Assembly: GCA_040769165.1 (NCBI GenBank)
Contig: JAXGLP010000001.1
Span: forward strand, 2,284,275 to 2,348,274
DNA from: Armatimonadota bacterium
Lineage (GTDB): Bacteria; Armatimonadota; UBA5829; DSUL01
Direction of reading: 5' to 3'
Length of the DNA stretch: 64,000 nt
The notes beneath the pieces were generated by a model. The model was not told the origin of the DNA. It was given only the letters and a program-made list of their open reading frames with translations, and searched no databases. The translations under genes were made by a program, and so were the position numbers. Below are positions 1-64,000 of this stretch, piece by piece. Positions within the stretch are counted from its first letter, which is position 1, and each line of letters starts with the position of its first letter.

Positions 1-710
1 ACCCCCTGATCGTCCACGATGACCAGCTCGCCCGGCTCGATGTCGCGCATATAATGGGCGCCGACGGTGTTCAGCGAGCAGCTTTCGCTGGCAAACACGA
101 CATGCCCGCCGTTGAGCCGCCCCATGCACAGCGGCCGCACCCCGGAGCTGTCGCGAAACACATAGAGGGCCTTCGGCGTAAGCATCACGACGGAGTACGC
201 GCCGCGAATGGTCATCATCGCCTGCGCGATGGCCTCTTCGATGTCGTCGAACTCCTGATTGGCGATGAACTGCCCGATGGCCTCGGTGTCGTTGGATGTC
301 TGGAACTGCACCCCGAACATCTCGAGCTGACGGCGGACTTCGACCGCGTTCACCAGCCCGCCGTTATGCGCCACGGCGATGTCGCCCCATTTGGACGGGG
401 TGACGATAGGCTGAGTGTTCAGCAGGTTGTTGGACCCGGTGGTGGAGTAGCGGTTGTGGCCGATGGCCGCGCAGCCCGTGAGCCCGCTGAGGGTGCTCTC
501 ATCCTTGAAGACCTGCGTGACCAGGCCCATGTTCTTGTGCACCTTCAAGGTCTCGCCGTCGCGGACGGCAATCCCCGCGCCCTCCTGCCCCCTGTGCTGA
601 AGCGCAAAGAGCCCGAAGTAGGCGATGCGGGCGACGTCCTCGCCGGGGGCCCAGATGGCGAATATCCCGCATTCCTCGTTCAGATGGTCGCTGTCTTCCA
701 GATATCTCAT
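1..710 (-). CDS. purF: Amidophosphoribosyltransferase PurF, N-terminal part. The gene continues beyond the window start.
   Basis: The reverse-complement translation starting at the ATG (~708-710) reads MRYLEDSDHLNEECGIFAIW..., a short propeptide followed by the catalytic Cys and a class-II glutamine amidotransferase N-terminus. It lies immediately downstream of purL in the same orientation. Its C-terminus runs off the window, so it is absent from the ORF track. Confidence 0.8.
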   Translation of the reverse strand, partial: MRYLEDSDHLNEECGIFAIWAPGEDVARIAYFGLFALQHRGQEGAGIAVRDGETLKVHKNMGLVTQVFKDESTLSGLTGCAAIGHNRYSTTGSNNLLNTQPIVTPSKWGDIAVAHNGGLVNAVEVRRQLEMFGVQFQTSNDTEAIGQFIANQEFDDIEEAIAQAMMTIRGAYSVVMLTPKALYVFRDSSGVRPLCMGRLNGGHVVFASESCSLNTVGAHYMRDIEPGELVIVDDQG

Positions 711-757
711 AGGTTATAGGGCGCAACCCGCCGGCCCGCGCGGCCGGCAGACGGGGG

Positions 758-3004
758 TTACGAACGGTCCATTATGCTCCCGATGGAGTTCTGATAGGCC
801 CCGGCCGCGGCGGCGAGGTCCACGTCCACGAGCCGCTCGCCGTTTACGCTGATGCAAAGACGGCTGCCGCCCGTGACGCCGACGCGCGCGGCTTCGATGC
901 CCCGCGCCCGCGCAGTCTCTATTATAGCGGCTGCGGCATCAGCAGAGGCGGTGGCAATGACAAATCCCGCCGGCTCGCCGAAAAGCGCCGCGGCGGGTTC
1001 GACCGGCGCATCGAGCGAAACATCGGCGCCCACGCCGCCCGCGATGGCAGATTCGGCCAGGCACACCGCGAGGCCGCCCTCCGCGACATCGTGCGCCGAG
1101 CGCATGGCGCCGGATTCGGACAACTCGAGAAGGACGGCGTGAAGAGCGCGCTGCTTGTCTTCGCGCAGATCGGGCAGCCTGCCGTACAGCTCGCCGGAGG
1201 CCATCGCCTGAAGCTCAGAGGCGGCCAGGCCTCCCGAGGCATCTTGCGGCCACCCGGCGTGGAGCAGAATGACCGCGTCGCCCTCGCCCTTGAAGCAGTA
1301 GCTCACGCGCGTTTCCACGTCGTCGAGCACGCCCAGCATCCCGATGACCGGGGTCGGATGGATGGCGGACTCGGGCGTCTCGTTGTAGAAGCTGACGTTT
1401 CCGGATATGACCGGCGTGCCCAGTTCCTCGCAGGCATCGGCGATGCCGCGCACGGCTTCCTTGAACTGCCAGAAGGCTTCGGGCTTCTCGGGGTTGCCGA
1501 AGTTGAGGCAGTCGGTGACGGCGACGGCTCTGGCTCCGCTGCAGGCGAGGTTTCGCGCGGCTTCGTACACGGCCATCTTCGCGCCCAGATACGGGTCGAG
1601 ATACACCTGCCTTGCGTTGCAGTCCGTCGTGAGCGCGATGCCTTTTTCGATGCCCCGGATGCGGAGCACGCCCGCGTCCGAGCCCGGGAATATGGCGGTG
1701 CAGGTCTGCACCATGTGGTCGTACTGCTCCCACACCCAGCGCTTGGACGCGACGGTCGGGCGGGCGAGCAGGTTCAGCAGAGCCCGCGAGTAGTCCTCAA
1801 TGCGCACATCGCCGGCGTCTCTCGACCGGACAGCGGCGATGTAGGCCGGCTCGTCCGCTTCGAGCTGATAGGTGGGGCATTCGTCGGCGAGCGACTTCGC
1901 GGGGACTTCGGCGACGACCTCGCCGTGATGCCTGACGCGCACCAGCCCGTCGTCCGTCACATGCCCGATCACAACAGCGTTGAGGCCCCACTTCTTGAAG
2001 ACCGCAGCGACCTCTTCCTCGCGCCCCTTCTGGACAATCGCGAGCATCCGCTCCTGCGACTCGGAGAGCATGATCTCGTACGGGGTCATTCCGGACTCGC
2101 GCTGCGGCACGAGCGCGACGTCAATCTCCATTCCCGTCCCGGCCTTGGCGGCGGTTTCGCACGTGCTGCAGGTGATGCCCGCCGCGCCCATGTCCTGAAT
2201 CCCGGCAACGAGGCCCGTCTGCAGAGCTTCGAGCGTCGCCTCGATGAGGAGCTTTTCGGTGAACGGGTCGCCCATCTGCACGTTCGGGCGCTTCGATTCG
2301 GAATCGGGCCCGAGTTCGACCGAGGCAAAGGTCGCCCCGTGGATGCCGTCGCGCCCGGTGCGCGAGCCGACGATCATGACCGAGTTGCCCGGCCCGTGGG
2401 CGCTGGCGCTGGCGATGCTGTCGAGCTTCACAAGCCCGGCGGACATCGCGTTGACGAGCGGATTTCCGGCGTAGGACTTGTCGAAGCAGACCTCGCCGCC
2501 GACCGTCGGGACGCCGACGCAGTTGCCGTAGAAGCCGATTCCCGCGACAACGTGCTCGAACAGAAACCGGACATGGGGGTCGTCGAGGTCGCCGAACCGA
2601 AGGGAGTTCAGTGAGGCGATAGGCCGCGCGCCCATCGTGAAGATGTCGCGCAGGATTCCGCCGACGCCTGTGGCCGCGCCCTGGAACGGCTCGACGGCGC
2701 TCGGGTGGTTGTGGCTCTCGATCTTCATGGCGATGCCGTACCCGTCGCCGATATCCACCACCCCCGCGTTTTCGAGGGCGCCCGAATCGAGCTGTTCGCG
2801 GTAGCGCTTGAAGAGCCGCAGCACCGGGCGGCTGTACTTGTAGCCGCAATGCTCGCTCCACATGACGGCGTACATTCCGAGTTCGGTGTACGTCGGGTTG
2901 CGGCCGAGTATGCCCTTCACCTGCTCATACTCGTTGTCGCTGAGGCCCATCTCCCGCCAGACTGCGGGGGTAATCTCGGGGTCTGTTACTCTGGTCTGAG
3001 ACAT
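758..3004 (-). CDS. purL: Phosphoribosylformylglycinamidine synthase subunit PurL (FGAM synthase II)
   Basis: The ORF 758..3178 translation contains [12 protein letters not shown]...[42 protein letters not shown], typical of PurL. The start was trimmed to the MSQTRV methionine because the upstream extension is Arg-rich and implausible. Confidence 0.93.
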
Positions 3005-3024
3005 ACGCTGCCTTTCGATAAGCC

Positions 3025-3708
3025 CTAACCCGCCAGAAGCGAGCGGAGGATGACAAGCCCGTCGGTGGAGCCGAGCACCGGCTCGCAGGCGCGCTCGGGG
3101 TGCGGCATCATTCCCGCGACGTTGCCTTCGCGATTGACGATTCCCGCGATACCGTCCAGCGCGCCGTTCGGGTTGCACGCGCGATCAATGGCGCCCAAGG
3201 GGCTGGAGTAGCGCAGGATGACCTGCCCGTTGCCGTTGAGTTCCTTCAGCGTGGCGTCGTCGCAGTAGTAGTTGCCCTCGCCGTGCGCGATCGGCACCCG
3301 CAGCACCTGGCCCTTCGCCCCGGCGCTGGTGAAGCGCGTGTCCGCGTTTTCGATGCGCATGTGGATGTGCTTGCAGACGAAGCGGAGGCCTTCGTTGCGC
3401 AGAAGCGCTCCGGGCAGCAGGCCGGACTCGCAGAGTATCTGGAACCCGTTGCAGACGCCCATCACCAGCCCGCCGGCGGCGGCATGCTTCTTGACGGCAC
3501 CCATCACCGGCGACAGCGCCGCCACCGCGCCGCAGCGCAGATAGTCGCCGTACGAGAAGCCGCCCGGCACGATGACGCAGTCGGATCCGGCGAGGTCGGT
3601 GGACTCGTGCCAGATGTACTCCGTGGGCTGATCGAGGACGTTCAGCGCGGCGAAATACGCGTCCTGGTCGCAGTTCGAGCCCGGAAACTGGATGACGCCG
3701 AACTTCAC
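3025..3708 (-). CDS. purQ: Phosphoribosylformylglycinamidine synthase glutaminase subunit PurQ
   Basis: [20 protein letters not shown]...GVCNGFQIL...MMPHPER is a class-I glutamine amidotransferase. It starts with GTG and sits in a purS-purQ-purL arrangement. Confidence 0.93.
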
Positions 3709-3954
3709 CTAAGCATCCTCCAGATCGAGGCGGAAGTCCTCGGTCACGGGGTTCGCGAGCAGGCGGGCGCACATGTCGGCGACGTTGCTTTCGGAAGCGG
3801 CTTCGTCGGCAAGGTCAATCTCGATGTACTTGCCCATCCGCACATTCTCGACGCCTTCGAACCCGATATTCGTGAGCGCCTGCTGCACGACACGCCCCTG
3901 GGCGTCCAGCAGGGTCGGCTTCAGTGTTACGTAGATTCTGGCTTTCCTGGACAA
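3709..3954 (-). CDS. purS: PurS subunit of FGAM synthase (~81 aa). The start codon is uncertain, a probable TTG. The ORF track extends it to 4050.
   Basis: ...RIYVTLKPTLLDAQGRVVQQALTNIGFEGVENVRMGKYIEIDLADEAASESNVADMCARLLANPVTEDFRLDLEDA matches the PurS family in length and motifs. It abuts the purQ start. Confidence 0.8.
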   Translation of the reverse strand: MSRKARIYVTLKPTLLDAQGRVVQQALTNIGFEGVENVRMGKYIEIDLADEAASESNVADMCARLLANPVTEDFRLDLEDA

Positions 3955-4018
3955 ACGGTCCTCCCACACGGTCAGTTTTCGGCGACGCTTCAGAGATACG
4001 GAGCGGACGGGCAGCGCG

Positions 4019-5308
4019 TCAGATGCCCATCCGTTCGAAAACAAGGTCAATATGGCTCAAATGAGCCCGGTAGTCGAAGCAGTGGTCCAGATCGGCCTGT
4101 GACAGCCGCGCCATCACATCCGCGTCGGACTGGAGGCAATCCCGGAACGACGCCCCCTCCCACGCCCTGGCGGCGTTCCTCTGAACCAGTTTGTACGCTT
4201 CGTCGCGGAGCAGCCCGGACTTCACGAGCGCGAGCATTATCTGCTCGCTGACAACCAGCCCGCGCATCTTCTCGAGGTTGGCCAGCATATTCTCGGGATA
4301 GACGACCAGCCCGTCCATCACCTTCCGGAAGCTCTGCAAGATGTAATCGAGCGCGATAAACGCGTCCGGGATGACGATGCGCTCGACGGATGAATTCGAC
4401 AGGTCGCGCTCGTGCCAGGTGGCGATGTTTTCGAGCGCGGGGTACAGGTTGGAGCGAATGACCCGGGCAAGCCCCGACACCTGCTCGGAGAGGCGCGGGT
4501 TGCGCTTGTGCGGCATGGCGGACGACCCGCGCTGCCCGGTCTTGAACGCTTCCTGCACTTCGAGAATCTCGGTGCGCTGCAGGTTGCGGATTTCGGTGGC
4601 AAACTGCTCGAGCGATGAGGCGCAGATGGCGCAGGCGGCAAGCACATGCGCGTGGCGGTCGCGCTGCAGAATCTGTGTGGAGACCGGGCTCGGGGTCAGT
4701 TTGAGCGTCTGGCAGACGTGCTGCTCGACGCGCGGATCAACGTTGGCGTAAGTGCCGACCGCGCCCGAAACCTTGCCGCAGGAGATCTGCCTGCGCGCTT
4801 CGCGGAAGCGATCGAGGTTGCGCTCCATCTCGGCGATCCAGACAGCAAGCTTGAACCCGAACGTGATCGGCTCGGCATGCACCCCGTGCGTGCGCCCGAT
4901 CTGCAGCGTATATTTGTGCTCCCGCGCCCGTGCCCGCAGGGCGTCGTTGAGCTGCTGGATATCCTCTTCGATCAGCTCGCACGACTCGCGCATGCGCAGG
5001 CTGAGGGCGTTGTCTTCAACGTCGTAGCTGGTGACGCCGAAATGCACCCACTTCGCGTCGTCGCCCACATGCTCCGCGACGTTGCCCACGAACGCCATGA
5101 GGTCGTGCTGGGTGGTCTCCTCGATCTGTTCGATGCGCTCGACGCTGAAGCGGGCGTTCTTCCGGAGCCTCTCGACCGCGTCCGCGGGCACGACGCCGAT
5201 CTTCGACCATCCTTCGCAGATGGCAAGCTCGACATCGAGCCACTTCTGGAACTTGTTGGTTTCGCTCCAGATGGAGCGCATCTTCGGAAGGCTGTAGCGG
5301 GTGATCAA
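4019..5308 (-). CDS. purB: Adenylosuccinate lyase PurB
   Basis: 429 aa with SSAMPHKRNP and TWHERDLSNSS fumarate-lyase motifs, and an N-terminal MITRYSLPKMRSIWSE region typical of PurB. Confidence 0.93.
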   Translation of the reverse strand: MITRYSLPKMRSIWSETNKFQKWLDVELAICEGWSKIGVVPADAVERLRKNARFSVERIEQIEETTQHDLMAFVGNVAEHVGDDAKWVHFGVTSYDVEDNALSLRMRESCELIEEDIQQLNDALRARAREHKYTLQIGRTHGVHAEPITFGFKLAVWIAEMERNLDRFREARRQISCGKVSGAVGTYANVDPRVEQHVCQTLKLTPSPVSTQILQRDRHAHVLAACAICASSLEQFATEIRNLQRTEILEVQEAFKTGQRGSSAMPHKRNPRLSEQVSGLARVIRSNLYPALENIATWHERDLSNSSVERIVIPDAFIALDYILQSFRKVMDGLVVYPENMLANLEKMRGLVVSEQIMLALVKSGLLRDEAYKLVQRNAARAWEGASFRDCLQSDADVMARLSQADLDHCFDYRAHLSHIDLVFERMGI

Positions 5309-5486
5309 GTGCGCGTTCTCCTGCGCCCCAAAGGATGCGGAGCGCGGCGGGAGGGAGCAGGGGAAGTGTGCGGTGATGAGCGGACTCCGGTGTGTGCTGT
5401 CCGAAGACAGCCGAAGTCCGGCAGGCTGGCCGAATCCGAAGCAGAGTTCTGCCCTGACTCAGCGCAGAATGTCGCGCCGCTCGGGA

Positions 5487-6776
5487 TCAAGAAAGGCGGG
5501 CTCCGATATCCTTTCTGAAATGCTGGTTCTGGAAACGGATGCGCGAGCAGGCTTCGTAGGCCTTCGCGCGCGCATCGGCAAAGGACGCGCCCAGCGCTGT
5601 CACGCTGAGAACACGCCCGCCGGAAGTGACGGCTCTCCCGCCGTCCAGCGCCGTTCCCGCCTGAAACACGGAAACGCCATCCATCCCGGACGCTTCATCC
5701 ACACCCTCGACCGGGAATCCCACCGGGTATTTGCCAGGGTATCCGCCGGAAGCCAGGACGACGCAAACCCCGCAGCCATCATACCACTTCGGCCTCATTT
5801 CGTCGAGGCGATTCCGGACGGCCGCGACGAGGATACTGGCGAAATCGGCCTGCAGCATGGGCAGCACAACCTGCGTCTCCGGGTCGCCGAAGCGGCAGTT
5901 GTATTCGAGCACTTTGAGCCCGTCAGAGGTCATCATCAGCCCGGCGTACAGGCAGCCGAAGTACGGCGTCCCCTTCGTTCCCATCCACTGCAGGACGGGC
6001 ATGACGGCCCGCTCGATGGCTTCGCGGTGAAGCTCGGGCGGCATGGCGGGAACCGGGCAGTAGCAGCCCATTCCGCCGGTGTTCGGCCCTTCGTCGTTGT
6101 CGTATGCGCGCTTGTGATCCTGCACGGGCGGCATGGCGATGATCTCCTCGCCATTGGCGATCACCATCACGGAGGCTTCCTGTCCCGTCAGACGCTCCTC
6201 GATGAGGACGCGGTCGCCGGAGGCGCCGAACGCGCGGTCTATCATGATGGTTCTGAGGGCGGCCTCGGCCTCCGCCGCCGTGGAGCAGACGAAAACGCCC
6301 TTGCCAGCCGCCTCGCCGTCGGCCTTGACAACCACCCCGCCCTCACGCTCCACGCGCCGCGCCGCCGCCGCAAGAGCGCTCTCGAACTCCTCGAACGCCT
6401 CCCACTCTCCCGTGGGCACTCCCGCCTCGCGCATCACCTGCTTCGCGAAGACCTTGCTTCCCTCGAGCCTTGCCCCCGCGGCGAGCGGCCCGAAGAACGG
6501 AATCCCCTCCGCCAGGAACGCGTCGCCCAACCCGTTGATGAGCGGCACTTCCGGGCCACAGACGGCCAGGTCAACGGCGTTCTCCCTGGCCCAGGCGCAG
6601 ATGGCGGCGCTGTCTTTGACCGACACCGGCACGCAGCGGCCCAGCGACGCCATGCCTGCGTTTCCCGGCATGCAGGTGACCCGGCGCACAAGCGGACTCG
6701 CGGCGAGGGCTGAGGCAAGAGCGTGCTCGCGCCCGCCCGAACCGATAACAAGGACATTCAGATCAGATTCGCGCAT
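5487..6776 (-). CDS. purD: Phosphoribosylamine-glycine ligase PurD
   Basis: MRESDLNVLVIGSGGREHALA... has an ATP-grasp fold. The central GTPYFGCLYAGLMMT segment is typical of GAR synthetase. Confidence 0.93.
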   Translation of the reverse strand: MRESDLNVLVIGSGGREHALASALAASPLVRRVTCMPGNAGMASLGRCVPVSVKDSAAICAWARENAVDLAVCGPEVPLINGLGDAFLAEGIPFFGPLAAGARLEGSKVFAKQVMREAGVPTGEWEAFEEFESALAAAARRVEREGGVVVKADGEAAGKGVFVCSTAAEAEAALRTIMIDRAFGASGDRVLIEERLTGQEASVMVIANGEEIIAMPPVQDHKRAYDNDEGPNTGGMGCYCPVPAMPPELHREAIERAVMPVLQWMGTKGTPYFGCLYAGLMMTSDGLKVLEYNCRFGDPETQVVLPMLQADFASILVAAVRNRLDEMRPKWYDGCGVCVVLASGGYPGKYPVGFPVEGVDEASGMDGVSVFQAGTALDGGRAVTSGGRVLSVTALGASFADARAKAYEACSRIRFQNQHFRKDIGARLS

Positions 6777-6802
6777 AGGGATTCCTTCACGCGGGCGGAC
6801 CG

Positions 6803-8206
6803 CTAATCAGGCTCCTCCACGTGGTCGGCCATATTCTCGAACGAAGCGTACTTGGGTATGAACGACAGCTTGACGGTCCCCGTGGGGCCGTTGCGCTGCT
6901 TGGCGATGATAATCTCGGCCTCTTCGCCCTGCGAGTAGTCCGGCACCTCGAGTTCTTCTTCGGGATGCTCGCGCGCCTCCTTGCGGAGTTCGCGGTTCTT
7001 GTAGTACTCGGGGCGGTATATCATCAGGACGACGTCGGCTTCAGCCTCGATCGCGCCCGACTCGCGCAGGTCGGAGAGCATCGGGCGGTTGCCCTCGCGG
7101 CGTTCGGTCTGCCGTGAGAGCTGGGAGAGCGCGACGACGGGCACTTTAAGCTCGCGCGCGAGGCTCTTGAGCGAGCGGGAGATTTCGGAGATCTCCTGGT
7201 TGCGGTTTTCGACGTTTCGGTGCCAGCGCATGAGCTGCAGGTAATCCACAACGACGAGCGACAGCCCGTGCTCGGCGCGCAGGCGGCGGCACTTGGTGCG
7301 CATGGCCATCGCCGAGCAGTCCGGGGAGTCGTCAATGAACAGCGGCGCCTCCCACAGCGAGTTGATGCCCTTCGTGACGCGCATCCAGTCGGTGTCGCCG
7401 AGAGCGCCGCGCCTCAATCTGTGCGCATCCACCCTCGCCTGCGAGCAGATCATCCTCTGGACAAGCTGCTCGCGCGACATTTCGAGGCTGAAGATGGCCA
7501 CGGCTTTCTTCGTTGCCAGGGCGCCGTTGACGGCGATGTTGAGAGCCAGAGCCGTCTTGCCCATGGAAGGCCGCGCGGCGATGATGACAAGATCGCTTGC
7601 CTGAAACCCGCTCGTCTTGTCGTCGAGGTCTTCGAAGCCCGTAGGCACGCCTGTCACCGCGCCCGCTGACTCCATCAGCTCTTCCATCCGCACCCAGGCT
7701 TCGTTCATAAGCGGAACGAGCGGCGAGAAGTACTGCCCCACCCTGCGCTGCGCCACACGGAAGACGATCTGCTCGGCCTTGTCAACAAGTTCGGTGACAT
7801 CGCCGTCCTCGGAATAGCCGAGCGCCTGAATCTCGCTCGCGGCGTTGAGCAGCCTGCGCAAGATCGCCTTCTCCTCGACGATGTGCGCGTAGTATTCGAC
7901 GTTGGCGGCGGTGGGAACATACTCCATCAGCGCCACGACGTACTCGCGCCCCCCGACCTTGTCGAGCAGGTTCTGGGCGCGGAGCTGCTCGCAGACGGTG
8001 ATCGGGTCGATAGGCTCATCCTTCTCTACCAGCAGGAGGATATGCTCGAAAATGGTCTGGTGCGCCGTCCGGTAGAAGTCGGCGGTCTGCAGTATCTCCG
8101 CGGCCTTGTCGCAGGCGGTGCGGTCGAGGAGCATCGAGCCGAGGGTGGACTGCTCGGCTTCAAGATTGTGAGGGGGCGTCTTTGCGAGCGCCTCTAACGA
8201 TTCCAT
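6803..8206 (-). CDS. dnaB: Replicative DNA helicase DnaB
   Basis: NLEAEQSTLGSMLLD N-terminal domain, Walker A ARPSMGKTALALN, and a RecA-like C-terminal domain. The start was trimmed to MESLEALAK. Confidence 0.93.
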   Translation of the reverse strand: MESLEALAKTPPHNLEAEQSTLGSMLLDRTACDKAAEILQTADFYRTAHQTIFEHILLLVEKDEPIDPITVCEQLRAQNLLDKVGGREYVVALMEYVPTAANVEYYAHIVEEKAILRRLLNAASEIQALGYSEDGDVTELVDKAEQIVFRVAQRRVGQYFSPLVPLMNEAWVRMEELMESAGAVTGVPTGFEDLDDKTSGFQASDLVIIAARPSMGKTALALNIAVNGALATKKAVAIFSLEMSREQLVQRMICSQARVDAHRLRRGALGDTDWMRVTKGINSLWEAPLFIDDSPDCSAMAMRTKCRRLRAEHGLSLVVVDYLQLMRWHRNVENRNQEISEISRSLKSLARELKVPVVALSQLSRQTERREGNRPMLSDLRESGAIEAEADVVLMIYRPEYYKNRELRKEAREHPEEELEVPDYSQGEEAEIIIAKQRNGPTGTVKLSFIPKYASFENMADHVEEPD

Positions 8207-8414
8207 CGTGCCTACCCCGTGTCTTTTAGCGAGAAACAAGTGCGACGTGACAGAGCATCCCCACGCTGTCGCCGCCCCCGGGCGAACCCCGGTGCGGCCC
8301 AGACGCAGGCATGCGTTCCAGCCAGGGAAAAGCGCGCGGCGGCTGCGCCGGCGCAGTTGTCAGCAGGCCCCCGGAGCATTGGCGCGCATCCGGGGCGGGA
8401 GCGCGGGAACCCGC

Positions 8415-8870
8415 TTACTCGGCCTCTTCGGGCGCTACTTCGAGCTTGATCGTGGTCACGACCTCGCGATGGAGGTGGATCGGCACGTCGAACTCGCCTA
8501 TCGAACGGATCGGCTTGTCCAGGTCAACCTTCCGCCGGTCCACGTCCACGCCAAGCTGCTCTTTGACTGCCTCGGCTATATGCTGCGCGGTGATGGAGCC
8601 GAACAGCTTCGTCCCGGACCCCGCCCTGTGGCGAATGACGATCTTCGACCCTTCGAGCTGCCCCGCGGCGGCCTTCGCGTTGGCCACGCGATGCTCGCCG
8701 AGCCGCACCTCGAGGGCGTGCTGCCGCTCGATGGCCTGAAGGTTGCCCTTCGTCGCCTCGACGGCCAGCTTTCGCGGGAAAAGGAAATTGCGGGCGTACC
8801 CCTCGGCGACATTCGCCACTTCCCCGTGCTTCCCGACATTCGGAACGTCTCTGGTAAGAATAACTTTCAT
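8415..8870 (-). CDS. rplI: 50S ribosomal protein L9
   Basis: [36 protein letters not shown] is a canonical L9 N-terminus. The rplI-dnaB adjacency is conserved. Confidence 0.93.
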
Positions 8871-8936
8871 ATCTTGCCTATCCGGAACAGGTCCGCGGGC
8901 GGACAGCGCGCTGGCTGCCGACAGCCTCCCGCCGCG

Positions 8937-10277
8937 CTAGAACTTGAACTGCACTCCGGCGACAGCCCGATTGCTGCCGCCGATATCTTCGAAGCCCAAC
9001 CACCCCCCGTACCCCGGGGTCAGGTCTACCAGCCCTTTCACATCCACGCGTGGAGCGTTCGGCCGGTAGAAATCGCCCTGGAGCATCCATTTATCGCTTG
9101 CCTGCCAATCATACCCGATACCGAGCCTCGATTGGTAGAGGCCGCCGCGAAAAGCATGGCCGGGTTTCAGGATTCTTCCGGCCTGCAGGTTCAGTTTCGT
9201 GTTCTCACCCAGGTCGTATCCGCCGATGCGCAGGAAGTCTCCGCTTCGCAGCTGATGGGTGAAGTTCACATCGGTCCGGAACTTGCCCCGGTCGGAATCG
9301 AACAGGAAGTCCACCTTCGGCCCCTTGCCGGAGGGCACCGGCGGCGGCTGCGGCCGCTCCTCCGCTCCGGATGCCTGAGGGCCAACCCCGACGACCTTGC
9401 TCACACGCTCGACGATGGCTTTGGCGCCCTCGGTGGTCTCGCGGAGGTTCCGGATGCTCTGCTCCAGGTCTTGCTTCATTCCGGGCATTCCGGGCACATC
9501 GGTGATCTGCCTTGCGTTGTCGGCCGCCGCGCCGATATCGGCGGACGCCTGCTTCAGGTTGGCGACAATGACGCGCAGGTCTCCGCTGCCCGTCCCGCTC
9601 AGGAACTCCTCGATGTGCTGTGTGGCGACCTGCAGGTTCTCCATGGCTCCCGCCAGGCTGCTGGTCGTCTTGTTGACCTCAGCCCGGTTCTCGGCGGCGA
9701 CGCCCCGCACGTCGGTGATCAGCCCGAGCCCGGCGGCGGAGGCGAGCCGGAGGTTCACGGCGGCCGCCTCAAGATTCTGGTGCAGCGACTGGTTGGACAG
9801 CAGTTTGTCCGCCGAGGCGCCCACTTTGTCCAGCCTTTCGAGCACGGAGGCGACTTTCGGAAGCAGATCGTCGAGGCTCACCTGCGGCTGGCCGGGCAGC
9901 GTCTCGCCGCCGGTCAGACGGCCCGCGCTCACCGGCCCAGGCACGACCTCGATGTAGGGGTCGCCGAGCACCGAGCGCGAAGCGAGGCGGACGCGCGAGC
10001 CTTTCGGGATCACGACATCGCCCCCGATGCGAAGCTCGACCTCGGCTTTGTTCGAGGGGGTGAGGCGGACATCGGAGACATCGCCGACCCTGACGCCTGC
10101 TATCATAACCGGCGTGCCGGTATCCAGCCCCTGCGCGCTCGGGAAGATGGCTTTCAGAAGGTACGTGCCGGCTGCCAGGCGCAGCGACCCGACGTACCAG
10201 TACGAGAAGCCGAGCAGCAGGCAGCTCACGATGGCCGCAATGCCAACCTTCAGGTTTCTGAGGCGGTTCGATTCCAT
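8937..10277 (-). CDS. MlaD/Mce-domain ABC transporter periplasmic component with a long C-terminal extension
   Basis: N-terminal transmembrane helix, then an Mce domain (VMIAGVRVGDVSDVRLTPSNKAEVELRI), then a ~300-aa extension with coiled-coil-like and Pro-rich segments, ending ...AGVQFKF. Downstream of mlaE and mlaF homologues. The start was trimmed to MESNRL. Confidence 0.8.
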   Translation of the reverse strand: MESNRLRNLKVGIAAIVSCLLLGFSYWYVGSLRLAAGTYLLKAIFPSAQGLDTGTPVMIAGVRVGDVSDVRLTPSNKAEVELRIGGDVVIPKGSRVRLASRSVLGDPYIEVVPGPVSAGRLTGGETLPGQPQVSLDDLLPKVASVLERLDKVGASADKLLSNQSLHQNLEAAAVNLRLASAAGLGLITDVRGVAAENRAEVNKTTSSLAGAMENLQVATQHIEEFLSGTGSGDLRVIVANLKQASADIGAAADNARQITDVPGMPGMKQDLEQSIRNLRETTEGAKAIVERVSKVVGVGPQASGAEERPQPPPVPSGKGPKVDFLFDSDRGKFRTDVNFTHQLRSGDFLRIGGYDLGENTKLNLQAGRILKPGHAFRGGLYQSRLGIGYDWQASDKWMLQGDFYRPNAPRVDVKGLVDLTPGYGGWLGFEDIGGSNRAVAGVQFKF

Positions 10278-10284
10278 ATTTCGA

Positions 10285-11055
10285 TCAACTCGGGCCCACG
10301 GCGCTGCCGCCTCCGGCCCGCACGAAGCTCTGGATGACCGGGTGCTCCGACGCCAGAAACTCGCCGGGCGGCGCATAGACGGCGACGGCGCCGTCGTGGA
10401 GCAGGGCGATGCGATCGGCGATGCGCGCTAGCGCGCCCACATCGTGCGACACGACCACCGACGTCAGGCCCAGCCGCCGCCTCGTCTCCGCGATAAGCTC
10501 GTCAATGGAGCGGGCGGTGGGCGGGTCGAGGCCGCTGGTCGGCTCGTCGTAGAACAGCACCTGCGGACTCGTCGCAAGCGCCCGCGCGAGCCCCACCCGC
10601 TTCGCCATTCCTCCCGACAACTGGCTGGGATACAGCCCCTCCGTGCCGCTCAAGTGCACAAGCGCCAGCGTGTCCCTAACGAGAGCGGCAGCGGTCTTTC
10701 TGGTGTACCCCAAACGGCGCATTGGCGCAAGTGCGATGTTCTCGAACACGGTCATCGAGTCGAAAAGGGCGGAGTACTGGAAGACGAAGCCGACGTTGGC
10801 GCGGGCATTCAGGAGGCTCTTCTCGCCGAGGCCGGCGATCTCCTTGCCGCACAGGCGCACGGTTCCCGCGGCCGGCGCCAGAAGGCCAGCCATGCACTTG
10901 ATCAGCGTGCTCTTGCCCGAGCCGGACGAGCCGATGATGCCCACGATCTCGCCCCGGTTGACTGAGAGGTTGACCCCGTTCAGGATGACGCGGCTGTCGC
11001 GGGTGAAGACGAGCCCGCCCACGACGACCGCCTGCTCTTCCGGCGCGGCGCTCAA
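10285..11055 (-). CDS. MlaF-like ABC transporter ATP-binding protein
   Basis: Walker A GSSGSGKST, ABC signature LSGGMAKRVGLARAL, Walker B LFYDEPTSGLD. Confidence 0.9.
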   Translation of the reverse strand: MSAAPEEQAVVVGGLVFTRDSRVILNGVNLSVNRGEIVGIIGSSGSGKSTLIKCMAGLLAPAAGTVRLCGKEIAGLGEKSLLNARANVGFVFQYSALFDSMTVFENIALAPMRRLGYTRKTAAALVRDTLALVHLSGTEGLYPSQLSGGMAKRVGLARALATSPQVLFYDEPTSGLDPPTARSIDELIAETRRRLGLTSVVVSHDVGALARIADRIALLHDGAVAVYAPPGEFLASEHPVIQSFVRAGGGSAVGPS

Positions 11056-11897
11056 GTCCGCACCCCCGGCCCGAACATCAGCATGGCCAGGAAGAAGTTG
11101 ACCATGTAGATGACCACAATGCTGATGACGACGGCGTTGGTCGTGGAGCGCCCGACGCCCGTGGCTCCCCCGGTGGTACGAAGCCCCTGCTGACAGCAGA
11201 CGAGAGTAACAACCAGACCGAAGACCGCCGCCTTGATGAGCCCCATGGTGATGTCGCGTCCCGTGACCATCTGCGCGAGCGATTGTTCGAAGCTTCCCCC
11301 GGAGACACGGCTTGCGACGGCCACGAAGTAGCCACCGACAAGCCCGGCGACGTTGGCAAACGCCGTAAGCATGGGAAAGACAACCAGTCCGGCCAGAATG
11401 CGCGGCGCGACGAGGTACTCTACGGGGCCGATGGCAAGGGACCGGAGGGCGTCAATCTGCTCGCTGACCTTCATGGAGCCGATTTCGGCGGCTATGGCCG
11501 AACCCGCCCGCGCGGTGACGACGACGGCGGTCACAACGGGCGCCATTTCGCGCACGAGTGAGAGCCCGAGCCCGCCTCCGACATAGCTGCCCGCCCCGTA
11601 CTTCACGGCCAGCAGGCTCGAATAGAGGGAGAGGACCATGCCCGAGAACGTCACCGTCACTACGACAATCATCAGCGAGTTGACGCCCAGCACTCCCATG
11701 TAGGTCAGGGAATCCACCCAGACGGCGCGCCGCGTGAGGGCGCAGCCGAGGGCGCGCACGAGCAGCGTGACCGCTTCGCCGACGTTGTCGAGAAACGTGA
11801 ACAACCGCTCGAAGGCGAACTGCGTCGGCATCGCGGCGACCTTCACCACTTCCTGAGCAGTCCTGTCGAGAACGTCGCCTGTTTCGTGCTTTTGCAT
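11052..11897 (-). CDS. MlaE-like ABC transporter permease
   Basis: Multi-pass hydrophobic protein (EQIDALRSLAIGPVEYLVAPRILAGLVVFPMLT). Its stop overlaps the mlaF-like start. The start was trimmed to MQKHETGD and is uncertain. Confidence 0.8.
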   Translation of the reverse strand: MQKHETGDVLDRTAQEVVKVAAMPTQFAFERLFTFLDNVGEAVTLLVRALGCALTRRAVWVDSLTYMGVLGVNSLMIVVVTVTFSGMVLSLYSSLLAVKYGAGSYVGGGLGLSLVREMAPVVTAVVVTARAGSAIAAEIGSMKVSEQIDALRSLAIGPVEYLVAPRILAGLVVFPMLTAFANVAGLVGGYFVAVASRVSGGSFEQSLAQMVTGRDITMGLIKAAVFGLVVTLVCCQQGLRTTGGATGVGRSTTNAVVISIVVIYMVNFFLAMLMFGPGVRT

Positions 11898-12008
11898 CTG
11901 GCCCCGTGAACCGTGATCTCCGCCAGCCGAATTCCCGCACGACGACGGTGGATTTCGCGGCAAGAGGCAGTATAGTCAGGCGGCGGGGGGCTGTCAATTC
12001 GTCGGATG

Positions 12009-12057
12009 TTGCTGGTTGCTGGTTGCTGGTTGCTGGTTGTTGGTTGCTGGTTGCTGG
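12009..12057. repeat. Heptanucleotide microsatellite (TTGCTGG)x7, one unit TTGTTGG
   Basis: Read directly: ttgctgg ttgctgg ttgctgg ttgctgg ttgttgg ttgctgg ttgctgg. It lies in the divergent intergenic region between the mlaE-like gene and cas3. Confidence 0.9.
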
Positions 12058-12060
12058 ACG

Positions 12061-12117
12061 GATGTGCGGCCATCTCTGCTGGCCGCGCCGGGTCCGGGGG
12101 AGCTGTGCTCCCATCTC
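12061..12117. repeat. Left copy of a ~57-bp imperfect direct repeat flanking the CRISPR-Cas cassette
   Basis: GATGTGCGGCCATCTCTGCTGGCCGCGCCGGGTCCGGGGGAGCTGTGCTCCCATCTC matches 26819..26875 at ~52 of 57 positions. The shared peptide MCGHLCWP.RVRGSCAP appears in spurious ORFs at both sites. Confidence 0.8.
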
Positions 12118-12140
12118 GGGCTGGCGGGGTATCTGGCGCT

Positions 12141-12161
12141 CACTGACAGAATTTGTCAGTG
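12141..12161. promoter_or_regulatory. Perfect palindrome CACTGACA-N5-TGTCAGTG ~40 bp upstream of the cas3 start, a candidate operator. A TAATGT -10-like hexamer follows at 12170.
   Basis: The inverted repeat is read directly from the sequence. Its position relative to the cas3 ATG at 12200 suits repressor or activator binding. Confidence 0.35.
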
Positions 12162-12199
12162 GCATGTGCTAATGTAGCGGCGGAGGCAGCAGCCGACCG

Positions 12200-14512
12200 A
12201 TGAATACAGACGAACGCACGCCGCAAACGCTCTTCGCGCACACGCCGCCGGAAGGCTCGGATAACTGGCACCGGCTGGATGACCACCTCCGGACGGTTGC
12301 CGAACTGGCCGCGCAGTTCGGCGCCCCGTTCGGAGCGGGCGATGAAGCACGCCTTGCCGGACTGCTGCACGACGCCGGAAAGGCCGGAGACCTGTTCCAG
12401 AAACGTCTTCGGGGGCAGGCGAGCAACGTGGACCACTGGTCGCCAGGAGCCTGGGCGGCCATCACCAGGTATCGCAACCTCGCTGTGGCGATGGCGGTAC
12501 AAGGTCACCATCAAGGTCTCAGGCAGGTTGACAAGAACACCCTGCGCCTGCTGGATCCGGGCAGTTGGGGAGCGAGGCACCCCGACGGACCTGCGCTTTC
12601 CGTTGACGATCCCGGCAGGCTGCTGGACATGCTCCATGCGGCCGGGTTGGACCCTGCAGACCCTCACCCGTCGATCTACGGAAAGAGTATTCAGCAGACC
12701 GCCTCAGCTATGCTGGACATCCGCATGCTGTTTTCGGCGCTGGTCGACGCGGACTTTCTGGACACCGAGCGCCACTTCAACCACGGACAGGCGAGGCGCG
12801 CGGCGCCAAGCCTGGAGCCTGGCGCAGCCCTGCAGGTCGTGCGCCAGCACGTTGAAGGCCTGGCGAAGATGCCCGGAGCCGATCCTGAGCTCCTGAAGCT
12901 ACGCTCGGATCTGTTCCAGGCGTGCCTGTCTTCGGCAGGGAATGCCCGCCAGCCGGGGCTATTCACCCTGACGGCGCCCACCGGTGCGGGAAAGACACTG
13001 GCGATGCTTGCGTTCGCGCTCCGGCACGCGCAGCAGGTATCTGCCCGGCGCCTGATCTTCGTCCTCCCCTTCCTCAGCATTATCGAGCAGACGGCACGTG
13101 TCTATCGGGACCTGCTGGGGCCCTCTTTCGGAGAGGATTATGTGGTGGAGCATCACAGCCTGACCGGAACGCGCTCCACGGCGGGCCAGGAGACAGTCGG
13201 CGAAGGCGACGCGGTGGCCGAAAAGGAGCGCCGCCAGAGGCTGATGGCCGAGAACTGGGATGCGCCCGTCATCATCACGACAAGCGTGCAACTCCTCGAA
13301 TCGTTGTTTGCCAACCGGCCGGGGGCCTGCCGGAAGCTGCACCGGCTTGCGTCCAGTGTCATTCTCTTCGACGAAGTGCAGACGCTGCCGCTCTCACTGG
13401 CAATCGCCACGCTGAAGACTCTCTCCCGCCTGACGGCCGGCTACCGGGCCAGCGTCGTGTTTGCCACCGCCACACAGCCGGCTTTCGAGACTCTGAGCCG
13501 CGTTGTGCGCGAAGACCGAAACACCGGCTGGGCGCCAGCCGAGATCGCTTCACCGGAGTTGGGGCTGTTCGGGCGTATCCGGCGAACGAGCGTCACGTGG
13601 CCTGGAAAGGAACCAACATCCTGGGAGCAGCTTGCCGACACGCTGGCCCTGCATCCCCGCGTCCTGTGTGTGGTCAATCTCAAACGTCATGCAGCTGAAC
13701 TCACGCGCCTGTTGAGGGAGCGCGGCGTAGCTGGTGTCCGGCACATCTCCACAAACCTGTGTCCGGCGCACAGGCAGCGTGTGCTCAACGAGATTCGCCA
13801 GACGCTTGAGAACGGTGAAAGCGACGCCTGCCGCCTTGTCGCCACCCAGTGTGTGGAAGCTGGCGTAGACGTAGACTTCCCGGTGCTGTATCGAGCTATG
13901 GGTCCGCTGGAAGCGATTGCGCAGGCTGCGGGCCGCTGCAACCGGAACGGACGGCTGGAGACAGGGCAGGTCGTTGTATTCCGCCCCGAGGACGAAGCCT
14001 ATCCGCCCGGGGCGTACGCACAGGCGGCAGCGGTCACGTGGGCACTGCTGTCGAGGCTGGGCCCTGACGCTATGGACATCGACGACCCGGAGCTGTTCGC
14101 GCGCTATTACACAGAGATGTACGATATTGCCCGCCCCGAAACGCACAACCGGGAACTTCGCGATGCCATCGCAGCGCAGGATTTCGAGGCGGTAGCAAGG
14201 GAGTATCGGATTATCGCGGCGGACGCCATCAACGTTCTGGTTCCCTATGAGGAAGAGGAGTTTGAAGTGCTCTGCAGGGAGACGGAGCAGAGGGGTCTGA
14301 CGGCAAGCTGGCAGAGGCGGGCGCGGCCGTTCGCGGTCTCCGTATTCCGGCCCCGGCCGGCGGACCCGATCCGCCGCTATTTGAAGCCGGTACCCGTTGT
14401 GAGAGGAGGTGATTCGGACGAGTGGTTCATCTACCTGGACCCGGCCCACTACGACAGGGACACCGACCTTGGTCTTGTCGTTCCGGACGAGTCCCAGGTG
14501 CTTATCGCATAG
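12200..14512 (+). CDS. cas3: CRISPR-associated helicase/nuclease Cas3 (HD nuclease plus SF2 helicase), type I-C context
   Basis: N-terminal HD domain (LAGLLHDAGKA...HH), helicase motif I APTGAGKT, motif II ILFDEVQ, and a C-terminal domain. It is followed by cas5c. Confidence 0.92.
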   Translation: MNTDERTPQTLFAHTPPEGSDNWHRLDDHLRTVAELAAQFGAPFGAGDEARLAGLLHDAGKAGDLFQKRLRGQASNVDHWSPGAWAAITRYRNLAVAMAVQGHHQGLRQVDKNTLRLLDPGSWGARHPDGPALSVDDPGRLLDMLHAAGLDPADPHPSIYGKSIQQTASAMLDIRMLFSALVDADFLDTERHFNHGQARRAAPSLEPGAALQVVRQHVEGLAKMPGADPELLKLRSDLFQACLSSAGNARQPGLFTLTAPTGAGKTLAMLAFALRHAQQVSARRLIFVLPFLSIIEQTARVYRDLLGPSFGEDYVVEHHSLTGTRSTAGQETVGEGDAVAEKERRQRLMAENWDAPVIITTSVQLLESLFANRPGACRKLHRLASSVILFDEVQTLPLSLAIATLKTLSRLTAGYRASVVFATATQPAFETLSRVVREDRNTGWAPAEIASPELGLFGRIRRTSVTWPGKEPTSWEQLADTLALHPRVLCVVNLKRHAAELTRLLRERGVAGVRHISTNLCPAHRQRVLNEIRQTLENGESDACRLVATQCVEAGVDVDFPVLYRAMGPLEAIAQAAGRCNRNGRLETGQVVVFRPEDEAYPPGAYAQAAAVTWALLSRLGPDAMDIDDPELFARYYTEMYDIARPETHNRELRDAIAAQDFEAVAREYRIIAADAINVLVPYEEEEFEVLCRETEQRGLTASWQRRARPFAVSVFRPRPADPIRRYLKPVPVVRGGDSDEWFIYLDPAHYDRDTDLGLVVPDESQVLIA

Positions 14513-14527
14513 AAGAGGAGGAACACT

Positions 14528-15247
14528 ATGACGCCGTCGCGTCAAACGCTTGAGGTCTGGGGGAGCCTGGCGTGCTTCACCCGGCCCGAACTCAAAGTGG
14601 AACGCTTCAGCTACCCGGTCATCACGCCATCGGCGGCGCGAGGCATCTTCGACGCCATCTGCGTCAACCGGCACAAGTACCGCTGGCAGGTGCTGAAGGT
14701 GGAGGTGCTGTCGCCGCCCGGCTACATTGCCCTGCGGCGCAACGAGGTGAAGTATAAGACGCCCTCGGAACGGACCATTGGTCAGTGGATGGCCGGCACG
14801 GTAGAGCCGCAGCCGTTGCGGGCCGGCGCCGGGGAAGAGGCCAACACACAGCGCCAGACCATGGCGCTCAAGAACGTCCGTTACCGGCTTCACGCCGAGA
14901 TTCGGCCGTGGAACGGCTATCAGGACGAGCTCGTGTCCATGGAGGCGAAGTTCCGCCGCATCGCTGGCGCAGGCAAGTGCTTCCAACAGCCGTACTTCGG
15001 CTGCCGTGAGTTCCCGGCGTTCTACCAGCTGCTGGAACACGGCGAGGAAGGACCGCCGCCCGCTTCGATAGATGCGCACATCGGGTGGATGCTTTACGAT
15101 GTGTTCGACCTCTCGCGGCCGGGCGAATGCACCGACAGGCCGTTCATCACGCTGTTCGAGGCGAATCTGCGCGGCGGCGTGATGGCGGTGCCGGACTTCG
15201 ATTCGCCGGAGGTGCGGAAGCCTCCGAAGGAGGCCGCCAATGCTTGA
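14528..15247 (+). CDS. cas5: Cas5c (Cas5d), the type I-C Cascade subunit and pre-crRNA endoribonuclease
   Basis: MTPSRQTLEVWGSLACFTRPELKVERFSYPVITPSAARGIFDAIC is the hallmark Cas5d N-terminus. The 239-aa length is typical. Confidence 0.9.
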   Translation: MTPSRQTLEVWGSLACFTRPELKVERFSYPVITPSAARGIFDAICVNRHKYRWQVLKVEVLSPPGYIALRRNEVKYKTPSERTIGQWMAGTVEPQPLRAGAGEEANTQRQTMALKNVRYRLHAEIRPWNGYQDELVSMEAKFRRIAGAGKCFQQPYFGCREFPAFYQLLEHGEEGPPPASIDAHIGWMLYDVFDLSRPGECTDRPFITLFEANLRGGVMAVPDFDSPEVRKPPKEAANA

Positions 15248-17080
15248 CCGCTTGCTGGACTACGCCCGCGCCCAGAGTTTGGGGGCGGAGCCTGGCTTCG
15301 AACCCAAGCGCGTCCGGTGGGCTCTGGACTTCGCTAGCGACATACACCTTGGACCGAGAAGGCTTACCACAGGTGTCATCGTGCACAAGTTGGACAGGGA
15401 GCGGCCCTACCACGGCGCTACTCCATTCATCGACCTTAACCAACAAAGGAAAGCCTAGCATCGGCGTTCACAAACTCGAGCACATCTTCGGCTCCAAGTT
15501 CGCAATTGAGGGCAGAAAGCACGACTGGCACCTACGATGAAAGCCGATTCCGCGTGTTCGAAGAAGGCTCAGCAGTTGGCAAGTTTCTACAGGACCTCGT
15601 TCGGTCTCTACCTGCGACCCCGCCCCAGGCCGCAGTGGCGTGGCGCTGCTTTCTGGCCGGAGAGCAACGCGCTGTGCTTGCAGCGAAACTTGAGGAGTCC
15701 CCGTCCAGAGCCGAGAAGAAGCCGGTCCTCACCGGCGGGGACTACGCCGCGCACTGGCCGAACAGGAGCGGTGGTGGACGGCCCGCGATTGTGCGCTCGT
15801 GGCAGACGGTCGCCAGAACGGCCAGCGACGAGGGGCACCGCGATCGCTGACGTTCAGGCCGTTGTAGAATCGAGAGGGCAGTCGGGTATGTGGACAGTGG
15901 GGGCGCTTGAGCGGCCTATGCCCGCCTTCGACGGGCTAGTCCAGAGCAAGCAGGGACTGAAACTGGTCCCGCGCTGAGGTTTGTTCCTTCAATTGCGCTG
16001 CGTATCTTTCGCGCGGCAAGGGAAAGCGTTCAACGCCCCTGTACAAGCTTGCGCAGATCGTGCAGCAAAAGGGTGGAACAGCCTTATGCTCCTGACTCCT
16101 CCCGCGAACTACTGGATGACGAGAAGTTCTCGGTTTCGGGTGAACTGCACCGAAGGGAGCTACCGCAGTGGATGCGCGGCGATGGCAGGATGTTCTTCTC
16201 CACTGAAAGCAGGCAAGAAGAAGCTCTTTTTTGCCCGGAGGGCCTACACGTCTCGGGGCTTGGCGCGCACGAGGCGACCGCATACGTGACCTTCGGGCTG
16301 CGCGGATGCCGAGCGCGCGAGCGCGGGTGTCCTTCGCTGGTGGCGTGGCAAAAGGCGCTTGGCGAGCGACAGACGGAGAGGCGTTCACGCTTACGGACCT
16401 GGCAATGGCGCCGCGCCGCGCACGCCAGTGGTATGTGCGGAAGCGCACTGGGGAACGTTCCACGCTCATGTCGAGCAGTGAACGAAGGCCGTGGCGGGCC
16501 CTCTTGGGCGTCAGCCTGGGTGCCAGCGCCATATCCCCGGATGTTCTCGCTGTTTCCCGCAAGGCGGTTCTCGGCCGAACTTGAGGCATCGCGCGATGCC
16601 AACACAACGCCTGTGCGGCGCGCACGTCTCAGAAACGGTATCGAGACCGGGCTGGATACAAACCCGCTTGACCGCCTTGTCCTTCTTAACATCTGCCTTT
16701 GTTCGATGAATAACGTGGAGGAACTCAACATGGCCAATCCCGTCGGGGCGGCAACAGAATGCATTCAACGTTTACCGCATCTTCAACCTGATCTGCTATG
16801 CTCAGCGAGAGAAGCGATTGGCGAACGGGGAAGACGATTCTCGTCTCGAATGCCTCGCCCGCAGCAACGCGAATCGCCAGCATCATCCCCGCGCTGTAAC
16901 GCGGTTGCACTCCGTCTACCTGCCGAAACTGCGGCGCGACAAACCTAGACTAGCGACAAATGTTGACAAACAGCTTTCAGGACTTGCTTACGCGGCACTG
17001 AGCTGCCGTCGTACTTAATACAGAGCAAATGGGGCGGTTCTGGAAGGGATTCACCACCGAGATTCGAGAGAGACACAATG
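15240..17080 (+). pseudogene. cas8c: cas8c (csd1) large-subunit gene, disrupted. It is full length in DNA (~1.84 kb) but has no intact reading frame.
   Basis: Frame 0 at 15240 gives MLDRLLDYARAQSLGAEPGFEPKRVRWALDF..., a Cas8c-like N-terminus overlapping the cas5c stop by 8 bp. It stops after 72 codons. Plausible peptide segments then appear in different frames (15506, 15537, 15981, 16049, 16231, ...). The last ~420 bp is much lower in GC. The cas5c-cas7c spacing equals a normal cas8c length. Confidence 0.55.
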
Positions 17081-17102
17081 AACACTGCACCGAAGAGCAA
17101 GC

Positions 17103-18191
17103 TTGGCTATGCTATCGCTTTTCCCGATGACCACGTCATTCGACCCCGCGAAGAGGCACGACTTCGTGTTTCTCTTCGATGCAACCTGGTGCAACCCAAA
17201 TGGTGATCCGGACAACGACAACATGCCCCGTCAGGACCTCGAGACACGCGGGCCTGTGACCAGCGGCGCACTCAAACGCAACCCGCGACTTCATGGCGGA
17301 GGTGTATGGTGACGGCAAGGACCAACGACGAGAGTGGCCGGACGAATCTGTATGTCACACAAAGGTCTTCAAGAACGAACACCAGCCGTGCGTGCCAAGT
17401 TCGGAAAAGGCACACCGAGCAGAACCAGAAACATGCGCGCCTTCTACTGGGATGTCCGGTTGTTCGGTGGCGTCTTTGCCGTGGGCAAGGAAGACGTCGC
17501 CGAAACCGAGCCGCTGGACGGCTCGTGGATGCCGGTTCGCCCGCTGAGACACCAGCGCCGGAAAAGGACAAGGGGACTGAAGGCGAAGAAGGAAGATGCG
17601 CTGAACGGTGGCCAGTGCGTGGCTGTGTGGGGCGCGATTGGACATGGCCGAGAGACGGTTGAGGTGGTCACACCCGGCCTGATGTCGATCGTGCGAACTG
17701 CCCGGGTCGATAACCCTGCTGACGCGGAGGATCAGGATGTGGCGGTATCATCCATGCCAGGGAACTCCGCTATCTTGCCTTACGGTCTCTACCGCGGCTC
17801 GGGCCAGTACTTCTCCACCTTGGACCGCTTCGGCCAGGTTACGCGGGAAGACCTCGCTGTGCTGTGGAACGGGCTGCGGCAGATGTTCCAGTTCTCAGTC
17901 TCGGATGCGCGGCCTGCGGGAAGCATGAAGTCCCTGGGCGCATGGGTGTTCTCACACGACCACAAGCTTGGCAACTACCCCGTTCACAAGCTTCTGCAGC
18001 TCATACAGCCCCGAAGGACAGAGCAAAGCACTGCGACAGAACTGCCCGCGCGGGGCTATCTTGATTATCTGGTCGACCTCGCATGGGACGACGCCGACAC
18101 GTCGTGGGGGGTGGAAAACGGGAGACTCACCCGAGAGGGCAGAGACATCGGTGTTGCTGTCACGGAACTGTATAACGACTGGCGCGACTGA
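17103..18191 (+). CDS. cas7: Cas7c (Csd2) Cascade backbone subunit with an internal out-of-frame segment at ~17285-17400, so possibly a pseudogene
   Basis: N-terminal piece ...[42 protein letters not shown] is a canonical Csd2 motif ending at an in-frame TGA (17310-17312). A +1-frame stretch ([12 protein letters not shown]...[10 protein letters not shown]) carries the expected next motif. The original frame resumes as (F)[10 protein letters not shown]...[12 protein letters not shown]...[12 protein letters not shown]... through to 18191. Confidence 0.7.
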
Positions 18192-18194
18192 CTC

Positions 18195-18869
18195 GTGGTC
18201 TCCGGGCAGCCAGAGCGCGAACCTCCCCAGTGGTCCGACGATGAGCGGGTGATGATCAGCGCGCTCGAGCACTGGGCGTACTGCCCGCGGCAGTGCGCGC
18301 TGATCCACCTGGAGAGCGTCTTCGACGAGAACGTATTCACCCTGCGCGGCAGGCGGGAGCACGAACGCGTGGACCAGGAGACCGCCGTGAGCGAGGCCGG
18401 CGTGGTTACGCAGTTCGCCTTGCCGCTTTGCTCTGAGCGCCTGGGCGTATACGGCAAGGCCGACGCGGTGGAGTTCTGGCCGGACGGGCGAGTCGTGCCG
18501 GTGGAGCACAAGCACGGCAAGCGCGCCAAAGGCGGCAAGCTGCACGACGCGGTGCAGCTTGCCGCCCAGGCCATGTGCCTGGAAGAGATGCTCGGCGTCC
18601 GAATTGCGCTCGGGGCCGTGTTCTATCGGAGGACTCAGCGCAGGCAGGAGGTCGCCATTGACGAGGCTCTGCGCGCAGCGACGGAAGACTGCATCCGTCA
18701 AGTGCGCGCGATGCTCGCCGCCGGGCAGACCCCTCCACCCGTGAACGACAAGCGCTGCCCGGACTGCTCGCTGAAAGATTGCTGCCAGCCGGAGCTGGTG
18801 GAGGCTCTGGCGCGGGACGGACCGGCAAGCGCCCTGTTCGTTCCGGGCGAGGGAGAAGGACTGGACTAG
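18195..18869 (+). CDS. cas4: Cas4 RecB-like nuclease with an Fe-S cluster
   Basis: ISALEHWAYCPRQCALIHLE N-terminal Cys, a central nuclease motif (GKADAVEF...VEHK), and a C-terminal CPDCSLKDCC cysteine cluster. GTG start at 18195, alternative ATG at 18252. Confidence 0.88.
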   Translation: MVSGQPEREPPQWSDDERVMISALEHWAYCPRQCALIHLESVFDENVFTLRGRREHERVDQETAVSEAGVVTQFALPLCSERLGVYGKADAVEFWPDGRVVPVEHKHGKRAKGGKLHDAVQLAAQAMCLEEMLGVRIALGAVFYRRTQRRQEVAIDEALRAATEDCIRQVRAMLAAGQTPPPVNDKRCPDCSLKDCCQPELVEALARDGPASALFVPGEGEGLD

Positions 18870-18886
18870 AGGAGGACGGTAAGGCT

Positions 18887-19942
18887 GTGGCAGCGGAACT
18901 TCTCAACACGCTGTTTGTGATGACGCAGGGCGCGTATGTGCACCTGGATGGCGAGACGGTGAAAGTGGAGCTGAAGGGCGAAACGCTGAAGCAGACTCCG
19001 CTGCACCATCTGGAATCCATCGTCGTGTTCGGGCTGGTGAGTGTGAGCCCGTGGCTGATGCACAAGTGCGCCGAAGATGGCCGGGCCGTGAGCTTTATGG
19101 ACGTCAACGGCCGGTATCTGGCGCGGGTGGAGGGCGCGACAAGCGGCAATGTGCTGCTGCGGAAGGCGCAGTGGGAAGCCTCCGGCGCACCCGCGGCGGC
19201 CGCGGAGATAGCCCGGCGCATCGTTGCGGGCAAGCTTCAGAACTCGCGCTCGGTTGTGCTGCGCGCGCTGCGCGATCTGAACGATCCGGGCGCGAGCGAA
19301 GCACAGCAGGCGAGGAAAGCCGCGCTGGAGCAGGCGGCGCGGGAGCTGGCCGCGCGGATTCAGGCGCTTCCACAGGCGGGGTCCATGGACGCGATACGCG
19401 GCGAGGAGGGTCACGGCGCGCAGGCGTACTTCGAGGCGTTCGACGCCATGATAACGGCCCAACGCACGGACTTCCGCTTCGACAGCCGAAGCCGCAGGCC
19501 GCCGCGCGACCGGGTGAACGCCCTGCTTTCGTTTCTGTACGCGGTGCTTGCCAACGACTGCCGTGCGGCTCTGGAGGGGGTCGGGCTGGACCCGCAGGTG
19601 GGGTTTCTTCACGCCCTGCGGCCGGGCAGGCCGGCGCTGGCCCTGGACCTGATGGAGGAGTTCCGCGCGCCGGTTGCGGACAGGCTGGCGCTGACGCTGA
19701 TAAACCGGCGGCAGGTCGGGGCGGACGACTTCCGGGTGCGCCCCGGAGAGTCGGTTCTGCTGACCGAAGACGGGCGCAAGAAGGTGATCGTGGCCTATCA
19801 GACGCGGAAGCAGACAGAGGTCGCGCATCCTCTCCTGAAGACAAAGACGCCGCTGGGGCTGGTGCTCCACCTGCAGGCGCGGCTTTTGGCGCGCTGCCTG
19901 CGCGGTGATATCCCCGCCTATACGCCCTATATCCCGAGGTGA
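18887..19942 (+). CDS. cas1: Cas1 integrase (type I-C)
   Basis: VAAELLNTLFVMTQGAYVHLDGETVKV..., with catalytic-region motifs (NALLSFLYAVL, EEFRAPVADRLAL). GTG start at 18887 is preceded by a GAGGAGGA ribosome-binding site right after the cas4 stop. The ORF-track upstream extension (18779) is Gly/Arg-rich junk. Confidence 0.9.
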   Translation: MAAELLNTLFVMTQGAYVHLDGETVKVELKGETLKQTPLHHLESIVVFGLVSVSPWLMHKCAEDGRAVSFMDVNGRYLARVEGATSGNVLLRKAQWEASGAPAAAAEIARRIVAGKLQNSRSVVLRALRDLNDPGASEAQQARKAALEQAARELAARIQALPQAGSMDAIRGEEGHGAQAYFEAFDAMITAQRTDFRFDSRSRRPPRDRVNALLSFLYAVLANDCRAALEGVGLDPQVGFLHALRPGRPALALDLMEEFRAPVADRLALTLINRRQVGADDFRVRPGESVLLTEDGRKKVIVAYQTRKQTEVAHPLLKTKTPLGLVLHLQARLLARCLRGDIPAYTPYIPR

Positions 19943-19949
19943 GCAGCAG

Positions 19950-20246
19950 ATGCGTGACGACTATCTGATCTCCTATGACGTGAACACCGAAGACTCCGCG
20001 GGCAGGTCGCGGCTGCGCAAGGCCTCCAAAGCCTGCGTCAATTTCGGCCAGCGGGTGCAGTACTCCGTGTTCGAATGCAAGCTGAACGAGACAGAGATGG
20101 AAGAGCTGCGCCAGCGGCTGCTGAGGATTATCGACAGGGACAAGGATAGCCTCAGGTTCTACCGGCTTCCCGGCGGGCGCGAGCGCTGCGTGGAGACGTA
20201 CGGCATAGACAAGTACACCGACCCCGACGCGCCGCTCATCGTCTAG
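19950..20246 (+). CDS. cas2: Cas2
   Basis: MRDDYLISYDVNTEDSAGRSRLRKASKACVNFGQRVQYSVFECKL is a typical Cas2 fold. The ATG at 19950 lies 8 bp after the cas1 stop. Confidence 0.9.
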   Translation: MRDDYLISYDVNTEDSAGRSRLRKASKACVNFGQRVQYSVFECKLNETEMEELRQRLLRIIDRDKDSLRFYRLPGGRERCVETYGIDKYTDPDAPLIV

Positions 20247-20425
20247 CAGCGCGAACCCCAAGCGGGGACGCTGCAAGCGTGAGGTTCGCGCAGCCTGAGG
20301 CCCACTTCTGAGCGTGCGCAGCCTGCCCTGCTGCAAAAGCCGGCGGCAGGGCAGGAAACCGCATTGGTCGTCAGGAACACACGTTTTGAGCTTGAAGACG
20401 CCTGAATCGGGCGTTTTCAGGCGCC
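20247..20425 (+). promoter_or_regulatory. CRISPR leader (~180 bp) between cas2 and the first repeat
   Basis: Its position between cas2 and the array, together with a degenerate repeat at the distal end of the array, indicates this is the leader-proximal (acquisition) end. Confidence 0.6.
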
Positions 20426-23400
20426 GTTGCATCGGCCCTTCGGGGCCGGTGAGGATTGAAACAGGCGTTGAATGACAGTCTCGGCCCACGGCTCAATGTT
20501 GCATCGGCCCTTCGGGGCCGGTGAGGATTGAAACAGGTTGCCGCACTTGTCGAAGGTCAATGTCCGCATCGTTGCATCGGCCCTTCGGGGCCGGTGAGGA
20601 TTGAAACTTCTTTATCCAGTCGAACGCCGCGCCCAGGCGCGTTGCATCGGCCCTTCGGGGCCGGTGAGGATTGAAACAGGCGCAAGCGGCAGGAGTCGGA
20701 GCAGGTCTTGCGTTGCATCGGCCCTTCGGGGCCGGTGAGGATTGAAACTCGCACTGCCAGACAATCTCCATCCCGGCACGTTCGTTGCATCGGCCCTTCG
20801 GGGCCGGTGAGGATTGAAACAGATGGCGGGGCGACGGCGCTGGCACGAAAACGGAGTTGCATCGGCCCTTCGGGGCCGGTGAGGATTGAAACACACCACC
20901 TCCGGCGGGGCCGGGTGCGCGAAGGGTTGCATCGGCCCTTCGGGGCCGGTGAGGATTGAAACACCTGCACGGCCTCGGCCTGCATCGCGGCGTTCGTTGC
21001 ATCGGCCCTTCGGGGCCGGTGAGGATTGAAACAGCCAGAAGCTGACGGCCGAGCGCAAGGCGGCCCTGGGTTGCATCGGCCCTTCGGGGCCGGTGAGGAT
21101 TGAAACCTGGCTCGTGCACGAGCAGGACTGCGCGGCGCTGGGTTGCATCGGCCCTTCGGGGCCGGTGAGGATTGAAACTCCTGGAGCAGCGGCCAGTCGT
21201 GCTGGACGCAGTAGTTGCATCGGCCCTTCGGGGCCGGTGAGGATTGAAACGTGGCTGTCGCCCGTGCTGCTGGCGCGAGTGTTGCATCGGCCCTTCGGGG
21301 CCGGTGAGGATTGAAACAGGCGCAGGTCGTGGCCGCCGCCGAGGCTCAGGGCGTTGCATCGGCCCTTCGGGGCCGGTGAGGATTGAAACAGTCGGGGTCA
21401 GTCGGAGGTGTCGGGGCAGGATGTGGTTGCATCGGCCCTTCGGGGCCGGTGAGGATTGAAACCTGGCCGTCTCAACGCTCGGGTACGCGGACCTGTTCTG
21501 GTTGCATCGGCCCTTCGGGGCCGGTGAGGATTGAAACCATCAGTCCTTGCCTTTCAGTGTTGTGACAAAAGGTTGCATCGGCCCTTCGGGGCCGGTGAGG
21601 ATTGAAACCCGATTACGACAGACACCATACCATGGGGCGACATGGTTGCATCGGCCCTTCGGGGCCGGTGAGGATTGAAACGCCTCGAGGGCCGCGATCT
21701 TGTCCGTGAGCACCGTTGCATCGGCCCTTCGGGGCCGGTGAGGATTGAAACTGTCCGTGGGTGACGGCATCCGGGGCCTCGATTTCGTTGCATCGGCCCT
21801 TCGGGGCCGGTGAGGATTGAAACCGGGTGCGGAGGATGGCGGGCGCTGAGTTCAAGGGCGTTGCATCGGCCCTTCGGGGCCGGTGAGGATTGAAACGTTC
21901 CACCCGGCAGAAGGCGGTGCGAACCCGACGTTGCATCGGCCCTTCGGGGCCGGTGAGGATTGAAACAAGGCGGGCGACTACCCGCACAAAGGGTTCTCGC
22001 TGGTTGCATCGGCCCTTCGGGGCCGGTGAGGATTGAAACATCACGGAGGACGCCCGCCGCCATCTGCGCGGCGAGTTGCATCGGCCCTTCGGGGCCGGTG
22101 AGGATTGAAACCCGCTGCACAACGTGTCCGTGCGCGGCGAACTGGGTTGCATCGGCCCTTCGGGGCCGGTGAGGATTGAAACCTGTCAGCCTACGGAGGA
22201 TCCGCCAAGTCCATCATCGTTGCATCGGCCCTTCGGGGCCGGTGAGGATTGAAACGCGGGCCGTGGGTGCAGGAGTTCCTGCACGAGGCGTTGCATCGGC
22301 CCTTCGGGGCCGGTGAGGATTGAAACACGTTAGCCTCGGCAGGCACGACCAGCGTGCCCGTTGCATCGGCCCTTCGGGGCCGGTGAGGATTGAAACCTCA
22401 GCCGGGTAGAGCTGTCCCACCCACGACACGTAGTTGCATCGGCCCTTCGGGGCCGGTGAGGATTGAAACTTGACCACGCGGTAGCGCATGTACGCCAGTA
22501 TCTGTTGCATCGGCCCTTCGGGGCCGGTGAGGATTGAAACTAGCCGTGCCCGCGCCGGTCACCATCCAGAAGCGGTTGCATCGGCCCTTCGGGGCCGGTG
22601 AGGATTGAAACACCTGCACCGCGTTCGCAGTCGTGCCGGCCGTCCATGGTTGCATCGGCCCTTCGGGGCCGGTGAGGATTGAAACGGGTCAACGGGAAGC
22701 GGCATCAGGTCGTCTCCTCGGGTTGCATCGGCCCTTCGGGGCCGGTGAGGATTGAAACGCCGCGTCCTCAGCCGCCTTCGCTGCCTCCAGCGCGTTGCAT
22801 CGGCCCTTCGGGGCCGGTGAGGATTGAAACTCCTCGCAGTGGGCGCGGATCTTCCTGAAGGCGGCGTTGCATCGGCCCTTCGGGGCCGGTGAGGATTGAA
22901 ACACCGGTGAGTCTTCGCCGCGCTCCTGCGCGCGCGCGTTGCATCGGCCCTTCGGGGCCGGTGAGGATTGAAACCCGCAACACCCTGCGCTCGCTGGAAG
23001 GCCAGGTTGCATCGGCCCTTCGGGGCCGGTGAGGATTGAAACTGGTGCCGGGGCAACTGTACAAGAACGTCCAGTCGGTTGCATCGGCCCTTCGGGGCCG
23101 GTGAGGATTGAAACATCGAGCATTTCATCGCAACACCTCCGCCGCTTCGTTGCATCGGCCCTTCGGGGCCGGTGAGGATTGAAACGCTCTCCGTATGTCA
23201 TGTCTGTTCCTCGCTGCCGTTGCATCGGCCCTTCGGGGCCGGTGAGGATTGAAACAGTCAGACCAAGCGCATATACGAGAGGCAGCAGGAGTTGCATCGG
23301 CCCTTCGGGGCCGGTGAGGATTGAAACCTCGTGTGGATCCGCTGGTGGAAAAACCATCGGCGTGTTGCATCGGCCCTTCGGGGCCGGTGAGGATTGAAAC

Positions 23401-26400
23401 TTTCATAGCGTTTTGTATTTCTCCCGCAGCTCCTGTTGCATCGGCCCTTCGGGGCCGGTGAGGATTGAAACTTGCTGTACTCCAGATGGTTGTTGGCGAA
23501 CGAGGTTGCATCGGCCCTTCGGGGCCGGTGAGGATTGAAACACCTCCGCGCCGCTGGACGCGTCAGAATCGCCTGTTGCATCGGCCCTTCGGGGCCGGTG
23601 AGGATTGAAACCCGTGACCATCCGGCCCATCCGCGCAGTTGCTCCCGGTTGCATCGGCCCTTCGGGGCCGGTGAGGATTGAAACCTCGAAAAGGGCGCAG
23701 ATCACAAAACGTTCGGGTTGCATCGGCCCTTCGGGGCCGGTGAGGATTGAAACGGTAAACGTTTCTCCCGGCTGTTGCGGGTCGCGGGTTGCATCGGCCC
23801 TTCGGGGCCGGTGAGGATTGAAACGCGCGGTGGTGTGGCTGGCCGGTCGGCTCGCGTGGTTGCATCGGCCCTTCGGGGCCGGTGAGGATTGAAACAGCGA
23901 GCTTGAAGCCGAGCTCGATTCCGAGCAAGGTTGCATCGGCCCTTCGGGGCCGGTGAGGATTGAAACTTTGCCGGGGTGGAGGTCGCGGAATTGCCTGGTG
24001 GTTGCATCGGCCCTTCGGGGCCGGTGAGGATTGAAACTACCCGCCCGCTAACCCAGGCTGCGTCGCGCAGGTTGCATCGGCCCTTCGGGGCCGGTGAGGA
24101 TTGAAACGGGTTAGTTGCCCAGAGAAACAGCACGCAGTCAGCGTTGCATCGGCCCTTCGGGGCCGGTGAGGATTGAAACAGGTCCGGCCAGGTCGTTGCC
24201 GTGTCCGTCCAGCTGTTGCATCGGCCCTTCGGGGCCGGTGAGGATTGAAACTGTGCGGCCTGTCCGTGCCGGAGGATCTCGCGCTGTTGCATCGGCCCTT
24301 CGGGGCCGGTGAGGATTGAAACGTATCTGAGGACGGAGACCGCTACGTGGTGAGCGTGGTTGCATCGGCCCTTCGGGGCCGGTGAGGATTGAAACAACGT
24401 GGTAGTCGCGGACATCATCGCGCCGGACGGCACGGCAGTTGCATCGGCCCTTCGGGGCCGGTGAGGATTGAAACACGGCGGAGGATCCGTTCGGTGGCAA
24501 GTGAAGCCGGTTGCATCGGCCCTTCGGGGCCGGTGAGGATTGAAACACATCGCACCAGTGCGAAGCTCGCAGCCAGTTCAGTTGCATCGGCCCTTCGGGG
24601 CCGGTGAGGATTGAAACTCGAACACGGCGCCGGTCTTCTCAGTGCTGGCGGGGTTGCATCGGCCCTTCGGGGCCGGTGAGGATTGAAACCAGGGCGCCGC
24701 CGAGCCACTTCGTCGAGCCCAGCGGTTGCATCGGCCCTTCGGGGCCGGTGAGGATTGAAACCGCTCAACTGGCAGCCAGTCGCCGGGGTGCACTAGTTGC
24801 ATCGGCCCTTCGGGGCCGGTGAGGATTGAAACGTCCATGTGCCTATCGCGGGGGACATCGCGGCGGGTTGCATCGGCCCTTCGGGGCCGGTGAGGATTGA
24901 AACTTTCGAGGGGCTGACAAACACCACGGGCGCACTCCAGTTGCATCGGCCCTTCGGGGCCGGTGAGGATTGAAACAGCGTGCCCTCGCCCGTGACGGCC
25001 GTGCCGGTAAGTTGCATCGGCCCTTCGGGGCCGGTGAGGATTGAAACCTCATGATACCACGAAACGTGAGGCCGAATGGGGTTGCATCGGCCCTTCGGGG
25101 CCGGTGAGGATTGAAACCACACACCCCAGCGGCGGAGTCTTTTTCGTGCAGACGTTGCATCGGCCCTTCGGGGCCGGTGAGGATTGAAACGTCTCCTCGG
25201 GCGGCGCCTCAGTCACGGTGAACGTGGTTGCATCGGCCCTTCGGGGCCGGTGAGGATTGAAACGATGTATCCGATGCCGGATGTCCCGATCTCCGTAGCG
25301 TTGCATCGGCCCTTCGGGGCCGGTGAGGATTGAAACACCGGTTTGCCCGTAACCTTCCGCAGCCACCGCCCGTTGCATCGGCCCTTCGGGGCCGGTGAGG
25401 ATTGAAACCGAGCAGGCCGAGTCGAGGCGTATGCGGCAGTGTGTTGCATCGGCCCTTCGGGGCCGGTGAGGATTGAAACGGTACGTCGCAGGCGACCAGA
25501 GCGGCCCGCCCTTGGGTTGCATCGGCCCTTCGGGGCCGGTGAGGATTGAAACAGTAGCACATCACAAATCGGAGAAATGGCGGGCCGTTGCATCGGCCCT
25601 TCGGGGCCGGTGAGGATTGAAACCTCTGCTACTCCTGCCACGAGCCGAAAGACGACGTTGCATCGGCCCTTCGGGGCCGGTGAGGATTGAAACTGCGCGC
25701 AAGTAGTTGCCAATCCTCTGAACGTTGCATCGGCCCTTCGGGGCCGGTGAGGATTGAAACCTATACTACCTATAGTTGGCATGGATGGTCAAGGGGTTGC
25801 ATCGGCCCTTCGGGGCCGGTGAGGATTGAAACACGCAATGCCAGCGGTACGAGCTCAACTCGTCGTAGTTGCATCGGCCCTTCGGGGCCGGTGAGGATTG
25901 AAACCCCGGTCGCGGCGCCCTCCGCCGTCAAACACGCGTTGCATCGGCCCTTCGGGGCCGGTGAGGATTGAAACAGGCCCGGCACGTGCTGCACAAGCCG
26001 CCACTCGTGTTGCATCGGCCCTTCGGGGCCGGTGAGGATTGAAACGATTCGCCGCATGTTGCCGGTGATCGAGTCGTCGGTTGCATCGGCCCTTCGGGGC
26101 CGGTGAGGATTGAAACCACTGCTCGAATATAGGCTACAGGTTTCCCGATGGTTGCATCGGCCCTTCGGGGCCGGTGAGGATTGAAACCCCTTTGACCTTC
26201 CATGTTGCTGTTGCTATATGGGTTGCATCGGCCCTTCGGGGCCGGTGAGGATTGAAACATCATGGCGCTCGCCAAGGATGAGGTAGAGGCGGTCCGTTGC
26301 ATCGGCCCTTCGGGGCCGGTGAGGATTGAAACAATCTCACAAGAGTGAGGCCGGAGGCAACGACCCAAGTTGCATCGGCCCTTCGGGGCCGGTGAGGATT

Positions 26401-26780
26401 GAAACGGGAGCGCGTTTCTGCCGACAGTTGTCGGAACCGCCACGGTTGCATCGGCCCTTCGGGGCCGGTGAGGATTGAAACGCTGAGTGGCGATGGACAA
26501 CAGAGCGGAGTTGGAGTTGCATCGGCCCTTCGGGGCCGGTGAGGATTGAAACTCCAGCAGCCGTCGCTCCCAGGCGTCCAGATTCAGCCCCAGAAGAAGG
26601 TTGCATCGGCCCTTCGGGGCCGGTGAGGATTGAAACTGCCGGAGCGGTCGTTCAGTTTCAGCTTGCCCAAGGTTGCATCGGCCCTTCGGGGCCGGTGAGG
26701 ATTGAAACACTCGGTGGTGCCCGACATGATGGGCGCTATCAAGGTTGCATCGGCCCTTCGGGGCACCTGGCACCGGGGAA
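20426..26780 (+). CRISPR. CRISPR array of 88 intact repeats plus 1 degenerate terminal repeat, 88 spacers of 33-37 bp. Repeat: GTTGCATCGGCCCTTCGGGGCCGGTGAGGATTGAAAC (37 bp).
   Basis: Repeats counted by eye at ~72-bp periodicity from 20426 to 26744. The 3' GATTGAAAC is characteristic of type I-C. The repeat contains a perfect 6-bp stem (CGGCCC/GGGCCG) with a TTCG tetraloop. The last repeat diverges after ~20 nt. Confidence 0.97.
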
Positions 26781-26818
26781 TCACAGATTGCAGCTAGCAG
26801 AAAGCCTAGCTATTCGCC

Positions 26819-26875
26819 GATGTGCGGCCATCTTTGCTGGCCGCTCCGCGTACGGGGGAGCTGTGCTCCCCGCTC
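26819..26875. repeat. Right copy of the ~57-bp direct repeat flanking the CRISPR-Cas cassette
   Basis: GATGTGCGGCCATCTTTGCTGGCCGCTCCGCGTACGGGGGAGCTGTGCTCCCCGCTC, compared with 12061..12117. Confidence 0.8.
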
Positions 26876-27112
26876 ATCGTTACCCGTCGTTGCGAGGGCC
26901 GTCCGCGGCCCGCGGCAACCCCCATCGCGGCGCAGGGGATTGCTTCGGCGCAGACGCCTCGCAATGACGGCGCCAGTGCGCAGCAGAGCTCCGGCGGTCG
27001 CGCATGAAGGAGCCGACATACTGCAAGATCGGCTTGTGGGACCGAAGTGGATCAGGACCTGCATGAGGTCCTATCACGTCATCCTGAACTTGATTCAGGA
27101 CCCACCTGCGCC

Positions 27113-27260
27113 AACCGACTGGGCGCCGGATCAAGTCCGGCATGACGTGGCGGCGACCCACATCCGGGCCCCGTGGGCGCCGGATCAAGTCCGGCGTGAC
27201 GTGGCGGCGAACCACATCCGGGCCCCGTGGGCGCCGGATCAAGTCCGGCGTGACGTGTTA
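27113..27260. repeat. 54-bp tandem repeat, 2 full copies plus a partial copy, each containing the hairpin GCCGGA-TCAAG-TCCGGC
   Basis: GGGCGCCGGATCAAGTCCGGC(A/G)TGACGTGGCGGCGA(C/A)CCACATCCGGGCCCCGT is repeated head-to-tail. It lies between the array end and the 3' end of the large glycoside hydrolase gene. Confidence 0.85.
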
Positions 27261-27357
27261 GGTGTGCTTCGGCCCGTCGTTCCAGAGAACTCCGAACTGA
27301 TGCACACGGTGAAGGGCGCCTGCGGCGGGCTGCGGAGCACAGGGTTGGCGCCTAAGG

Positions 27358-30300
27358 CTAGTTCGCTCTGACATCCTCCGCCGAGCGAACGCGCAGGACG
27401 GGCAGCGCGCCGGAGTTCGCGCACGAGCTGATGCCGGTCACGGCGACGGGCGCGCCTTCCAGCGGAGCCATGGCGCCCGGCGGCAGCAGGACCTTCAGGC
27501 CTCTGTGCCCCGCGCCGTCTGATACCTCCGAGCCGTCGTCAACCGTGAACCACGCGCCGTCCGGGGAAGAGTAGCTGACGCGGCCGCCGAGCGTGACCAG
27601 CAGGCCCAGTGTCGTCACGCCGCCATGCGCCGTGGCGCGGGCGTTTAATGAGAGAGGCAACGGCAGCCCGGGCTCACCGGTCTGTGTGATGGTGGCCTGG
27701 TCAATCGCCGGCTCTCCGTCGAGAGCGCCAACCCTGCCGGCGACCGTGACGGACGCGCCGGAGGGCGGCAGAGGCCCGGAGGCCGGAATCAGCAGCACTC
27801 CCGCCGCGCGGTCGGCCTGCTCGGCGTAGATGCGGCCGTCGAAAACGCCGTCCCCGGCGGTCACGACAAGCGCGGCAATGCGGATGAACTCGCCCGGCGC
27901 GGCAGATCGGGCCTCCGCGATGCTCGAGACCTCGCGCGGGACGATCACGTCCGCGCCCTCGTCCGCGCGGTCGTCCGCGAGCCAATCGCCTTCTTCCTTG
28001 AGATACACATCGTCCCACCAGGCGGTCGTGGAAGCCCCCGCTTCGCCGATGTACGACCCGACGGATACGCGCAGGCGATTGGTGGCATACAGCCCCGGGG
28101 TCTCGGCCGGGTCGCCGGTGAGGTAAATCATCGAGTCGTTGGCCCAGACGCTGCGCCGCGGCACGGCCGCGAAGTGACGCCCGTTGTAGAAATGGCTGCT
28201 GCCGTCGTAGTAGAACTCCTCGATGTAGAGGTTCAGGGCCACACGGCCGGAGGTAATGTCTTTGTGATACGCCCCGACGATGTAGTTCGTATCGGGCTTC
28301 GCCGGGACCGCGCCCGCCCCCCACGCGCTGTAGTTGCCGGCCCAGTTGAACCTGTCTCCGCCGGGGTCGGAGGCGACGTTCTTGAGCGAGCGCGGCGCGG
28401 AGACGTATTCAGCGCTGTCGGCTATCCAGTTGCAGACGGACGATGACCCCCACATCCCCCAGTGGTAGAACGGATCGGCAAAGTCGAAGCCGCCATTGGC
28501 GAGAAGATTCGGCCGGTCCTCCTGCCCGAAGGCGTAGGCGTTGACGCTGAACTGGCGGCCGGCGGCGGACGGCTCGGGCGACAGGGCGAAGCTGAACGGC
28601 AGAGCTGAAAGCGGCGGAATCACCTTCGGGTTCGCGGGGGACGGGGATACGCCGAAATCGCCGGTTGCATCGGCACCGCCCGACTCGATGAAGCAGCCGA
28701 CCTCGGAGACCATCACCGGGTAGGGTTTCTCGTTGCGGACGGTTACGGTGACAGCCGTCTGCGTCCCGGCAAGCGCGAGCGGAGCCGCCGCGGAGACATC
28801 CGTAACTGTGAGGCCGGGTTTCACGATACCCATGTGGTAGCTGACGAGCGTCAGCTTCCCGGCGGCGACGGTCTGGTTGGTAATGCGGGACGGGACATAG
28901 CCGGTCTTGCGGCAGACGAAGTCGTAGGTGCCGCACGGCACGTTCGCCAGCTCGTAGAAGCCGTGCCCGTCGGAGACGGTCTGGCATCCGCCCGTTGTGG
29001 AACGGACGAGGCAGTTCGGCACGGGCTGCTGCTCTTCGTCGAGCGTGTATCCGCGCACGGTCCCCGTTTCGTCCTGTCCGGCGAGAGAGATGGTCACGTC
29101 ATCGAACCATGCCGTGCCCGCGCCCGTGAGTATGCAGCCCGTTTCGGCGCGGCTGGCAAAGGACGGCGCGGACGCCGTCACCTCGACCTGCCGCCATCCG
29201 CTCGCGCCGGGCACATCCTGCGCGAAGACGGGGGCGGACTTCTGGGTCCCGTCGAGGCTCGCGAACAGCAGATAGAACCGGGCGGCAAGCGACGGCGAAT
29301 CGCCGGTCTTCACCCACACCCTGGCCGTGTACGGAAGCCCGGGAAGCACGGTGCGTTTGGCGGTCATCTGGCTGACATACGCCGACCCGGCGGACGCGCG
29401 TGAGAGCTTCAGCGAGCGGCTGCCGCCGTGACAGACGCTGTCGTCGAGGGAGTAGTCCGATGCAGGCGCCGGGTCCACGGGCGTCTTCCAGAAATGCGGC
29501 TGATGCGCGCGCGGAGGGCTGGAAGCAAGCTCGAATCCCGGGTTCATGAAGACCAGGCCGTTGCCGGGGAACACGTGCAGCAGGCAATCTTTCGAGTTAC
29601 CGTACCAGTCGAGCATGCCGCCGTTCCAGAACTGCGGGGCGATGTCGGGCGTCATATGGTATCCATCCACCATGAAGCCGGTGATGTTGCCCGAGGAGTC
29701 TTTCACCGGGACGGCGCGGGAGCGCCACTTGCGGGCGCCCCAGTTGTCGTTTCCGCAGAAGAAGCTCATCCCGTCGAGATACGCCGGATCCCAGTGCTGG
29801 CGGGGGGTCATCACGTTGTCCCACCCGTTCACCATGGCCAGGTACATGTTCTCGACTTCCTCGGCGGGCGGTGGAATGGTAGGGCTGCTGCGGTCGAAGC
29901 CGGCCGAGCGTCCGGACCCCCACCCCTCGCTGACGTATATCTTCTTTGCGGCGTCTCCATACTGCTCCTGGATGGCGTGGATCTGCGCCAGGTCAGCGAC
30001 TTCGAGCCCGTCGCGCAGATCGTACGGATAGGGATGGTAGCCGAGCACGTCCGAGCAGTTCTTGAGCCCGCGCGCGTAGAGCTCAGCGAAGCCGCCCGCT
30101 GAATGCCCCGCGAGGTTTCCGGCGATGACGCGGTTGGTGCGGCCCGTGACGGCATCCGCCCGGTGAACCGCGACGTAGAAATGCTGCAGGCAGTGGATGT
30201 ACCAGTCCGCCCAGTTCCATCCGGACGGCGCGCGCGAGATGTTCGGCTCGTTTTCGAACGTGTAATCCACATCGCCCCACACCTGATTGATGTGGATGGT

Positions 30301-32124
30301 CATGGCCTCGACGAACTGCTCGAACTTCTCCCAGAACCGGGGCGTGTCCTGTGTGAGCCAGGACGGGGTGCAGCCGTACATCTGGAAGTAGCTGCCCCGC
30401 GCCTTGCCCGGGATGAGCGATGGAAGCCTGGCGTCGCCCGCAGACCAGTCGTAGACGTTCGGGCCATCGCCCGGGTCGTCCGGCTGCACCTGCGGCCACG
30501 AGTACCCGAGCGACCCCGTCCGGTTGATGACGTCGAGATCGGTCTGGATCATCCTCTGCACTTCGGCGGCGGGCCCGACGTCGTCGCCGCCCGCGGCCAG
30601 CGGCCCGCCGATCATGGACATTGCGAGGAGAAGGTCCGCGAGAGCCGGCTCAGCCGGCGTCGTGAACGTGCGCACGGACGATTGCGCCGCGATGATGTCG
30701 GGCGACGCGCCGAAGACGTAGAACTCGTATGTAGCGCCGAGATCGAGGCCGGTGATGGTCACCGAGTGGCTGAGCAACGGAGACGCGCCAGATGGGCGGT
30801 AATACAGGCGGTTGTCGGCGGTCGCGTGGCTGGTGCTCCAGGAGACTGTGCAGATTCGCCCGGTCTGCGGCTCGACAGCCGCCGTGACCGCGCTGAAGCT
30901 TAGCGCGGGTGCCTCGAAGGTCTGATCGGCGGAGTACTCCTCCACGCCACCCGGCGCTGTTGCCTGCGCGCGATAGTGGAAGGCCGTCGGCGAGGGAGCA
31001 ACGTCCACGATGGTGACGGCGTGGATGGTTCTGAGTTCCGCGTCCAGCGGGGTGCTGGCGCCGTAGGCCGCCGTCGGCCCCCAGTCGAGCATGGTGGTGA
31101 CGGGGACGTCCGTCTGGTAGGTGATCGTGACATCGTAGGCGCCGCCGTTGATGACGCGGGAGGCCTGGAAGCCGGAGAACGTGACCGCGGGCTGAGCCTT
31201 GGCCATCAGCCTGAGCGCATCGAAGTGAGCGAACGACGCGCCATCGTAGTTGTCCGAGCGGAGGTTGGCGTAGAGCGTAACCGACCCGCTCGCGCAGTTC
31301 ACCGTTCCGGAAGCGAGCTGCCATGTGCCCTCGGATCCGGGGCTATACTGGCGGAAGATGGTTGTGCCCGATGGCGGGACGCCAGCGGCGTGCGCGCCGT
31401 CGCGGGCGATGATCTCGACAAGATGCCTGTCGTGAAAGGTGGTGGCGTTGAAAAGCCAGGAGACCCATGCCGACACGTCGTATTCGCCGGGCGCGAGTCC
31501 GGACACGGTCTGGTAGATTCCGCCGTAGCAGCTCCGCCAGCCTTCGTCCATACCCGCGCGGTGCTGCCCGTCCTTGAAGGCGGGAGTGGGCGCGGCTGTC
31601 GGACGGTCCTTCTGGATGGTGATATGGTCGGGATTGTTCGAGCCCGCGGGCGTCCAGGGATAGATCTCCCACCCGTGCCAGCCGTCGGGCTCCTCGGCGC
31701 CCCAGCCCTGTCCGGTGACGGCATGCCAGGTCTCCAGGCTGCCGTTCGTGAGCAGGTTTTCTCCGGTGCGGAACTCGACAGGGGCGGAGGCGACGCCGTC
31801 CGAGACGACGTAGACGTAGTAATTCGCGCCGGGGGTGAGGCCCGTGAGGAGCGCCTCGTGTCTCGTGCCGGCGGCTGCATCCTGCGCGGTCACGAGCCAC
31901 GGCCCGGCGGAACCGGGCCCGGCGAAGGCGGCGTTTGAAGCCGTTGCGGTATCTGTTTTCCAGTAAACGACGGCGCTGACGGGCTGGCCCCCGCCCGGGG
32001 GGTCCACCGGGGCGAGGACGGGGCCGTACGTGATGGTGGCGGCCTGCGACAGACCCGCGGCAAGAGAGATGCCGAACGCCATGAACAGGACGGCTCGGAG
32101 GACACCGGACATCTGCGGGAGCAT
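27358..32124 (-). CDS. Large secreted multidomain glycoside hydrolase (clan GH-A catalytic core, FN3/PAP-like, CBM-like and CarboxypepD_reg-like domains), 1588 aa
   Basis: Signal peptide MLPQMSGVLRAVLFMAFGISLAAGLSQAA. An FN3/purple-acid-phosphatase-N-like segment (GANYYVYVV). A TFENEPN motif (acid/base Glu of GH-A TIM-barrel hydrolases) and a later YVSEGWG (nucleophile candidate). A CarboxypepD_reg-like segment (GTVRGYTLDEEQQPVPNCLVRSTTGGCQTVSDGHGFYELANVPCGTYDFVCRKTGYVP). Confidence 0.7.
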   Translation of the reverse strand: MLPQMSGVLRAVLFMAFGISLAAGLSQAATITYGPVLAPVDPPGGGQPVSAVVYWKTDTATASNAAFAGPGSAGPWLVTAQDAAAGTRHEALLTGLTPGANYYVYVVSDGVASAPVEFRTGENLLTNGSLETWHAVTGQGWGAEEPDGWHGWEIYPWTPAGSNNPDHITIQKDRPTAAPTPAFKDGQHRAGMDEGWRSCYGGIYQTVSGLAPGEYDVSAWVSWLFNATTFHDRHLVEIIARDGAHAAGVPPSGTTIFRQYSPGSEGTWQLASGTVNCASGSVTLYANLRSDNYDGASFAHFDALRLMAKAQPAVTFSGFQASRVINGGAYDVTITYQTDVPVTTMLDWGPTAAYGASTPLDAELRTIHAVTIVDVAPSPTAFHYRAQATAPGGVEEYSADQTFEAPALSFSAVTAAVEPQTGRICTVSWSTSHATADNRLYYRPSGASPLLSHSVTITGLDLGATYEFYVFGASPDIIAAQSSVRTFTTPAEPALADLLLAMSMIGGPLAAGGDDVGPAAEVQRMIQTDLDVINRTGSLGYSWPQVQPDDPGDGPNVYDWSAGDARLPSLIPGKARGSYFQMYGCTPSWLTQDTPRFWEKFEQFVEAMTIHINQVWGDVDYTFENEPNISRAPSGWNWADWYIHCLQHFYVAVHRADAVTGRTNRVIAGNLAGHSAGGFAELYARGLKNCSDVLGYHPYPYDLRDGLEVADLAQIHAIQEQYGDAAKKIYVSEGWGSGRSAGFDRSSPTIPPPAEEVENMYLAMVNGWDNVMTPRQHWDPAYLDGMSFFCGNDNWGARKWRSRAVPVKDSSGNITGFMVDGYHMTPDIAPQFWNGGMLDWYGNSKDCLLHVFPGNGLVFMNPGFELASSPPRAHQPHFWKTPVDPAPASDYSLDDSVCHGGSRSLKLSRASAGSAYVSQMTAKRTVLPGLPYTARVWVKTGDSPSLAARFYLLFASLDGTQKSAPVFAQDVPGASGWRQVEVTASAPSFASRAETGCILTGAGTAWFDDVTISLAGQDETGTVRGYTLDEEQQPVPNCLVRSTTGGCQTVSDGHGFYELANVPCGTYDFVCRKTGYVPSRITNQTVAAGKLTLVSYHMGIVKPGLTVTDVSAAAPLALAGTQTAVTVTVRNEKPYPVMVSEVGCFIESGGADATGDFGVSPSPANPKVIPPLSALPFSFALSPEPSAAGRQFSVNAYAFGQEDRPNLLANGGFDFADPFYHWGMWGSSSVCNWIADSAEYVSAPRSLKNVASDPGGDRFNWAGNYSAWGAGAVPAKPDTNYIVGAYHKDITSGRVALNLYIEEFYYDGSSHFYNGRHFAAVPRRSVWANDSMIYLTGDPAETPGLYATNRLRVSVGSYIGEAGASTTAWWDDVYLKEEGDWLADDRADEGADVIVPREVSSIAEARSAAPGEFIRIAALVVTAGDGVFDGRIYAEQADRAAGVLLIPASGPLPPSGASVTVAGRVGALDGEPAIDQATITQTGEPGLPLPLSLNARATAHGGVTTLGLLVTLGGRVSYSSPDGAWFTVDDGSEVSDGAGHRGLKVLLPPGAMAPLEGAPVAVTGISSCANSGALPVLRVRSAEDVRAN

Positions 32125-32228
32125 GCGATTCCCCTTTCGCGCACGAACGCGCCCGCGACGGCGCGGAACGGTTCAGTGCAGTGGAGCCATGATCCGCGGA
32201 CGGGGCCGTCCTGTCAACCCACGCCGGG

Positions 32229-33287
32229 CTACGCCCCGGTGAGGAAGTCCAGGATTTCGCTCAGGCTGAAGTCCACGCCGCACATCGTCTCGTCGGCGGC
32301 GCCGTAGTAAACGCTGAGGCAATCGCCATCAACGAGCGCGCCGCAGGTGAAGACGACGTTGTTTACGAAGCCGTTGGCCTCGTACGGGGCATCCGGCCGC
32401 AGGATCGGGCCCGCGCCCTTGGCGACCAGCAACTCGGGGCGATCCGCGTCGAGCAGCAGCGCCCCCAGGCAGTAGTGATCGGTTCCGGTGGCGGCGTGGT
32501 AGATTTCGAGCCAGCCGCGTTCTGTGAGAATCGGCACCGCGCCGCCGCCCACGCGCCCGCTGTCCCAGCCGGACGTGCTTCGTCCGAGCAGGAAATGATG
32601 CTCGCCGAGGCTCATCGGGTCCGGGCCATACGCCACCCACATGGACGGCCCGGCGAGCATTCCGCCGAGCGGCCTGTGGAGCGCGGCGAAGCGCCCGCGA
32701 ATCTTCTCGGGAAACAGCATCGCGTCCATGTTCTCGGGCGGGAAGATGATGCCGGGCTTCTCGAACGTGACAAAGTCGCGCGTGGTTGCCAGGCTCTGCA
32801 CGACGCCATCCGGCGAGACGGCTTTGTAAACGATGTAGTACGTATCCCCGAGCTTTGTGATCCGGGGGTCTTCGAGCCCGTAGCGCTCGCTGGGGCGGCC
32901 GGGCATGAGGGCGGGGGTTTCGTCCACGGTGAAGCCGCGGCCGTCCCTGCTTCGCGCCAGGCGCAGATGGGAAATGGACGTGAGCATGGTCCCGTCGGGG
33001 AAACCGACAACCCTCGGGTCGCTGAAGTTGATGTCGGGGTCGTCGCGGCGGCATTCGCGGACGGCGATGCGGGCGTCCGGCCCATCGCAGACGAGGTACG
33101 GCACGCGGCAGATGGCCGGATCGGGCGAGACAGGCCTCTCGGCAACGCGCATGAGCATCAGCACTTCGCCTTCGTGACGGATGACGCCGGCGTTGAACGA
33201 TCCGATGACTTCGAAGTCGGGACGCGAGGGCTTCACGTCCTTCGGGGTCACAAGCGGGTTTTCGGCGTATCGGACAGGTCTGATCAC
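32229..33287 (-). CDS. GH130-family glycoside phosphorylase/hydrolase (beta-mannoside phosphorylase-like, DUF377)
   Basis: YAENPLV, FNAGVI, GLEDPRI and the C-terminal VFTCGALVDGDCLSVYYGAADETMCGVDF are typical GH130 five-bladed beta-propeller motifs. Confidence 0.75.
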   Translation of the reverse strand: MIRPVRYAENPLVTPKDVKPSRPDFEVIGSFNAGVIRHEGEVLMLMRVAERPVSPDPAICRVPYLVCDGPDARIAVRECRRDDPDINFSDPRVVGFPDGTMLTSISHLRLARSRDGRGFTVDETPALMPGRPSERYGLEDPRITKLGDTYYIVYKAVSPDGVVQSLATTRDFVTFEKPGIIFPPENMDAMLFPEKIRGRFAALHRPLGGMLAGPSMWVAYGPDPMSLGEHHFLLGRSTSGWDSGRVGGGAVPILTERGWLEIYHAATGTDHYCLGALLLDADRPELLVAKGAGPILRPDAPYEANGFVNNVVFTCGALVDGDCLSVYYGAADETMCGVDFSLSEILDFLTGA

Positions 33288-33458
33288 GGTTGGGCCTTTC
33301 TCGGAGATCGTGCTTTCGAGGCGGTATTCGGCGGCGGCGGCGGGAAAGCCTGCGCGCTGTTTGGCCGGCTGGTAGAATTACCGGTTTTTGGCCGAAATGG
33401 CCCGAAAGCCCGCTGAAATCGGGGGTCCGGGCGTTTTTGTGAAGGCAACAACGCGGTT

Positions 33459-33474
33459 TGGCACGTTTCTTGCA
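33459..33474 (+). promoter_or_regulatory. Sigma-54 (RpoN) promoter consensus TGGCAC-N5-TTGCA, ~130 bp upstream of the REC-PilZ gene
   Basis: tggcacgtttcttgca matches the -24/-12 consensus exactly (GG and GC at the correct spacing). Its orientation fits the downstream plus-strand gene. Confidence 0.5.
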
Positions 33475-33602
33475 GTTAATAAGGTGAAGGGCCTGTGCGA
33501 CACAGCGCCGGGCCCGCAATTTCGCTATTGGATTGACGACGCGGCAAAGCGCGTCGGGGTGTTCGTTCACCAGCAGGCTGTCAAGGAGGCAAGGCCACTT
33601 GT

Positions 33603-34608
33603 GATACTCTCACGCGGAAATATTCTTGTTGTAGACGACGAGGTAAACCTCTGTCGTATCCTTGACGCCAAACTCACCAAGAGCGGTTACCAGGTCGTGA
33701 CTGTCCATGACGGACTTCAGGCCGTGGAGAAAGTTCAGGAGCGGCAGTTCGACCTCGTGCTGCTCGACCTCATCCTGCCCAAGCTCGACGGACTGGAAGC
33801 GCTCGAGAAGATCAGAAAGATCAACGCCGAGCTTCCGGTCATCATCATGACCGCCTGCGAGAACACCGACGCCGTCACCCGCGCCCGCTCGCAGGGCGCC
33901 GCCGCGTTCGTTAGCAAGCCGTTCGACCTCGACCGCCTGGTGATGCTGGTCCAGAACACGTCGAGCGAAGGCCGCTCGATTTCTTCCGAGACGACGGTGA
34001 TGGACGGATCGGGCATCTTCCGCAAGAACCAGATTCTCACCATCGAGGCCCCGGAGCAGGGCGCCGAGACGGTGAAAGCAAGGCTCGAAGAGCGCACCGA
34101 CGCCACACTCTCGCTCGCACTTCTTGACGCGTCGCAGGCCGGGCTGATTCCGGCGTCGGGAGACGTGCAGGTCTACATTCCCGCCCCTGACGCGCTGTAC
34201 AGGTTCACGACGGCAGTTCTGGGGAACGGCGGCGACGGGTGCGTGGCGCTGTCACTGCCGCAGCTTATGTACCGTGTCCAGCGCCGCAAGAGCCCGCGCC
34301 TCGGGCTTAAGGCGCCGATCACCTGCCGAGAGCCGGGCGCGCGCAGCCAGCGCAAAGGCTACACCGAGGACATCGGACTCGAGGGGATGAGCATCGTTAT
34401 TCCGGCGGAGGTGGCTCCGGGCAAGACGCTCAAGATCGAGTCGGGCGCGGTGCTTCACCTGGACAGCGTGCGCTGCGCCGGCGAAGTTCTTCGCTGTGAG
34501 CCTGTTCACAGCGGCGGACGCGACCAGTGGAAGGTCGCGCTGAAGTTCACGGAGCCCGACCCCAACCTGCGCAGGGCGATTCTGCAGCACCTCGCGCTCT
34601 CCGGATAG
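33603..34608 (+). CDS. Response-regulator receiver domain fused to a PilZ-like c-di-GMP-binding domain (orphan regulator)
   Basis: REC: ILVVDDEVNLCRILDAKLTKSGYQVV...DLVLLDLILPKLDGLEALEKIRK...FVSKPFDL. C-terminus: RVQRRKSPRL (RxxxR) and EDIGLEGMSI (DxSxGG-like), the PilZ motifs. GTG start chosen at 33603. The ORF-track upstream extension is non-coding-like. Confidence 0.7.
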
Positions 34609-34748
34609 ACGCAGCCCGGACGGGCGCCTGGGTCTCCTTTCTTTTCGCGCGCCGCCCTGTCGAGGGCGGCGCGCTTGCTGTACTAGGCCCCGGCGGGAAC
34701 CGGCGTTCTGGTATCGGGCAGGCGCGATGTGGTATCATCTGCCCCGGA

Positions 34749-35723
34749 ATGAGCGCACCCGAAACAGATTCCCCCATCACCGGCGGCACACAGAGCGCGG
34801 GCGCGCATCAGGGCGGCGGCGCGGACCCGCACGGAGCCGCTCGCGCGCCGCTGAGCAGGCCACAGGCGTTCGTTCGAGCGCTGCGCCCCAAGCAGTGGTC
34901 CAAGAACCTGTTCGTGTTCGCCGGGCTGATCTTCGCGGGGGAGATGCGCAATATGGAGGCTGTGGGCCTGACGCTTGCCGCGTTCGCCTGCTTCTGCGCG
35001 CTGTCTTCGGCCGTGTACCTGGTCAACGACGTCGCGGACAGAGAGCGCGACCGGCTGCATCCGCGCAAGCGATTCCGCCCCATCGCCAGCGGCGACCTGC
35101 CGGTTGGAGCGGCGCTGATGGCCTTTGCCGTGCTGTCGGCAGGGGGAATCGCCGCGGCCGCTTTCATCGGATGGAAGTTCGCGCTGATCGCGGCGGGGTA
35201 CTGGCTGTTGATGCTCGCGTACACGTTTGTGCTGAAGCACGAGGTGATTCTGGACGTGTTCGCGATTGCGGCGGGATTCGTGCTGCGGGCGCTCGCGGGC
35301 GCGGTGGCGATTGACGTGAAGATATCGTCGTGGCTCATCATCTGCACGACGTTCGCGGCGCTGTTTCTGGCCCTCAGCAAGCGGCGCGCCGAGCTTGCCA
35401 CCATCGGCGACAACAACTACGAACAGCGGCGGTCTCTGGAGCACTACAGCATCGGCTTCATTGACCAGATGATCAGCGTCGTGACAGCCGCCACGCTAGT
35501 CTGCTACATGCTCTACACGGCACAGTCGGAGACGGCGATGCGGCACAGCGGCCTGATGTTCACGATCCCGTTCGTGCTGTACGGCATCTTCCGCTATCTG
35601 TATCTGGTGTACCGCAAGGAGCAGGGCGAGACCCCGGAGCAGATGATTGTGGAAGACCGTCCCCTGCTCGTGAACCTGCTGCTATGGGCGGCGCTTTCGG
35701 CGCTGATTATGTGGAGAACCTGA
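34749..35723 (+). CDS. UbiA-family prenyltransferase, decaprenyl-phosphate phosphoribosyltransferase-like
   Basis: QWSKNLFVFAGLIF and NDVADRERDRLHPRKRFRPIASG (aspartate-rich motif), with ~8 transmembrane segments. Start taken at MSAPETDS. Confidence 0.7.
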   Translation: MSAPETDSPITGGTQSAGAHQGGGADPHGAARAPLSRPQAFVRALRPKQWSKNLFVFAGLIFAGEMRNMEAVGLTLAAFACFCALSSAVYLVNDVADRERDRLHPRKRFRPIASGDLPVGAALMAFAVLSAGGIAAAAFIGWKFALIAAGYWLLMLAYTFVLKHEVILDVFAIAAGFVLRALAGAVAIDVKISSWLIICTTFAALFLALSKRRAELATIGDNNYEQRRSLEHYSIGFIDQMISVVTAATLVCYMLYTAQSETAMRHSGLMFTIPFVLYGIFRYLYLVYRKEQGETPEQMIVEDRPLLVNLLLWAALSALIMWRT

Positions 35724-35728
35724 CACGG

Positions 35729-36838
35729 ATGAAGATCGCCTTTGTGGGCACGCGCGGCGTGCCGGCCAGCTACAGCGGGTTCGAGACCTTCGTGGAGGAG
35801 CTTGGAGCCCGTCTGGCCGAGCGCGGGCATGAGGTGGTCGTCTATTGCCGCTCGCACCACATTAAGTACGAAGGCCGTGAGTATCGCGGGATGCGTCTGG
35901 TGAAGCTCTGGACGCTGGCCAACAAGTATCTGGACACGATGGTACACAGCCTGCTCTCGATGTTTCACGCGGTCGTTCGAGAGAGGCCGGACGTCATCTA
36001 TGTCTGCGGGCAGGGAAACGCCCTGACGCTGCTCATCCCGAAGATCTACGGCATTCCGGCGATTATCAACGTGGACGGCCCGGACTGGGAGCGGCAGAAG
36101 TGGGGGCGCTTCGCGAGCTGGTTCCTGAAGAAGTCGGAAAAGGTGGCGGTGGACCTGGCCAACGTCGTGATCGCCGACTCGCGGGCGGTTCAGGACTACT
36201 ACAGGCGCAACTACAACGCGGACACGACGTTCATTGCCTACGGCGCGGACATCCCCTCCGAGCGCCCGGGCAACGGCACGCTCGAGAAGTTCGGGCTGAA
36301 GGATCGCGACTACTTCCTGTTCGTGGGCCGGCTGGTTCCGGAGAACTGCGCGGACCATCTGGTGCGGGCGTTCGAGAAGCTGAAGACGGACAAGAAGTGC
36401 GTGGTTGTGGGCGACGCGCCTTACGCCGAGAGCTACATCGCGTCGTTGAAGGCGACGGACAATCCGAACGTGATCTTCACGGGGTATGTGTTCGGCGACG
36501 GCTACCGCGAGCTTGGCAGCCACGCGTACGTTCACTGTCTCACGAGCGAGGTGGGCGGCACGCATCCGGCGCTCGTCGAGGCGATGGCGTTCGGCAACTG
36601 CGTTATCGTGAACGACATCCCGACAAACCTCGAGACGATAGGCGACGCGGGGATATCGTACAAAGGGCGCGAAGGCGCGGAGTCGCTTGCTGAAGCGCTG
36701 CAGTGGACGCTCGACCATCCCGAGGAGGTAGAAGCGTTGCGCGGCAAGGCGCGCGAGCGGGTGCGGACCGAGTACTCGTGGGACGTGATCACGGGCCGGT
36801 ACGAGGAGCTGTTCGGGCGGCTCGTCAAGGGCAGCTGA
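35729..36838 (+). CDS. GT4-family glycosyltransferase
   Basis: MKIAFVGTRGVPASYSGFETFVEEL is the N-terminal Rossmann domain. The C-terminal EVGGTHPALVEAMAFGNCVIV matches the GT4 E-x7-E region. Confidence 0.8.
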   Translation: MKIAFVGTRGVPASYSGFETFVEELGARLAERGHEVVVYCRSHHIKYEGREYRGMRLVKLWTLANKYLDTMVHSLLSMFHAVVRERPDVIYVCGQGNALTLLIPKIYGIPAIINVDGPDWERQKWGRFASWFLKKSEKVAVDLANVVIADSRAVQDYYRRNYNADTTFIAYGADIPSERPGNGTLEKFGLKDRDYFLFVGRLVPENCADHLVRAFEKLKTDKKCVVVGDAPYAESYIASLKATDNPNVIFTGYVFGDGYRELGSHAYVHCLTSEVGGTHPALVEAMAFGNCVIVNDIPTNLETIGDAGISYKGREGAESLAEALQWTLDHPEEVEALRGKARERVRTEYSWDVITGRYEELFGRLVKGS

Positions 36839-36889
36839 GCGCTCGCGCGGCGATCCGCCTCTCTTCTTTCACTCGAAACGAGGTGATCT

Positions 36890-38257
36890 GTGAGATACCT
36901 GATTGCGACGGCGGTTCTTCTCGGGTCTTGCACAATGGCGGCGGCAGCCGGCGGCGCTCCGGCAAAGAGCGCCGGCCCGGTTCAGACCGCGCGCCTTTCG
37001 GGCGGGCAGGAGGTGAAGATGGACTTCGGCTTCGAGATTCCGGCCGAATATGCCCGGAGGGCGGCTGAGGGCATCGAACGCTGCCGGAAGGGCAAGGCGA
37101 CGGTAAAGGTCGTGGATGCCGCCGGAGAGCCCGTCGCCGGAGCAAGGGTCAGGGCGCGTCAGACCTCGCACGATTTCCTGTTCGGCTGCGCGTTTCCATC
37201 GTGGGACATCTCGAAGAAAGAGCCAAACCCGCAGGACTGGGCGAAGTTCGAGAAGCACTTCGTGAAGCTGTTCAACTACGCGACGACGGAGAACATGCTG
37301 AAGTGGCGGTATCTGGAGCGCACGGAGGGCAGTCCGGACTACACGATGGCCGACAACTTTGTGGCGTGGTGTCGGAAGCACGGCATCAGGATCAAGGGGC
37401 ATACGCTCGTGTGGGGCACGAGCAATGGCGGATTCCCGGACTGGCTGCAGAAGTACCCGCCGGAAGAGATTGCGCGGAAGACCGAGAAGCGGGTCCGGGA
37501 AATGGTCGCCCGCTACAAGGGGAAGATCGACATCTGGGACGTGATCAACGAGCCGCTGCATTTGCGCTGGTTCGAGGAGAAGATGGGCGCGGACTACGAG
37601 GTCAGGGCGCTGAAGTGGGCCCAGGAGGCGAACCCGGACGCGCTTCTGCTGGTCAACGAGTTCGGAAGTCAGTGGGGGGAGGCGGACGCATTCTCGAAGC
37701 ACGCAAGCGATCTCATTGCCAGAGGAGCCCCAATCGGCGCCATCGGCGAACAGCATCACGAACCGCCGCGCATCGCAACGCCACAACAGGTTTTCGCGAT
37801 GCTGGCCAAGTTGGGCGAGGCGCGCAGGGACATCCATCTGACGGAGATCATCATGCCCTCGAACGGCGCGCAGGTGGAGTCGGAGCTTATGAAAGGCAAC
37901 AGGACTCCGGAGACGCAGGGCCGGTACTACCGCTATCTCTATACCCTCGCCTTCAGCCACCCGCAGGTCCGGGCGATTACGCTGTGGGCGATGTGGGACG
38001 GGTCGTCGTGGTTCGATCAGGGCGGTATCATATCGAAGGACTGGACGCTGAAGCCGGCCTACCGGGAGCTGGACTCGCTGATCAACAGGGAATGGCGGAC
38101 AAATGCATCGGGCAGGACGTCGCCAACAGGCGAGTTCGATTTCCGGGGCTTTAAGGGCGAGTACAGAATCGAAGTCTCCGAGGGCGGCAGGACGGCCAAG
38201 GGCACCCTGCGGATCGGGGATGCCGAGGGCGGGGAGGTGACGGTACGGCTGAAGTGA
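36890..38257 (+). CDS. GH10-family glycoside hydrolase (endo-1,4-beta-xylanase-like), a probable lipoprotein
   Basis: Lipobox LLGSC in the signal peptide, WDVINEP (acid/base Glu), and HLTEIIM (nucleophile Glu, equivalent to the ITELD motif). Confidence 0.75.
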   Translation: MRYLIATAVLLGSCTMAAAAGGAPAKSAGPVQTARLSGGQEVKMDFGFEIPAEYARRAAEGIERCRKGKATVKVVDAAGEPVAGARVRARQTSHDFLFGCAFPSWDISKKEPNPQDWAKFEKHFVKLFNYATTENMLKWRYLERTEGSPDYTMADNFVAWCRKHGIRIKGHTLVWGTSNGGFPDWLQKYPPEEIARKTEKRVREMVARYKGKIDIWDVINEPLHLRWFEEKMGADYEVRALKWAQEANPDALLLVNEFGSQWGEADAFSKHASDLIARGAPIGAIGEQHHEPPRIATPQQVFAMLAKLGEARRDIHLTEIIMPSNGAQVESELMKGNRTPETQGRYYRYLYTLAFSHPQVRAITLWAMWDGSSWFDQGGIISKDWTLKPAYRELDSLINREWRTNASGRTSPTGEFDFRGFKGEYRIEVSEGGRTAKGTLRIGDAEGGEVTVRLK

Positions 38258-38985
38258 CGGCCGCAGGCAGCGCGCCAGCGCAACAGCCTGGCATCGGGAC
38301 ATACAACGAGCGCTCGCTGCACGCGGCAATCCGTCAGTGGTATCTGCAGCCGGGCGATGTTGCCGAAGCCGGCGTGGCGGGTTTCGTCGCGGACATTTTG
38401 CGGGACGGCCTGATCATCGAGATTCAGACGCGCAACCTGGGCGCGATGAAGGCGAAGCTGCGGGCGCTGCTGGAAGGCTACAGGCTGCGCGTGGTGTATC
38501 CGATTGCCGTGGAGCGCTGGATCGCGCATATCACGACGGATGGCGAGTTGGTCCGGCGGCGACGGTCGCCGAAACACGGCGGTTGGTTCGATGTCTTCGA
38601 CGAGCTCGTCTCGATATCGCCTAATGTCTGTCACCCGGGCTTCGCGCTGGAAGTGCTTCTGACGCGCGAGGAGGAGATTCGCTGCCGGGACGGCAAGGGA
38701 AGCTGGCGGCGCCAGGGAACGAGCATTCTGGACCGCAGGCTTCTGGAGGTGGTTGACAGAAGGCTGTTTGAGACGCCGGACGATCTGGCGCGGCTTCTGC
38801 CGGAAAGCCTGCCGCGGCAGTTCACATGCCGGGACATTGCGGCGGCGGCTGGCGTCTCGCGCAAGCTGGGTCAGAAGGCGGCCTACTGCCTGCGGAAGAT
38901 GGGCGCGCTGACGCTTGCTCCGCGTACGGGCCGCGAGTATGTCTATGAGCGGGCCGAGTCACCTGACCCGCCTACGCAGGAGTAA
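38254..38985 (+). CDS. Hypothetical protein with a possible PD-(D/E)xK-like N-terminal core and a C-terminal HTH-like segment
   Basis: ADILRDGLIIEIQTRN (D...ExQ/K-like) and RDIAAAAGVSRKLGQKAAYCLRKMG (HTH-like). Overlaps the GH10 stop by 4 bp, suggesting translational coupling. Confidence 0.35.
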   Translation: MTAAGSAPAQQPGIGTYNERSLHAAIRQWYLQPGDVAEAGVAGFVADILRDGLIIEIQTRNLGAMKAKLRALLEGYRLRVVYPIAVERWIAHITTDGELVRRRRSPKHGGWFDVFDELVSISPNVCHPGFALEVLLTREEEIRCRDGKGSWRRQGTSILDRRLLEVVDRRLFETPDDLARLLPESLPRQFTCRDIAAAAGVSRKLGQKAAYCLRKMGALTLAPRTGREYVYERAESPDPPTQE

Positions 38986-39053
38986 TCAGTTGCGATGGTG
39001 AAGAAATGGTGGCAGTCACGCAGGGTCGCCATCCTGCCGGAGAAAACAAACCT

Positions 39054-40373
39054 ATGAACCCAACATCAAGCTCTCAGCGCAGCCCCTGGCTGTTCATTCC
39101 CACCCTGTATTTTATGCAGGGGCTGCCCTATATGCTGGTGACCGGTGTCTCGATGCTTGCCTATCGCAAGATGGGCGTCGGAGTGGCGGACATCGCCACG
39201 TGGACGAGCCTCGTTACCTGGCCGTGGGTGCTGAAGATGTTCTGGGGCCCCATCGTTGACTCCAACTCGACGAAGCGCAAATGGGTACTCTGGACGCAGG
39301 GACTTCTGTTCCTGGGTATGCTTGCGGTTGCGTTCGGGCTTCATCTGCCGGCGTTCTTCACGATTACGCTCACCATTTTCTTCATTATGGGGTTCCTGTC
39401 GGCCACGCACGACATTGCGTGTGACGGCTTCTATCTGCTGGCGCTGGACAAGGCTCAGCAGGCATTCTTCGTGGGCATCCGGTCCGCCGCGTTCCGGGGA
39501 GCAATGCTGTTCACGAACGGCGTTATCGTTGTGGTTGCAGGCCTGCTCGAGGAGAGGGGACATCCGGCGGCGCACAACTGGACAATTGCGTTTCTGGTCG
39601 GGGCAATCGCGTACGGCCTGTGCTACCTGTACGGCCTCTGGGCGCTGCCCAGGCCAGCGGAAGACGTTCAGGGAGGCGTGCGCGAAGAAGGCAAGGGGGT
39701 CCCGTTCGTGGAGGCGGCGGTCACCTACTTCCGGCAGCCGAAGATCGTCTGGGTGCTGCTGTTCATCCTGCTGTTCCGGGTGGGCGAAGCGATGGTGATG
39801 AAGATCGCGCCGCTGTTTCTGATTGATCCGGCGGAAAAGGGCGGCCTTGGCGTCACGACCGTGCAGGTGGGTGTGATCAACGGCACAGTGGGGATGATCG
39901 CCCTCACAATCGGCGGACTGCTGGGCGGCATTGTGGTTGCGAAGTATGGATTCAAGAAGACACTCTGGCCGCTCGTGATCTGCATGCACACCCCGATTCT
40001 GCTGTATGTCTGGGCAGCCTACACACGGCCGCACCTGGCGGCAGTTTACGGTGTCGTCGCGGTTGACAATTTCGGCTACGGGTTCGGGCTTGCGGCCTAC
40101 ATGGTCTATCTGATGCTGGTGTCGCAGACGACGAAGTACAAGACGTCGCACTACGCGATCTCCACGGGCATTATGGCTCTCGGCGCGATGGGCGCGGGCA
40201 TCGCGAGCGGCTATCTGCAGGAGTGGCTGGGGTACGCGCGGTTCTTCGTGGCGTGCACTCTCTGCACCATTCCGGCAACGCTCGTTCTGTTCTTCATCCC
40301 GATGTACGACAACACGCCGGACGATGAGGCGCCGAAAGACACGCTGGAAGAGGCGGCAGCTACCGAGTCTTAG
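39054..40373 (+). CDS. AmpG-family MFS permease (muropeptide/oligosaccharide transporter-like)
   Basis: FMQGLPY, LKMFWGPIVD and ATHDIACDGFYL are hallmark AmpG motifs, with 12-14 transmembrane segments. Confidence 0.8.
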   Translation: MNPTSSSQRSPWLFIPTLYFMQGLPYMLVTGVSMLAYRKMGVGVADIATWTSLVTWPWVLKMFWGPIVDSNSTKRKWVLWTQGLLFLGMLAVAFGLHLPAFFTITLTIFFIMGFLSATHDIACDGFYLLALDKAQQAFFVGIRSAAFRGAMLFTNGVIVVVAGLLEERGHPAAHNWTIAFLVGAIAYGLCYLYGLWALPRPAEDVQGGVREEGKGVPFVEAAVTYFRQPKIVWVLLFILLFRVGEAMVMKIAPLFLIDPAEKGGLGVTTVQVGVINGTVGMIALTIGGLLGGIVVAKYGFKKTLWPLVICMHTPILLYVWAAYTRPHLAAVYGVVAVDNFGYGFGLAAYMVYLMLVSQTTKYKTSHYAISTGIMALGAMGAGIASGYLQEWLGYARFFVACTLCTIPATLVLFFIPMYDNTPDDEAPKDTLEEAAATES

Positions 40374-41761
40374 CTGCTGAGCGCGAAGCGCAAACGCCAC
40401 ACGGCGAGCATCGCCGCTGACAGAGCGAGTCCGGGGAGCATGGGCTCGAGTGCGAGAGGGTAGCTCCCGCCGCGCAGGGCGCCGGCGATGAGCCAGGCGA
40501 CGGACGCAGCCGACCCGGCGGCCATGCAGCCGAGGCACCAGGCGCGCGGCATGCGCTCCTTCGAGAAGTAGCTGTCGAGCACGGGCACGAGCAGGCCGGG
40601 CACGCAGGCGCTGCCGATGGAATACCAGAGGCTGACCACGCTCGGTATCGCCAGCGCCAGCGCGGCGGCGAGGGCTCCCGTGGCGGCAAGCCCCCATCGC
40701 GTGTAGCTCTTCACGCTGTCTTCGGAGGTCTCCGCGCGCGCCCGCCACACGACATCGCGCCCCAGCGTGACAGCCCCCAGAAACGTGTACGACAGCACGG
40801 TACTCATGACGGTGGCGAGGATTCCGACGAAGAACAGGCCCTTGAGCCCGGAGGGCAGGATGGCTTCGGCGAGCGCAAGATAGCTCATCTTGGGGTCGGC
40901 AAGATCGGGTAGAGCAGCGCGCGCGTAGAGCCCGGCGGTTGTCGTGAGGAAGTCGAACACGAACCAGAACAGGATGGAGACGAGGATCCCGTTGCGGGCT
41001 ACCCGCCCGGACTTCGCCGCATAGCAGCGCTGATGGAAACCCGGGTCAACGAGCGTCCACATTGCGATGAGGAACCAGACCAGAATGAACTGCCAGTTGT
41101 TGCCCCCCGACGGCTGAAAGTGCCCGGCGGGCAGATGCGAGGTGAGGAACGAAAGCCCCCCGTAGCGCATCACCGCCATCGGCACGATCAGTCCGAACCC
41201 CAGGAACATGAGAGCGAACTGAAACACGTTGACGCGGATGTCGGTGCGCAGGCCGCCGTTCGCGACATAGAACGTGGACAGAACGGCTCCGAGCACGACG
41301 CACACCCACAGAGGCCATCCGGTCACCATCTGACCGAGCACGCCGAGGATGAGGACGTACGGCGCCGGGCTCACCATCACGAAGACCATGAGCGACCCGA
41401 GGATGGCGGGGGCCCGTCCGTAGTGCAGGGCGAGCCGGTCGGGAATGGTGTAGAGCGCCGCGGCGCGGACTCTGGGCGCGAGGAAGATGGCGAAGATCAG
41501 GGCGAAGACGTAGTAAGGCAGGCCGAACACAACCCAGTTCGCGACGCCGTACGTGTATGAGAACTCGCCGACGCCGAGGATTCCGCCGTACCAGGTCGCG
41601 ACGAGCGTCGCGACCAGCGCGGGCAGAGTGACGGCCCGGCCAGCGATGAGGTAATCCTCGGTCTCACTGCCGCGGGAGTGATAGATGCCCATTCCGATGG
41701 CGACAGTAAAGACGAGATAGCCGGCCACGATTGCCAGGTCGGCCGGCGACAGGTGAATCAA
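40370..41761 (-). CDS. Sodium:solute symporter family (SSF) transporter
   Basis: 463 aa, polytopic, with SSF-like GGLRTDIRVNVFQFALMFLGFGLIV segments. Confidence 0.75.
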   Translation of the reverse strand: MIHLSPADLAIVAGYLVFTVAIGMGIYHSRGSETEDYLIAGRAVTLPALVATLVATWYGGILGVGEFSYTYGVANWVVFGLPYYVFALIFAIFLAPRVRAAALYTIPDRLALHYGRAPAILGSLMVFVMVSPAPYVLILGVLGQMVTGWPLWVCVVLGAVLSTFYVANGGLRTDIRVNVFQFALMFLGFGLIVPMAVMRYGGLSFLTSHLPAGHFQPSGGNNWQFILVWFLIAMWTLVDPGFHQRCYAAKSGRVARNGILVSILFWFVFDFLTTTAGLYARAALPDLADPKMSYLALAEAILPSGLKGLFFVGILATVMSTVLSYTFLGAVTLGRDVVWRARAETSEDSVKSYTRWGLAATGALAAALALAIPSVVSLWYSIGSACVPGLLVPVLDSYFSKERMPRAWCLGCMAAGSAASVAWLIAGALRGGSYPLALEPMLPGLALSAAMLAVWRLRFALSS

Positions 41762-42432
41762 GCCCGCGCTACCGGAGCGAAGACCGGGGCGTCGCGCGCC
41801 GCGCGCCCCACGCAGACCAGAACAGGGGCTTTGCTCACCACGATGGACGCGGGACCTCCCAATGCGGCGTTGCTGATGCTCTCGCGCTTACCCATCTCGA
41901 GCGGCTCATCTTCGAGAGGATACTGAAGCCCGCTGAGCGTGACCCGCGCCTGCCCGAACAGCGGGAGAACCGAGATTCGCCGTCCGCGCCTGGCCTCGAA
42001 GCTCCAGCGTCCATCCAGAAGGAAGACATCCTCGATGGAAGTATGAAACGTTATGCTGAGGCGGCCGCGGTACTTAAGCAGAAGAGAGATGTTGCTGAGG
42101 CTGTGGTCCACCCTTCGCCCGAGTCCGCCCGCGACGGAGACATTGCGTGCGCCCCGCCCGGCGAGAAGGCAGAGCGCCTTGTCGAGATCGGTGAACTCCT
42201 GATCGGGCGCCGGGACCCACTCGGCGGCGGACAGGGCCCCGCGGGTGATCGGGCTGACGCTGTCGAAATCGCCGAAGACGGCGGCGGGCATTACGCCCAG
42301 ACGGCGGACGGTGTTTGCCCCACCATCCACGCAGCAAATCTGGGACGCCTCAGCAGCCAGCGCCGCCCAGATGCGGCGGCCGGGAGGCGCGCCGTTCGCG
42401 ACGAGAAGGATTCTGCCGGAGGGCTGGGACAT
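41758..42432 (-). CDS. Thiamine pyrophosphokinase
   Basis: ICCVDGGANTVRRLGVMPAAVFGDFDSV is the TPK catalytic signature. Start trimmed to MSQPSGRILL. The ORF-track extension runs through the tRNA gene. Confidence 0.8.
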   Translation of the reverse strand: MSQPSGRILLVANGAPPGRRIWAALAAEASQICCVDGGANTVRRLGVMPAAVFGDFDSVSPITRGALSAAEWVPAPDQEFTDLDKALCLLAGRGARNVSVAGGLGRRVDHSLSNISLLLKYRGRLSITFHTSIEDVFLLDGRWSFEARRGRRISVLPLFGQARVTLSGLQYPLEDEPLEMGKRESISNAALGGPASIVVSKAPVLVCVGRAARDAPVFAPVARA

Positions 42433-42449
42433 GTCTGCACGCAAGGGAG

Positions 42450-42524
42450 TGGTGGGCCCACCCGGATTCGAACCAGGGACCAAGCGGTTATGAGCCGCCC
42501 GCTCTACCGCTGAGCTATGGGCCC
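42450..42524 (-). tRNA. tRNA-Met (anticodon CAT), elongator type with G1-C72. A tRNA-Ile2 (lysidine-CAU) assignment cannot be excluded. CCA is encoded.
   Basis: The reverse complement folds as GGGCCCA-TA-GCTC-AGCGGTA-GAGC-G-GGCGG-CTCATAA-CCGCT-TGGTC-CCTGG-TTCGAAT-CCGGG-TGGGCCC-A-CCA. All stems pair, and the T-loop TTCGAAT is present. Confidence 0.85.
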
Positions 42525-42591
42525 GCGCGAGAAGGATTGTAGCACGAACCCCCGGACACGGGCAACACGCTTGCCCGGGCCGGAGGCAACG

Positions 42592-42623
42592 AAACGGGAC
42601 GCAGGGCTTCCTGCGTCCCGTTT
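42592..42623 (-). terminator. Hairpin AAACGGGACGCAGG-GCTT-CCTGCGTCCCGTTT with a 14-bp perfect stem and a T-tract on the plus side. It lies downstream of the proline-rich protein gene. A second 8-bp hairpin is at 42557-42577.
   Basis: Read directly. It lies between the stop of the minus-strand gene ending at 42648 and the tRNA. Confidence 0.5.
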
Positions 42624-42647
42624 GGCAATCATCGCCGGGGCGGCCGC

Positions 42648-44515
42648 TCAGTCGGGGTCGAGCCGTCTCCCGCTGATCTCGTAGGCGGAGATCATCCACT
42701 TCGACCCCACCAGTTCGAACGTGTAGCGCTCGTACTGAACGCTTCCGAAGATCCCCGAGTCGCGCAGCTCGTGCTTCGCATAGACCATCACCTCGCCGGG
42801 CCGGACGGGCAGGACGCGCTGGATTTCGAACCGGCGCGTTCCCTCATCCTCCATCGTGTCGCGCATCCGCGACAGGAACTCGCGATCCTGCACCCAGTAC
42901 AGGTACTCGCCCTCCTGATAGAGACGGATGGGCAAATCCCTGTCGAGGTGATCGCCGATCAGCTCGAGATCGTCCTTCAGCCAGGCATCACGGATGTCCC
43001 GGGCGGCATCCTCCACTTCGTCTCTGTCGCGGCGGTATCCCGGCCACGGCTCGGCGCTCGAAGAGGACTCCTGATAGTCGCTGGTTGACACCGTCTCCAC
43101 CCGGTAAGTGGTGGATGCAGGCCGATAGACGACGACCACGCTGCTTCCGTAGTAAGGATCGTACACGTAGTCGTTGTACCCCCAGTAGAAGTAGCTGCTG
43201 GTCCGGTACGGCCAGTACTGATACACCGGATACGGCACGTACCGGTTGCGAGTGACGACGCGCACCGGCGGGCAGTGGCCGGCGTACTGGCGCCAGAACT
43301 CTCTCTTGGGATGCCGGTGCGACCGGGAGCGGTCCCAGAGCTGGGTGTAACGCTCGAACGCCCGCGGCGGGTCGGCGCTGCGATAGCTGGTGATATGATC
43401 CGGGATCTTGATATCCCCGGGCTGCGATGGGTGCTTGTTGCGCAGCCACTGGTTGAACTCGGAGCGCCGCGGCTCAGGGACGGTGCGATCGATGACCGTG
43501 AACCTGCCCGGAGCGGGATTGTTTGCGGCAGGCGGGCGCGCCTGGCCGCCGGGGCGGTTGTTGAAGCTGTTGCCCTGCTCCCGCCGCACATCGGGCACGG
43601 GCTCGGGGCGCGGCTGCGACGGCTGTTCGACAGCGGGCGGTCTGGGAACCGACGGGTTCTCACGCACGCCGCCCTGATTCAGCCGGTTCGCGGGTGGCTG
43701 CGGACCAACGGTTCCATTCTCCACGGACGGACGCCGGGGCGTGATGATTATCGGCTCGTCTGCCGGCTCGGGGCTGCGAGGAGGCGCGGGGCGCGTCTGC
43801 TCGGGTCTGCGCACAGGCTCGGTCCGGTTGGCGGGCGGCTCGTTTCTGGGAGCCGGCTGCTCAGCGCGGACGGGAGCAGGCTCCCGGACGGCAGGCTGCT
43901 GCGGCGCGGGCTCTTCGCGGCGCACGGTTGGCTCGCGAGGCTCTGTGCGTGAGGGCGGAGTTGACGGAGTCCGGCCGGACGGCGCGGGTTCGCGCTCGCG
44001 AACAGTGGGCGCCTGCGGCTGCGGGTCGGCCCTGCGCTCGGGAGCGCGGGCAGGCTCAGGGCCGCGGGTGCGATCGGACGGCGAGGAATCACGCTCGCGG
44101 GCTGTGGGTGCAGGAGCCGGGTCCTGGCGGCGCTCAGGCGCGGGACGGCTCGGGCTCTCGGACGGCGAGGAATCACGCTCGCGGGCTGTGGGCGGAGGAG
44201 CCGGGTCCTGGCGGCGCTCAGGCGCGGCCTCGGGACGGCTCGGGGACGGCGCGCGGCCGGACGGAGCGGAGTCACGCTCGCGGGCTGTCGGTGCAGGAGC
44301 CGGGTCCTGGCGGCGCTCAGGCGCGGGGCGGCTCGGGCTCTGGGACGGCGAGGAGTCACGCTCGCGGCTGCCGGAGCGGTCAGGCGCCGCGGACGGCGCC
44401 GAGCCGCGCTCTGGCTCGCGAGCGGGCCGGTCCTGCCGCCACTGGCCCGTCACAGGCACAGCAGCCATCAGGCCCACAAGAACGGGCAAAGTGATCAGAA
44501 GCGCTAATCTTCGCA
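42648..44515 (-). CDS. Secreted proline-rich protein with ~33-aa tandem repeats (PAPERRQDPAPAPTARERDSSPS...) and a Tyr-rich C-terminal globular domain of unknown function
   Basis: Signal peptide MRRLALLITLPVLVGLMAAVPVTG. The repeats are encoded by ~105-bp DNA tandem repeats. The C-terminal ~250 aa include YVPYPVYQYWPYRTSSYFYWGYNDYVYDPYYGSS. Confidence 0.7.
44080..44400. repeat. ~105-bp tandem DNA repeat (~3 copies) inside the proline-rich protein gene
   Basis: GACGGCGAGGAATCACGCTCGCGGGCTGTGGG(T/C)GCAGGAGCCGGGTCCTGGCGGCGCTCAGGCGCGG... recurs three times with minor variants. Confidence 0.75.
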
Positions 44516-44636
44516 TTTGAGACACCTCCCCAGACAACAGGCAATACCAGGGCAGATCACGCTCGAACCGCTCGGCGGCGGCTCCCGGAGTCACCACCCT
44601 TATGAGCGGGGGACTCTCACGGCCCCAAACCCTCTG

Positions 44637-45674
44637 TCAATTAGACGCAGAACGGGGCTGGCGGGTTGCATTTGAGGCGGAAGGGGAGTTTCGCCGCGCA
44701 ATTACACTGATAACCATCTGCTCAAGCTGCAGATCGGCCTGCGCGTACGCCATGATCAGCCAGCGCGCGCGGTTCACCGCATCCACCGCGCGGGCGAGGG
44801 CAGAGGCTGTCCAGCCGGCCGGAAGCGGCCGCGCGAGCCGCGACTGCCACTCGGCCATCACGGCGTCGAGCACCCATGCCAGAGCCTGCCGTTCGCTTGC
44901 CCCGTCCTCGCCCGGCAGATGCTTGCGCGCCCGCCCCGCCAGAGAACTCAACTCGGACGCCAGCCTGAGCGCGGCGCGCATGTCAGCCGCCAGCAGCGCA
45001 TCCGTCCAGTCACGCACCTCCGCCAGTATCTGCAGCAGATCCTGGTTGCCCGACAGGCGGATGGCCCGCCCGGGCGCTCCGGCCGCATAATCCGCCAGCC
45101 TGCCCGCCCCGGCTTCATCCACGCCTCTGGCTGCCAGGAACTCCCTGATCCGCTCTCGAGGAACGCCTTTGAGCGGAATCTCGATGCTGCGTGAGCGTAT
45201 GGTCGCGAGGACAGACCTGGCCGACGGCGCGAGCAGAAGAAGCAGCAGGCGCACGGGGGCATCTTCCAGAACCTTAAGAATCGCGTTCGCCGCCTGCTCG
45301 TTCAGCGTTTCGGCGCGCTCCACGATAAAAATGCGGCGCGGCCCGATGTTGGGAGCAAGGCTGGCGATGTAGCGCAGCTCCCGCATCTGCCCGATGGTGG
45401 TCTCTTCTTTGGGAGGAGCGACTCGAAGCACATCCGGATGCGTGCCCGCCCTGGAAAGCTCGCACGAGCGGCACTCGCCGCACGCCCGGCCATCGTCGAG
45501 CGGCGCCAGGCAGACGAGATCGGCGGCAAGGGCGAGCGCGAATGTCGTCTTCCCCACCCCGTCCTGGCCCGTTACGAGCAGGGCGTGCGCGAGGCGCCCG
45601 TCCGCCGCCATGCCGCGAACGGTCTCCAGAGCCCGCTCGTGGCCGAGCAGGCCGCCACCGTCACCAGCGCTCAA
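44637..45674 (-). CDS. holB: DNA polymerase III subunit delta-prime
   Basis: GHERALETVRGMAADGRLAHALLVTGQDGVGKTT, a CGECRSCELSRAGTHPD zinc-module-like segment, and SRS/IRSRS sensor motifs. Confidence 0.88.
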   Translation of the reverse strand: MSAGDGGGLLGHERALETVRGMAADGRLAHALLVTGQDGVGKTTFALALAADLVCLAPLDDGRACGECRSCELSRAGTHPDVLRVAPPKEETTIGQMRELRYIASLAPNIGPRRIFIVERAETLNEQAANAILKVLEDAPVRLLLLLLAPSARSVLATIRSRSIEIPLKGVPRERIREFLAARGVDEAGAGRLADYAAGAPGRAIRLSGNQDLLQILAEVRDWTDALLAADMRAALRLASELSSLAGRARKHLPGEDGASERQALAWVLDAVMAEWQSRLARPLPAGWTASALARAVDAVNRARWLIMAYAQADLQLEQMVISVIARRNSPSASNATRQPRSASN

Positions 45675-45990
45675 AGGACTCCACGTCCATAACGAACGCC
45701 ACCGCCCCGCCCACGGTCACCTTCACCGGCGCTTCGATCATTCCCGGCGTCGGCAGCACCTCCGGCGGCGGCACGCTCACATACTGCTCGCGCGCCTGCG
45801 AGTTGTCGCGGATGATGGCGAGAGCCTCATCGAGGCGTTCGTCCTCGATTCCGAGCAGCAGCGTAACGTTGCCGTCGCGCAAAAACCCGCCCGTGCTGGC
45901 AATCTTCGTATAGAACACACCCGACGAAGAAAGCGCATCGGTCACCGCCTTGCGATCGCGCTCCTGGATTATGGCAATCAAAAGCTTCAT
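45661..45990 (-). CDS. darA: PII-like c-di-AMP receptor DarA/PstA (YaaQ, DUF970)
   Basis: MKLLIAIIQERDRKAVTDALSSSGVFYTKIASTGGFLRDGNVTLLLGIEDERLDEALAIIRDN...VTVGGAVAFVMDVESFERW aligns closely with the YaaQ family. tmk-yaaQ-holB synteny is present. Confidence 0.75.
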   Translation of the reverse strand: MKLLIAIIQERDRKAVTDALSSSGVFYTKIASTGGFLRDGNVTLLLGIEDERLDEALAIIRDNSQAREQYVSVPPPEVLPTPGMIEAPVKVTVGGAVAFVMDVESFERW

Positions 45991-46026
45991 GGTAATCACT
46001 CCCTGTCAGTCAGGCGCCGCCCGGCG

Positions 46027-46683
46027 TCAGGTATTGCAGCGCGCGCCAGAACGGGCAGGCCAAAGGGCCTCCTCCAGCACCGCCGCCACTCTGGCGGTCA
46101 CATCCTCCACCGCCCCGGCGGCGCTCACAACGCGAATCCGCTCCGGCTCGCGGGCGGCCTGATCGAGAAACCCCCGCCGCACGGCCTCGTGGAACGCAAG
46201 CTTTTCCGCCTCCATGCGGTTGCGGGACTGCTGGCGGGCAAGCCCCTCAGCAGGCTCAAGGTCGAGAACGATGGTGAGATCGGGGTGGAGATTGTCAACA
46301 GCGAACTCCACGCTGCCGCGCACGAAGTCGAGATCGAGGCCGCGGGCAAAGCCCTGATACGCGATGGTGGAGTCGTAAAACCGGTCGCACACGACGGTTT
46401 CGCCCCTTGCGAGCCTCGGGCGGATGACAGTATCCACGTGCTGGGCGCGGGCGGCAAGCATCAGCAGCAGCTCCGCGCGAGCCACGGGCGGGTCGTCCTC
46501 AGTATGCAGAATCAGATCGCGGATGCGCTCCGCCAGCGGCCCTCCGCCCGGCTCGCGGGTCACGTATACGGTGTGTCCACGCTGCTGCAGCCATTCGACC
46601 GCCCTCCCGATCTGGGTGGATTTTCCGGCGCCCTCCACCCCCTCGAAGGTGATAAACAGCCCGGGGCCGCAGGCGCCGGTCAC
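46027..46683 (-). CDS. tmk: Thymidylate kinase
   Basis: FITFEGVEGAGKSTQ P-loop, DRFYDSTIAYQG, and the LID region. Confidence 0.9.
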   Translation of the reverse strand: MTGACGPGLFITFEGVEGAGKSTQIGRAVEWLQQRGHTVYVTREPGGGPLAERIRDLILHTEDDPPVARAELLLMLAARAQHVDTVIRPRLARGETVVCDRFYDSTIAYQGFARGLDLDFVRGSVEFAVDNLHPDLTIVLDLEPAEGLARQQSRNRMEAEKLAFHEAVRRGFLDQAAREPERIRVVSAAGAVEDVTARVAAVLEEALWPARSGARCNT

Positions 46684-48341
46684 GGTTTCGTGATCCTGAC
46701 CCTTCGAAACGGTTCGCTCCCGACGCTGGACGAAACCAGTTCGTGCATCTCCGCAAGCTGATGCTGCAGACGCCGGATGTAGCTTGTCTGCGGCAGGAGT
46801 TCGACCGGTTCGCTGGTCTGCATAACCCGCTCGATGGCATCCTCGGCCTCCCGAAGCGCGGCATCGTCGCTGCCGGACGGTCCCGAGTTGAAGATCTCGC
46901 GGACGGTGTTGGCGATCTGCGTGTAGGTGTTGCTCTTAACGATGAACGTACCGACCGTCTGCCGTTGCGCCTCGCGCAGGCGGGGAGGTTCGCGCCGGAA
47001 GTGCGCTTTGAGGGCGATGACCGCGTCCGCGTCCTGGGAATCGTTGGTGATGAATGCCGGGACGCGCAGCTCGCGGATGGCGCGCTCGAGCCGGTTGCGG
47101 CTGACGCCGTACGGGAAAATCCGCACGGTGGCGGGCATCTTTCTGTGCGGACGCGGGCGGTCGAACGCACCGGAATCTTCGAAGTCGCGCTCGGAACGCA
47201 TGTCGCCGTCCGCCTGCTGCACGACCTCGACATCGCCCTGCGGGTTCCGGATGCGAATCTCGGGGCGAGGGGTGACGCCGCGCAGGAACGCGTCCACGAC
47301 CTTGCTCACGTCGTGATGGATGGCGAGCTTATCCATCTCCATAATCTCGATGAGGACATCGAAGGTGGGCGGGGCTTTGCGCTCGAGGACGGTCTTCTGG
47401 GTCCCGCGCCTGCGCGCTTCTTCGTCCGAAAGCGTGACGGCCTGTATACCGCCGATCAGGTCGGAGAGGGTCGGGTTCGAAAGCAGGTTCTCGAGCGAGT
47501 TGCCGTGCGCCGTGGCGACGAGCTGGACGCCGCGCTCGGCGATGGTGCGGGCGGCGTAGGCATCGGCCTCGACGCCGATCTCGTCAATGACGACGCACTC
47601 GGGCATATGATTCTCGACGGCCTCGATCATCACCGCGTGCTGCATCTCAGGGAGCGCGACCTGCATCCGGCGCGCGCGGCCAATGGCGGGATGCGGAACG
47701 TCGCCGTCTCCCCCGATCTCGTTGGAGGTGTCAACGATGACGACGCGCTTCTGGAACTCGTCGCTGAGGACGCGGGCCACCTCGCGAAGCTTGGTGGTCT
47801 TGCCGACGCCCGGGCGCCCGAGGAGCAGGAAGCTCTTTCCGCTCTCGACGACGTCGCGGATGATATCTATGGTGCCGTAAACGGCGCGGCCCACCCTGCA
47901 GGTCAGCCCGATGACCCTGCCCTGCCTGTTGCGGATGGCGGAGATGCGGTGCAGGGTTCGTTCGATTCCGGCGCGGTTGTCCTTGCCGAACTGCCCGATC
48001 TGCTGCACCACGGTTTCGAGCTGCTCCATGGTGACAGGGTCTTCGCTCAGATCGGCGACGCGCCCGGCAAAGCGGGCCTCCGGCGGGCGTCCAAGATCGA
48101 GCACCACTTCGAACAGGTCGGGAAGGTCGGGCTGTTCGGACAGCGCTTCGCGAACAGGCGAAGGCATAACAGCCACAAGCTGGTCAAGATCGCTGGTGAC
48201 CTCGAGCTGCTTGCCGAAGTAGCGCTCAAGCTGGCTCTGGTGTTCGGGCCTCGCGCTCTCCCGGTCTTCGACCTCGATATCTTTGTCCGCAGTTGCCGTT
48301 TTCTTCTTGCTCATGGCTTGAGTCGCCGGTGACACCGGCAT
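46680..48341 (-). CDS. AAA+ ATPase with a C-terminal R3H domain (Ycf45/SpoIIIAA-like)
   Basis: Walker A LLGRPGVGKTT, Walker B CVVIDEIG, and a C-terminal R3H-like nucleic-acid-binding region. Confidence 0.65.
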   Translation of the reverse strand: MPVSPATQAMSKKKTATADKDIEVEDRESARPEHQSQLERYFGKQLEVTSDLDQLVAVMPSPVREALSEQPDLPDLFEVVLDLGRPPEARFAGRVADLSEDPVTMEQLETVVQQIGQFGKDNRAGIERTLHRISAIRNRQGRVIGLTCRVGRAVYGTIDIIRDVVESGKSFLLLGRPGVGKTTKLREVARVLSDEFQKRVVIVDTSNEIGGDGDVPHPAIGRARRMQVALPEMQHAVMIEAVENHMPECVVIDEIGVEADAYAARTIAERGVQLVATAHGNSLENLLSNPTLSDLIGGIQAVTLSDEEARRRGTQKTVLERKAPPTFDVLIEIMEMDKLAIHHDVSKVVDAFLRGVTPRPEIRIRNPQGDVEVVQQADGDMRSERDFEDSGAFDRPRPHRKMPATVRIFPYGVSRNRLERAIRELRVPAFITNDSQDADAVIALKAHFRREPPRLREAQRQTVGTFIVKSNTYTQIANTVREIFNSGPSGSDDAALREAEDAIERVMQTSEPVELLPQTSYIRRLQHQLAEMHELVSSSVGSEPFRRVRITKP

Positions 48342-48350
48342 GATACACGA

Positions 48351-49154
48351 TTATGGCGCGGCCGTGGGAAGCGCCCGGGCGCAGAGGGCGAGCCCGGCCA
48401 TCACAATAGGGGCCGTTTCGGCCCTGAGAACCCTCTGCCCGAGGCTCACGGTCTGGAAGCCGCCGCGCACCCAGAGCGCCGCCTCCGGGGCCGACAGCCC
48501 ACCCTCGGGACCGGTCGCCAGCACGCAGGGGTCCGAACCCTCGACGATAGCCGAGGCGGGAACGGCGGCTTCTTCCTCCCACGCAAGATAGCGCAGAGGG
48601 GGCAGAGCGCTCTGAAAGAAAGCCTCGATATCTTTCCAGATTCGAACGTCCGGAATGGTGAACGCCCCGCACTGGCGCGCCGCAGCGCGCAGGATAGCAC
48701 GGTAGCGCGCCTGCTTTGCTTCGTCCGCCCGGACGCGGGCCACCCCGCGCTCGAACGGCACAATGTGGAAGCGGCAGACGCCCATCTCCGTGCATTTCTG
48801 CAGGACGAGGTCCATCCGGTCTCCCTTGAGCGGGCCGATGGCGATTTCGACGCCCCTCAGCGCCAGATCGGGGTTCGGCACGGCGCGCAGCAGACGCGCG
48901 GATGCGCTTCTTTTTGAGCAGCTTTCGAGACGGGCGAGCCACCCATTGCCAGCCCCGTCCAGAACGCCCACCGGATCTCCGGGGTTCTTGCGCAGCACGC
49001 GGGACAGATGCCCGGCCTGCGCTTCATCGAGGTGCGCGACGCCCTCCGTGATGCCCTGCGGTTCGGCGAAGACGCGGGTGAGCCCCTGGAACAGCCCAAG
49101 CGCCTCCGCGTCCGTGATGCGGCTCAGGTCCTCCGGCAGATGATCGCCCGCCAT
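48351..49154 (-). CDS. rsmE: 16S rRNA (uracil1498-N3)-methyltransferase RsmE
   Basis: RsmE-like SPOUT-fold C-terminus (VLATGPEGGLSAPE). It follows prmA. Confidence 0.8.
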   Translation of the reverse strand: MAGDHLPEDLSRITDAEALGLFQGLTRVFAEPQGITEGVAHLDEAQAGHLSRVLRKNPGDPVGVLDGAGNGWLARLESCSKRSASARLLRAVPNPDLALRGVEIAIGPLKGDRMDLVLQKCTEMGVCRFHIVPFERGVARVRADEAKQARYRAILRAAARQCGAFTIPDVRIWKDIEAFFQSALPPLRYLAWEEEAAVPASAIVEGSDPCVLATGPEGGLSAPEAALWVRGGFQTVSLGQRVLRAETAPIVMAGLALCARALPTAAP

Positions 49155-49975
49155 TCCCCCGACTCTCTCACTTCTAGAATCTCGAATCTCAGTTCTTCCA
49201 GCGCGCGCGTCACCTCGTCAAGGCGGCTGTCAATAACACCCGAGCAGGCAAGCCACGCGTCCGGCCGCAGCGCCTGGCGCACGCGCGGGGCAAGGGCGAT
49301 GATGACATCCGCGACGATGTTCATAACCGCCGCATCGAACGGCCCTTCGCCCTCCGGGGGGCCATCTTCCAAGACAAAGCGCACCCTGTCTCCCACGCCG
49401 TTGAGTCGTATGTTCAGCAGCGCGTTCTCCTCGGCCGAAGAGTCCACCTCGACAGCGAGAACTGACGCCGCGCCGAGCTTCGCCGCCGCGACGGAGAGGA
49501 TGGCGCTTCCGGCGCCGGCATCCAGCACGGAAAGGCCGGCCGGCGGCATCTCGGAAAGGACCTCGAGCATCATCCGCGTGGTGGGATGGTGCCCGGTGCC
49601 AAACGCCATGCCCGGGTCAACAATCAGGTCCACGAGCGATCTGTCGTCCGCAACCTCTCCCCAGGGCGGACGAATATGGAACCTGCCCGCGGTGACGGGC
49701 TGGAAGAACTCGCGGTAGGCAAGCAGCCAGCCGTTGTCCTCCACAGGGCGGACCGTGATCTCAACGGGTGAGGCCGACACCTCGGAAGGGAGCGCATCCA
49801 GACGGGATCTGAGGAGTAGAAGCCGGTCTTCCACCCGGTCGTCGGCGGGCAGCCAGCCCGTGACACAGAGATGGTCTCCGGAGAGGCTCGCGCCCCCGCA
49901 CAGGTCTGAAACAAGGTCGGCGACCAGTTCCTGAGCCAGAGGTCCGGCGCTCACTTCGATCTCGGCCCACCTCAT
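49124..49975 (-). CDS. prmA: Ribosomal protein L11 methyltransferase PrmA
   Basis: FGTGHHPTT and LDAGAGSAILSVAAAKLGA SAM-binding motifs. Confidence 0.88.
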   Translation of the reverse strand: MRWAEIEVSAGPLAQELVADLVSDLCGGASLSGDHLCVTGWLPADDRVEDRLLLLRSRLDALPSEVSASPVEITVRPVEDNGWLLAYREFFQPVTAGRFHIRPPWGEVADDRSLVDLIVDPGMAFGTGHHPTTRMMLEVLSEMPPAGLSVLDAGAGSAILSVAAAKLGAASVLAVEVDSSAEENALLNIRLNGVGDRVRFVLEDGPPEGEGPFDAAVMNIVADVIIALAPRVRQALRPDAWLACSGVIDSRLDEVTRALEELRFEILEVRESGEWRAIICRRT

Positions 49976-50037
49976 GGCAGCAACCCCGTTTCGGGGAGCG
50001 TGGCGGAGTGATCTGAGAGGCGGGACGACGTGCGCAC

Positions 50038-51156
50038 CTAGAAGATGCTGTCCTTGAGCTTCTCGAAGAAGCCACGGTCGTCGTCTAGGTTTTCGCCGCG
50101 AAGCTCAGCAAACTTGAGCAGCGCTTCTCTCTGCTCGCCCGTCAGGTCGCGCGGGACCACGACACTGGCGCGGACGTGGAGGTCGCCCTTTCCGTGCCCG
50201 TCCACCGACGGCATGCCGCACCCCTTGATGCGGAACACTTCGCCGTGCTGGGTTCCCGCGGGGATCTCGAGCTCCTTTTCGCCCCAGATGGTCTCGATCT
50301 TGATGCGCGTTCCGAGCGCCGCCTGCGCCATTCCGACTGGCGCCTCGCAACGCAGAGTCTCGCCCTGACGGTGGAAGCGTTCGTGGGGCTTGATGTGAAA
50401 AATGATGTAGAGGTCGCCGGGCATTCCGCCCTTCGGGCCGGAGTTGCCCTTTTCGGCGACGCGCATCCGCATGCCGGTGTCCACCCCCGGCACGACCTTG
50501 ACCTTCACCTGCTCAGTGGCGCGCATGCGGCCCTGTCCGCTGCAGCGCGGGCAGGGGTGGCGAATGATGGTTCCTTCGCCGCCGCAGACGCTGCACGGGG
50601 TAACCGTCGCGAACGATCCGAGTATGGTATTCTGCTGGCGGCGGACCTGCCCCGAGCCCCGGCACGTGGAGCAGGCCTCGGGTGTGGTGCCGGGCTGCGC
50701 GCCCGACCCGCCGCAGGATTCGCACGAAGCAAGCCTGTTGACGCGGATGCTCTTCTCGACGCCGGTGGCGGCCTCCTCGAGCGTCAGTTCGATATCGTAG
50801 CGCAAGTCATCGCCGCGGACCGGCCCCGGCCGCCTGTCCGAGTGGCTTCCTGCCCCGAAGAAGGCTTCGAACAGGTCGCTGAACCCGCCGAAATCCTGCG
50901 CATAAGCGCCGCCGCCCGCGCCCGCTCCCCGTAGGCCTTCCGCGCCGTAACGGTCGTAAACCTGGCGCTTGCCGTCGTCGCGCAGCACTTCGTATGCTTC
51001 GTTGAGGTCTTTGAACCTCTCGGCGGATTCCGGGTCATCGGGGTTGACGTCAGGATGCAGTTTGCGGGCGAGCTTGCGGTACGCCCGCTTTATCTCTTCG
51101 GGCCCGGCGGTGCGTGGCACACCGAGAATTTCGTAGTAGTCCCTGTCAGCAGCCAT
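50038..51156 (-). CDS. dnaJ: Chaperone DnaJ
   Basis: J-domain DYYEILGV...HPD, a G/F region, and four CxxCxG zinc-finger repeats. Confidence 0.95.
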
Positions 51157-51203
51157 TGTCTTGTTGCGGCGACGCCTTCCCGGCCCTCAGGCGGCGCGGC
51201 GGG

Positions 51204-53111
51204 CTATGCCTGCGCAGCGCCGGAAGCCTCGGGCTCTTCGAAGGGCTCCTCGAACGGCACTTCGGCCTCTTCGCCCGGGGTCTCCTCCGGAACGGGTCCG
51301 GCCTCGGCTTCGTCCGCGGCAGATCCGGCGGCCTCGGCCTGCGGCTCTTCGGGCTGCGAGGCGTCGCCGGCGGCGGAGTCCGCGGCCTGGTAGAGCGCCG
51401 TGCTGAGCCTGTACACGTCGGCGGAGAGCGCGTCAATGGCGGCGCGGACGGTGGCCATATCGGTCGAATCCCGCAGTGTGCGCAAGTTTACGATCTTTTC
51501 CTGTACAGAGTTGACCAGAGCTTCGTCCACTCGCCGCGCCGCGTCCCGCGCGGTCTTCTCCGCACTATAGACGAGCGTGTCGGCCTTGTTGCGAAGCTCC
51601 TGGATGTCGCGGCGCTTCTGGTCTTCAGCGCGGCGGCTTTCGGCCTCGGCGACCATTCGGGCAATCTCTTCTTTCGAGAGCGAGGCCGTCGAGGTGATAG
51701 TAATCGCCTGCTTGTTTCCCGTGGCGGTGTCCTTCGCCGACACGTGGACGATGCCGTTCACGTCAATGTCGAAGGTGACCTCGATTTTGGGGATTCCGCG
51801 CGGCGCCGGAGGTATGCCCGTAAGCTGGAAACGCCCGAGCGACTTGTTGTCGGCGGCCATCGGCCGTTCGCCCTGCAGAGTATGGATGTCCACCGTGCCC
51901 TGATTGTCGGCGGCGGTGGTAAAAACTTTCGACTGGCTCGTCGGGATGGTGGTGTTGCGGTCAATGAGCGGCGTGAAGACGCCGCCGAGCGTCTCGATGC
52001 CGAGGGACAGCGGGGTGACATCGAGGAGCACGACATCGCGCACCTCTCCGCCCAGCACCCCGCCCTGTATCGCGGCCCCCAGAGCGACGACCTCGTCGGG
52101 ATTGATGCCGCGATGCGGGTCCTGCCCGAACAGCCGTTTCGCAAGCTCCTGCACGGCCGGCATCCGCGTGGAGCCCCCGACAAGAAGCACGCGATCCAGA
52201 TCCTTCGCCTCCAGACGCGCATCGGCCAGCGCCTGTTTGGTCGGGCCCACCATGCGGTCCACCAGGCTTGCGGTCAGCTCTTCGAACTTCGCGCGGGTGA
52301 GGCTCAGGTCGAGGTGCGCGGGCCCCTCCGGAGTGACGGATATGAAGGGGAGGCTGATGCTCGTGGTGACGACGGCGCTAAGCTCCATTTTCGCCTTCTC
52401 AGCCGCTTCCCTCAGCCGCTGAAGCGCCATCTTGTCGGCGCGCAGGTCGAGCCCCGTCTGGTTCTTGAACTCGCCCGCCATCCAGTCCACGACCGCCTCG
52501 TCCCAGTCGTCGCCGCCCAGGCGCGTGTCGCCGTTGGTGGCCTTGACCTCGAAGACCCCATCGCCGAGTTCGAGAATGGAGACGTCGAACGTGCCGCCGC
52601 CGAGGTCCCACACAAGAACTGTGTGCGCATCGGTCTGATCGAGACCGTACGCAAGCGCCGCCGCGGTCGGCTCGTTGATGATCCGCACGACCTCGAGCCC
52701 GGCAATGGCGCCGGCATCCTTGGTAGCCTGTCTCTGCGAATCGGAAAAATAGGCCGGAACGGTGATGACGGTCTTCTCGACCCTCTCGCCCAGATAGGCC
52801 TGCGCGTCGTCCCGGAGCTTGGAGAGTATCTGAGCGGAGATCTCCTGCGGCGAATAATCCTTGCCGTCAATCGTCACCCGATGATCGGTGCCGATCTCCC
52901 GCTTGATGCTTGAAACGGTGCGGTCGGGGTTGGTGATGGCCTGGCGTTTGGCAAGTTGCCCCACAAGGCGCTCGCCGTTCTTTGAGATGCCGACGACCGA
53001 AGGACAGAGGCGGCTGCCGTCAGCGAGCGGGATAACGACGGGCTCCCCACCCTCGACGACCGCGACTACGGAGTTGGTGGTACCCAGGTCAATGCCGAGA
53101 ATTTTCGCCAT
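51204..53111 (-). CDS. dnaK: Chaperone DnaK (Hsp70)
   Basis: [21 protein letters not shown], and an acidic C-terminal tail. Confidence 0.97.
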
Positions 53112-53132
53112 GTGATGTGTTTGCCGCCCGGC

Positions 53133-53759
53133 TTAGTCGTCTGTCCGTCTGGTCTCTTCGGCTCCCAGATAATAGTGGATTTTCTCGGCCTTCACTTCGT
53201 CGAGCGCGACAGTGAGGACGTTTGTACTGGACCGGGGCAGGAGTGGCTCGGCGCCATCGCGGAGCTGTTTGGCTCGCTTTGCGGCGAGAACCACCATTGC
53301 GTAGCGGTAGTTCTGGTCGGGAAGCTCGAGCACGGGGTTCTCCGCGGGCGCAGGCGCCGGTTCTTCGGCGGCCGATTCTTCAGCGGCCGATTCCGCGGTG
53401 GCCGATTCTTCAGCGGCCGGTTCTGCGCCGACCGCCTCTGCGGCGGCCGGTTCTTCAGCGGCCGGTTCTTCAGCGGCCGGTTCTTCGGCGACCGCTTCTT
53501 CGGCGACCGTTTCTTCGGCGACCGTTTCTTCGGCGACCGTCTGTTCGGCGACCGCTTCTGCCGGAGCCGTCTCTTCGGCGACCGCTTCCGCGGCAGCCGT
53601 TTCTTCGGCGACCGCTTCTGCGGCAGCCGTTTCTTCGGCGACCGCTTCTGCCGGAGCCGTCTCTTCGGCGACCGTCTCTTCAGGGACCGCTTCTTCCCCG
53701 GCCTGGACCTGGGTAACGATCTCTTCCTTGCTTTCGGAGCTTTTCTTTCTGGTTGCCAT
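53133..53759 (-). CDS. RNA polymerase omega (RpoZ)-like protein with a ~140-aa acidic Glu/Ala/Thr-rich repetitive N-terminal extension
   Basis: C-terminal NYRYAMVVLAAKRAKQLRDGAEPLLPRSSTNVLTVALDEVKAEKI aligns with E. coli RpoZ [45 protein letters not shown]. The N-terminus is (AEET[AV])n repeats. It sits where grpE normally lies, upstream of dnaK. Confidence 0.6.
   Translation of the reverse strand: MATRKKSSESKEEIVTQVQAGEEAVPEETVAEETAPAEAVAEETAAAEAVAEETAAAEAVAEETAPAEAVAEQTVAEETVAEETVAEEAVAEEPAAEEPAAEEPAAAEAVGAEPAAEESATAESAAEESAAEEPAPAPAENPVLELPDQNYRYAMVVLAAKRAKQLRDGAEPLLPRSSTNVLTVALDEVKAEKIHYYLGAEETRRTDD
53330..53700. repeat. 15-bp tandem repeats (TTCTTCGGCGACCGT-like) encoding the (AEETV)n tail of the RpoZ-like protein
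   Basis: Read directly on the plus strand: gcgaccgtttcttcggcgaccgtttcttcggcgaccg... Confidence 0.75.
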
Positions 53760-53893
53760 TCACTCTCCCGCGGAACTCAAACAAAAGCGGCTGGCGCGCA
53801 CAGGGCAGCAACGCCAGCCGCGTTTCTACCGGATGGCATTATATCCGCGGGCCCGCCCGCATGCCAACGTCCGGAGCGGACCCGGGCGCCCGG

Positions 53894-55120
53894 TCAGGGC
53901 AGAATGAACAGCCTGCCGTCTCCCGCGCCGAGCGAAACCTGGAACCCCTTCATCTCCGGGCTGTCATCAACGGCGGGGACGAGCTTGCCAGTTGCCTTGT
54001 CCACTTCGAGAACGTCCTTCGGGTCAGCGTCGAACTCAACCGTCGGCCACGCGGTGAACATGTGGCTGTAGTTGTTGATCAGCACCGCCCTGCGGCCGTC
54101 GGCGTGCCGGAACGCGCCGATGAGATAGTCCGCCGGGGGATCGCCCGGCACGGCGGCAATGCCCTTGAGCGCGGTGCCCTTCAGCGCGCTGGCGGCGTCG
54201 GTGTCGGGTTTGACCCGGACGACAGCGGTGCTTGTGAGCTGCATCAGCGTCGGGCCCATCGCCTTCAGCTCGGCGTTCATCCTGCGGGCCTCGTCGTAGT
54301 GGCGCGTCTTCCGGCCCTCGGCGGTGATGATCGCCCCGCCCTTCGGGAACTCGCCAGTTCCGCCAGCGCCCTTTCCCGGAGTCCAGTAGCAGAAGTAGAG
54401 CACTCCCTTTCCACCGTACGCCAGCGTGGCGTAAATCTGCCATCGCATCTGCGCCTCGGTCGGGTCGAGCCGGTCGTTGAAGGGCATGGAGTAGAAGAAG
54501 TTCCAGAACGGCACCCGCGACGCGAGCGAGTACTTGCGCATGGTGGCAAGGTTATCAAGATAGCTCTGGCGCGAGTCGCCCTCGGGGCGCATCAGCGGAT
54601 AGTGGTCCATCGAGAGCACTTCCGGGCGCACCTGCTTGACGAACTCGGCGACGTGCGTGTCGTAGTCCGGCGTGCCGAGCATGCCCGGCGAGGCGTAGTT
54701 CGGCAGAAGGTTGATGTAGCCGAAGCGGCCGGGATGCTTTCGCCGGATCTCGTCGGCGCGTTTCGCAAGATCGGGAAACGCCCCGGCGCCAGGCTCATCC
54801 ACCATCATATATCCCCAGCAGGCGTCTGTGTCCGGCCACTTCTCGACCGGGCCTTCGGCGCGCACAATGGCTTTCAGCCCGCAGCGGCGGCACACTTCGA
54901 GCTGCTTCGCGGCATCCACCCCGAACCCCCCGATAACAAGCGTGAAGTTAGCGTCGGCGATCTCCCGGTAACGCTTGAGAGTGGTCTCCTCGGGCGGGGG
55001 CGGCACCCAGAACCCGATGGCGAACCGGTCCTGAACGAAGCGCGATGGCGCCGCGCTGGCGGCACAGATCAGACTGGCGATCAGTCCGACGGCAAGAGGG
55101 GTCAGCAGCAGAAATCTCAT
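53894..55120 (-). CDS. Secreted hypothetical protein, possibly a TIM-barrel glycoside hydrolase-like enzyme
   Basis: Signal peptide MRFLLLTPLAVGLIASLICAASA. The Trp/Tyr-rich core (FWNFFYSMP...YFCYWTPGKG) resembles GH-like folds. No catalytic motif was identified with confidence. Confidence 0.35.
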   Translation of the reverse strand: MRFLLLTPLAVGLIASLICAASAAPSRFVQDRFAIGFWVPPPPEETTLKRYREIADANFTLVIGGFGVDAAKQLEVCRRCGLKAIVRAEGPVEKWPDTDACWGYMMVDEPGAGAFPDLAKRADEIRRKHPGRFGYINLLPNYASPGMLGTPDYDTHVAEFVKQVRPEVLSMDHYPLMRPEGDSRQSYLDNLATMRKYSLASRVPFWNFFYSMPFNDRLDPTEAQMRWQIYATLAYGGKGVLYFCYWTPGKGAGGTGEFPKGGAIITAEGRKTRHYDEARRMNAELKAMGPTLMQLTSTAVVRVKPDTDAASALKGTALKGIAAVPGDPPADYLIGAFRHADGRRAVLINNYSHMFTAWPTVEFDADPKDVLEVDKATGKLVPAVDDSPEMKGFQVSLGAGDGRLFILP

Positions 55121-55309
55121 GTGGTTGGTATCCTCCCCGGAAAGTACTCCGGCGTTTCCCCATGACTACGGGGTGCATGGTCTGGCGTCCTGCGTCAGAT
55201 AAGCAATCGCCATCGCAGCGAAATCAGAAAGGGCCCCGGGGCAGGAGGCCCCGAAGCCCTGTAGTGTCGAGCAGCCGGGCTCAGAGGCCCGGCAAGCAAT
55301 AGAGGCGGT

Positions 55310-55609
55310 TTACCAGCGGTTGCGTCCGCCGCCACCGCCGCGGTTGCCGTAACCGCCGCCGCCACCGCTGCCGCGCTCCGGACGAGGACGCGCCTCGTTG
55401 ACCGTCAGCGGGCGGCCATCCAGCGTCTGGCCATTCAGGGCATCGATCGCCGCCTGGGCGTTCTCAGCAGGAATGTCCACGAACGCGAAGCCCTTCTCTC
55501 CGATAACCCGCACAGACTCGATCGGGCCATACGGCTCGAACAGTTCACGAATGGAGCCCTCCGATGTGGAGTAGCTCATGTTGCCAACATACAGCGACTT
55601 AGTAGCCAT
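55310..55609 (-). CDS. Glycine-rich RNA-binding protein with an RRM domain
   Basis: RNP-2 LYVGNM, RNP-1 KGFAFVDI, and a C-terminal GGGGGYGNRGGGGGRNRW tail. Confidence 0.85.
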   Translation of the reverse strand: MATKSLYVGNMSYSTSEGSIRELFEPYGPIESVRVIGEKGFAFVDIPAENAQAAIDALNGQTLDGRPLTVNEARPRPERGSGGGGGYGNRGGGGGRNRW

Positions 55610-55858
55610 CTATGATTCCTTCTGACTTCAACCCTGGATTTCAACGAGAAGCGAGACAGCGCGCGTAGTAATGAGCGGGAGTCAGTCACGGGATCCAGTC
55701 CGAGCGCAGAAAAGGAAAGCTATCCACGGGAAACAGGAGGCCGATGTGCCTGGTTGAGGAGGGTTGTGCGTCAATGGCTTAGACGCTGGACAAAACAGGT
55801 TTGTTCCGCCCGGTTCGAAGAGGCGCCAGGGGGCCCCCCGGAGGCGATGGGACGCGCG

Positions 55859-56539
55859 TCAGCGCGCGAGCTCTGCCGCCCTGAGAAACACCCCCAGCAG
55901 CATCTCCCGCGTTAGCCTTCGCGTGAACGTGTTCTGCTGGCTGGGATGGTAGCTGCAGACGATGAAACGTCCGTCCGGCAGCGGCAGCTCCGCGCCGTGA
56001 GCAAAGGCGCTCTGTCGTATGCCGCACCTGAGGCCGGACTCGTCCAGCGCCTTCAGGGTCTCCTGAAAGGCGATGCGTCCCAGCACGACAGCCACTTTCC
56101 AGCGCGGAGCGATCCCCAGTGTGCGAACCAGCCACGCCCGGCAGTTATCGAACTCGTCTCGGGAGGGCTTGTTCGCGGGAGGCGCGCAGTGGACGGCGGC
56201 CGTGATGAGCGCGTCCTTCAGCCGCAGGCCATCGTTCGCTCCCGTGCTCTCGGGCTGGCTGGCGAAGCCTGCTTCGTGGAGGGCGCGAAACAGCCAGTTG
56301 CCGCTCTCGTCGCCGGTGAACATGCGGCCGGTGCGGTTCGCTCCGTGCGCCGCGGGAGCCAAGCCCACAATCAGGAGCCTCCCATTCGGGTCGCCGAAGT
56401 TCGGCACCGGCCTGCCCCAGTAGTCCTGCTCGCGAAAGGCGCGGCGCCTGACCGCCGCGACCTCGCGGACGTACGCCGAGAGCCGCCCGCAGCGCTCGCA
56501 GGCGGCGATCTGCGCGTTGAGCTCGTCGGAGATCGTCAC
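55859..56539 (-). CDS. Uracil-DNA glycosylase, family 4/5 (Fe-S type)
   Basis: CERCGRL (an Fe-S Cys), GDPNGRLLIVGLAPAAHGANRTGRMFTGDESG (family-4 GEAPG-like motif), and a C-terminal HPSQQN. Confidence 0.8.
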   Translation of the reverse strand: MTISDELNAQIAACERCGRLSAYVREVAAVRRRAFREQDYWGRPVPNFGDPNGRLLIVGLAPAAHGANRTGRMFTGDESGNWLFRALHEAGFASQPESTGANDGLRLKDALITAAVHCAPPANKPSRDEFDNCRAWLVRTLGIAPRWKVAVVLGRIAFQETLKALDESGLRCGIRQSAFAHGAELPLPDGRFIVCSYHPSQQNTFTRRLTREMLLGVFLRAAELAR

Positions 56540-56547
56540 GCGCCCGG

Positions 56548-57573
56548 CTAGAGCGCGACGGGCTCGCCGGACTGCGCGGACTTTCTTGACGCCAGGCTGA
56601 TCTTCACCGAAGTCCGGGCGGAATCCGGGGTGACGATCTCCGGCCGTCTGTTCGATTCGAGACAGTCGAGGAAATAGCCGATCTCGACGAGGTACCCTCC
56701 GAGCGAGGAGACGTTCCCGCCCGCCTCAGCCGAAGCGCCCTCGCCCACGGACGGCACCTCCGGCGCGAACGCCGCGCCCCCGGACGGGAACACCATCAGC
56801 GATGGGCTGGCCGTAATATCGAGCCTGATGCTCGCCTTCTCGCACTCCACGATGGCCGATGCGCTGAACGGGAACTCCCCGCGCATCGTGAGCGAGCCCT
56901 CCGCGTACGAGTTCGCGCCGCCGGCATGCCCCCACCCGAGCGTCATCGCCGTGTCGAGAGCGCCCCGGGAGCCAGGCATTGCGCGCGAGAGGACCTTCGA
57001 CGGAGGCCCGACGAGATAGGTGATGAAGTCCAGGTCGTGGATGTGCAGGTCGAGGATAGCGCCACCGCTGCGCGCGGGATCGGCAAGCCAGTCCTGCCAT
57101 GCCCAGGTGGCCGGCGGGCTGAGGCGGCGCAGGCTGGCCCAGAGCACCCGTCCGTACTCGCCCGAGTCCACAAGCTGCTTGATTACGGCGTACTCCGGCC
57201 AGAAGCGCACGACCTGCCCCACCATCATCGTGACACCCGCCTGCTCGACAGCTCCGATCATCGCGTCGCACGACTCCACGCTCAGCGACAGGGGTTTCTC
57301 GCAGAATATGTGCCGGCCCGCCCGCGCGGCGGCTATCACGTGCTCTTCGTGCAAGTATGTGGGCGTGCAGATGTCCACCGCGTCAATATCCGCGTTCTCG
57401 AGCATGGCCTGCAGGCTCTCGTACGGCTGGCACCCGAGCTTCGAAGCCGCCTCGCCGCGGCGATCGGCTTCGACATCCGCAAGCGCCGCGACCTTCGCCC
57501 TGCCGGTCGCGGCATAGCACTGGGCATGCATTTTGCCCATAAAACCGTATCCAACCAGGCCGATTCTGATCAT
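56548..57573 (-). CDS. Gfo/Idh/MocA-family NAD(P)-dependent oxidoreductase
   Basis: MIRIGLVGYGFMGKMH Rossmann motif and an EKP motif (FCEKPLSLS). Start trimmed to MIRIGL. The ORF-track extension to 58110 overlaps the next gene. Confidence 0.85.
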   Translation of the reverse strand: MIRIGLVGYGFMGKMHAQCYAATGRAKVAALADVEADRRGEAASKLGCQPYESLQAMLENADIDAVDICTPTYLHEEHVIAAARAGRHIFCEKPLSLSVESCDAMIGAVEQAGVTMMVGQVVRFWPEYAVIKQLVDSGEYGRVLWASLRRLSPPATWAWQDWLADPARSGGAILDLHIHDLDFITYLVGPPSKVLSRAMPGSRGALDTAMTLGWGHAGGANSYAEGSLTMRGEFPFSASAIVECEKASIRLDITASPSLMVFPSGGAAFAPEVPSVGEGASAEAGGNVSSLGGYLVEIGYFLDCLESNRRPEIVTPDSARTSVKISLASRKSAQSGEPVAL

Positions 57574-57605
57574 TGTACGCCTCTTTCCGTTGCCGAGGCG
57601 GCGCG

Positions 57606-58784
57606 CTAGAGGTTTGCGGCCACCGGGAACTCGATATTCTGGAATGTGTTCGTCCGGGACGACTCTTTCGCCTTCAGGCACATCAGCACGCTGAGGATGC
57701 CCGCCGAAAGCGGCGCGACCGATTCGGCTTCGCCGCGCATAATGCGCAGGAAGCTGTCTGCGAGCACCGTGTCCCCACCCCCGTGCGAGGCGGCCTTGCT
57801 GTCGGTGCGGTAGGTCTCGATGCGCGGCTGATGGTGCATCACGACCTTGAGTTCGTCGGTGTACCAGTCGAACTCGAGAGTCCCCCGGTAGCCGAAGAGC
57901 GTGGCGCCCCTCTTGCCCGCCGACTTGCGGGCGAAGAAGTTCTGGCTGTAACAGACGTGCATCCCCGTGTCGTAGCGGATGATTGCGCTGCCCGAGTCCT
58001 CGTTGCCGGTATCCACGGCAAACCCGCACCACAGGCCGCTCGGCTCGACGCGCGAGGTCTCCTGCTTGGTGTAGTAGCGGTGATAGGGGCTTTCGAGACA
58101 GGCCTCCCACTCGTCGCAGTCGTCGCAGCGCAGGCCGGCCGCATGATCGCCCTTATACACCTGCTTGGAGGTCATCGCGCAGACCTGCACGGGCTTGAAT
58201 CCGAGCAGGTGGTTGATGTAGTCGAAGTCGTGCGTCGCTTTCTGAAGAAACAGCCCCTGCGTCTCGTTTTCGTCACGATACCAGTTCTGATAGTAGCAGG
58301 CGCCGTACGGGACGTTGTTCCACGCCTGCACATGCTCCACGGTGCCGATCTTGCCCGAGTCTATGATCTCTCTGGCCATCGTCACGAGCGGCGTGACACG
58401 CAGGGGAAACGACACGACGACCTGGCTTCGCGTCTGCTCGCTTGCGGCTTTGAGGGCAAGCAGATCCTGCATGCTTGTCGCGACCGGCTTTTCGAGGAAG
58501 AGCGGGAGGTTTCGCTGCAGCACCTGAACCGCCATTTGCGTGTGCAGGGAGCAGCGCGTCCCGATCAGCACGCCGTCCAGCTTCTCGCCGTCGAGCATCG
58601 CGGCGGCTTCCGTGTAGAACCGCACGCGATCCGGGTCCTTGCCCGCGGTTCGCATCTGATCTTTGATTTCGTCGCAGCGCGGATCGGTGATGGCGGCAAT
58701 CTCCGTCTCGTCCGTCAGCCGCTCCACCAGACCCAGGACGCCGCGCGCCCGTCCGCCGTATCCGATAACACCTATTCGCAGCAC
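57606..58784 (-). CDS. Gfo/Idh/MocA-family oxidoreductase (second paralogue)
   Basis: MLRIGVIGYGGRARG and LEKPVATS motifs. Confidence 0.85.
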   Translation of the reverse strand: MLRIGVIGYGGRARGVLGLVERLTDETEIAAITDPRCDEIKDQMRTAGKDPDRVRFYTEAAAMLDGEKLDGVLIGTRCSLHTQMAVQVLQRNLPLFLEKPVATSMQDLLALKAASEQTRSQVVVSFPLRVTPLVTMAREIIDSGKIGTVEHVQAWNNVPYGACYYQNWYRDENETQGLFLQKATHDFDYINHLLGFKPVQVCAMTSKQVYKGDHAAGLRCDDCDEWEACLESPYHRYYTKQETSRVEPSGLWCGFAVDTGNEDSGSAIIRYDTGMHVCYSQNFFARKSAGKRGATLFGYRGTLEFDWYTDELKVVMHHQPRIETYRTDSKAASHGGGDTVLADSFLRIMRGEAESVAPLSAGILSVLMCLKAKESSRTNTFQNIEFPVAANL

Positions 58785-58984
58785 TGGAATGCCTCGCTTT
58801 GTACTTATTGATGGGGTGAGCCGGGGCAGTTATAGCACAGCGAGGGGGAGTTTGGGAATAGAGCGGCCTTCCCAAACAGAGCGGGGGCACGCCGTTTGGC
58901 GGCGTGCCCCCGGGCCAGCAGTTCTTGCCTGCGGGCAGGGCAGTCAGCAAGAGGCGAGCAGTCTGCCCATCCGTCAGGAATGCG

Positions 58985-59593
58985 TCAGCCTTTCAGCTTC
59001 TCGTAGCGCTCCTGCACTTTCTTCCAGTCAACCACGCTCCACCAGGCGGAAACGTAATCCGGCCGGCGATTCTGATACTTCAGGTAGTAGGCGTGCTCCC
59101 AGACATCCAGTCCCAGGACGGGATGCTTGCCTTCCATAATCGGGCTGTCCTGATTGGCGGTGCTGTAGACTTCGAGTTCGCCTTTGTTCAGCACGAGCCA
59201 TGCCCATCCCGATCCGAACCGGGTCTTCGCGGCGGCCTCGAACTTCTCTTTGAAGGCGTCGAAGCTGCCGAACGACTTCTTGATGGCCTCCGCCAGCGGT
59301 CCGGAGGGCTCGCCCCCGCCGCCCTTCGTCATGGACTCCCAGAACAGCGTATGGTTGGCGTGCCCGCCGCCGTTGTTGCGCACGGCAACCGGGATGTTCT
59401 CGGCGCCCTTCGCAAGTATCTCCTCGATTGTGAGGCCTTCGAGATTCGTCCCCTCGAGGGCGGCGTTCAGGTTGCTGACATAGGCAGCGTGATGCTTGGT
59501 GTGATGGATCTCCATCGTCCTGGCATCAATGTACGGCTCGAGCGCATCGTAGGCATATGGCAATGGCGGCAATACAAACGGCATTATTCTCAT
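58985..59593 (-). CDS. sodA: Fe/Mn superoxide dismutase
   Basis: [28 protein letters not shown] and the metal ligands in DVWEHAYY. Confidence 0.93.
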
Positions 59594-59741
59594 CTCCCGC
59601 GTTTAGTCTCGTTCTTGCGGGCCTGTCCAGGACGTCGGGCCCGCGTGTTTCGAACGTCGTATCAGGTGCTTCGTTGGATAGAACACCGGCAGGAGCGGGA
59701 TAGTTTCCGCAAACGGGTCGCAAAAACAAACTTTTTTTCGG

Positions 59742-59771
59742 CTGACGGCTTGCGCCCTTCACGGCTATACT
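59742..59771 (+). promoter_or_regulatory. Possible sigma-70 promoter CTGACG-N18-TATACT upstream of the ABC-2 exporter operon
   Basis: Hexamers read directly. The spacing is 18 bp, and the site lies ~35 bp upstream of the 59805 start. Confidence 0.3.
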
Positions 59772-59804
59772 GAGCAGTGCGCGGCGGCGGCCGCGTCCTT
59801 CCCG

Positions 59805-60602
59805 ATGAGACCATTGCGACGATACCTGAGACTCTACGCGACCTTCTTCCGCAACTGCCTCGTGCGCGAGATGGAGTTCCGGGGCAACTTCGCCGCCAAC
59901 GCATTCACTACCATCGCCTGGCTTTTCTACTATCTGTTCTTCATTGAGATTGTTTACTCGCACACGGACGCGGTAGCGGGATGGACGAAGGGGCAGTCGC
60001 TGATTCTGGCGGGCAGCTTCTCGCTTGCGTGGGGTCTGATGAACGCGCTTTTCACGCCGAACCTTTCGATGCTGCCGGAGTACATCCAGAAGGGCACGTT
60101 CGACCTGACTCTCACCAAGCCGGTGGACAGCCAGTTTCTTGCTTCGGCGCGCATCATCAACGTCGCGGAGTTCGCACGGGCACTGCTGTCGGTGTTTGTG
60201 GTTTTCTATGGAGTGCGGGTTCAGGGGTTGGCGCTGACGCTTCCGCTTGTCGCGGTCTATCTGGTGCTGCTGCTGTGCAGCCTGATGATCCTGTACGGGA
60301 TTGACAGCCTGATCATGACGCTTGCGTTCTGGCTCGTGCGGATCCGGAATCTGGACGCGGCGTTCTGGAGCATCAGCGTGACGGCGCGGTATCCGGTGGA
60401 CATCTTTCAGGGGGTGCTGCGCAAGGTACTGACTTTCTTCCTGCCGATGGCGTTCGTCGCGACGGTGCCCGCGCGCGGGCTTGCCGGGACGCTGGAGGTC
60501 TGGATGCTGCCCGCGGCGCTCGCTTTCGCGGCGGTTCTGATGACCGCAAGCCGTCTGCTGTGGCTGAAGGCCACAAGAATCTACTCGAGCGCCGGAGGAT
60601 GA
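59805..60602 (+). CDS. ABC-2 family transporter permease
   Basis: Six transmembrane segments, ABC-2/DUF990-like, first gene of a permease-ATPase-permease operon. Confidence 0.7.
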   Translation: MRPLRRYLRLYATFFRNCLVREMEFRGNFAANAFTTIAWLFYYLFFIEIVYSHTDAVAGWTKGQSLILAGSFSLAWGLMNALFTPNLSMLPEYIQKGTFDLTLTKPVDSQFLASARIINVAEFARALLSVFVVFYGVRVQGLALTLPLVAVYLVLLLCSLMILYGIDSLIMTLAFWLVRIRNLDAAFWSISVTARYPVDIFQGVLRKVLTFFLPMAFVATVPARGLAGTLEVWMLPAALAFAAVLMTASRLLWLKATRIYSSAGG

Positions 60603-60636
60603 ACAGCACGGCGCGCGAGACAGGGGGCCGACTGCA

Positions 60637-61644
60637 TTGCCCGTAATCCTTGCCGAAGATCTGACCCGTGTTTTCGTCTCGCATCAGCGCAAGCCGGGGA
60701 TAGCCGGCGCGGCGATCAGCCTCTTTTCGCGCCAGAAGAAGGAAGTGCTCGCCGCCGACCGCGTGAATGTGAAGGTGGAGGCGGGGGAGCTTGTCGGGTT
60801 TCTTGGCCCGAATGGCGCGGGCAAGACAACGACGCTGAAGATGCTTTCGGGGATTCTGTTCCCCACGTCCGGCAGGGCCGAGGTGCTCGGGTTCACCCCA
60901 TGGGAGCGGCGCAACGGCTTCAAGCGGCAGTTTTCGCTCGTCATGGGGCAGAAGAACCAGCTCTGGTGGGACCTGCCCGCCGAGGAGTCGTTTCTGCTGC
61001 TTAAGGAGCTGTACGAGATTCCAGCCCCGGACTACCGCCAGCGCGTCAAGACCATGACCGAACTCTTGGAGATAGACCACCTGCTCGGCCAGCAGGTGCG
61101 GAAGCTCTCTCTGGGAGAGCGGATGAAGTGCGAGCTGGTGGCGGCACTGCTGCACCGGCCGCGGGTGGTGTTTCTGGACGAGCCGACGATAGGGCTGGAC
61201 GTTGTCTCGCAGAAGCGCATCCGCGAGTTCATCAGCATGACCAACCGTCAGGAAGGCTCGACGATCATTCTGACCAGCCACTACATGGATGACGTGCGGG
61301 CGCTGTGCGACCGGGTGGTGATTATTGACCACGGGCGGGTGATCTTCGACGACTCGCTGGGGCGGCTGGTGGCGCAGTTCACCGACACGAAGCAGCTCAG
61401 GCTGACCTTTCATTCGCCCGTCGCCGCCGGGGACCTGGAGCCTTTCGGGCGGGTTACGGAGCGGGAGGATCTGTCGGCGGCGCTCGAGATAAAGCGCGAC
61501 GAGGCTCCGCGGGTGGCGGCTGCCCTGCTCGCCAGACTGCCGGTCATGGACATCGAGATTACCGACCCGGACATTCAGGACGTGATCCGCGACATCTTCC
61601 AGCGCAAGCCAGACCTGGAACCCCAGCCGCGGGAGGGGCCGTAG
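60637..61644 (+). CDS. ABC transporter ATP-binding protein
   Basis: Walker A GPNGAGKTT, signature LSLGERMKCELVAAL, Walker B VFLDEPTIGLD. Confidence 0.9.
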   Translation: MPVILAEDLTRVFVSHQRKPGIAGAAISLFSRQKKEVLAADRVNVKVEAGELVGFLGPNGAGKTTTLKMLSGILFPTSGRAEVLGFTPWERRNGFKRQFSLVMGQKNQLWWDLPAEESFLLLKELYEIPAPDYRQRVKTMTELLEIDHLLGQQVRKLSLGERMKCELVAALLHRPRVVFLDEPTIGLDVVSQKRIREFISMTNRQEGSTIILTSHYMDDVRALCDRVVIIDHGRVIFDDSLGRLVAQFTDTKQLRLTFHSPVAAGDLEPFGRVTEREDLSAALEIKRDEAPRVAAALLARLPVMDIEITDPDIQDVIRDIFQRKPDLEPQPREGP

Positions 61645-61647
61645 CGC

Positions 61648-62457
61648 ATGGCCGCTCGAGCTTCCGCGCTTCGCAAGTGCCGCGCGGTCTTCAGCCTGCA
61701 CATTCAGGATTCGTTCGCCTACCGCGCGCAGGGGATCATCTGGATCATAAGCGACACGGTGCCGACGATTACGCTGCCGCTGATGTGGCTGGCGGCTTTC
61801 GGCGCGCGGACGACGCTGAACGGGTTCACGAAAACCGAGCTGGTGGCGTACTATCTCGCGATGGCGGTCTGCACGAATCTGGTGAACGCGCACCCGTGGG
61901 AGATAGCGCACGACATCAAGGAGGGGCGGCTTTCGATCTACCTCACGCGCCCGTTTTCGTATTACTGGTTCATCTTCGCGAGCAATCTTTCGTGGAGGCT
62001 GGTGCGTACGGTGCTCTTCGTTCCGTTCTTCGCGCTGATTCTGATTATCTTCCGCAGCTATCTCGTGTGGGCCGACTACAACATCGGCGCGGACTTCTGG
62101 CTGTCGCTGACGCTGGCGCATCTGCTGAGCTATCAGATAGCCTGGACGCTGGGGCTGATGGCGTTCTACTTGATAGAGGTGGGCGGGCTGTACGAGTTCT
62201 ACTATATGATCGGTGGTTTTCTGGCGGGGCAGATGGCGCCGCTTCAGATGCTTCCGGCGGCTGTCCGCGAGCTTTCGCAGGCGCTGCCGTTTGCGTATGT
62301 GCTGTGGTTTCCCGTGCAGGTGTTTCTGGGGAAGGCCAGCCGGGAGGCGTTGGTAAGCGGGCTCTGGCATCAGGTATTCTGGATTGCGGCCCTTGCGATA
62401 GGGGCGCACTTTCTGTGGCGCGCGGGGCTGAAGAGGTACACCGCCGTCGGGATATGA
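61648..62457 (+). CDS. ABC-2 family transporter permease (second)
   Basis: Polytopic membrane protein immediately after the ATPase. Paralogous to 59805..60602. Confidence 0.7.
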   Translation: MAARASALRKCRAVFSLHIQDSFAYRAQGIIWIISDTVPTITLPLMWLAAFGARTTLNGFTKTELVAYYLAMAVCTNLVNAHPWEIAHDIKEGRLSIYLTRPFSYYWFIFASNLSWRLVRTVLFVPFFALILIIFRSYLVWADYNIGADFWLSLTLAHLLSYQIAWTLGLMAFYLIEVGGLYEFYYMIGGFLAGQMAPLQMLPAAVRELSQALPFAYVLWFPVQVFLGKASREALVSGLWHQVFWIAALAIGAHFLWRAGLKRYTAVGI

Positions 62458-62479
62458 GGGCGGAGGCGAATAACGGGGG

Positions 62480-63868
62480 ATGATTTTGAGCGACAGGACA
62501 GAGACGATTGCGCGGCTGGAAGAACAACTGAACTCGTTCGACGCGCGGGTGCGCAGCGACGCGCTGGGCGTGCTTCTCAGGCTGGCTTCGCGGGGCGAGA
62601 TCGCCCTGCCCGCGCCCAAGCCCGAGGTGAACCTTCACTTCCACACGTTCTTCAGCTACAACGCGCACGGATGGTCGCCGAGCCGGGTAGCGTGGGAGGC
62701 GCGCAAGTACGGGCTGGAGGCCGCCGGCAAGGTGGACTTCGATGTTCTGGACGGTATGGAGGAGTTTCTGGAAGCGGCGGAGCTTCTGGGGCTCAAGGCG
62801 GTCGCGGGGCTCGAGACCCGCGTGTTCGTGAAAGAGTACGCGGCAAAGGTGATCAACTCGCCCGGCGAGCCGGGGATCGCCTACTTTATGGCGGCCGGAT
62901 GCTACAGGAGGCCGGACGAAGCAAGCGAGGGGGAGGCGAGAATCACGCTCTTGAGCCTCGCGGCCACCGCCAGAAAGCGGAACGAAGAGCTGATGTCCCG
63001 GGTCAACGCCTACCTGGACCCGGTGAAGCTGGACTACGCCAACGACGTGCTGCCCCTGACTCCGTCGGGCAACGCGACCGAGCGGCATCTGCTTGCGGCG
63101 TATGACAGGCGGGCGCGGGAGGTCTTCCCGGACGAGGCGGCGCTGGCCAGGTTCTGGGGAGAGAAGCTCGAAGCTTCGCCCGAGCAGGCGCTGGCTCTGG
63201 TGCGGGACGCTGTGAAGCTGCAGGAGCAGATCCGCTCGAAGCTGATGAAGTCGGGCGGGGTGGCTTATGTGAAGCCCGACAGCGGCAGCTTCCCGGCGCT
63301 AGAGTCGGTGATCGGGATGGCGAAGGCCATCGGCGCGATTCCGTGCGCCACCTGGCTGGACGGAACCAACGCCGGCGAGGAGGACATGGACGAGATGTTC
63401 GCCCTGCTCGTCTCGAAGGGCGTGGCGGCGGCGAACGTGATTCCCGACCGCAACTGGAACATCGCCGACCCGGACCAGAAGGCGCTGAAGCTCAGACGGC
63501 TGGACGAGATGGTGCAGGCGGCGCGCAAGCATCATCTGCCTCTGTGCGTCGGAACCGAGATGAACAAGCTGGGGCTGCCGTTCGTGGACAGCTTCTCGGC
63601 GCCGGAGCTTCAGCCGTATCTGAAGGACTTCATGGACGGAGCGCACTTCTTCTGGGGACACACGATGCTCTCGCTGGCAGCCGACTATGGCTACCAGTGC
63701 CCACAGGTCGAGGACGCGTTCGGCAAGGCGCGCGTGAGAAAGAACAAGTTCTTCACGCTCGCCGGGCGGCTGCCGATGCTTCCGCCGGAGAAGCTGGCGG
63801 AGATCCGGGAGCACGAGATGGGTCCCGAGCACCTCTACGCCTGGCTGCGAAAAGCGGCACAGGGCTAG
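62480..63868 (+). CDS. PHP-domain (polymerase/histidinol-phosphatase-like) metal-dependent phosphoesterase, hypothetical
   Basis: VNLHFHTFFSYNAHG is the PHP motif I (HxH). 462 aa. Confidence 0.5.
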   Translation: MILSDRTETIARLEEQLNSFDARVRSDALGVLLRLASRGEIALPAPKPEVNLHFHTFFSYNAHGWSPSRVAWEARKYGLEAAGKVDFDVLDGMEEFLEAAELLGLKAVAGLETRVFVKEYAAKVINSPGEPGIAYFMAAGCYRRPDEASEGEARITLLSLAATARKRNEELMSRVNAYLDPVKLDYANDVLPLTPSGNATERHLLAAYDRRAREVFPDEAALARFWGEKLEASPEQALALVRDAVKLQEQIRSKLMKSGGVAYVKPDSGSFPALESVIGMAKAIGAIPCATWLDGTNAGEEDMDEMFALLVSKGVAAANVIPDRNWNIADPDQKALKLRRLDEMVQAARKHHLPLCVGTEMNKLGLPFVDSFSAPELQPYLKDFMDGAHFFWGHTMLSLAADYGYQCPQVEDAFGKARVRKNKFFTLAGRLPMLPPEKLAEIREHEMGPEHLYAWLRKAAQG

Positions 63869-64000
63869 GAATCACGCGGCGTCGAGATGCCGCCCGGCGC
63901 TCTCGGCGATTCGGCTGATCTCGCGAGCCAGGCCGGCGGGCAGCGGCTCGGGCCGGTGCGACTTCAGGATATCTTCCTTCCTTGCCCGGCACCGGTCTTC

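Follow-up and report, generated by a model that had tools for sequence, protein, structure and literature searches.

The locus examined here raises the question of whether two short direct repeats bracketing a type I-C CRISPR-Cas locus mark the junctions of a mobile module, as a preliminary description had proposed by likening them to att-like ends of an integrated or mobilisable element, or whether they have another origin. Within the window (the whole 64-kb stretch of Armatimonadota DNA that was analysed), the left copy lies at 12061-12117 and the right copy at 26819-26875, both on the forward strand. Alignment placed them in direct orientation with 51 of 57 positions identical (89%), close to the approximately 90% over about 57 bp described before, and left-right identity fell to background outside these bounds, confirming that the flanks are unrelated beyond the repeat. 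From the end of the left copy to the cas3 start codon (ATG at 12200) there are 82 nt, and the right copy begins 38 nt past the degenerate terminal CRISPR repeat (26744-26780), again as first described, with a spacing of 14.7 kb between the two. Scanning the window with the 26-nt first half, allowing up to three mismatches, returned exactly the two copy sites and nothing in 100 shuffles, so the match is far beyond chance. The 18-nt second half identified the same two sites, and an nhmmer profile built from nine copies added no other site, intact or degenerate, across the 64 kb.

Pfam and repeat analysis showed that a type I-C cas operon, a leader and an array of 89 repeats and 88 spacers are all that lies between the copies, in line with the preliminary description. 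The gene order, cas3-cas5-cas8c-cas7-cas4-cas1-cas2, is that of type I-C by Pfam, with all genes on the forward strand. They comprise cas3 (12200-14512; 770 aa, HD and helicase domains by Pfam, 99.6% identical to conspecific Cas3), cas5 (Cas5d; 14528-15247; Pfam), a cas8c-sized stretch (15240-17100) with no intact reading frame that is Cas8c-like in its first 34 codons only and unrecognisable past them, and a divergent cas7 frame (17103-18191; 27% identical to conspecific Cas7) with an in-frame stop at 17310-17312 and a Pfam Cas_Cas7 match on both pieces. These are followed by cas4 (18195-18869; Pfam; 71% identical to conspecific Cas4), cas1 (18887-19942; Pfam; 98.9% identity by tblastn) and cas2 (19950-20246; Pfam; 100% identity by tblastn). 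Conspecific contigs carry the full I-C set, Csd1 included. The leader (20247-20425, forward strand) was placed by position, from cas2 to the first repeat, and the array (20426-26780, forward strand) consists of 88 identical 37-nt repeats (GTTGCATCGGCCCTTCGGGGCCGGTGAGGATTGAAAC), the degenerate terminal repeat and 88 spacers. At 0.62-0.67, the GC content of the cassette matches the average for the window (0.648). Pfam searches that covered the cas operon, its two flanks and most of the window's sizeable ORFs detected no integrase, transposase or resolvase domain; for the sizeable ORFs tested, the earlier statement that no integrase or transposase is visible thus stands.

On the left, the locus borders the mlaE promoter (11969-11997, reverse strand; TTGACA-17-TATACT, 11/12 in a promoter scan), which is the last sequence syntenic with relatives lacking the CRISPR locus. 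Its motif is kept in L023, in L030-type relatives and in L035, and everything beyond it differs. A heptamer tandem repeat (GTTGCTG x7.1 by TRF; 12008-12057, forward strand) abuts the left copy. Its repeat number varies between strains, with length variants in L008, L011 and L028 and no heptamers in L007 or L035, and many assemblies break in this VNTR, about 150 nt 5' of mlaE, leaving contigs that are uninformative on the junction. Between the left copy and cas3 lies a palindrome read from the sequence (CTGACAGAATTTGTCAG; 12143-12159, forward strand), outside the 57-mer and just 5' of a TAATGT -10-like box, which is a candidate cas3 operator or promoter. It is kept in the window, L007 and L035, and the DNA from there to the mlaE promoter differs among them. 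The gene on the right flank encodes a 1588-aa secreted multi-domain protein and not, as first described, a glycoside hydrolase; a GH130 gene follows one gene further. Other small repeats populate the intergenic spacers to the left and right of the locus, namely the heptamer VNTR, tandem units of 54 nt and long palindromes.

The core of the 57-mer consists of two GC-rich hairpins, with stems of 7-9 and 6-7 bp and a variable linker of 9 nt between them. In the left copy, hairpin 1 pairs 12066-12072 with 12080-12086 (GCGGCCA-N7-TGGCCGC) and hairpin 2 pairs 12098-12103 with 12107-12112 (GGGAGC-TGT-GCTCCC); the corresponding stems of the right copy are 26824-26830/26838-26844 and 26856-26861/26865-26870. 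Fold energies ranged from -31 to -38 kcal/mol per 71 nt (z -1.6 to -4.0), and all copies were intergenic, in non-coding DNA only. The 14 stem positions of the 7-bp core of hairpin 1 were invariant across orthologous left copies, and all ten variants of the 57-mer together showed a single core-stem mismatch in this hairpin (L005c), with variation in the loop and linker. This near-invariance suggests a recognised site. We observed no compensatory base changes or covariation among the variants, several of which break pairs, and a selected RNA structure is therefore unsupported. A search of Rfam 15 gave no match at the gathering score and none with E ≤ 1 overlapping either copy. Kinship of the 57-mer with the CRISPR repeat or leader was considered and rejected, since no repeat family joins them and they have in common only a generic CGGCC...GGCCG hairpin.

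Two stable GC-rich hairpins with conserved stems and variable loops and linker, located in three cases 1-70 nt past the end of a gene or array that runs in the same direction, could also represent a host cis-acting signal at the borders of transcription units, whether a terminator without a U-tract, a pair of RNA-stabilising 3' hairpins, or a protein-binding or topological insulator. REP/BIME elements of enterobacteria act in such ways, which are among the roles listed in PMC3733652. We nevertheless regard this explanation as improbable for the 57-mer. The left copy and two copies at another locus described below (L005a and L029) have no co-oriented upstream gene to terminate, and the left copy lies 5' of the conserved cas3 promoter region and so is probably not transcribed with cas3. 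Moreover, no T-run follows either hairpin, a terminator scan was negative at both copies, and the broken, uncompensated pairs likewise speak against it, as do the absence of the element from relatives with the same housekeeping genes and its dispensability in L035.

We then compared the locus across strains. The left copy is present in every conspecific contig reaching that point and in the contig L007 of MAG_6077, an approximately 91%-identical Armatimonadota MAG, and it is absent from L035. The conspecific contigs L009, L010 and L012 carry the right copy without a single difference. Among orthologous left copies, up to about 9 of the 57 positions vary, although the adjoining flank (60 nt shown) is nearly identical. 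Two of these left copies, in L017 and L028, bear the loop T and TCCGCG linker diagnostic of the right copy, and because these alleles hold right-copy-specific bases, the pattern points to sequence exchange between the left and right copies by gene conversion, that is, to concerted evolution. In all 12 distinct junction-spanning clade contigs (from at least 12 samples; mlaE 87-100% identical), cas3 lies beside mlaE; neither an empty site nor other cargo was present at mlaE in any of them, including the single-copy empty site that an att-like origin had led the preliminary description to anticipate in related genomes. No deletion product between the two copies was seen in any contig examined. 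In L035 (mlaE 92.4% identical), the mlaE promoter is followed by 22 unrelated nt, the candidate cas3 operator and cas3, with neither the 57-mer nor the heptamers. Its lack of the left copy may be a secondary deletion, because its mlaE nests within the diversity of the clade.

Outside the clade, we looked for the cassette and for the repeat separately. Cas3 homologues are 98% identical within the clade and at most 66% identical beyond it, and the homologue search found no near-identical cassette in any other context. One outside relative's locus was examined, that of AP024674 (66% Cas3), in which the I-C operon lies between two arrays in a different context, with neither the 57-mer nor any other flanking direct repeat. 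Judged from these comparisons, the 57-mer is not an element that travels with the cassette, because Cas3 identity, 98% within the clade, does not exceed 66% beyond it, AP024674 lacks the 57-mer, and the cassette GC content matches the window mean. Distant relatives compared on the mlaE side have neither cassette nor repeat, and their synteny differs, so that they do not offer clean empty sites. L023 (MlaE 77% identical) was considered as an empty site and set aside, as its upstream sequence consists of a small ORF and the C-terminal tail of another ORF that are not homologous to the right flank of the window; by eye, this partial ORF appears PEP-CTERM-like. Relatives with MlaE 77% and 67% identical, or with HisS 83% identical, contain no 57-mer copy.

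Further copies were found at one unrelated locus. Contig L005 of MAG_6077 carries three co-oriented copies (at 3749, 5266 and 5819) within 2.1 kb, between hisS and an IS3 end, and the 57-mer is the sole sequence that this contig has in common with the window. The copies flank ORFs of 436 and 126 aa, neither with a Pfam or PADLOC match. The hisS-proximal copy recurs in L029, a 92.7%-identical contig that ends inside it, and in a relative the slot adjacent to hisS holds other cargo, a STAND-NTPase gene. At this locus the repeat unit is longer, about 100-140 nt, and includes a second conserved module (GCAGATYCTGCAGRAWCAGA), which is absent from the window and from 34 other loci compared. A 474-aa ORF in L030 was tried as a homologue of the 436-aa ORF and showed no homology. 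Exact-core scans of 185,579 species genomes and a metagenome collection returned only the window and hisS loci, plus unrelated chance or coding matches. L001, L003 and L006 were discarded as family members (hairpin 1 only, loop base A, in unrelated and apparently coding sequence), and a match to hairpin 1 only in a Planctomycetaceae MAG (L004) was treated as chance. In the same scans, four metagenome assemblies with this organism contained the two flanking sites only. No match was found in an exact-core scan of IMG/VR, and blastn yielded nothing beyond a single weak, partial hit of 24-25 nt (E 0.4) in each of the plasmid and phage collections. In total, about six sites are known from the window, the scanned collections and the contigs examined, and the family appears to be low-copy. 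The preliminary description had reasoned that a high-copy repeat dispersed over unrelated loci would make the bracket coincidental; the repeat is indeed dispersed, but it appears low-copy and clusters around accessory genes.

These findings bear on whether the 57-mer is a recombination site. Under such a scheme, accessory segments would have entered as circles bearing one site each and recombined with a resident chromosomal site in an att- or integron-like manner, the recombinase being encoded elsewhere. Several observations fit: at two loci the limits of the accessory DNA coincide exactly with co-oriented direct copies, which at hisS form a site-gene-site-gene-site series; all five copies (two here, three at hisS) are in the orientation of the bracketed genes; the first copy at both loci sits at a break of synteny with more distant relatives, beside a housekeeping promoter; the hisS slot holds different cargo in a relative; hairpin 1 stems are almost invariant; and chance clustering is unlikely for a low-copy family. 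Against it, no integrase, transposase or Xer-like gene is present in the 64-kb window or beside the hisS copies, an IS3 fragment excepted; the mlaE site is never empty or differently occupied in the 12 contigs; a near-identical cassette occurs nowhere else, and the 66% Cas3 relative lacks the element; L035 has the cassette and not the left site; and attC R''/R' motifs are missing. On balance, a recombination-site role seems doubtful to us. The same low standing applies to its more specific form, an undescribed Armatimonadota cassette-insertion system that would stack accessory and defence segments by housekeeping promoters, with the 14.7-kb I-C locus as one excisable cassette.

Comparison with known systems leads to a similar assessment. 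Direct repeats of tens of bases bounding a defence locus beside a housekeeping gene resemble the attL/attR pairs of genomic islands, and Vibrio cholerae GI-24 is an integrated genomic island that carries CRISPR-Cas. Unlike att pairs, the repeats described here are accompanied by neither an integrase nor a tRNA or other conserved target gene, and neither an empty site nor the cassette in another context was seen; they also flank unrelated, non-CRISPR genes at hisS and are missing from one lineage that keeps the cassette. The att-like junctions of the preliminary description are thus not borne out, and its other suggestion, recombination between dispersed copies of a repeat family, fits better given the three copies at an unrelated locus and the signs of gene conversion. 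The hisS arrangement, in which each small promoter-proximal ORF of unknown function has a structured repeat of about 60-140 nt behind it, always in one orientation, recalls integron attI/attC arrays, but intI and the RYYYAAC/GTTRRRY boundary motifs are lacking, and the 57-mer forms two separate hairpins rather than one long imperfect palindrome. Identity among its copies is also about 90%, in contrast to attC sites, which conserve structure and not sequence. To our knowledge, a 14.7-kb cas operon with its array would be unprecedented as an integron cassette.

Could the bracket then be a coincidence, with two independent and unrelated insertions of a dispersed repeat that happened to fall on either side of the CRISPR-Cas locus? 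The family does exist elsewhere, at hisS, and the flanking spacers are rich in other small repeats, suggesting that they tolerate insertions. However, the family seems to be low-copy, since four assemblies containing this organism yielded no sites other than the two flanking ones in exact-core scans; we estimate that two copies would fall in neighbouring intergenic regions about 4% of the time (with some 50 intergenic regions per window); and local clustering repeats itself at hisS. We therefore rate pure coincidence as the least probable of the explanations weighed here. The clustering and uniform orientation of the copies are non-random, and the bracket is probably not a chance arrangement, which is the reason that a cassette-recombination role is still considered, at the low standing given above.

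The reading we favour, with slightly more confidence than doubt, is that the 57-mers are copies of a new, lineage-restricted, low-copy REP/MITE-like intergenic repeat of an uncultured Armatimonadota clade. REP, BIME and REPIN elements are repetitive extragenic palindromes mobilised by RAYT Y1 transposases. Like them, the 57-mer is short, GC-rich, hairpin-forming, strictly intergenic and often located just behind genes, and it is lineage-specific and vertically inherited, with copies that homogenise. Family sizes of REPs can be small, with "many 20-100 units, or even less" (PMC3733652). The resemblance is incomplete in several respects. The 57-mer has no GTAG tag but CGTC, TGTC, GGTC or CGTA before hairpin 2, depending on the copy, and the stem of that hairpin is GC-only with a 3-nt loop, unlike the CGTC families of REPs, for which PMC3733652 describes 8-9 bp stems starting with A/T pairs and 4-5 nt loops. 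It consists of two different hairpins in tandem, unlike a REPIN, which comprises two like REPs in inverted orientation (PMC3337134). Neither inverted doublets nor a RAYT gene were seen at the roughly six sites, the scanned loci representing part of the source genome. Unlike a MITE, its ends (C-N-GATG ... CATCC) show an inverted match of at most 4 nt, with no duplicated target in the flanks. We note as points that weigh against a REP-like repeat that its marks (GTAG tag, high copy number, inverted doublets) and those of MITEs (TIRs, target duplication) are missing, and that a low-copy element inserting at random would seldom produce clustered, co-oriented copies, exactly the pattern expected from serial site-specific cassette insertion.

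In the manner of a REP/MITE-type non-autonomous repeat, the element clusters intergenically where accessory genes border conserved housekeeping operons, and its copies homogenise each other through gene conversion. One copy lies in the divergent mlaE/cas3 promoter region and the other behind the array, together bracketing the type I-C locus, with the cassette itself resident at the mlaE site throughout the clade, also where the left copy is lacking, as in L035. The element may have spread through an unlinked transposase or through recombination that copies it locally; no transposase able to move it was seen. A likely further consequence would be that RecA-type recombination between direct repeats 14.7 kb apart could delete or convert the CRISPR-Cas locus. 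CRISPR-Cas loci can be lost, for example by deletion between IS copies or flanking arrays, and the present arrangement is comparable in that direct repeats on both sides form a substrate for homologous deletion and that left-right sequence exchange is seen. It differs in that the repeats are only 57 nt long and 89% identical, and in that the contigs examined contain no deletion product.

If this REP/MITE-like reading is correct, the 57-mer would add to a little-studied phylum a small family of intergenic repeats not catalogued before. It would also illustrate that repeats of this kind may pass for att sites when they surround a defence locus, a reason for caution with heuristics for island prediction. 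Should the clustering instead reflect site-specific cassette insertion, it would constitute a new way to mobilise complete CRISPR-Cas systems. For the population, direct repeats that exchange sequence would make deletion or conversion of the entire CRISPR-Cas locus readily accessible, a practical consequence that is real if modest.

We found that the type I-C CRISPR-Cas locus (14.7 kb, in the order cas3, cas5, a cas8c-sized stretch, cas7, cas4, cas1, cas2, leader and array) is bracketed by a real and conserved pair of 57-nt repeats. The left copy (12061-12117) and the right copy (26819-26875) lie in direct orientation on the plus strand, with 51/57 bases identical by pairwise alignment and unrelated DNA beyond their bounds, as the preliminary description had reported; its statement that nothing else lies between them was likewise confirmed, since the cas3-to-cas2 genes, the leader and the array account for the interval. 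The array comprises 89 repeats and 88 spacers, and the right copy begins 38 nt past its degenerate terminal repeat. Searching the window with the first 26 nt of the repeat at up to three mismatches returned only the two flanking sites (0 in 100 shuffles), the last 18 nt returned the same two, and an nhmmer profile of nine copies detected no further or degenerate copies in the 64 kb. Each copy is composed of two hairpins separated by a 9-nt linker: hairpin 1 is GCGGCCA-N7-TGGCCGC, extendable to 9 bp, and hairpin 2 is GGGAGC-TGT-GCTCCC. No U-tract follows either copy.

The left copy lies within the 236 nt that separate cas3 from mlaE, which is divergently oriented on the minus strand. A promoter scan placed the mlaE promoter, TTGACA-17-TATACT, at 11997-11969 on the minus strand, and between it and the left copy lies a heptamer tandem repeat of seven units (GTTGCTG/GTTGTTG; 12008-12057), which varies among strains in unit number and sequence, is missing from L007 and L035 (two orthologous mlaE/cas3 junctions) and forms the breakpoint of many short-read assemblies. 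Upstream of cas3, 25 nt past the left copy, the palindrome CTGACAGAATTTGTCAG (12143-12159) with a TAATGT -10-like box is a candidate operator for regulation of the cas operon; it is kept in the window, L007 and L035, and the DNA from there to the mlaE promoter differs in all three. The 480 nt from the right copy to a gene of 1588 aa (26876-27357) are dense in other small repeats. A long-range inverted repeat, CGTCGTTGCGAGG...CCTCGCAATGACG, occurs at about 26897-26969, and 27120-27281 holds 2.6-3 tandem copies of a 54-nt unit, each with a CCGGA-N6-TCCGG hairpin. The right-junction contig L012 matches these 54-nt units in an overlapping manner, which may reflect a differing unit number. Elsewhere, a 15-nt-period tandem repeat of about 460 nt (53297-53761) overlaps an ORF lacking a Pfam match, and a 115-nt repeat occurs three times (77-92% identical; 44070-44367) within a 649-aa ORF also lacking one.

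Next, we used MlaE homologues as a graded series of relatives to ask whether the cassette had been integrated. In the clade, the uncultured Armatimonadota group of this organism and its relatives, cas3 lies upstream of mlaE in all 12 distinct contigs reaching past mlaE (at least 12 samples; mlaE DNA 87-100% identical), many further contigs ending uninformatively in the heptamer repeat. More distant contigs (L023, MlaE 77%; L024-L026, 67%) retain the mla-rplI-dnaB-pur synteny on one side, with other genes and neither CRISPR-Cas nor the 57-mer upstream of the mlaE promoter. On this distribution, the locus was acquired a single time, at the clade's base, and has been retained since. The empty mlaE junction with a single repeat copy, suggested earlier as something to look for in relatives, did not appear in clean form among the MlaE-homologue contigs examined. 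Cas3 homologues are 98% identical inside the clade and at most 66% outside it. The closest of the latter (66%), in the complete genome AP024674, belongs to an I-C operon that has different neighbours and is enclosed by two inverted arrays, and neither the 57-mer nor another flanking direct repeat is present; these arrays (L027 5476-8695 and 17968-20200) share the near-identical repeat GTTGCACCGGCCTTTCGAGGCCGGTGAGGATTGAAAC, and a Cas_APE2256 (Csx1-like) gene follows the locus. The GC content of the cassette equals the window average, and the Cas3-homologue and GC comparisons gave no sign of recent module mobility or of the repeat belonging to the module. In L035 (mlaE 92.4% identical), the mlaE promoter is followed by 22 unrelated nt, the conserved palindrome and cas3, the 122 nt with the heptamers and left copy being missing; this contig shows that the cassette can do without the left copy. 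Because the L035 mlaE is nested within the mlaE diversity of the clade, this absence could be a secondary deletion.

Cas3 (99.6%), Cas5 (97%), Cas1 (98.9%) and Cas2 (100%) of this strain closely match conspecific contigs, and the cas8c-cas7-cas4 stretch (15341-18870; GC down to 0.57) is a different, distant allele that looks decayed: Cas8c similarity stops at codon 34, both a long ORF and a Csd1 signal are absent from 15342-17100, Cas7, at 27% identity, is interrupted by an in-frame stop (17310-17312), and Cas4 is 71% identical. The repeats of the 88-spacer array are perfectly uniform. In two other lineages cas3 is broken into two ORFs (L035 2-1722, 114 and 449+ aa; L020 47-2359, 66 and 673 aa), suggesting frameshifts or cas3 decay in some strains.

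We then profiled the distribution of the repeat. A scan for exact hairpin 1 across 185,579 species, one genome each, yielded seven loci, three of them true copies with both hairpins. One, L007 (Armatimonadota MAG_6077), aligns to window 5205-12339 at 91.4%, carries mlaF, mlaE, a repeat copy and the start of cas3, and is the orthologous left junction. Another, L002 (JAKJAB010000661.1), is a contig of 526 bp binned with a Chloroflexota MAG; it aligns to window 11589-12121 at 83%, with gaps and Ns in the alignment, and is probably a mis-binned fragment of the window's Armatimonadota organism. A stricter scan of the metagenome collection returned five contigs, all orthologues of the window junctions (left, L008 and L011; right, L009, L010 and L012). 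One exact-core scan of IMG/VR found no copy, the plasmid collection and the phage collection each yielded, by blastn, a single weak and partial match of 24-25 nt (E 0.4), and Rfam had no match.

The third true locus, L005, also from MAG_6077, shares no sequence with the window apart from the repeat. Its order is aspS, hisS, copy a, a 436-aa ORF, copy b, a 126-aa membrane-like ORF, copy c and the abutting end of an IS3-family element, with all three copies oriented as the ORFs. A second conserved module, GCAGATYCTGCAGRAWCAGA, which is not in the window, follows each copy at 79-121 nt (L005 3749-5917), and copies a and c have about 105 nt in common; the full unit at hisS is thus longer than the 57-nt core. 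A 92.7% identical contig, L029, retains the hisS-proximal copy and ends within it. In L030 (HisS 83% identical; same sample as L023), there is no repeat copy, and an unrelated ORF of 474+ aa with a novel-STAND NTPase domain, a possible defence gene, fills the slot that has the conserved hisS promoter on one side and the same IS3 end on the other (3-1424), marking the region as a variable hotspot.

Together, these data establish a repeat family that is real, restricted to one Armatimonadota clade and present at a non-CRISPR locus. Of the high-copy scatter at unrelated loci that the preliminary description named as refuting its reading, dispersal was seen, as three copies at the unrelated hisS locus, and high copy number was not: the family is apparently low in copy number, given that four metagenome assemblies containing the organism had exact-core matches only at the two flanking sites, although such scans would overlook one-mismatch copies such as those in L029 and L005c. 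At both loci, the first copy marks the exact point at which conserved housekeeping DNA ends and lineage-variable DNA begins, and later copies follow each accessory unit in unchanged orientation. Recurrence of this local clustering makes it unlikely that the two flanking copies are pure coincidence. Few, tightly clustered, uniformly oriented copies at synteny breaks are also the pattern expected of serial site-specific insertion, in which the copies would be att sites left by cassette recombination. We consider this unlikely and without positive support: the sizeable ORFs tested across the window yielded no recombinase domain (in line with the earlier remark that no integrase or transposase is visible), clade contigs examined offer no empty site, no cassette mobility was seen, L035 lacks the left copy, and the repeat also occurs away from CRISPR. 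The interpretations first put forward are therefore partly supported: the dispersed repeat holds, and the att-like junction finds no positive support. A terminator or insulator role is possible for copies behind genes but leaves those in divergent promoter regions unexplained, and such a cis-regulatory function seems to us a doubtful account of the family.

The right copy is identical in the window and 3/3 other right-junction contigs. Orthologous left copies are unusually variable, with up to about 9/57 positions differing beside a nearly invariant 60-nt flank, the linker reading ACGGCG, ACTGTG or GCCGGG and hairpin 2 occurring in three variants. In L017 and L028, the loop T and TCCGCG linker that are diagnostic of the right copy appear in the left copy, a pattern most simply explained by gene conversion over a short tract between the two. 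In hairpin 1, the stems of the 7-bp core are invariant among orthologous left copies, and comparison of ten variants revealed a single mismatch, in L005c. These ten show no compensatory changes and several substitutions disrupt hairpin-2 pairs, so the data do not support a selected RNA structure.

On balance, we lean toward a new intergenic repeat of the REP/MITE kind that is low in copy number and specific to its lineage; it would have accumulated in non-coding DNA at the borders of accessory genes, and its copies would undergo concerted evolution. Formally it is not a REP, because it has no GTAG tag, does not conform to the stem and loop rules of the CGTC families (PMC3733652) and is not the inverted doublet that defines a REPIN (PMC3337134); nor is it a MITE, because terminal inverted repeats and target duplication are absent. 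Were a cassette-recombination system to prove true, which we think improbable, it would be considerably more interesting than a repeat family. Whatever their origin, the two direct copies exchange sequence, and they could plausibly serve as the substrate from which the 14.7-kb locus is deleted.

Follow-up and report, generated by a model that had tools for sequence, protein, structure and literature searches.

The type I-C CRISPR locus of an Armatimonadota bacterium raises the question of whether its interference effector has really been lost: in the 64,000-nucleotide stretch of DNA analysed here (the window), a large CRISPR array lies beside cas8c and cas7c genes that cannot be translated as deposited. 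The initial annotation gave most prominence to decay of the effector, with the array orphaned from interference, and offered a localized assembly or population-heterogeneity artefact and non-standard decoding as alternatives. The operon is arranged in the order cas3, cas5c, an interval without any long open reading frame in the correct frame, pieces of cas7c, cas4, cas1, cas2, and the array, and its intact parts are the following.

12200–14512, + strand: cas3, A-type allele, intact, 770 aa with HD and helicase; Pfam and NCBIfam matches to the Cas3 HD, helicase, and C-terminal domains
14528–15247, + strand: cas5c, A-type allele, intact, 239 aa; TIGR01876 Cas5c, 1.1e-31
18195–18869, + strand: cas4, intact, 224 aa; PF01930, 1e-22; exact protein on contig L083
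18887–19942, + strand: cas1, intact, 351 aa; exact protein on L083, with PF01867
19950–20246, + strand: cas2, intact, 98 aa; gene call on L083 with PF09827, the start being placed from the 98-aa length
20426–26764, + strand: CRISPR array, 88 perfect 37-nt repeats (GTTGCATCGGCCCTTCGGGGCCGGTGAGGATTGAAAC), 87 spacers of 30–47 nt, and a degenerate terminal repeat

The locus is very probably an ordinary type I-C CRISPR locus, not a decaying one. Its Cas5c is of the Cas5d type and matches TIGR01876, the operon has no cas6-like gene, and Cas3 (HD nuclease plus helicase), the Cas4–Cas1–Cas2 adaptation module, and the adjacent array are all present. TIGR02589 and PF05107 match the Cas7c (Csd2) gene at both of its ends, and only there. 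When the broken part is read through intact relatives, the gene order and protein families are those of canonical type I-C systems (cas3-cas5c-cas8c-cas7c-cas4-cas1-cas2-array, no cas6); the array is likewise canonical, with 37-nt repeats in the window. The other genes had been described as clean, which holds for all that were compared: cas3 is 99.8% identical to contig L100 and 99.0% identical to L002 with no frameshifts, cas3 and cas5c together are 99.8% identical to a sister contig without gaps, the exact Cas5c protein also occurs on the independent contigs L001 and L002, and L083 matches the window at 99.5% over positions 17581–20462. The array is as large as reported, except that its 88 repeats enclose 87 spacers, not 88, and are followed by the degenerate terminal repeat of 21 nt at 26744–26764.

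The broken reading frames are truly present in the deposited window sequence, as had been claimed. Codon-position GC periodicity is lost, with a spread of 0.03–0.17 at ~15350–17500 against 0.25–0.44 in the flanking cas genes, and none of the stop-free fragments of 15240–17100 had a match in Pfam or NCBIfam, because a frameshift occurs about every 40 nt. A tblastx comparison of the interval with 80 type I-C loci retrieved by their Cas5c found nothing significant at 15342–17126, since those loci carry A-like Cas8c rather than the B-type described below. No record was returned by exact-product look-ups of the truncated window open reading frames at 15240–15458, 17103–17312, and 17334–18191. The interval was also considered as an RNA element or intron; this was ruled out with Rfam, which matched nothing in the interval and, across the whole window, only a tRNA-Met at 42450–42524.

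What the interval encodes becomes apparent from B-type relatives, in which the same DNA is an intact cas8c (617 aa) and cas7c (374 aa) pair on ten independent short-read contigs (L084–L093). With these as references, the region is composed as follows.

15240–17081, + strand: cas8c if corrected; B-type reference of 617 aa, Cas_Csd1 (L084 3063–4916; PF09709, 3.3e-43, full length)
15341–17651, + strand: error-dense patch, covering all of B-type cas8c from codon 29 onward and codons 1 to ~190 of B-type cas7c (global alignment to L084)
17078–18191, + strand: cas7c; B-type reference P0001, 374 aa; noisy to 17651 and clean from 17652

Positions 15338–20519 of the window align with L084 3146–8366, and the DNA of L084–L093 equals that of window 15338–18300 base for base save for errors private to the window. 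No window fragment by itself matches Cas_Csd1, but, 48 indels aside, the DNA is that which encodes the 617-aa Cas_Csd1 protein in L084 (3.3e-43). P0001 is intact on 15 contigs (PF05107, 1.2e-50) and 85% identical to the stitched window translation. An intact ~600-aa cas8c and a continuous cas7c in a sister sequence, which the initial annotation had named in advance as the observation that would overturn its pseudogene reading, are thus both found in L084–L093, as the 617-aa Cas_Csd1 and the 374-aa Cas7. Compared with L084, the patch has 66 small indels, 57 of them frame-shifting, and 59 substitutions, all within 15351–17650. Accordingly, several details of the earlier description need revision. 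Scattering of cas8c over five or more frames correctly described broken frames but not their extent, the 57 frameshifting indels being divided between cas8c (40) and cas7c (17); of the 72 codons taken as a Cas8c N-terminus from 15240, only the first ~34 represent the upstream allele, the first frameshift falling at 15351. In cas7c, the start at 17103 is corrected to 17078, and in place of a single +1 excursion of ~110 bp the frame changes many times up to 17651.

The distribution of these differences bears directly on genuine pseudogenisation, in which cas8c and cas7c would be decaying, for example after self-targeting, and leaving an orphaned array. The broken frames and the lost codon periodicity are what such decay would produce, and the locus superficially resembles degenerate CRISPR-Cas loci with orphan arrays in having a large array beside effector genes untranslatable as deposited. 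In real degenerate loci, however, lesions are common to isolates, substitutions occur alongside indels, and the repeats have often decayed, none of which is seen here. In a multiple alignment, the ten B-type contigs, though from different samples, differ among themselves at only 2 columns, whereas 174 columns separate the window from their consensus, none at a B-polymorphic site and none after 17651; all 174 are private to the window and absent from the ten related contigs. Substitutions do not outnumber indels (59 against 66, an indel-to-substitution ratio of 1.1:1), while neutral decay at the 0.4% divergence of the flank would predict about one indel. Nor is the divergence unbounded: the damage breaks off sharply midway through cas7c, at 17651, after which 2.6 kb of sequence shares 99.6% identity with intact relatives; over these 2,640 nt there is no indel, and 9 of the 11 substitutions are synonymous third-position changes. 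Within the patch, 41 of the 59 substitutions are nonsynonymous and codon position 2 is the commonest site. The strand asymmetry of the substitutions, given below, likewise counts against decay. The array argues in the same direction: its 88 repeats are without a single error, although the patch rate would lead one to expect 176, and no spacer fully matches elsewhere in the window, where partial matches do not exceed 20 nt. With the same DNA intact in L084–L093, effector decay is not borne out, and we regard it as very improbable.

Non-standard decoding, by which programmed frameshifting or recoding would express cas8c and cas7c, is favored by the frameshifts themselves and by nothing further. 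The ribosome would have to shift frame 57 times, in sequence contexts unrelated to one another, instead of at a conserved site with a slippery motif, and both genes are single uninterrupted open reading frames in the ten near-identical contigs and in the more distant homologues P0003–P0020. We consider this reading effectively excluded.

It is very likely, in our assessment, that sequencing and assembly errors, not mutations, produced the frameshifts in cas8c and cas7c, and the error signature suggests their source. The patch has an error rate of 5.4% by event and 7.1% by base; by event, mismatches account for 2.6%, deletions for 1.9%, and insertions for 1.0%, with deletions exceeding insertions 2:1. 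The indels form a dense run of 1–3 nt changes; homopolymers hold about 40% of them, and short repeats several more. Of the substitutions, 86% are transitions, and these are strand-asymmetric, T<->C changes (43) far outnumbering A<->G (8; binomial p = 7e-7). Raw Nanopore (ONT) reads have an error of ~5.7% overall and ~8% in high-GC reads, deletions being most frequent, and, in read orientation, A<->G errors far above C<->T (PMC8486125). The patch spectrum matches this published raw-read error: the rate lies at ~5–8%, deletions exceed insertions, and both the transition excess and the strand asymmetry of raw single-molecule reads are present, with a mismatch share slightly over the published range (PMC8486125) and an insertion share slightly under it. 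Residual long-read errors that mimic pseudogenes are a described problem (PMC12007338, PMC8486125), and the patch resembles the residual Nanopore-type errors of draft and metagenomic assemblies in its deletion-biased 1–3 nt indels, transitions, and 5–7% rate, as well as in the apparent pseudogenisation of genes intact in relatives. It differs from genome-wide residual error in being one 2.3-kb block, within an otherwise essentially error-free contig, that starts exactly at a haplotype switch; such a block looks like an unpolished or bridged segment. Diversity-generating and hypermutation mechanisms were also considered and rejected, the differences being indel-rich and not adenine-specific.

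The left edge of the patch coincides exactly with a switch between two alleles of cas8c.

15240–15340, + strand: first 101 nt of cas8c, A2-type allele (MLDRLLDYARAQSLGAEPGFEPKRVRWALDFAS-D), identical in L096, L098, L099, and L100
15340–15341, no strand: haplotype switch, A2-type on the left and B-type on the right, at homologous codons and with the frame preserved; the two share only CGA (three-way alignment)

Matches to A-type contigs end at 15334–15340 and those to B-type contigs begin at 15338. At the right edge (17651) no haplotype boundary is identifiable, which counts against the artefact reading. It is possible that the frameshifts are errors while the A2|B junction is real, belonging to a rare recombinant strain in which A-type cas3-cas5c is fused in frame to B-type cas8c-cas7c-cas4-cas1-cas2, and which is represented by a long read, or a few of them, that could not be polished. 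The join keeps the reading frame and links homologous codons (D34 of A2 and D29 of B), cas modules are demonstrably exchanged at this site, with a 67-codon A-type cas3 remnant retained in the B-type contigs, and the similarity between A and B climbs along the operon, from 70% in cas4 to 94% in cas1 and 98% in cas2. Against these points, the junction is on no independent contig. Six contigs within L094–L100 that match the left side of the window at 96–99.8% carry the same cas8c 5' allele, yet all five that pass 15340 (L094, L096, L098, L099, and L100) run on into A2-type cas8c, L094 spanning the point with a complete A2-type Cas8c of 585 aa; where B-type contigs reach leftward across the junction, their cas5 is B-type. 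The shared CGA alone is far short of what homologous recombination needs, and co-assembly of an A-type Cas5c with Cas8c and Cas7 that are 26–33% identical to their A-type counterparts seems doubtful. A real join, which we judge unlikely, would represent a hybrid operon (A-type Cas3/Cas5c, chimeric Cas8c, B-type Cas7) and a snapshot of interference-module swapping inside the Cascade operon.

The favored explanation remains the second of the original alternatives, a localized assembly or population-heterogeneity artefact, in keeping with differences that are private, sharply bounded, and indel-rich. The contig, at 2.35 Mb in NCBI with a 6.3-kb array of identical repeats, is probably a long-read assembly. 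The patch would then be a 2.3-kb block whose error profile is that of one raw Nanopore-type read, probably from the minus strand, while the rest of the contig was polished. The block carries B-type interference genes belonging to a co-occurring strain, and its junction with A2-type cas3-cas5c at 15340|15341 most likely arose through chimeric joining or the filling of a gap where strains vary. The patch is most likely a long-read segment that was chimeric or left unpolished, the platform and the assembly step being deduced from its characteristics. An in-frame A2|B switch at homologous codons would rarely arise from a random chimeric read, so that part of the arrangement may be real. The real genomes have intact type I-C operons, either A2-type (Cas8c, 585 aa; Cas7, 325 aa) or B-type (617 aa and 374 aa), the B-type Cas7 differing from that of canonical type I-C systems in its length, with an insertion of ~45 aa.

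For annotation, the locus is to be treated as an ordinary type I-C system whose deposited region needs re-polishing. More generally, a long contig that looks clean may hide raw-read error confined to one short section where strains vary, and a naive reading of such a section would suggest effector decay, an orphan array, or recoding. The comparison also offers a view of the population, in which alternative interference modules (cas3, cas5, cas8, and cas7) that are only 26–36% identical occupy one chromosomal site, the Cas8c and Cas7 of the B-type and A-type being only about 26–28% identical there, and adjoin a conserved adaptation module and identical repeats. The window array and the A2-type array of L094 have no spacers in common. 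Such alternation of modules agrees with the modular evolution already known for CRISPR-Cas systems.

The underlying system is of ordinary type I-C, and gene calling and family assignment identified the following parts:
12200–14512, cas3
14528–15247, cas5c
18195–18869, cas4
downstream of cas4, cas1, cas2, and a CRISPR array

Between cas5c and cas4, a long ORF in a consistent frame is absent; fragments of 15240–17100 gave zero model matches in Pfam and NCBIfam, and the matches to Cas7 models of both collections are confined to the beginning and the end of the cas7c region. The codon-position GC periodicity spread is 0.03–0.17 at ~15350–17500 versus 0.25–0.44 in the neighboring cas genes. The broken reading frames noticed in the initial annotation are thus truly present in the window sequence. 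Outside this cas stretch and the array, weak periodicity is also seen at 43701–44900, overlapping a 649-aa ORF, and at 55001–56000, without an ORF of at least 150 aa.

A search with the stitched translation of the window cas7c retrieved an intact 374-aa Cas7 (P0001; 85% identity over 97% of the query) and a 252-aa product (P0002) that equals window 17433–18191. P0001 is encoded on 15 contigs, and those read (L084–L093) carry a complete operon of one allelic type, here called B, with cas3 (725 aa), cas5 (214 aa), cas8c (617 aa; PF09709 at 3.3e-43 in L084), cas7 (374 aa), cas4, cas1, and cas2. Because L084 3146–8366 aligns to window 15338–20519, the seemingly unrecognizable interval corresponds to B-type cas8c followed by B-type cas7c. 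Sister sequences with a cas8c of ~600 aa in one piece and an uninterrupted cas7c therefore contradict the proposed disruption of these genes and also dispose of non-standard decoding. The B-type Cas7c (window 17078–18191) is unusually long at 374 aa and carries an insertion, acidic and proline-rich, that spans roughly 45 aa at P0001 residues ~150–195 and is common to a small family of 357–404-aa Cas7 proteins (P0003–P0020), one of which is labeled Armatimonadetes.

Global alignment of the window with L084 confined the damage to a sharply bounded patch:
15341–17651 (events 15351–17650), patch, 2,311 nt, 66 indels (44 deletions and 22 insertions), 59 substitutions
17661–20300, following clean stretch, 2,640 nt, 0 indels, 11 substitutions

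Single-base events account for 42 of the 66 indels, and 57 are frameshifting (cas8c, 40; cas7c, 17). Across ~2.96 kb, only 2 columns vary within a set of ten B-type contigs drawn from different ENA and Logan samples. Against the consensus of this set, the window has 174 differing columns, of which none lies beyond 17651 and none coincides with a site polymorphic within the set. The clean-stretch substitutions, 9 of 11 being synonymous third-position changes, look like real divergence under selection, while 41 of the 59 patch substitutions are nonsynonymous, most commonly at codon position 2. The 37-nt repeat is free of errors in all 88 copies, versus ~176 errors expected at the patch rate. The last window-private cluster (17622–17651) changes GCVSIDMAE, in a conserved Cas7 segment, to an 11-residue sequence, as compared with L083 1–75, and lies within ~70 nt of the start of this independent short-read contig (17581).

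Effector decay with an orphaned array, another reading of the initial annotation, was rejected. The flank divergence of 0.4% would leave time for roughly one neutral indel, not 66; the damage breaks off abruptly partway through cas7c; indels and substitutions occur at a ratio of about 1:1; and the substitution spectrum is strand-asymmetric (43 T↔C versus 8 A↔G, p = 7e-7), which is unexpected for mutations fixed in duplex DNA. The patch matches raw Nanopore reads characterized by Delahaye and Nicolas (PMC8486125) in overall error (5.4% by event and 7.1% by base, versus about 5.7% with HAC basecalling and about 8% in high-GC reads), and deletions (1.9% versus 1.6–2.7%, the most frequent class in the reads), with mismatches (2.6% versus 1.2–2.2%) slightly above and insertions (1.0% versus 1.1–2.4%) slightly below the published range. 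Transitions, in excess in such reads, constitute 86% of the patch substitutions, and 28 of the 66 indels fall in homopolymers, in addition to GA/GAG repeat slips, versus about half of raw-read errors in homopolymers or short repeats (PMC8486125). The dominance of T↔C on the plus strand would fit a minus-strand read, as A↔G dominates in read orientation (PMC8486125). The length of the contig, 2.35 Mb, and the 6.3 kb of identical repeats within it also point to a long-read assembly, for which gene-fragmenting indels are a well-described artifact (PMC12007338; PMC8486125). Altogether, the sharply bounded, window-private, Nanopore-like errors favor the localized assembly or population-heterogeneity artifact that had been among the initial proposals; the broken cas8c and cas7c are not a real feature.

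The patch start coincides exactly with a switch from the alternative A2-type allele to B-type at 15340|15341, the first error lying 10 nt beyond. An exact-protein look-up of the window Cas5c found two independent contigs, L002 (99.0% identity over 12107–15334) and L001 (92.6% over 12222–15334), in both of which the match ends at 15334 and an intact Cas_Csd1 gene follows. In L094–L100, with near-identical Cas5c, the match extends to 15312–15340, gap-free at 99.8% identity in L100. The left side is shared by five contigs that run beyond 15340, and each of them continues as A2; L096, L098, L099, and L100 equal the window through 15340, including its own cas8c 5′ allele, and then run on as A2-type cas8c. 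The complete A2 allele on the 54-kb contig L094 encodes a 585-aa Cas8c (PF09709, 3.5e-85), followed by Cas7 (325 aa), Cas4, Cas1, Cas2, and an array. Where B-type contigs reach past the junction to the left, their cas5 is B-type. The short-read contigs L095, L097, L098, and L100 end inside the first 70–290 nt of cas8c (window 15270–15530), and divergence between the A and A2 alleles sets in at ~15270, after 3 kb at 99% identity, the cas5c/cas8c boundary being a population-level polymorphism hotspot.

The junction would most likely be a chimeric join or a long-read bridge across a strain-variable region. A real, rare recombinant seems unlikely: the switch joins homologous codons in frame, as such an event would allow, but the two sides have no more than CGA in common, the junction occurs in none of the independent contigs compared, and a Cascade combining the Cas5c of type A with B-type Cas8c and Cas7 is doubtful, since identity between the interference proteins of A2 and B is only 26–36% (Cas3, 36%; Cas5, 33%; Cas8c, 28% across a short segment; Cas7, 26%). 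Whether or not the junction is real, the cas8c and cas7c frameshifts are technical.

The adaptation proteins of the two types are closer (Cas4, 70%; Cas1, 94%; Cas2, 98%), and the 37-nt repeat is identical. In related strains, the same chromosomal site is occupied by either of two alternative type I-C interference modules, A/A2-type or B-type (window 11964–20462; L084, L087, and L094), each adjoining the conserved adaptation module and the same repeat. B-type contigs retain a 125-aa ORF that opens with 67 codons from the 5′ end of A-type cas3 (L087 237–614), a remnant marking operon replacement. The window array (20426–26764) holds 87 unique spacers of 30–47 nt and ends in a degenerate 21-nt terminal repeat (26744–26764); none of the spacers is shared with the 49 of the L094 A2-type array or matches any other part of the window over its full length. 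The value of this case is mainly cautionary, the alternative interference modules being a secondary observation.
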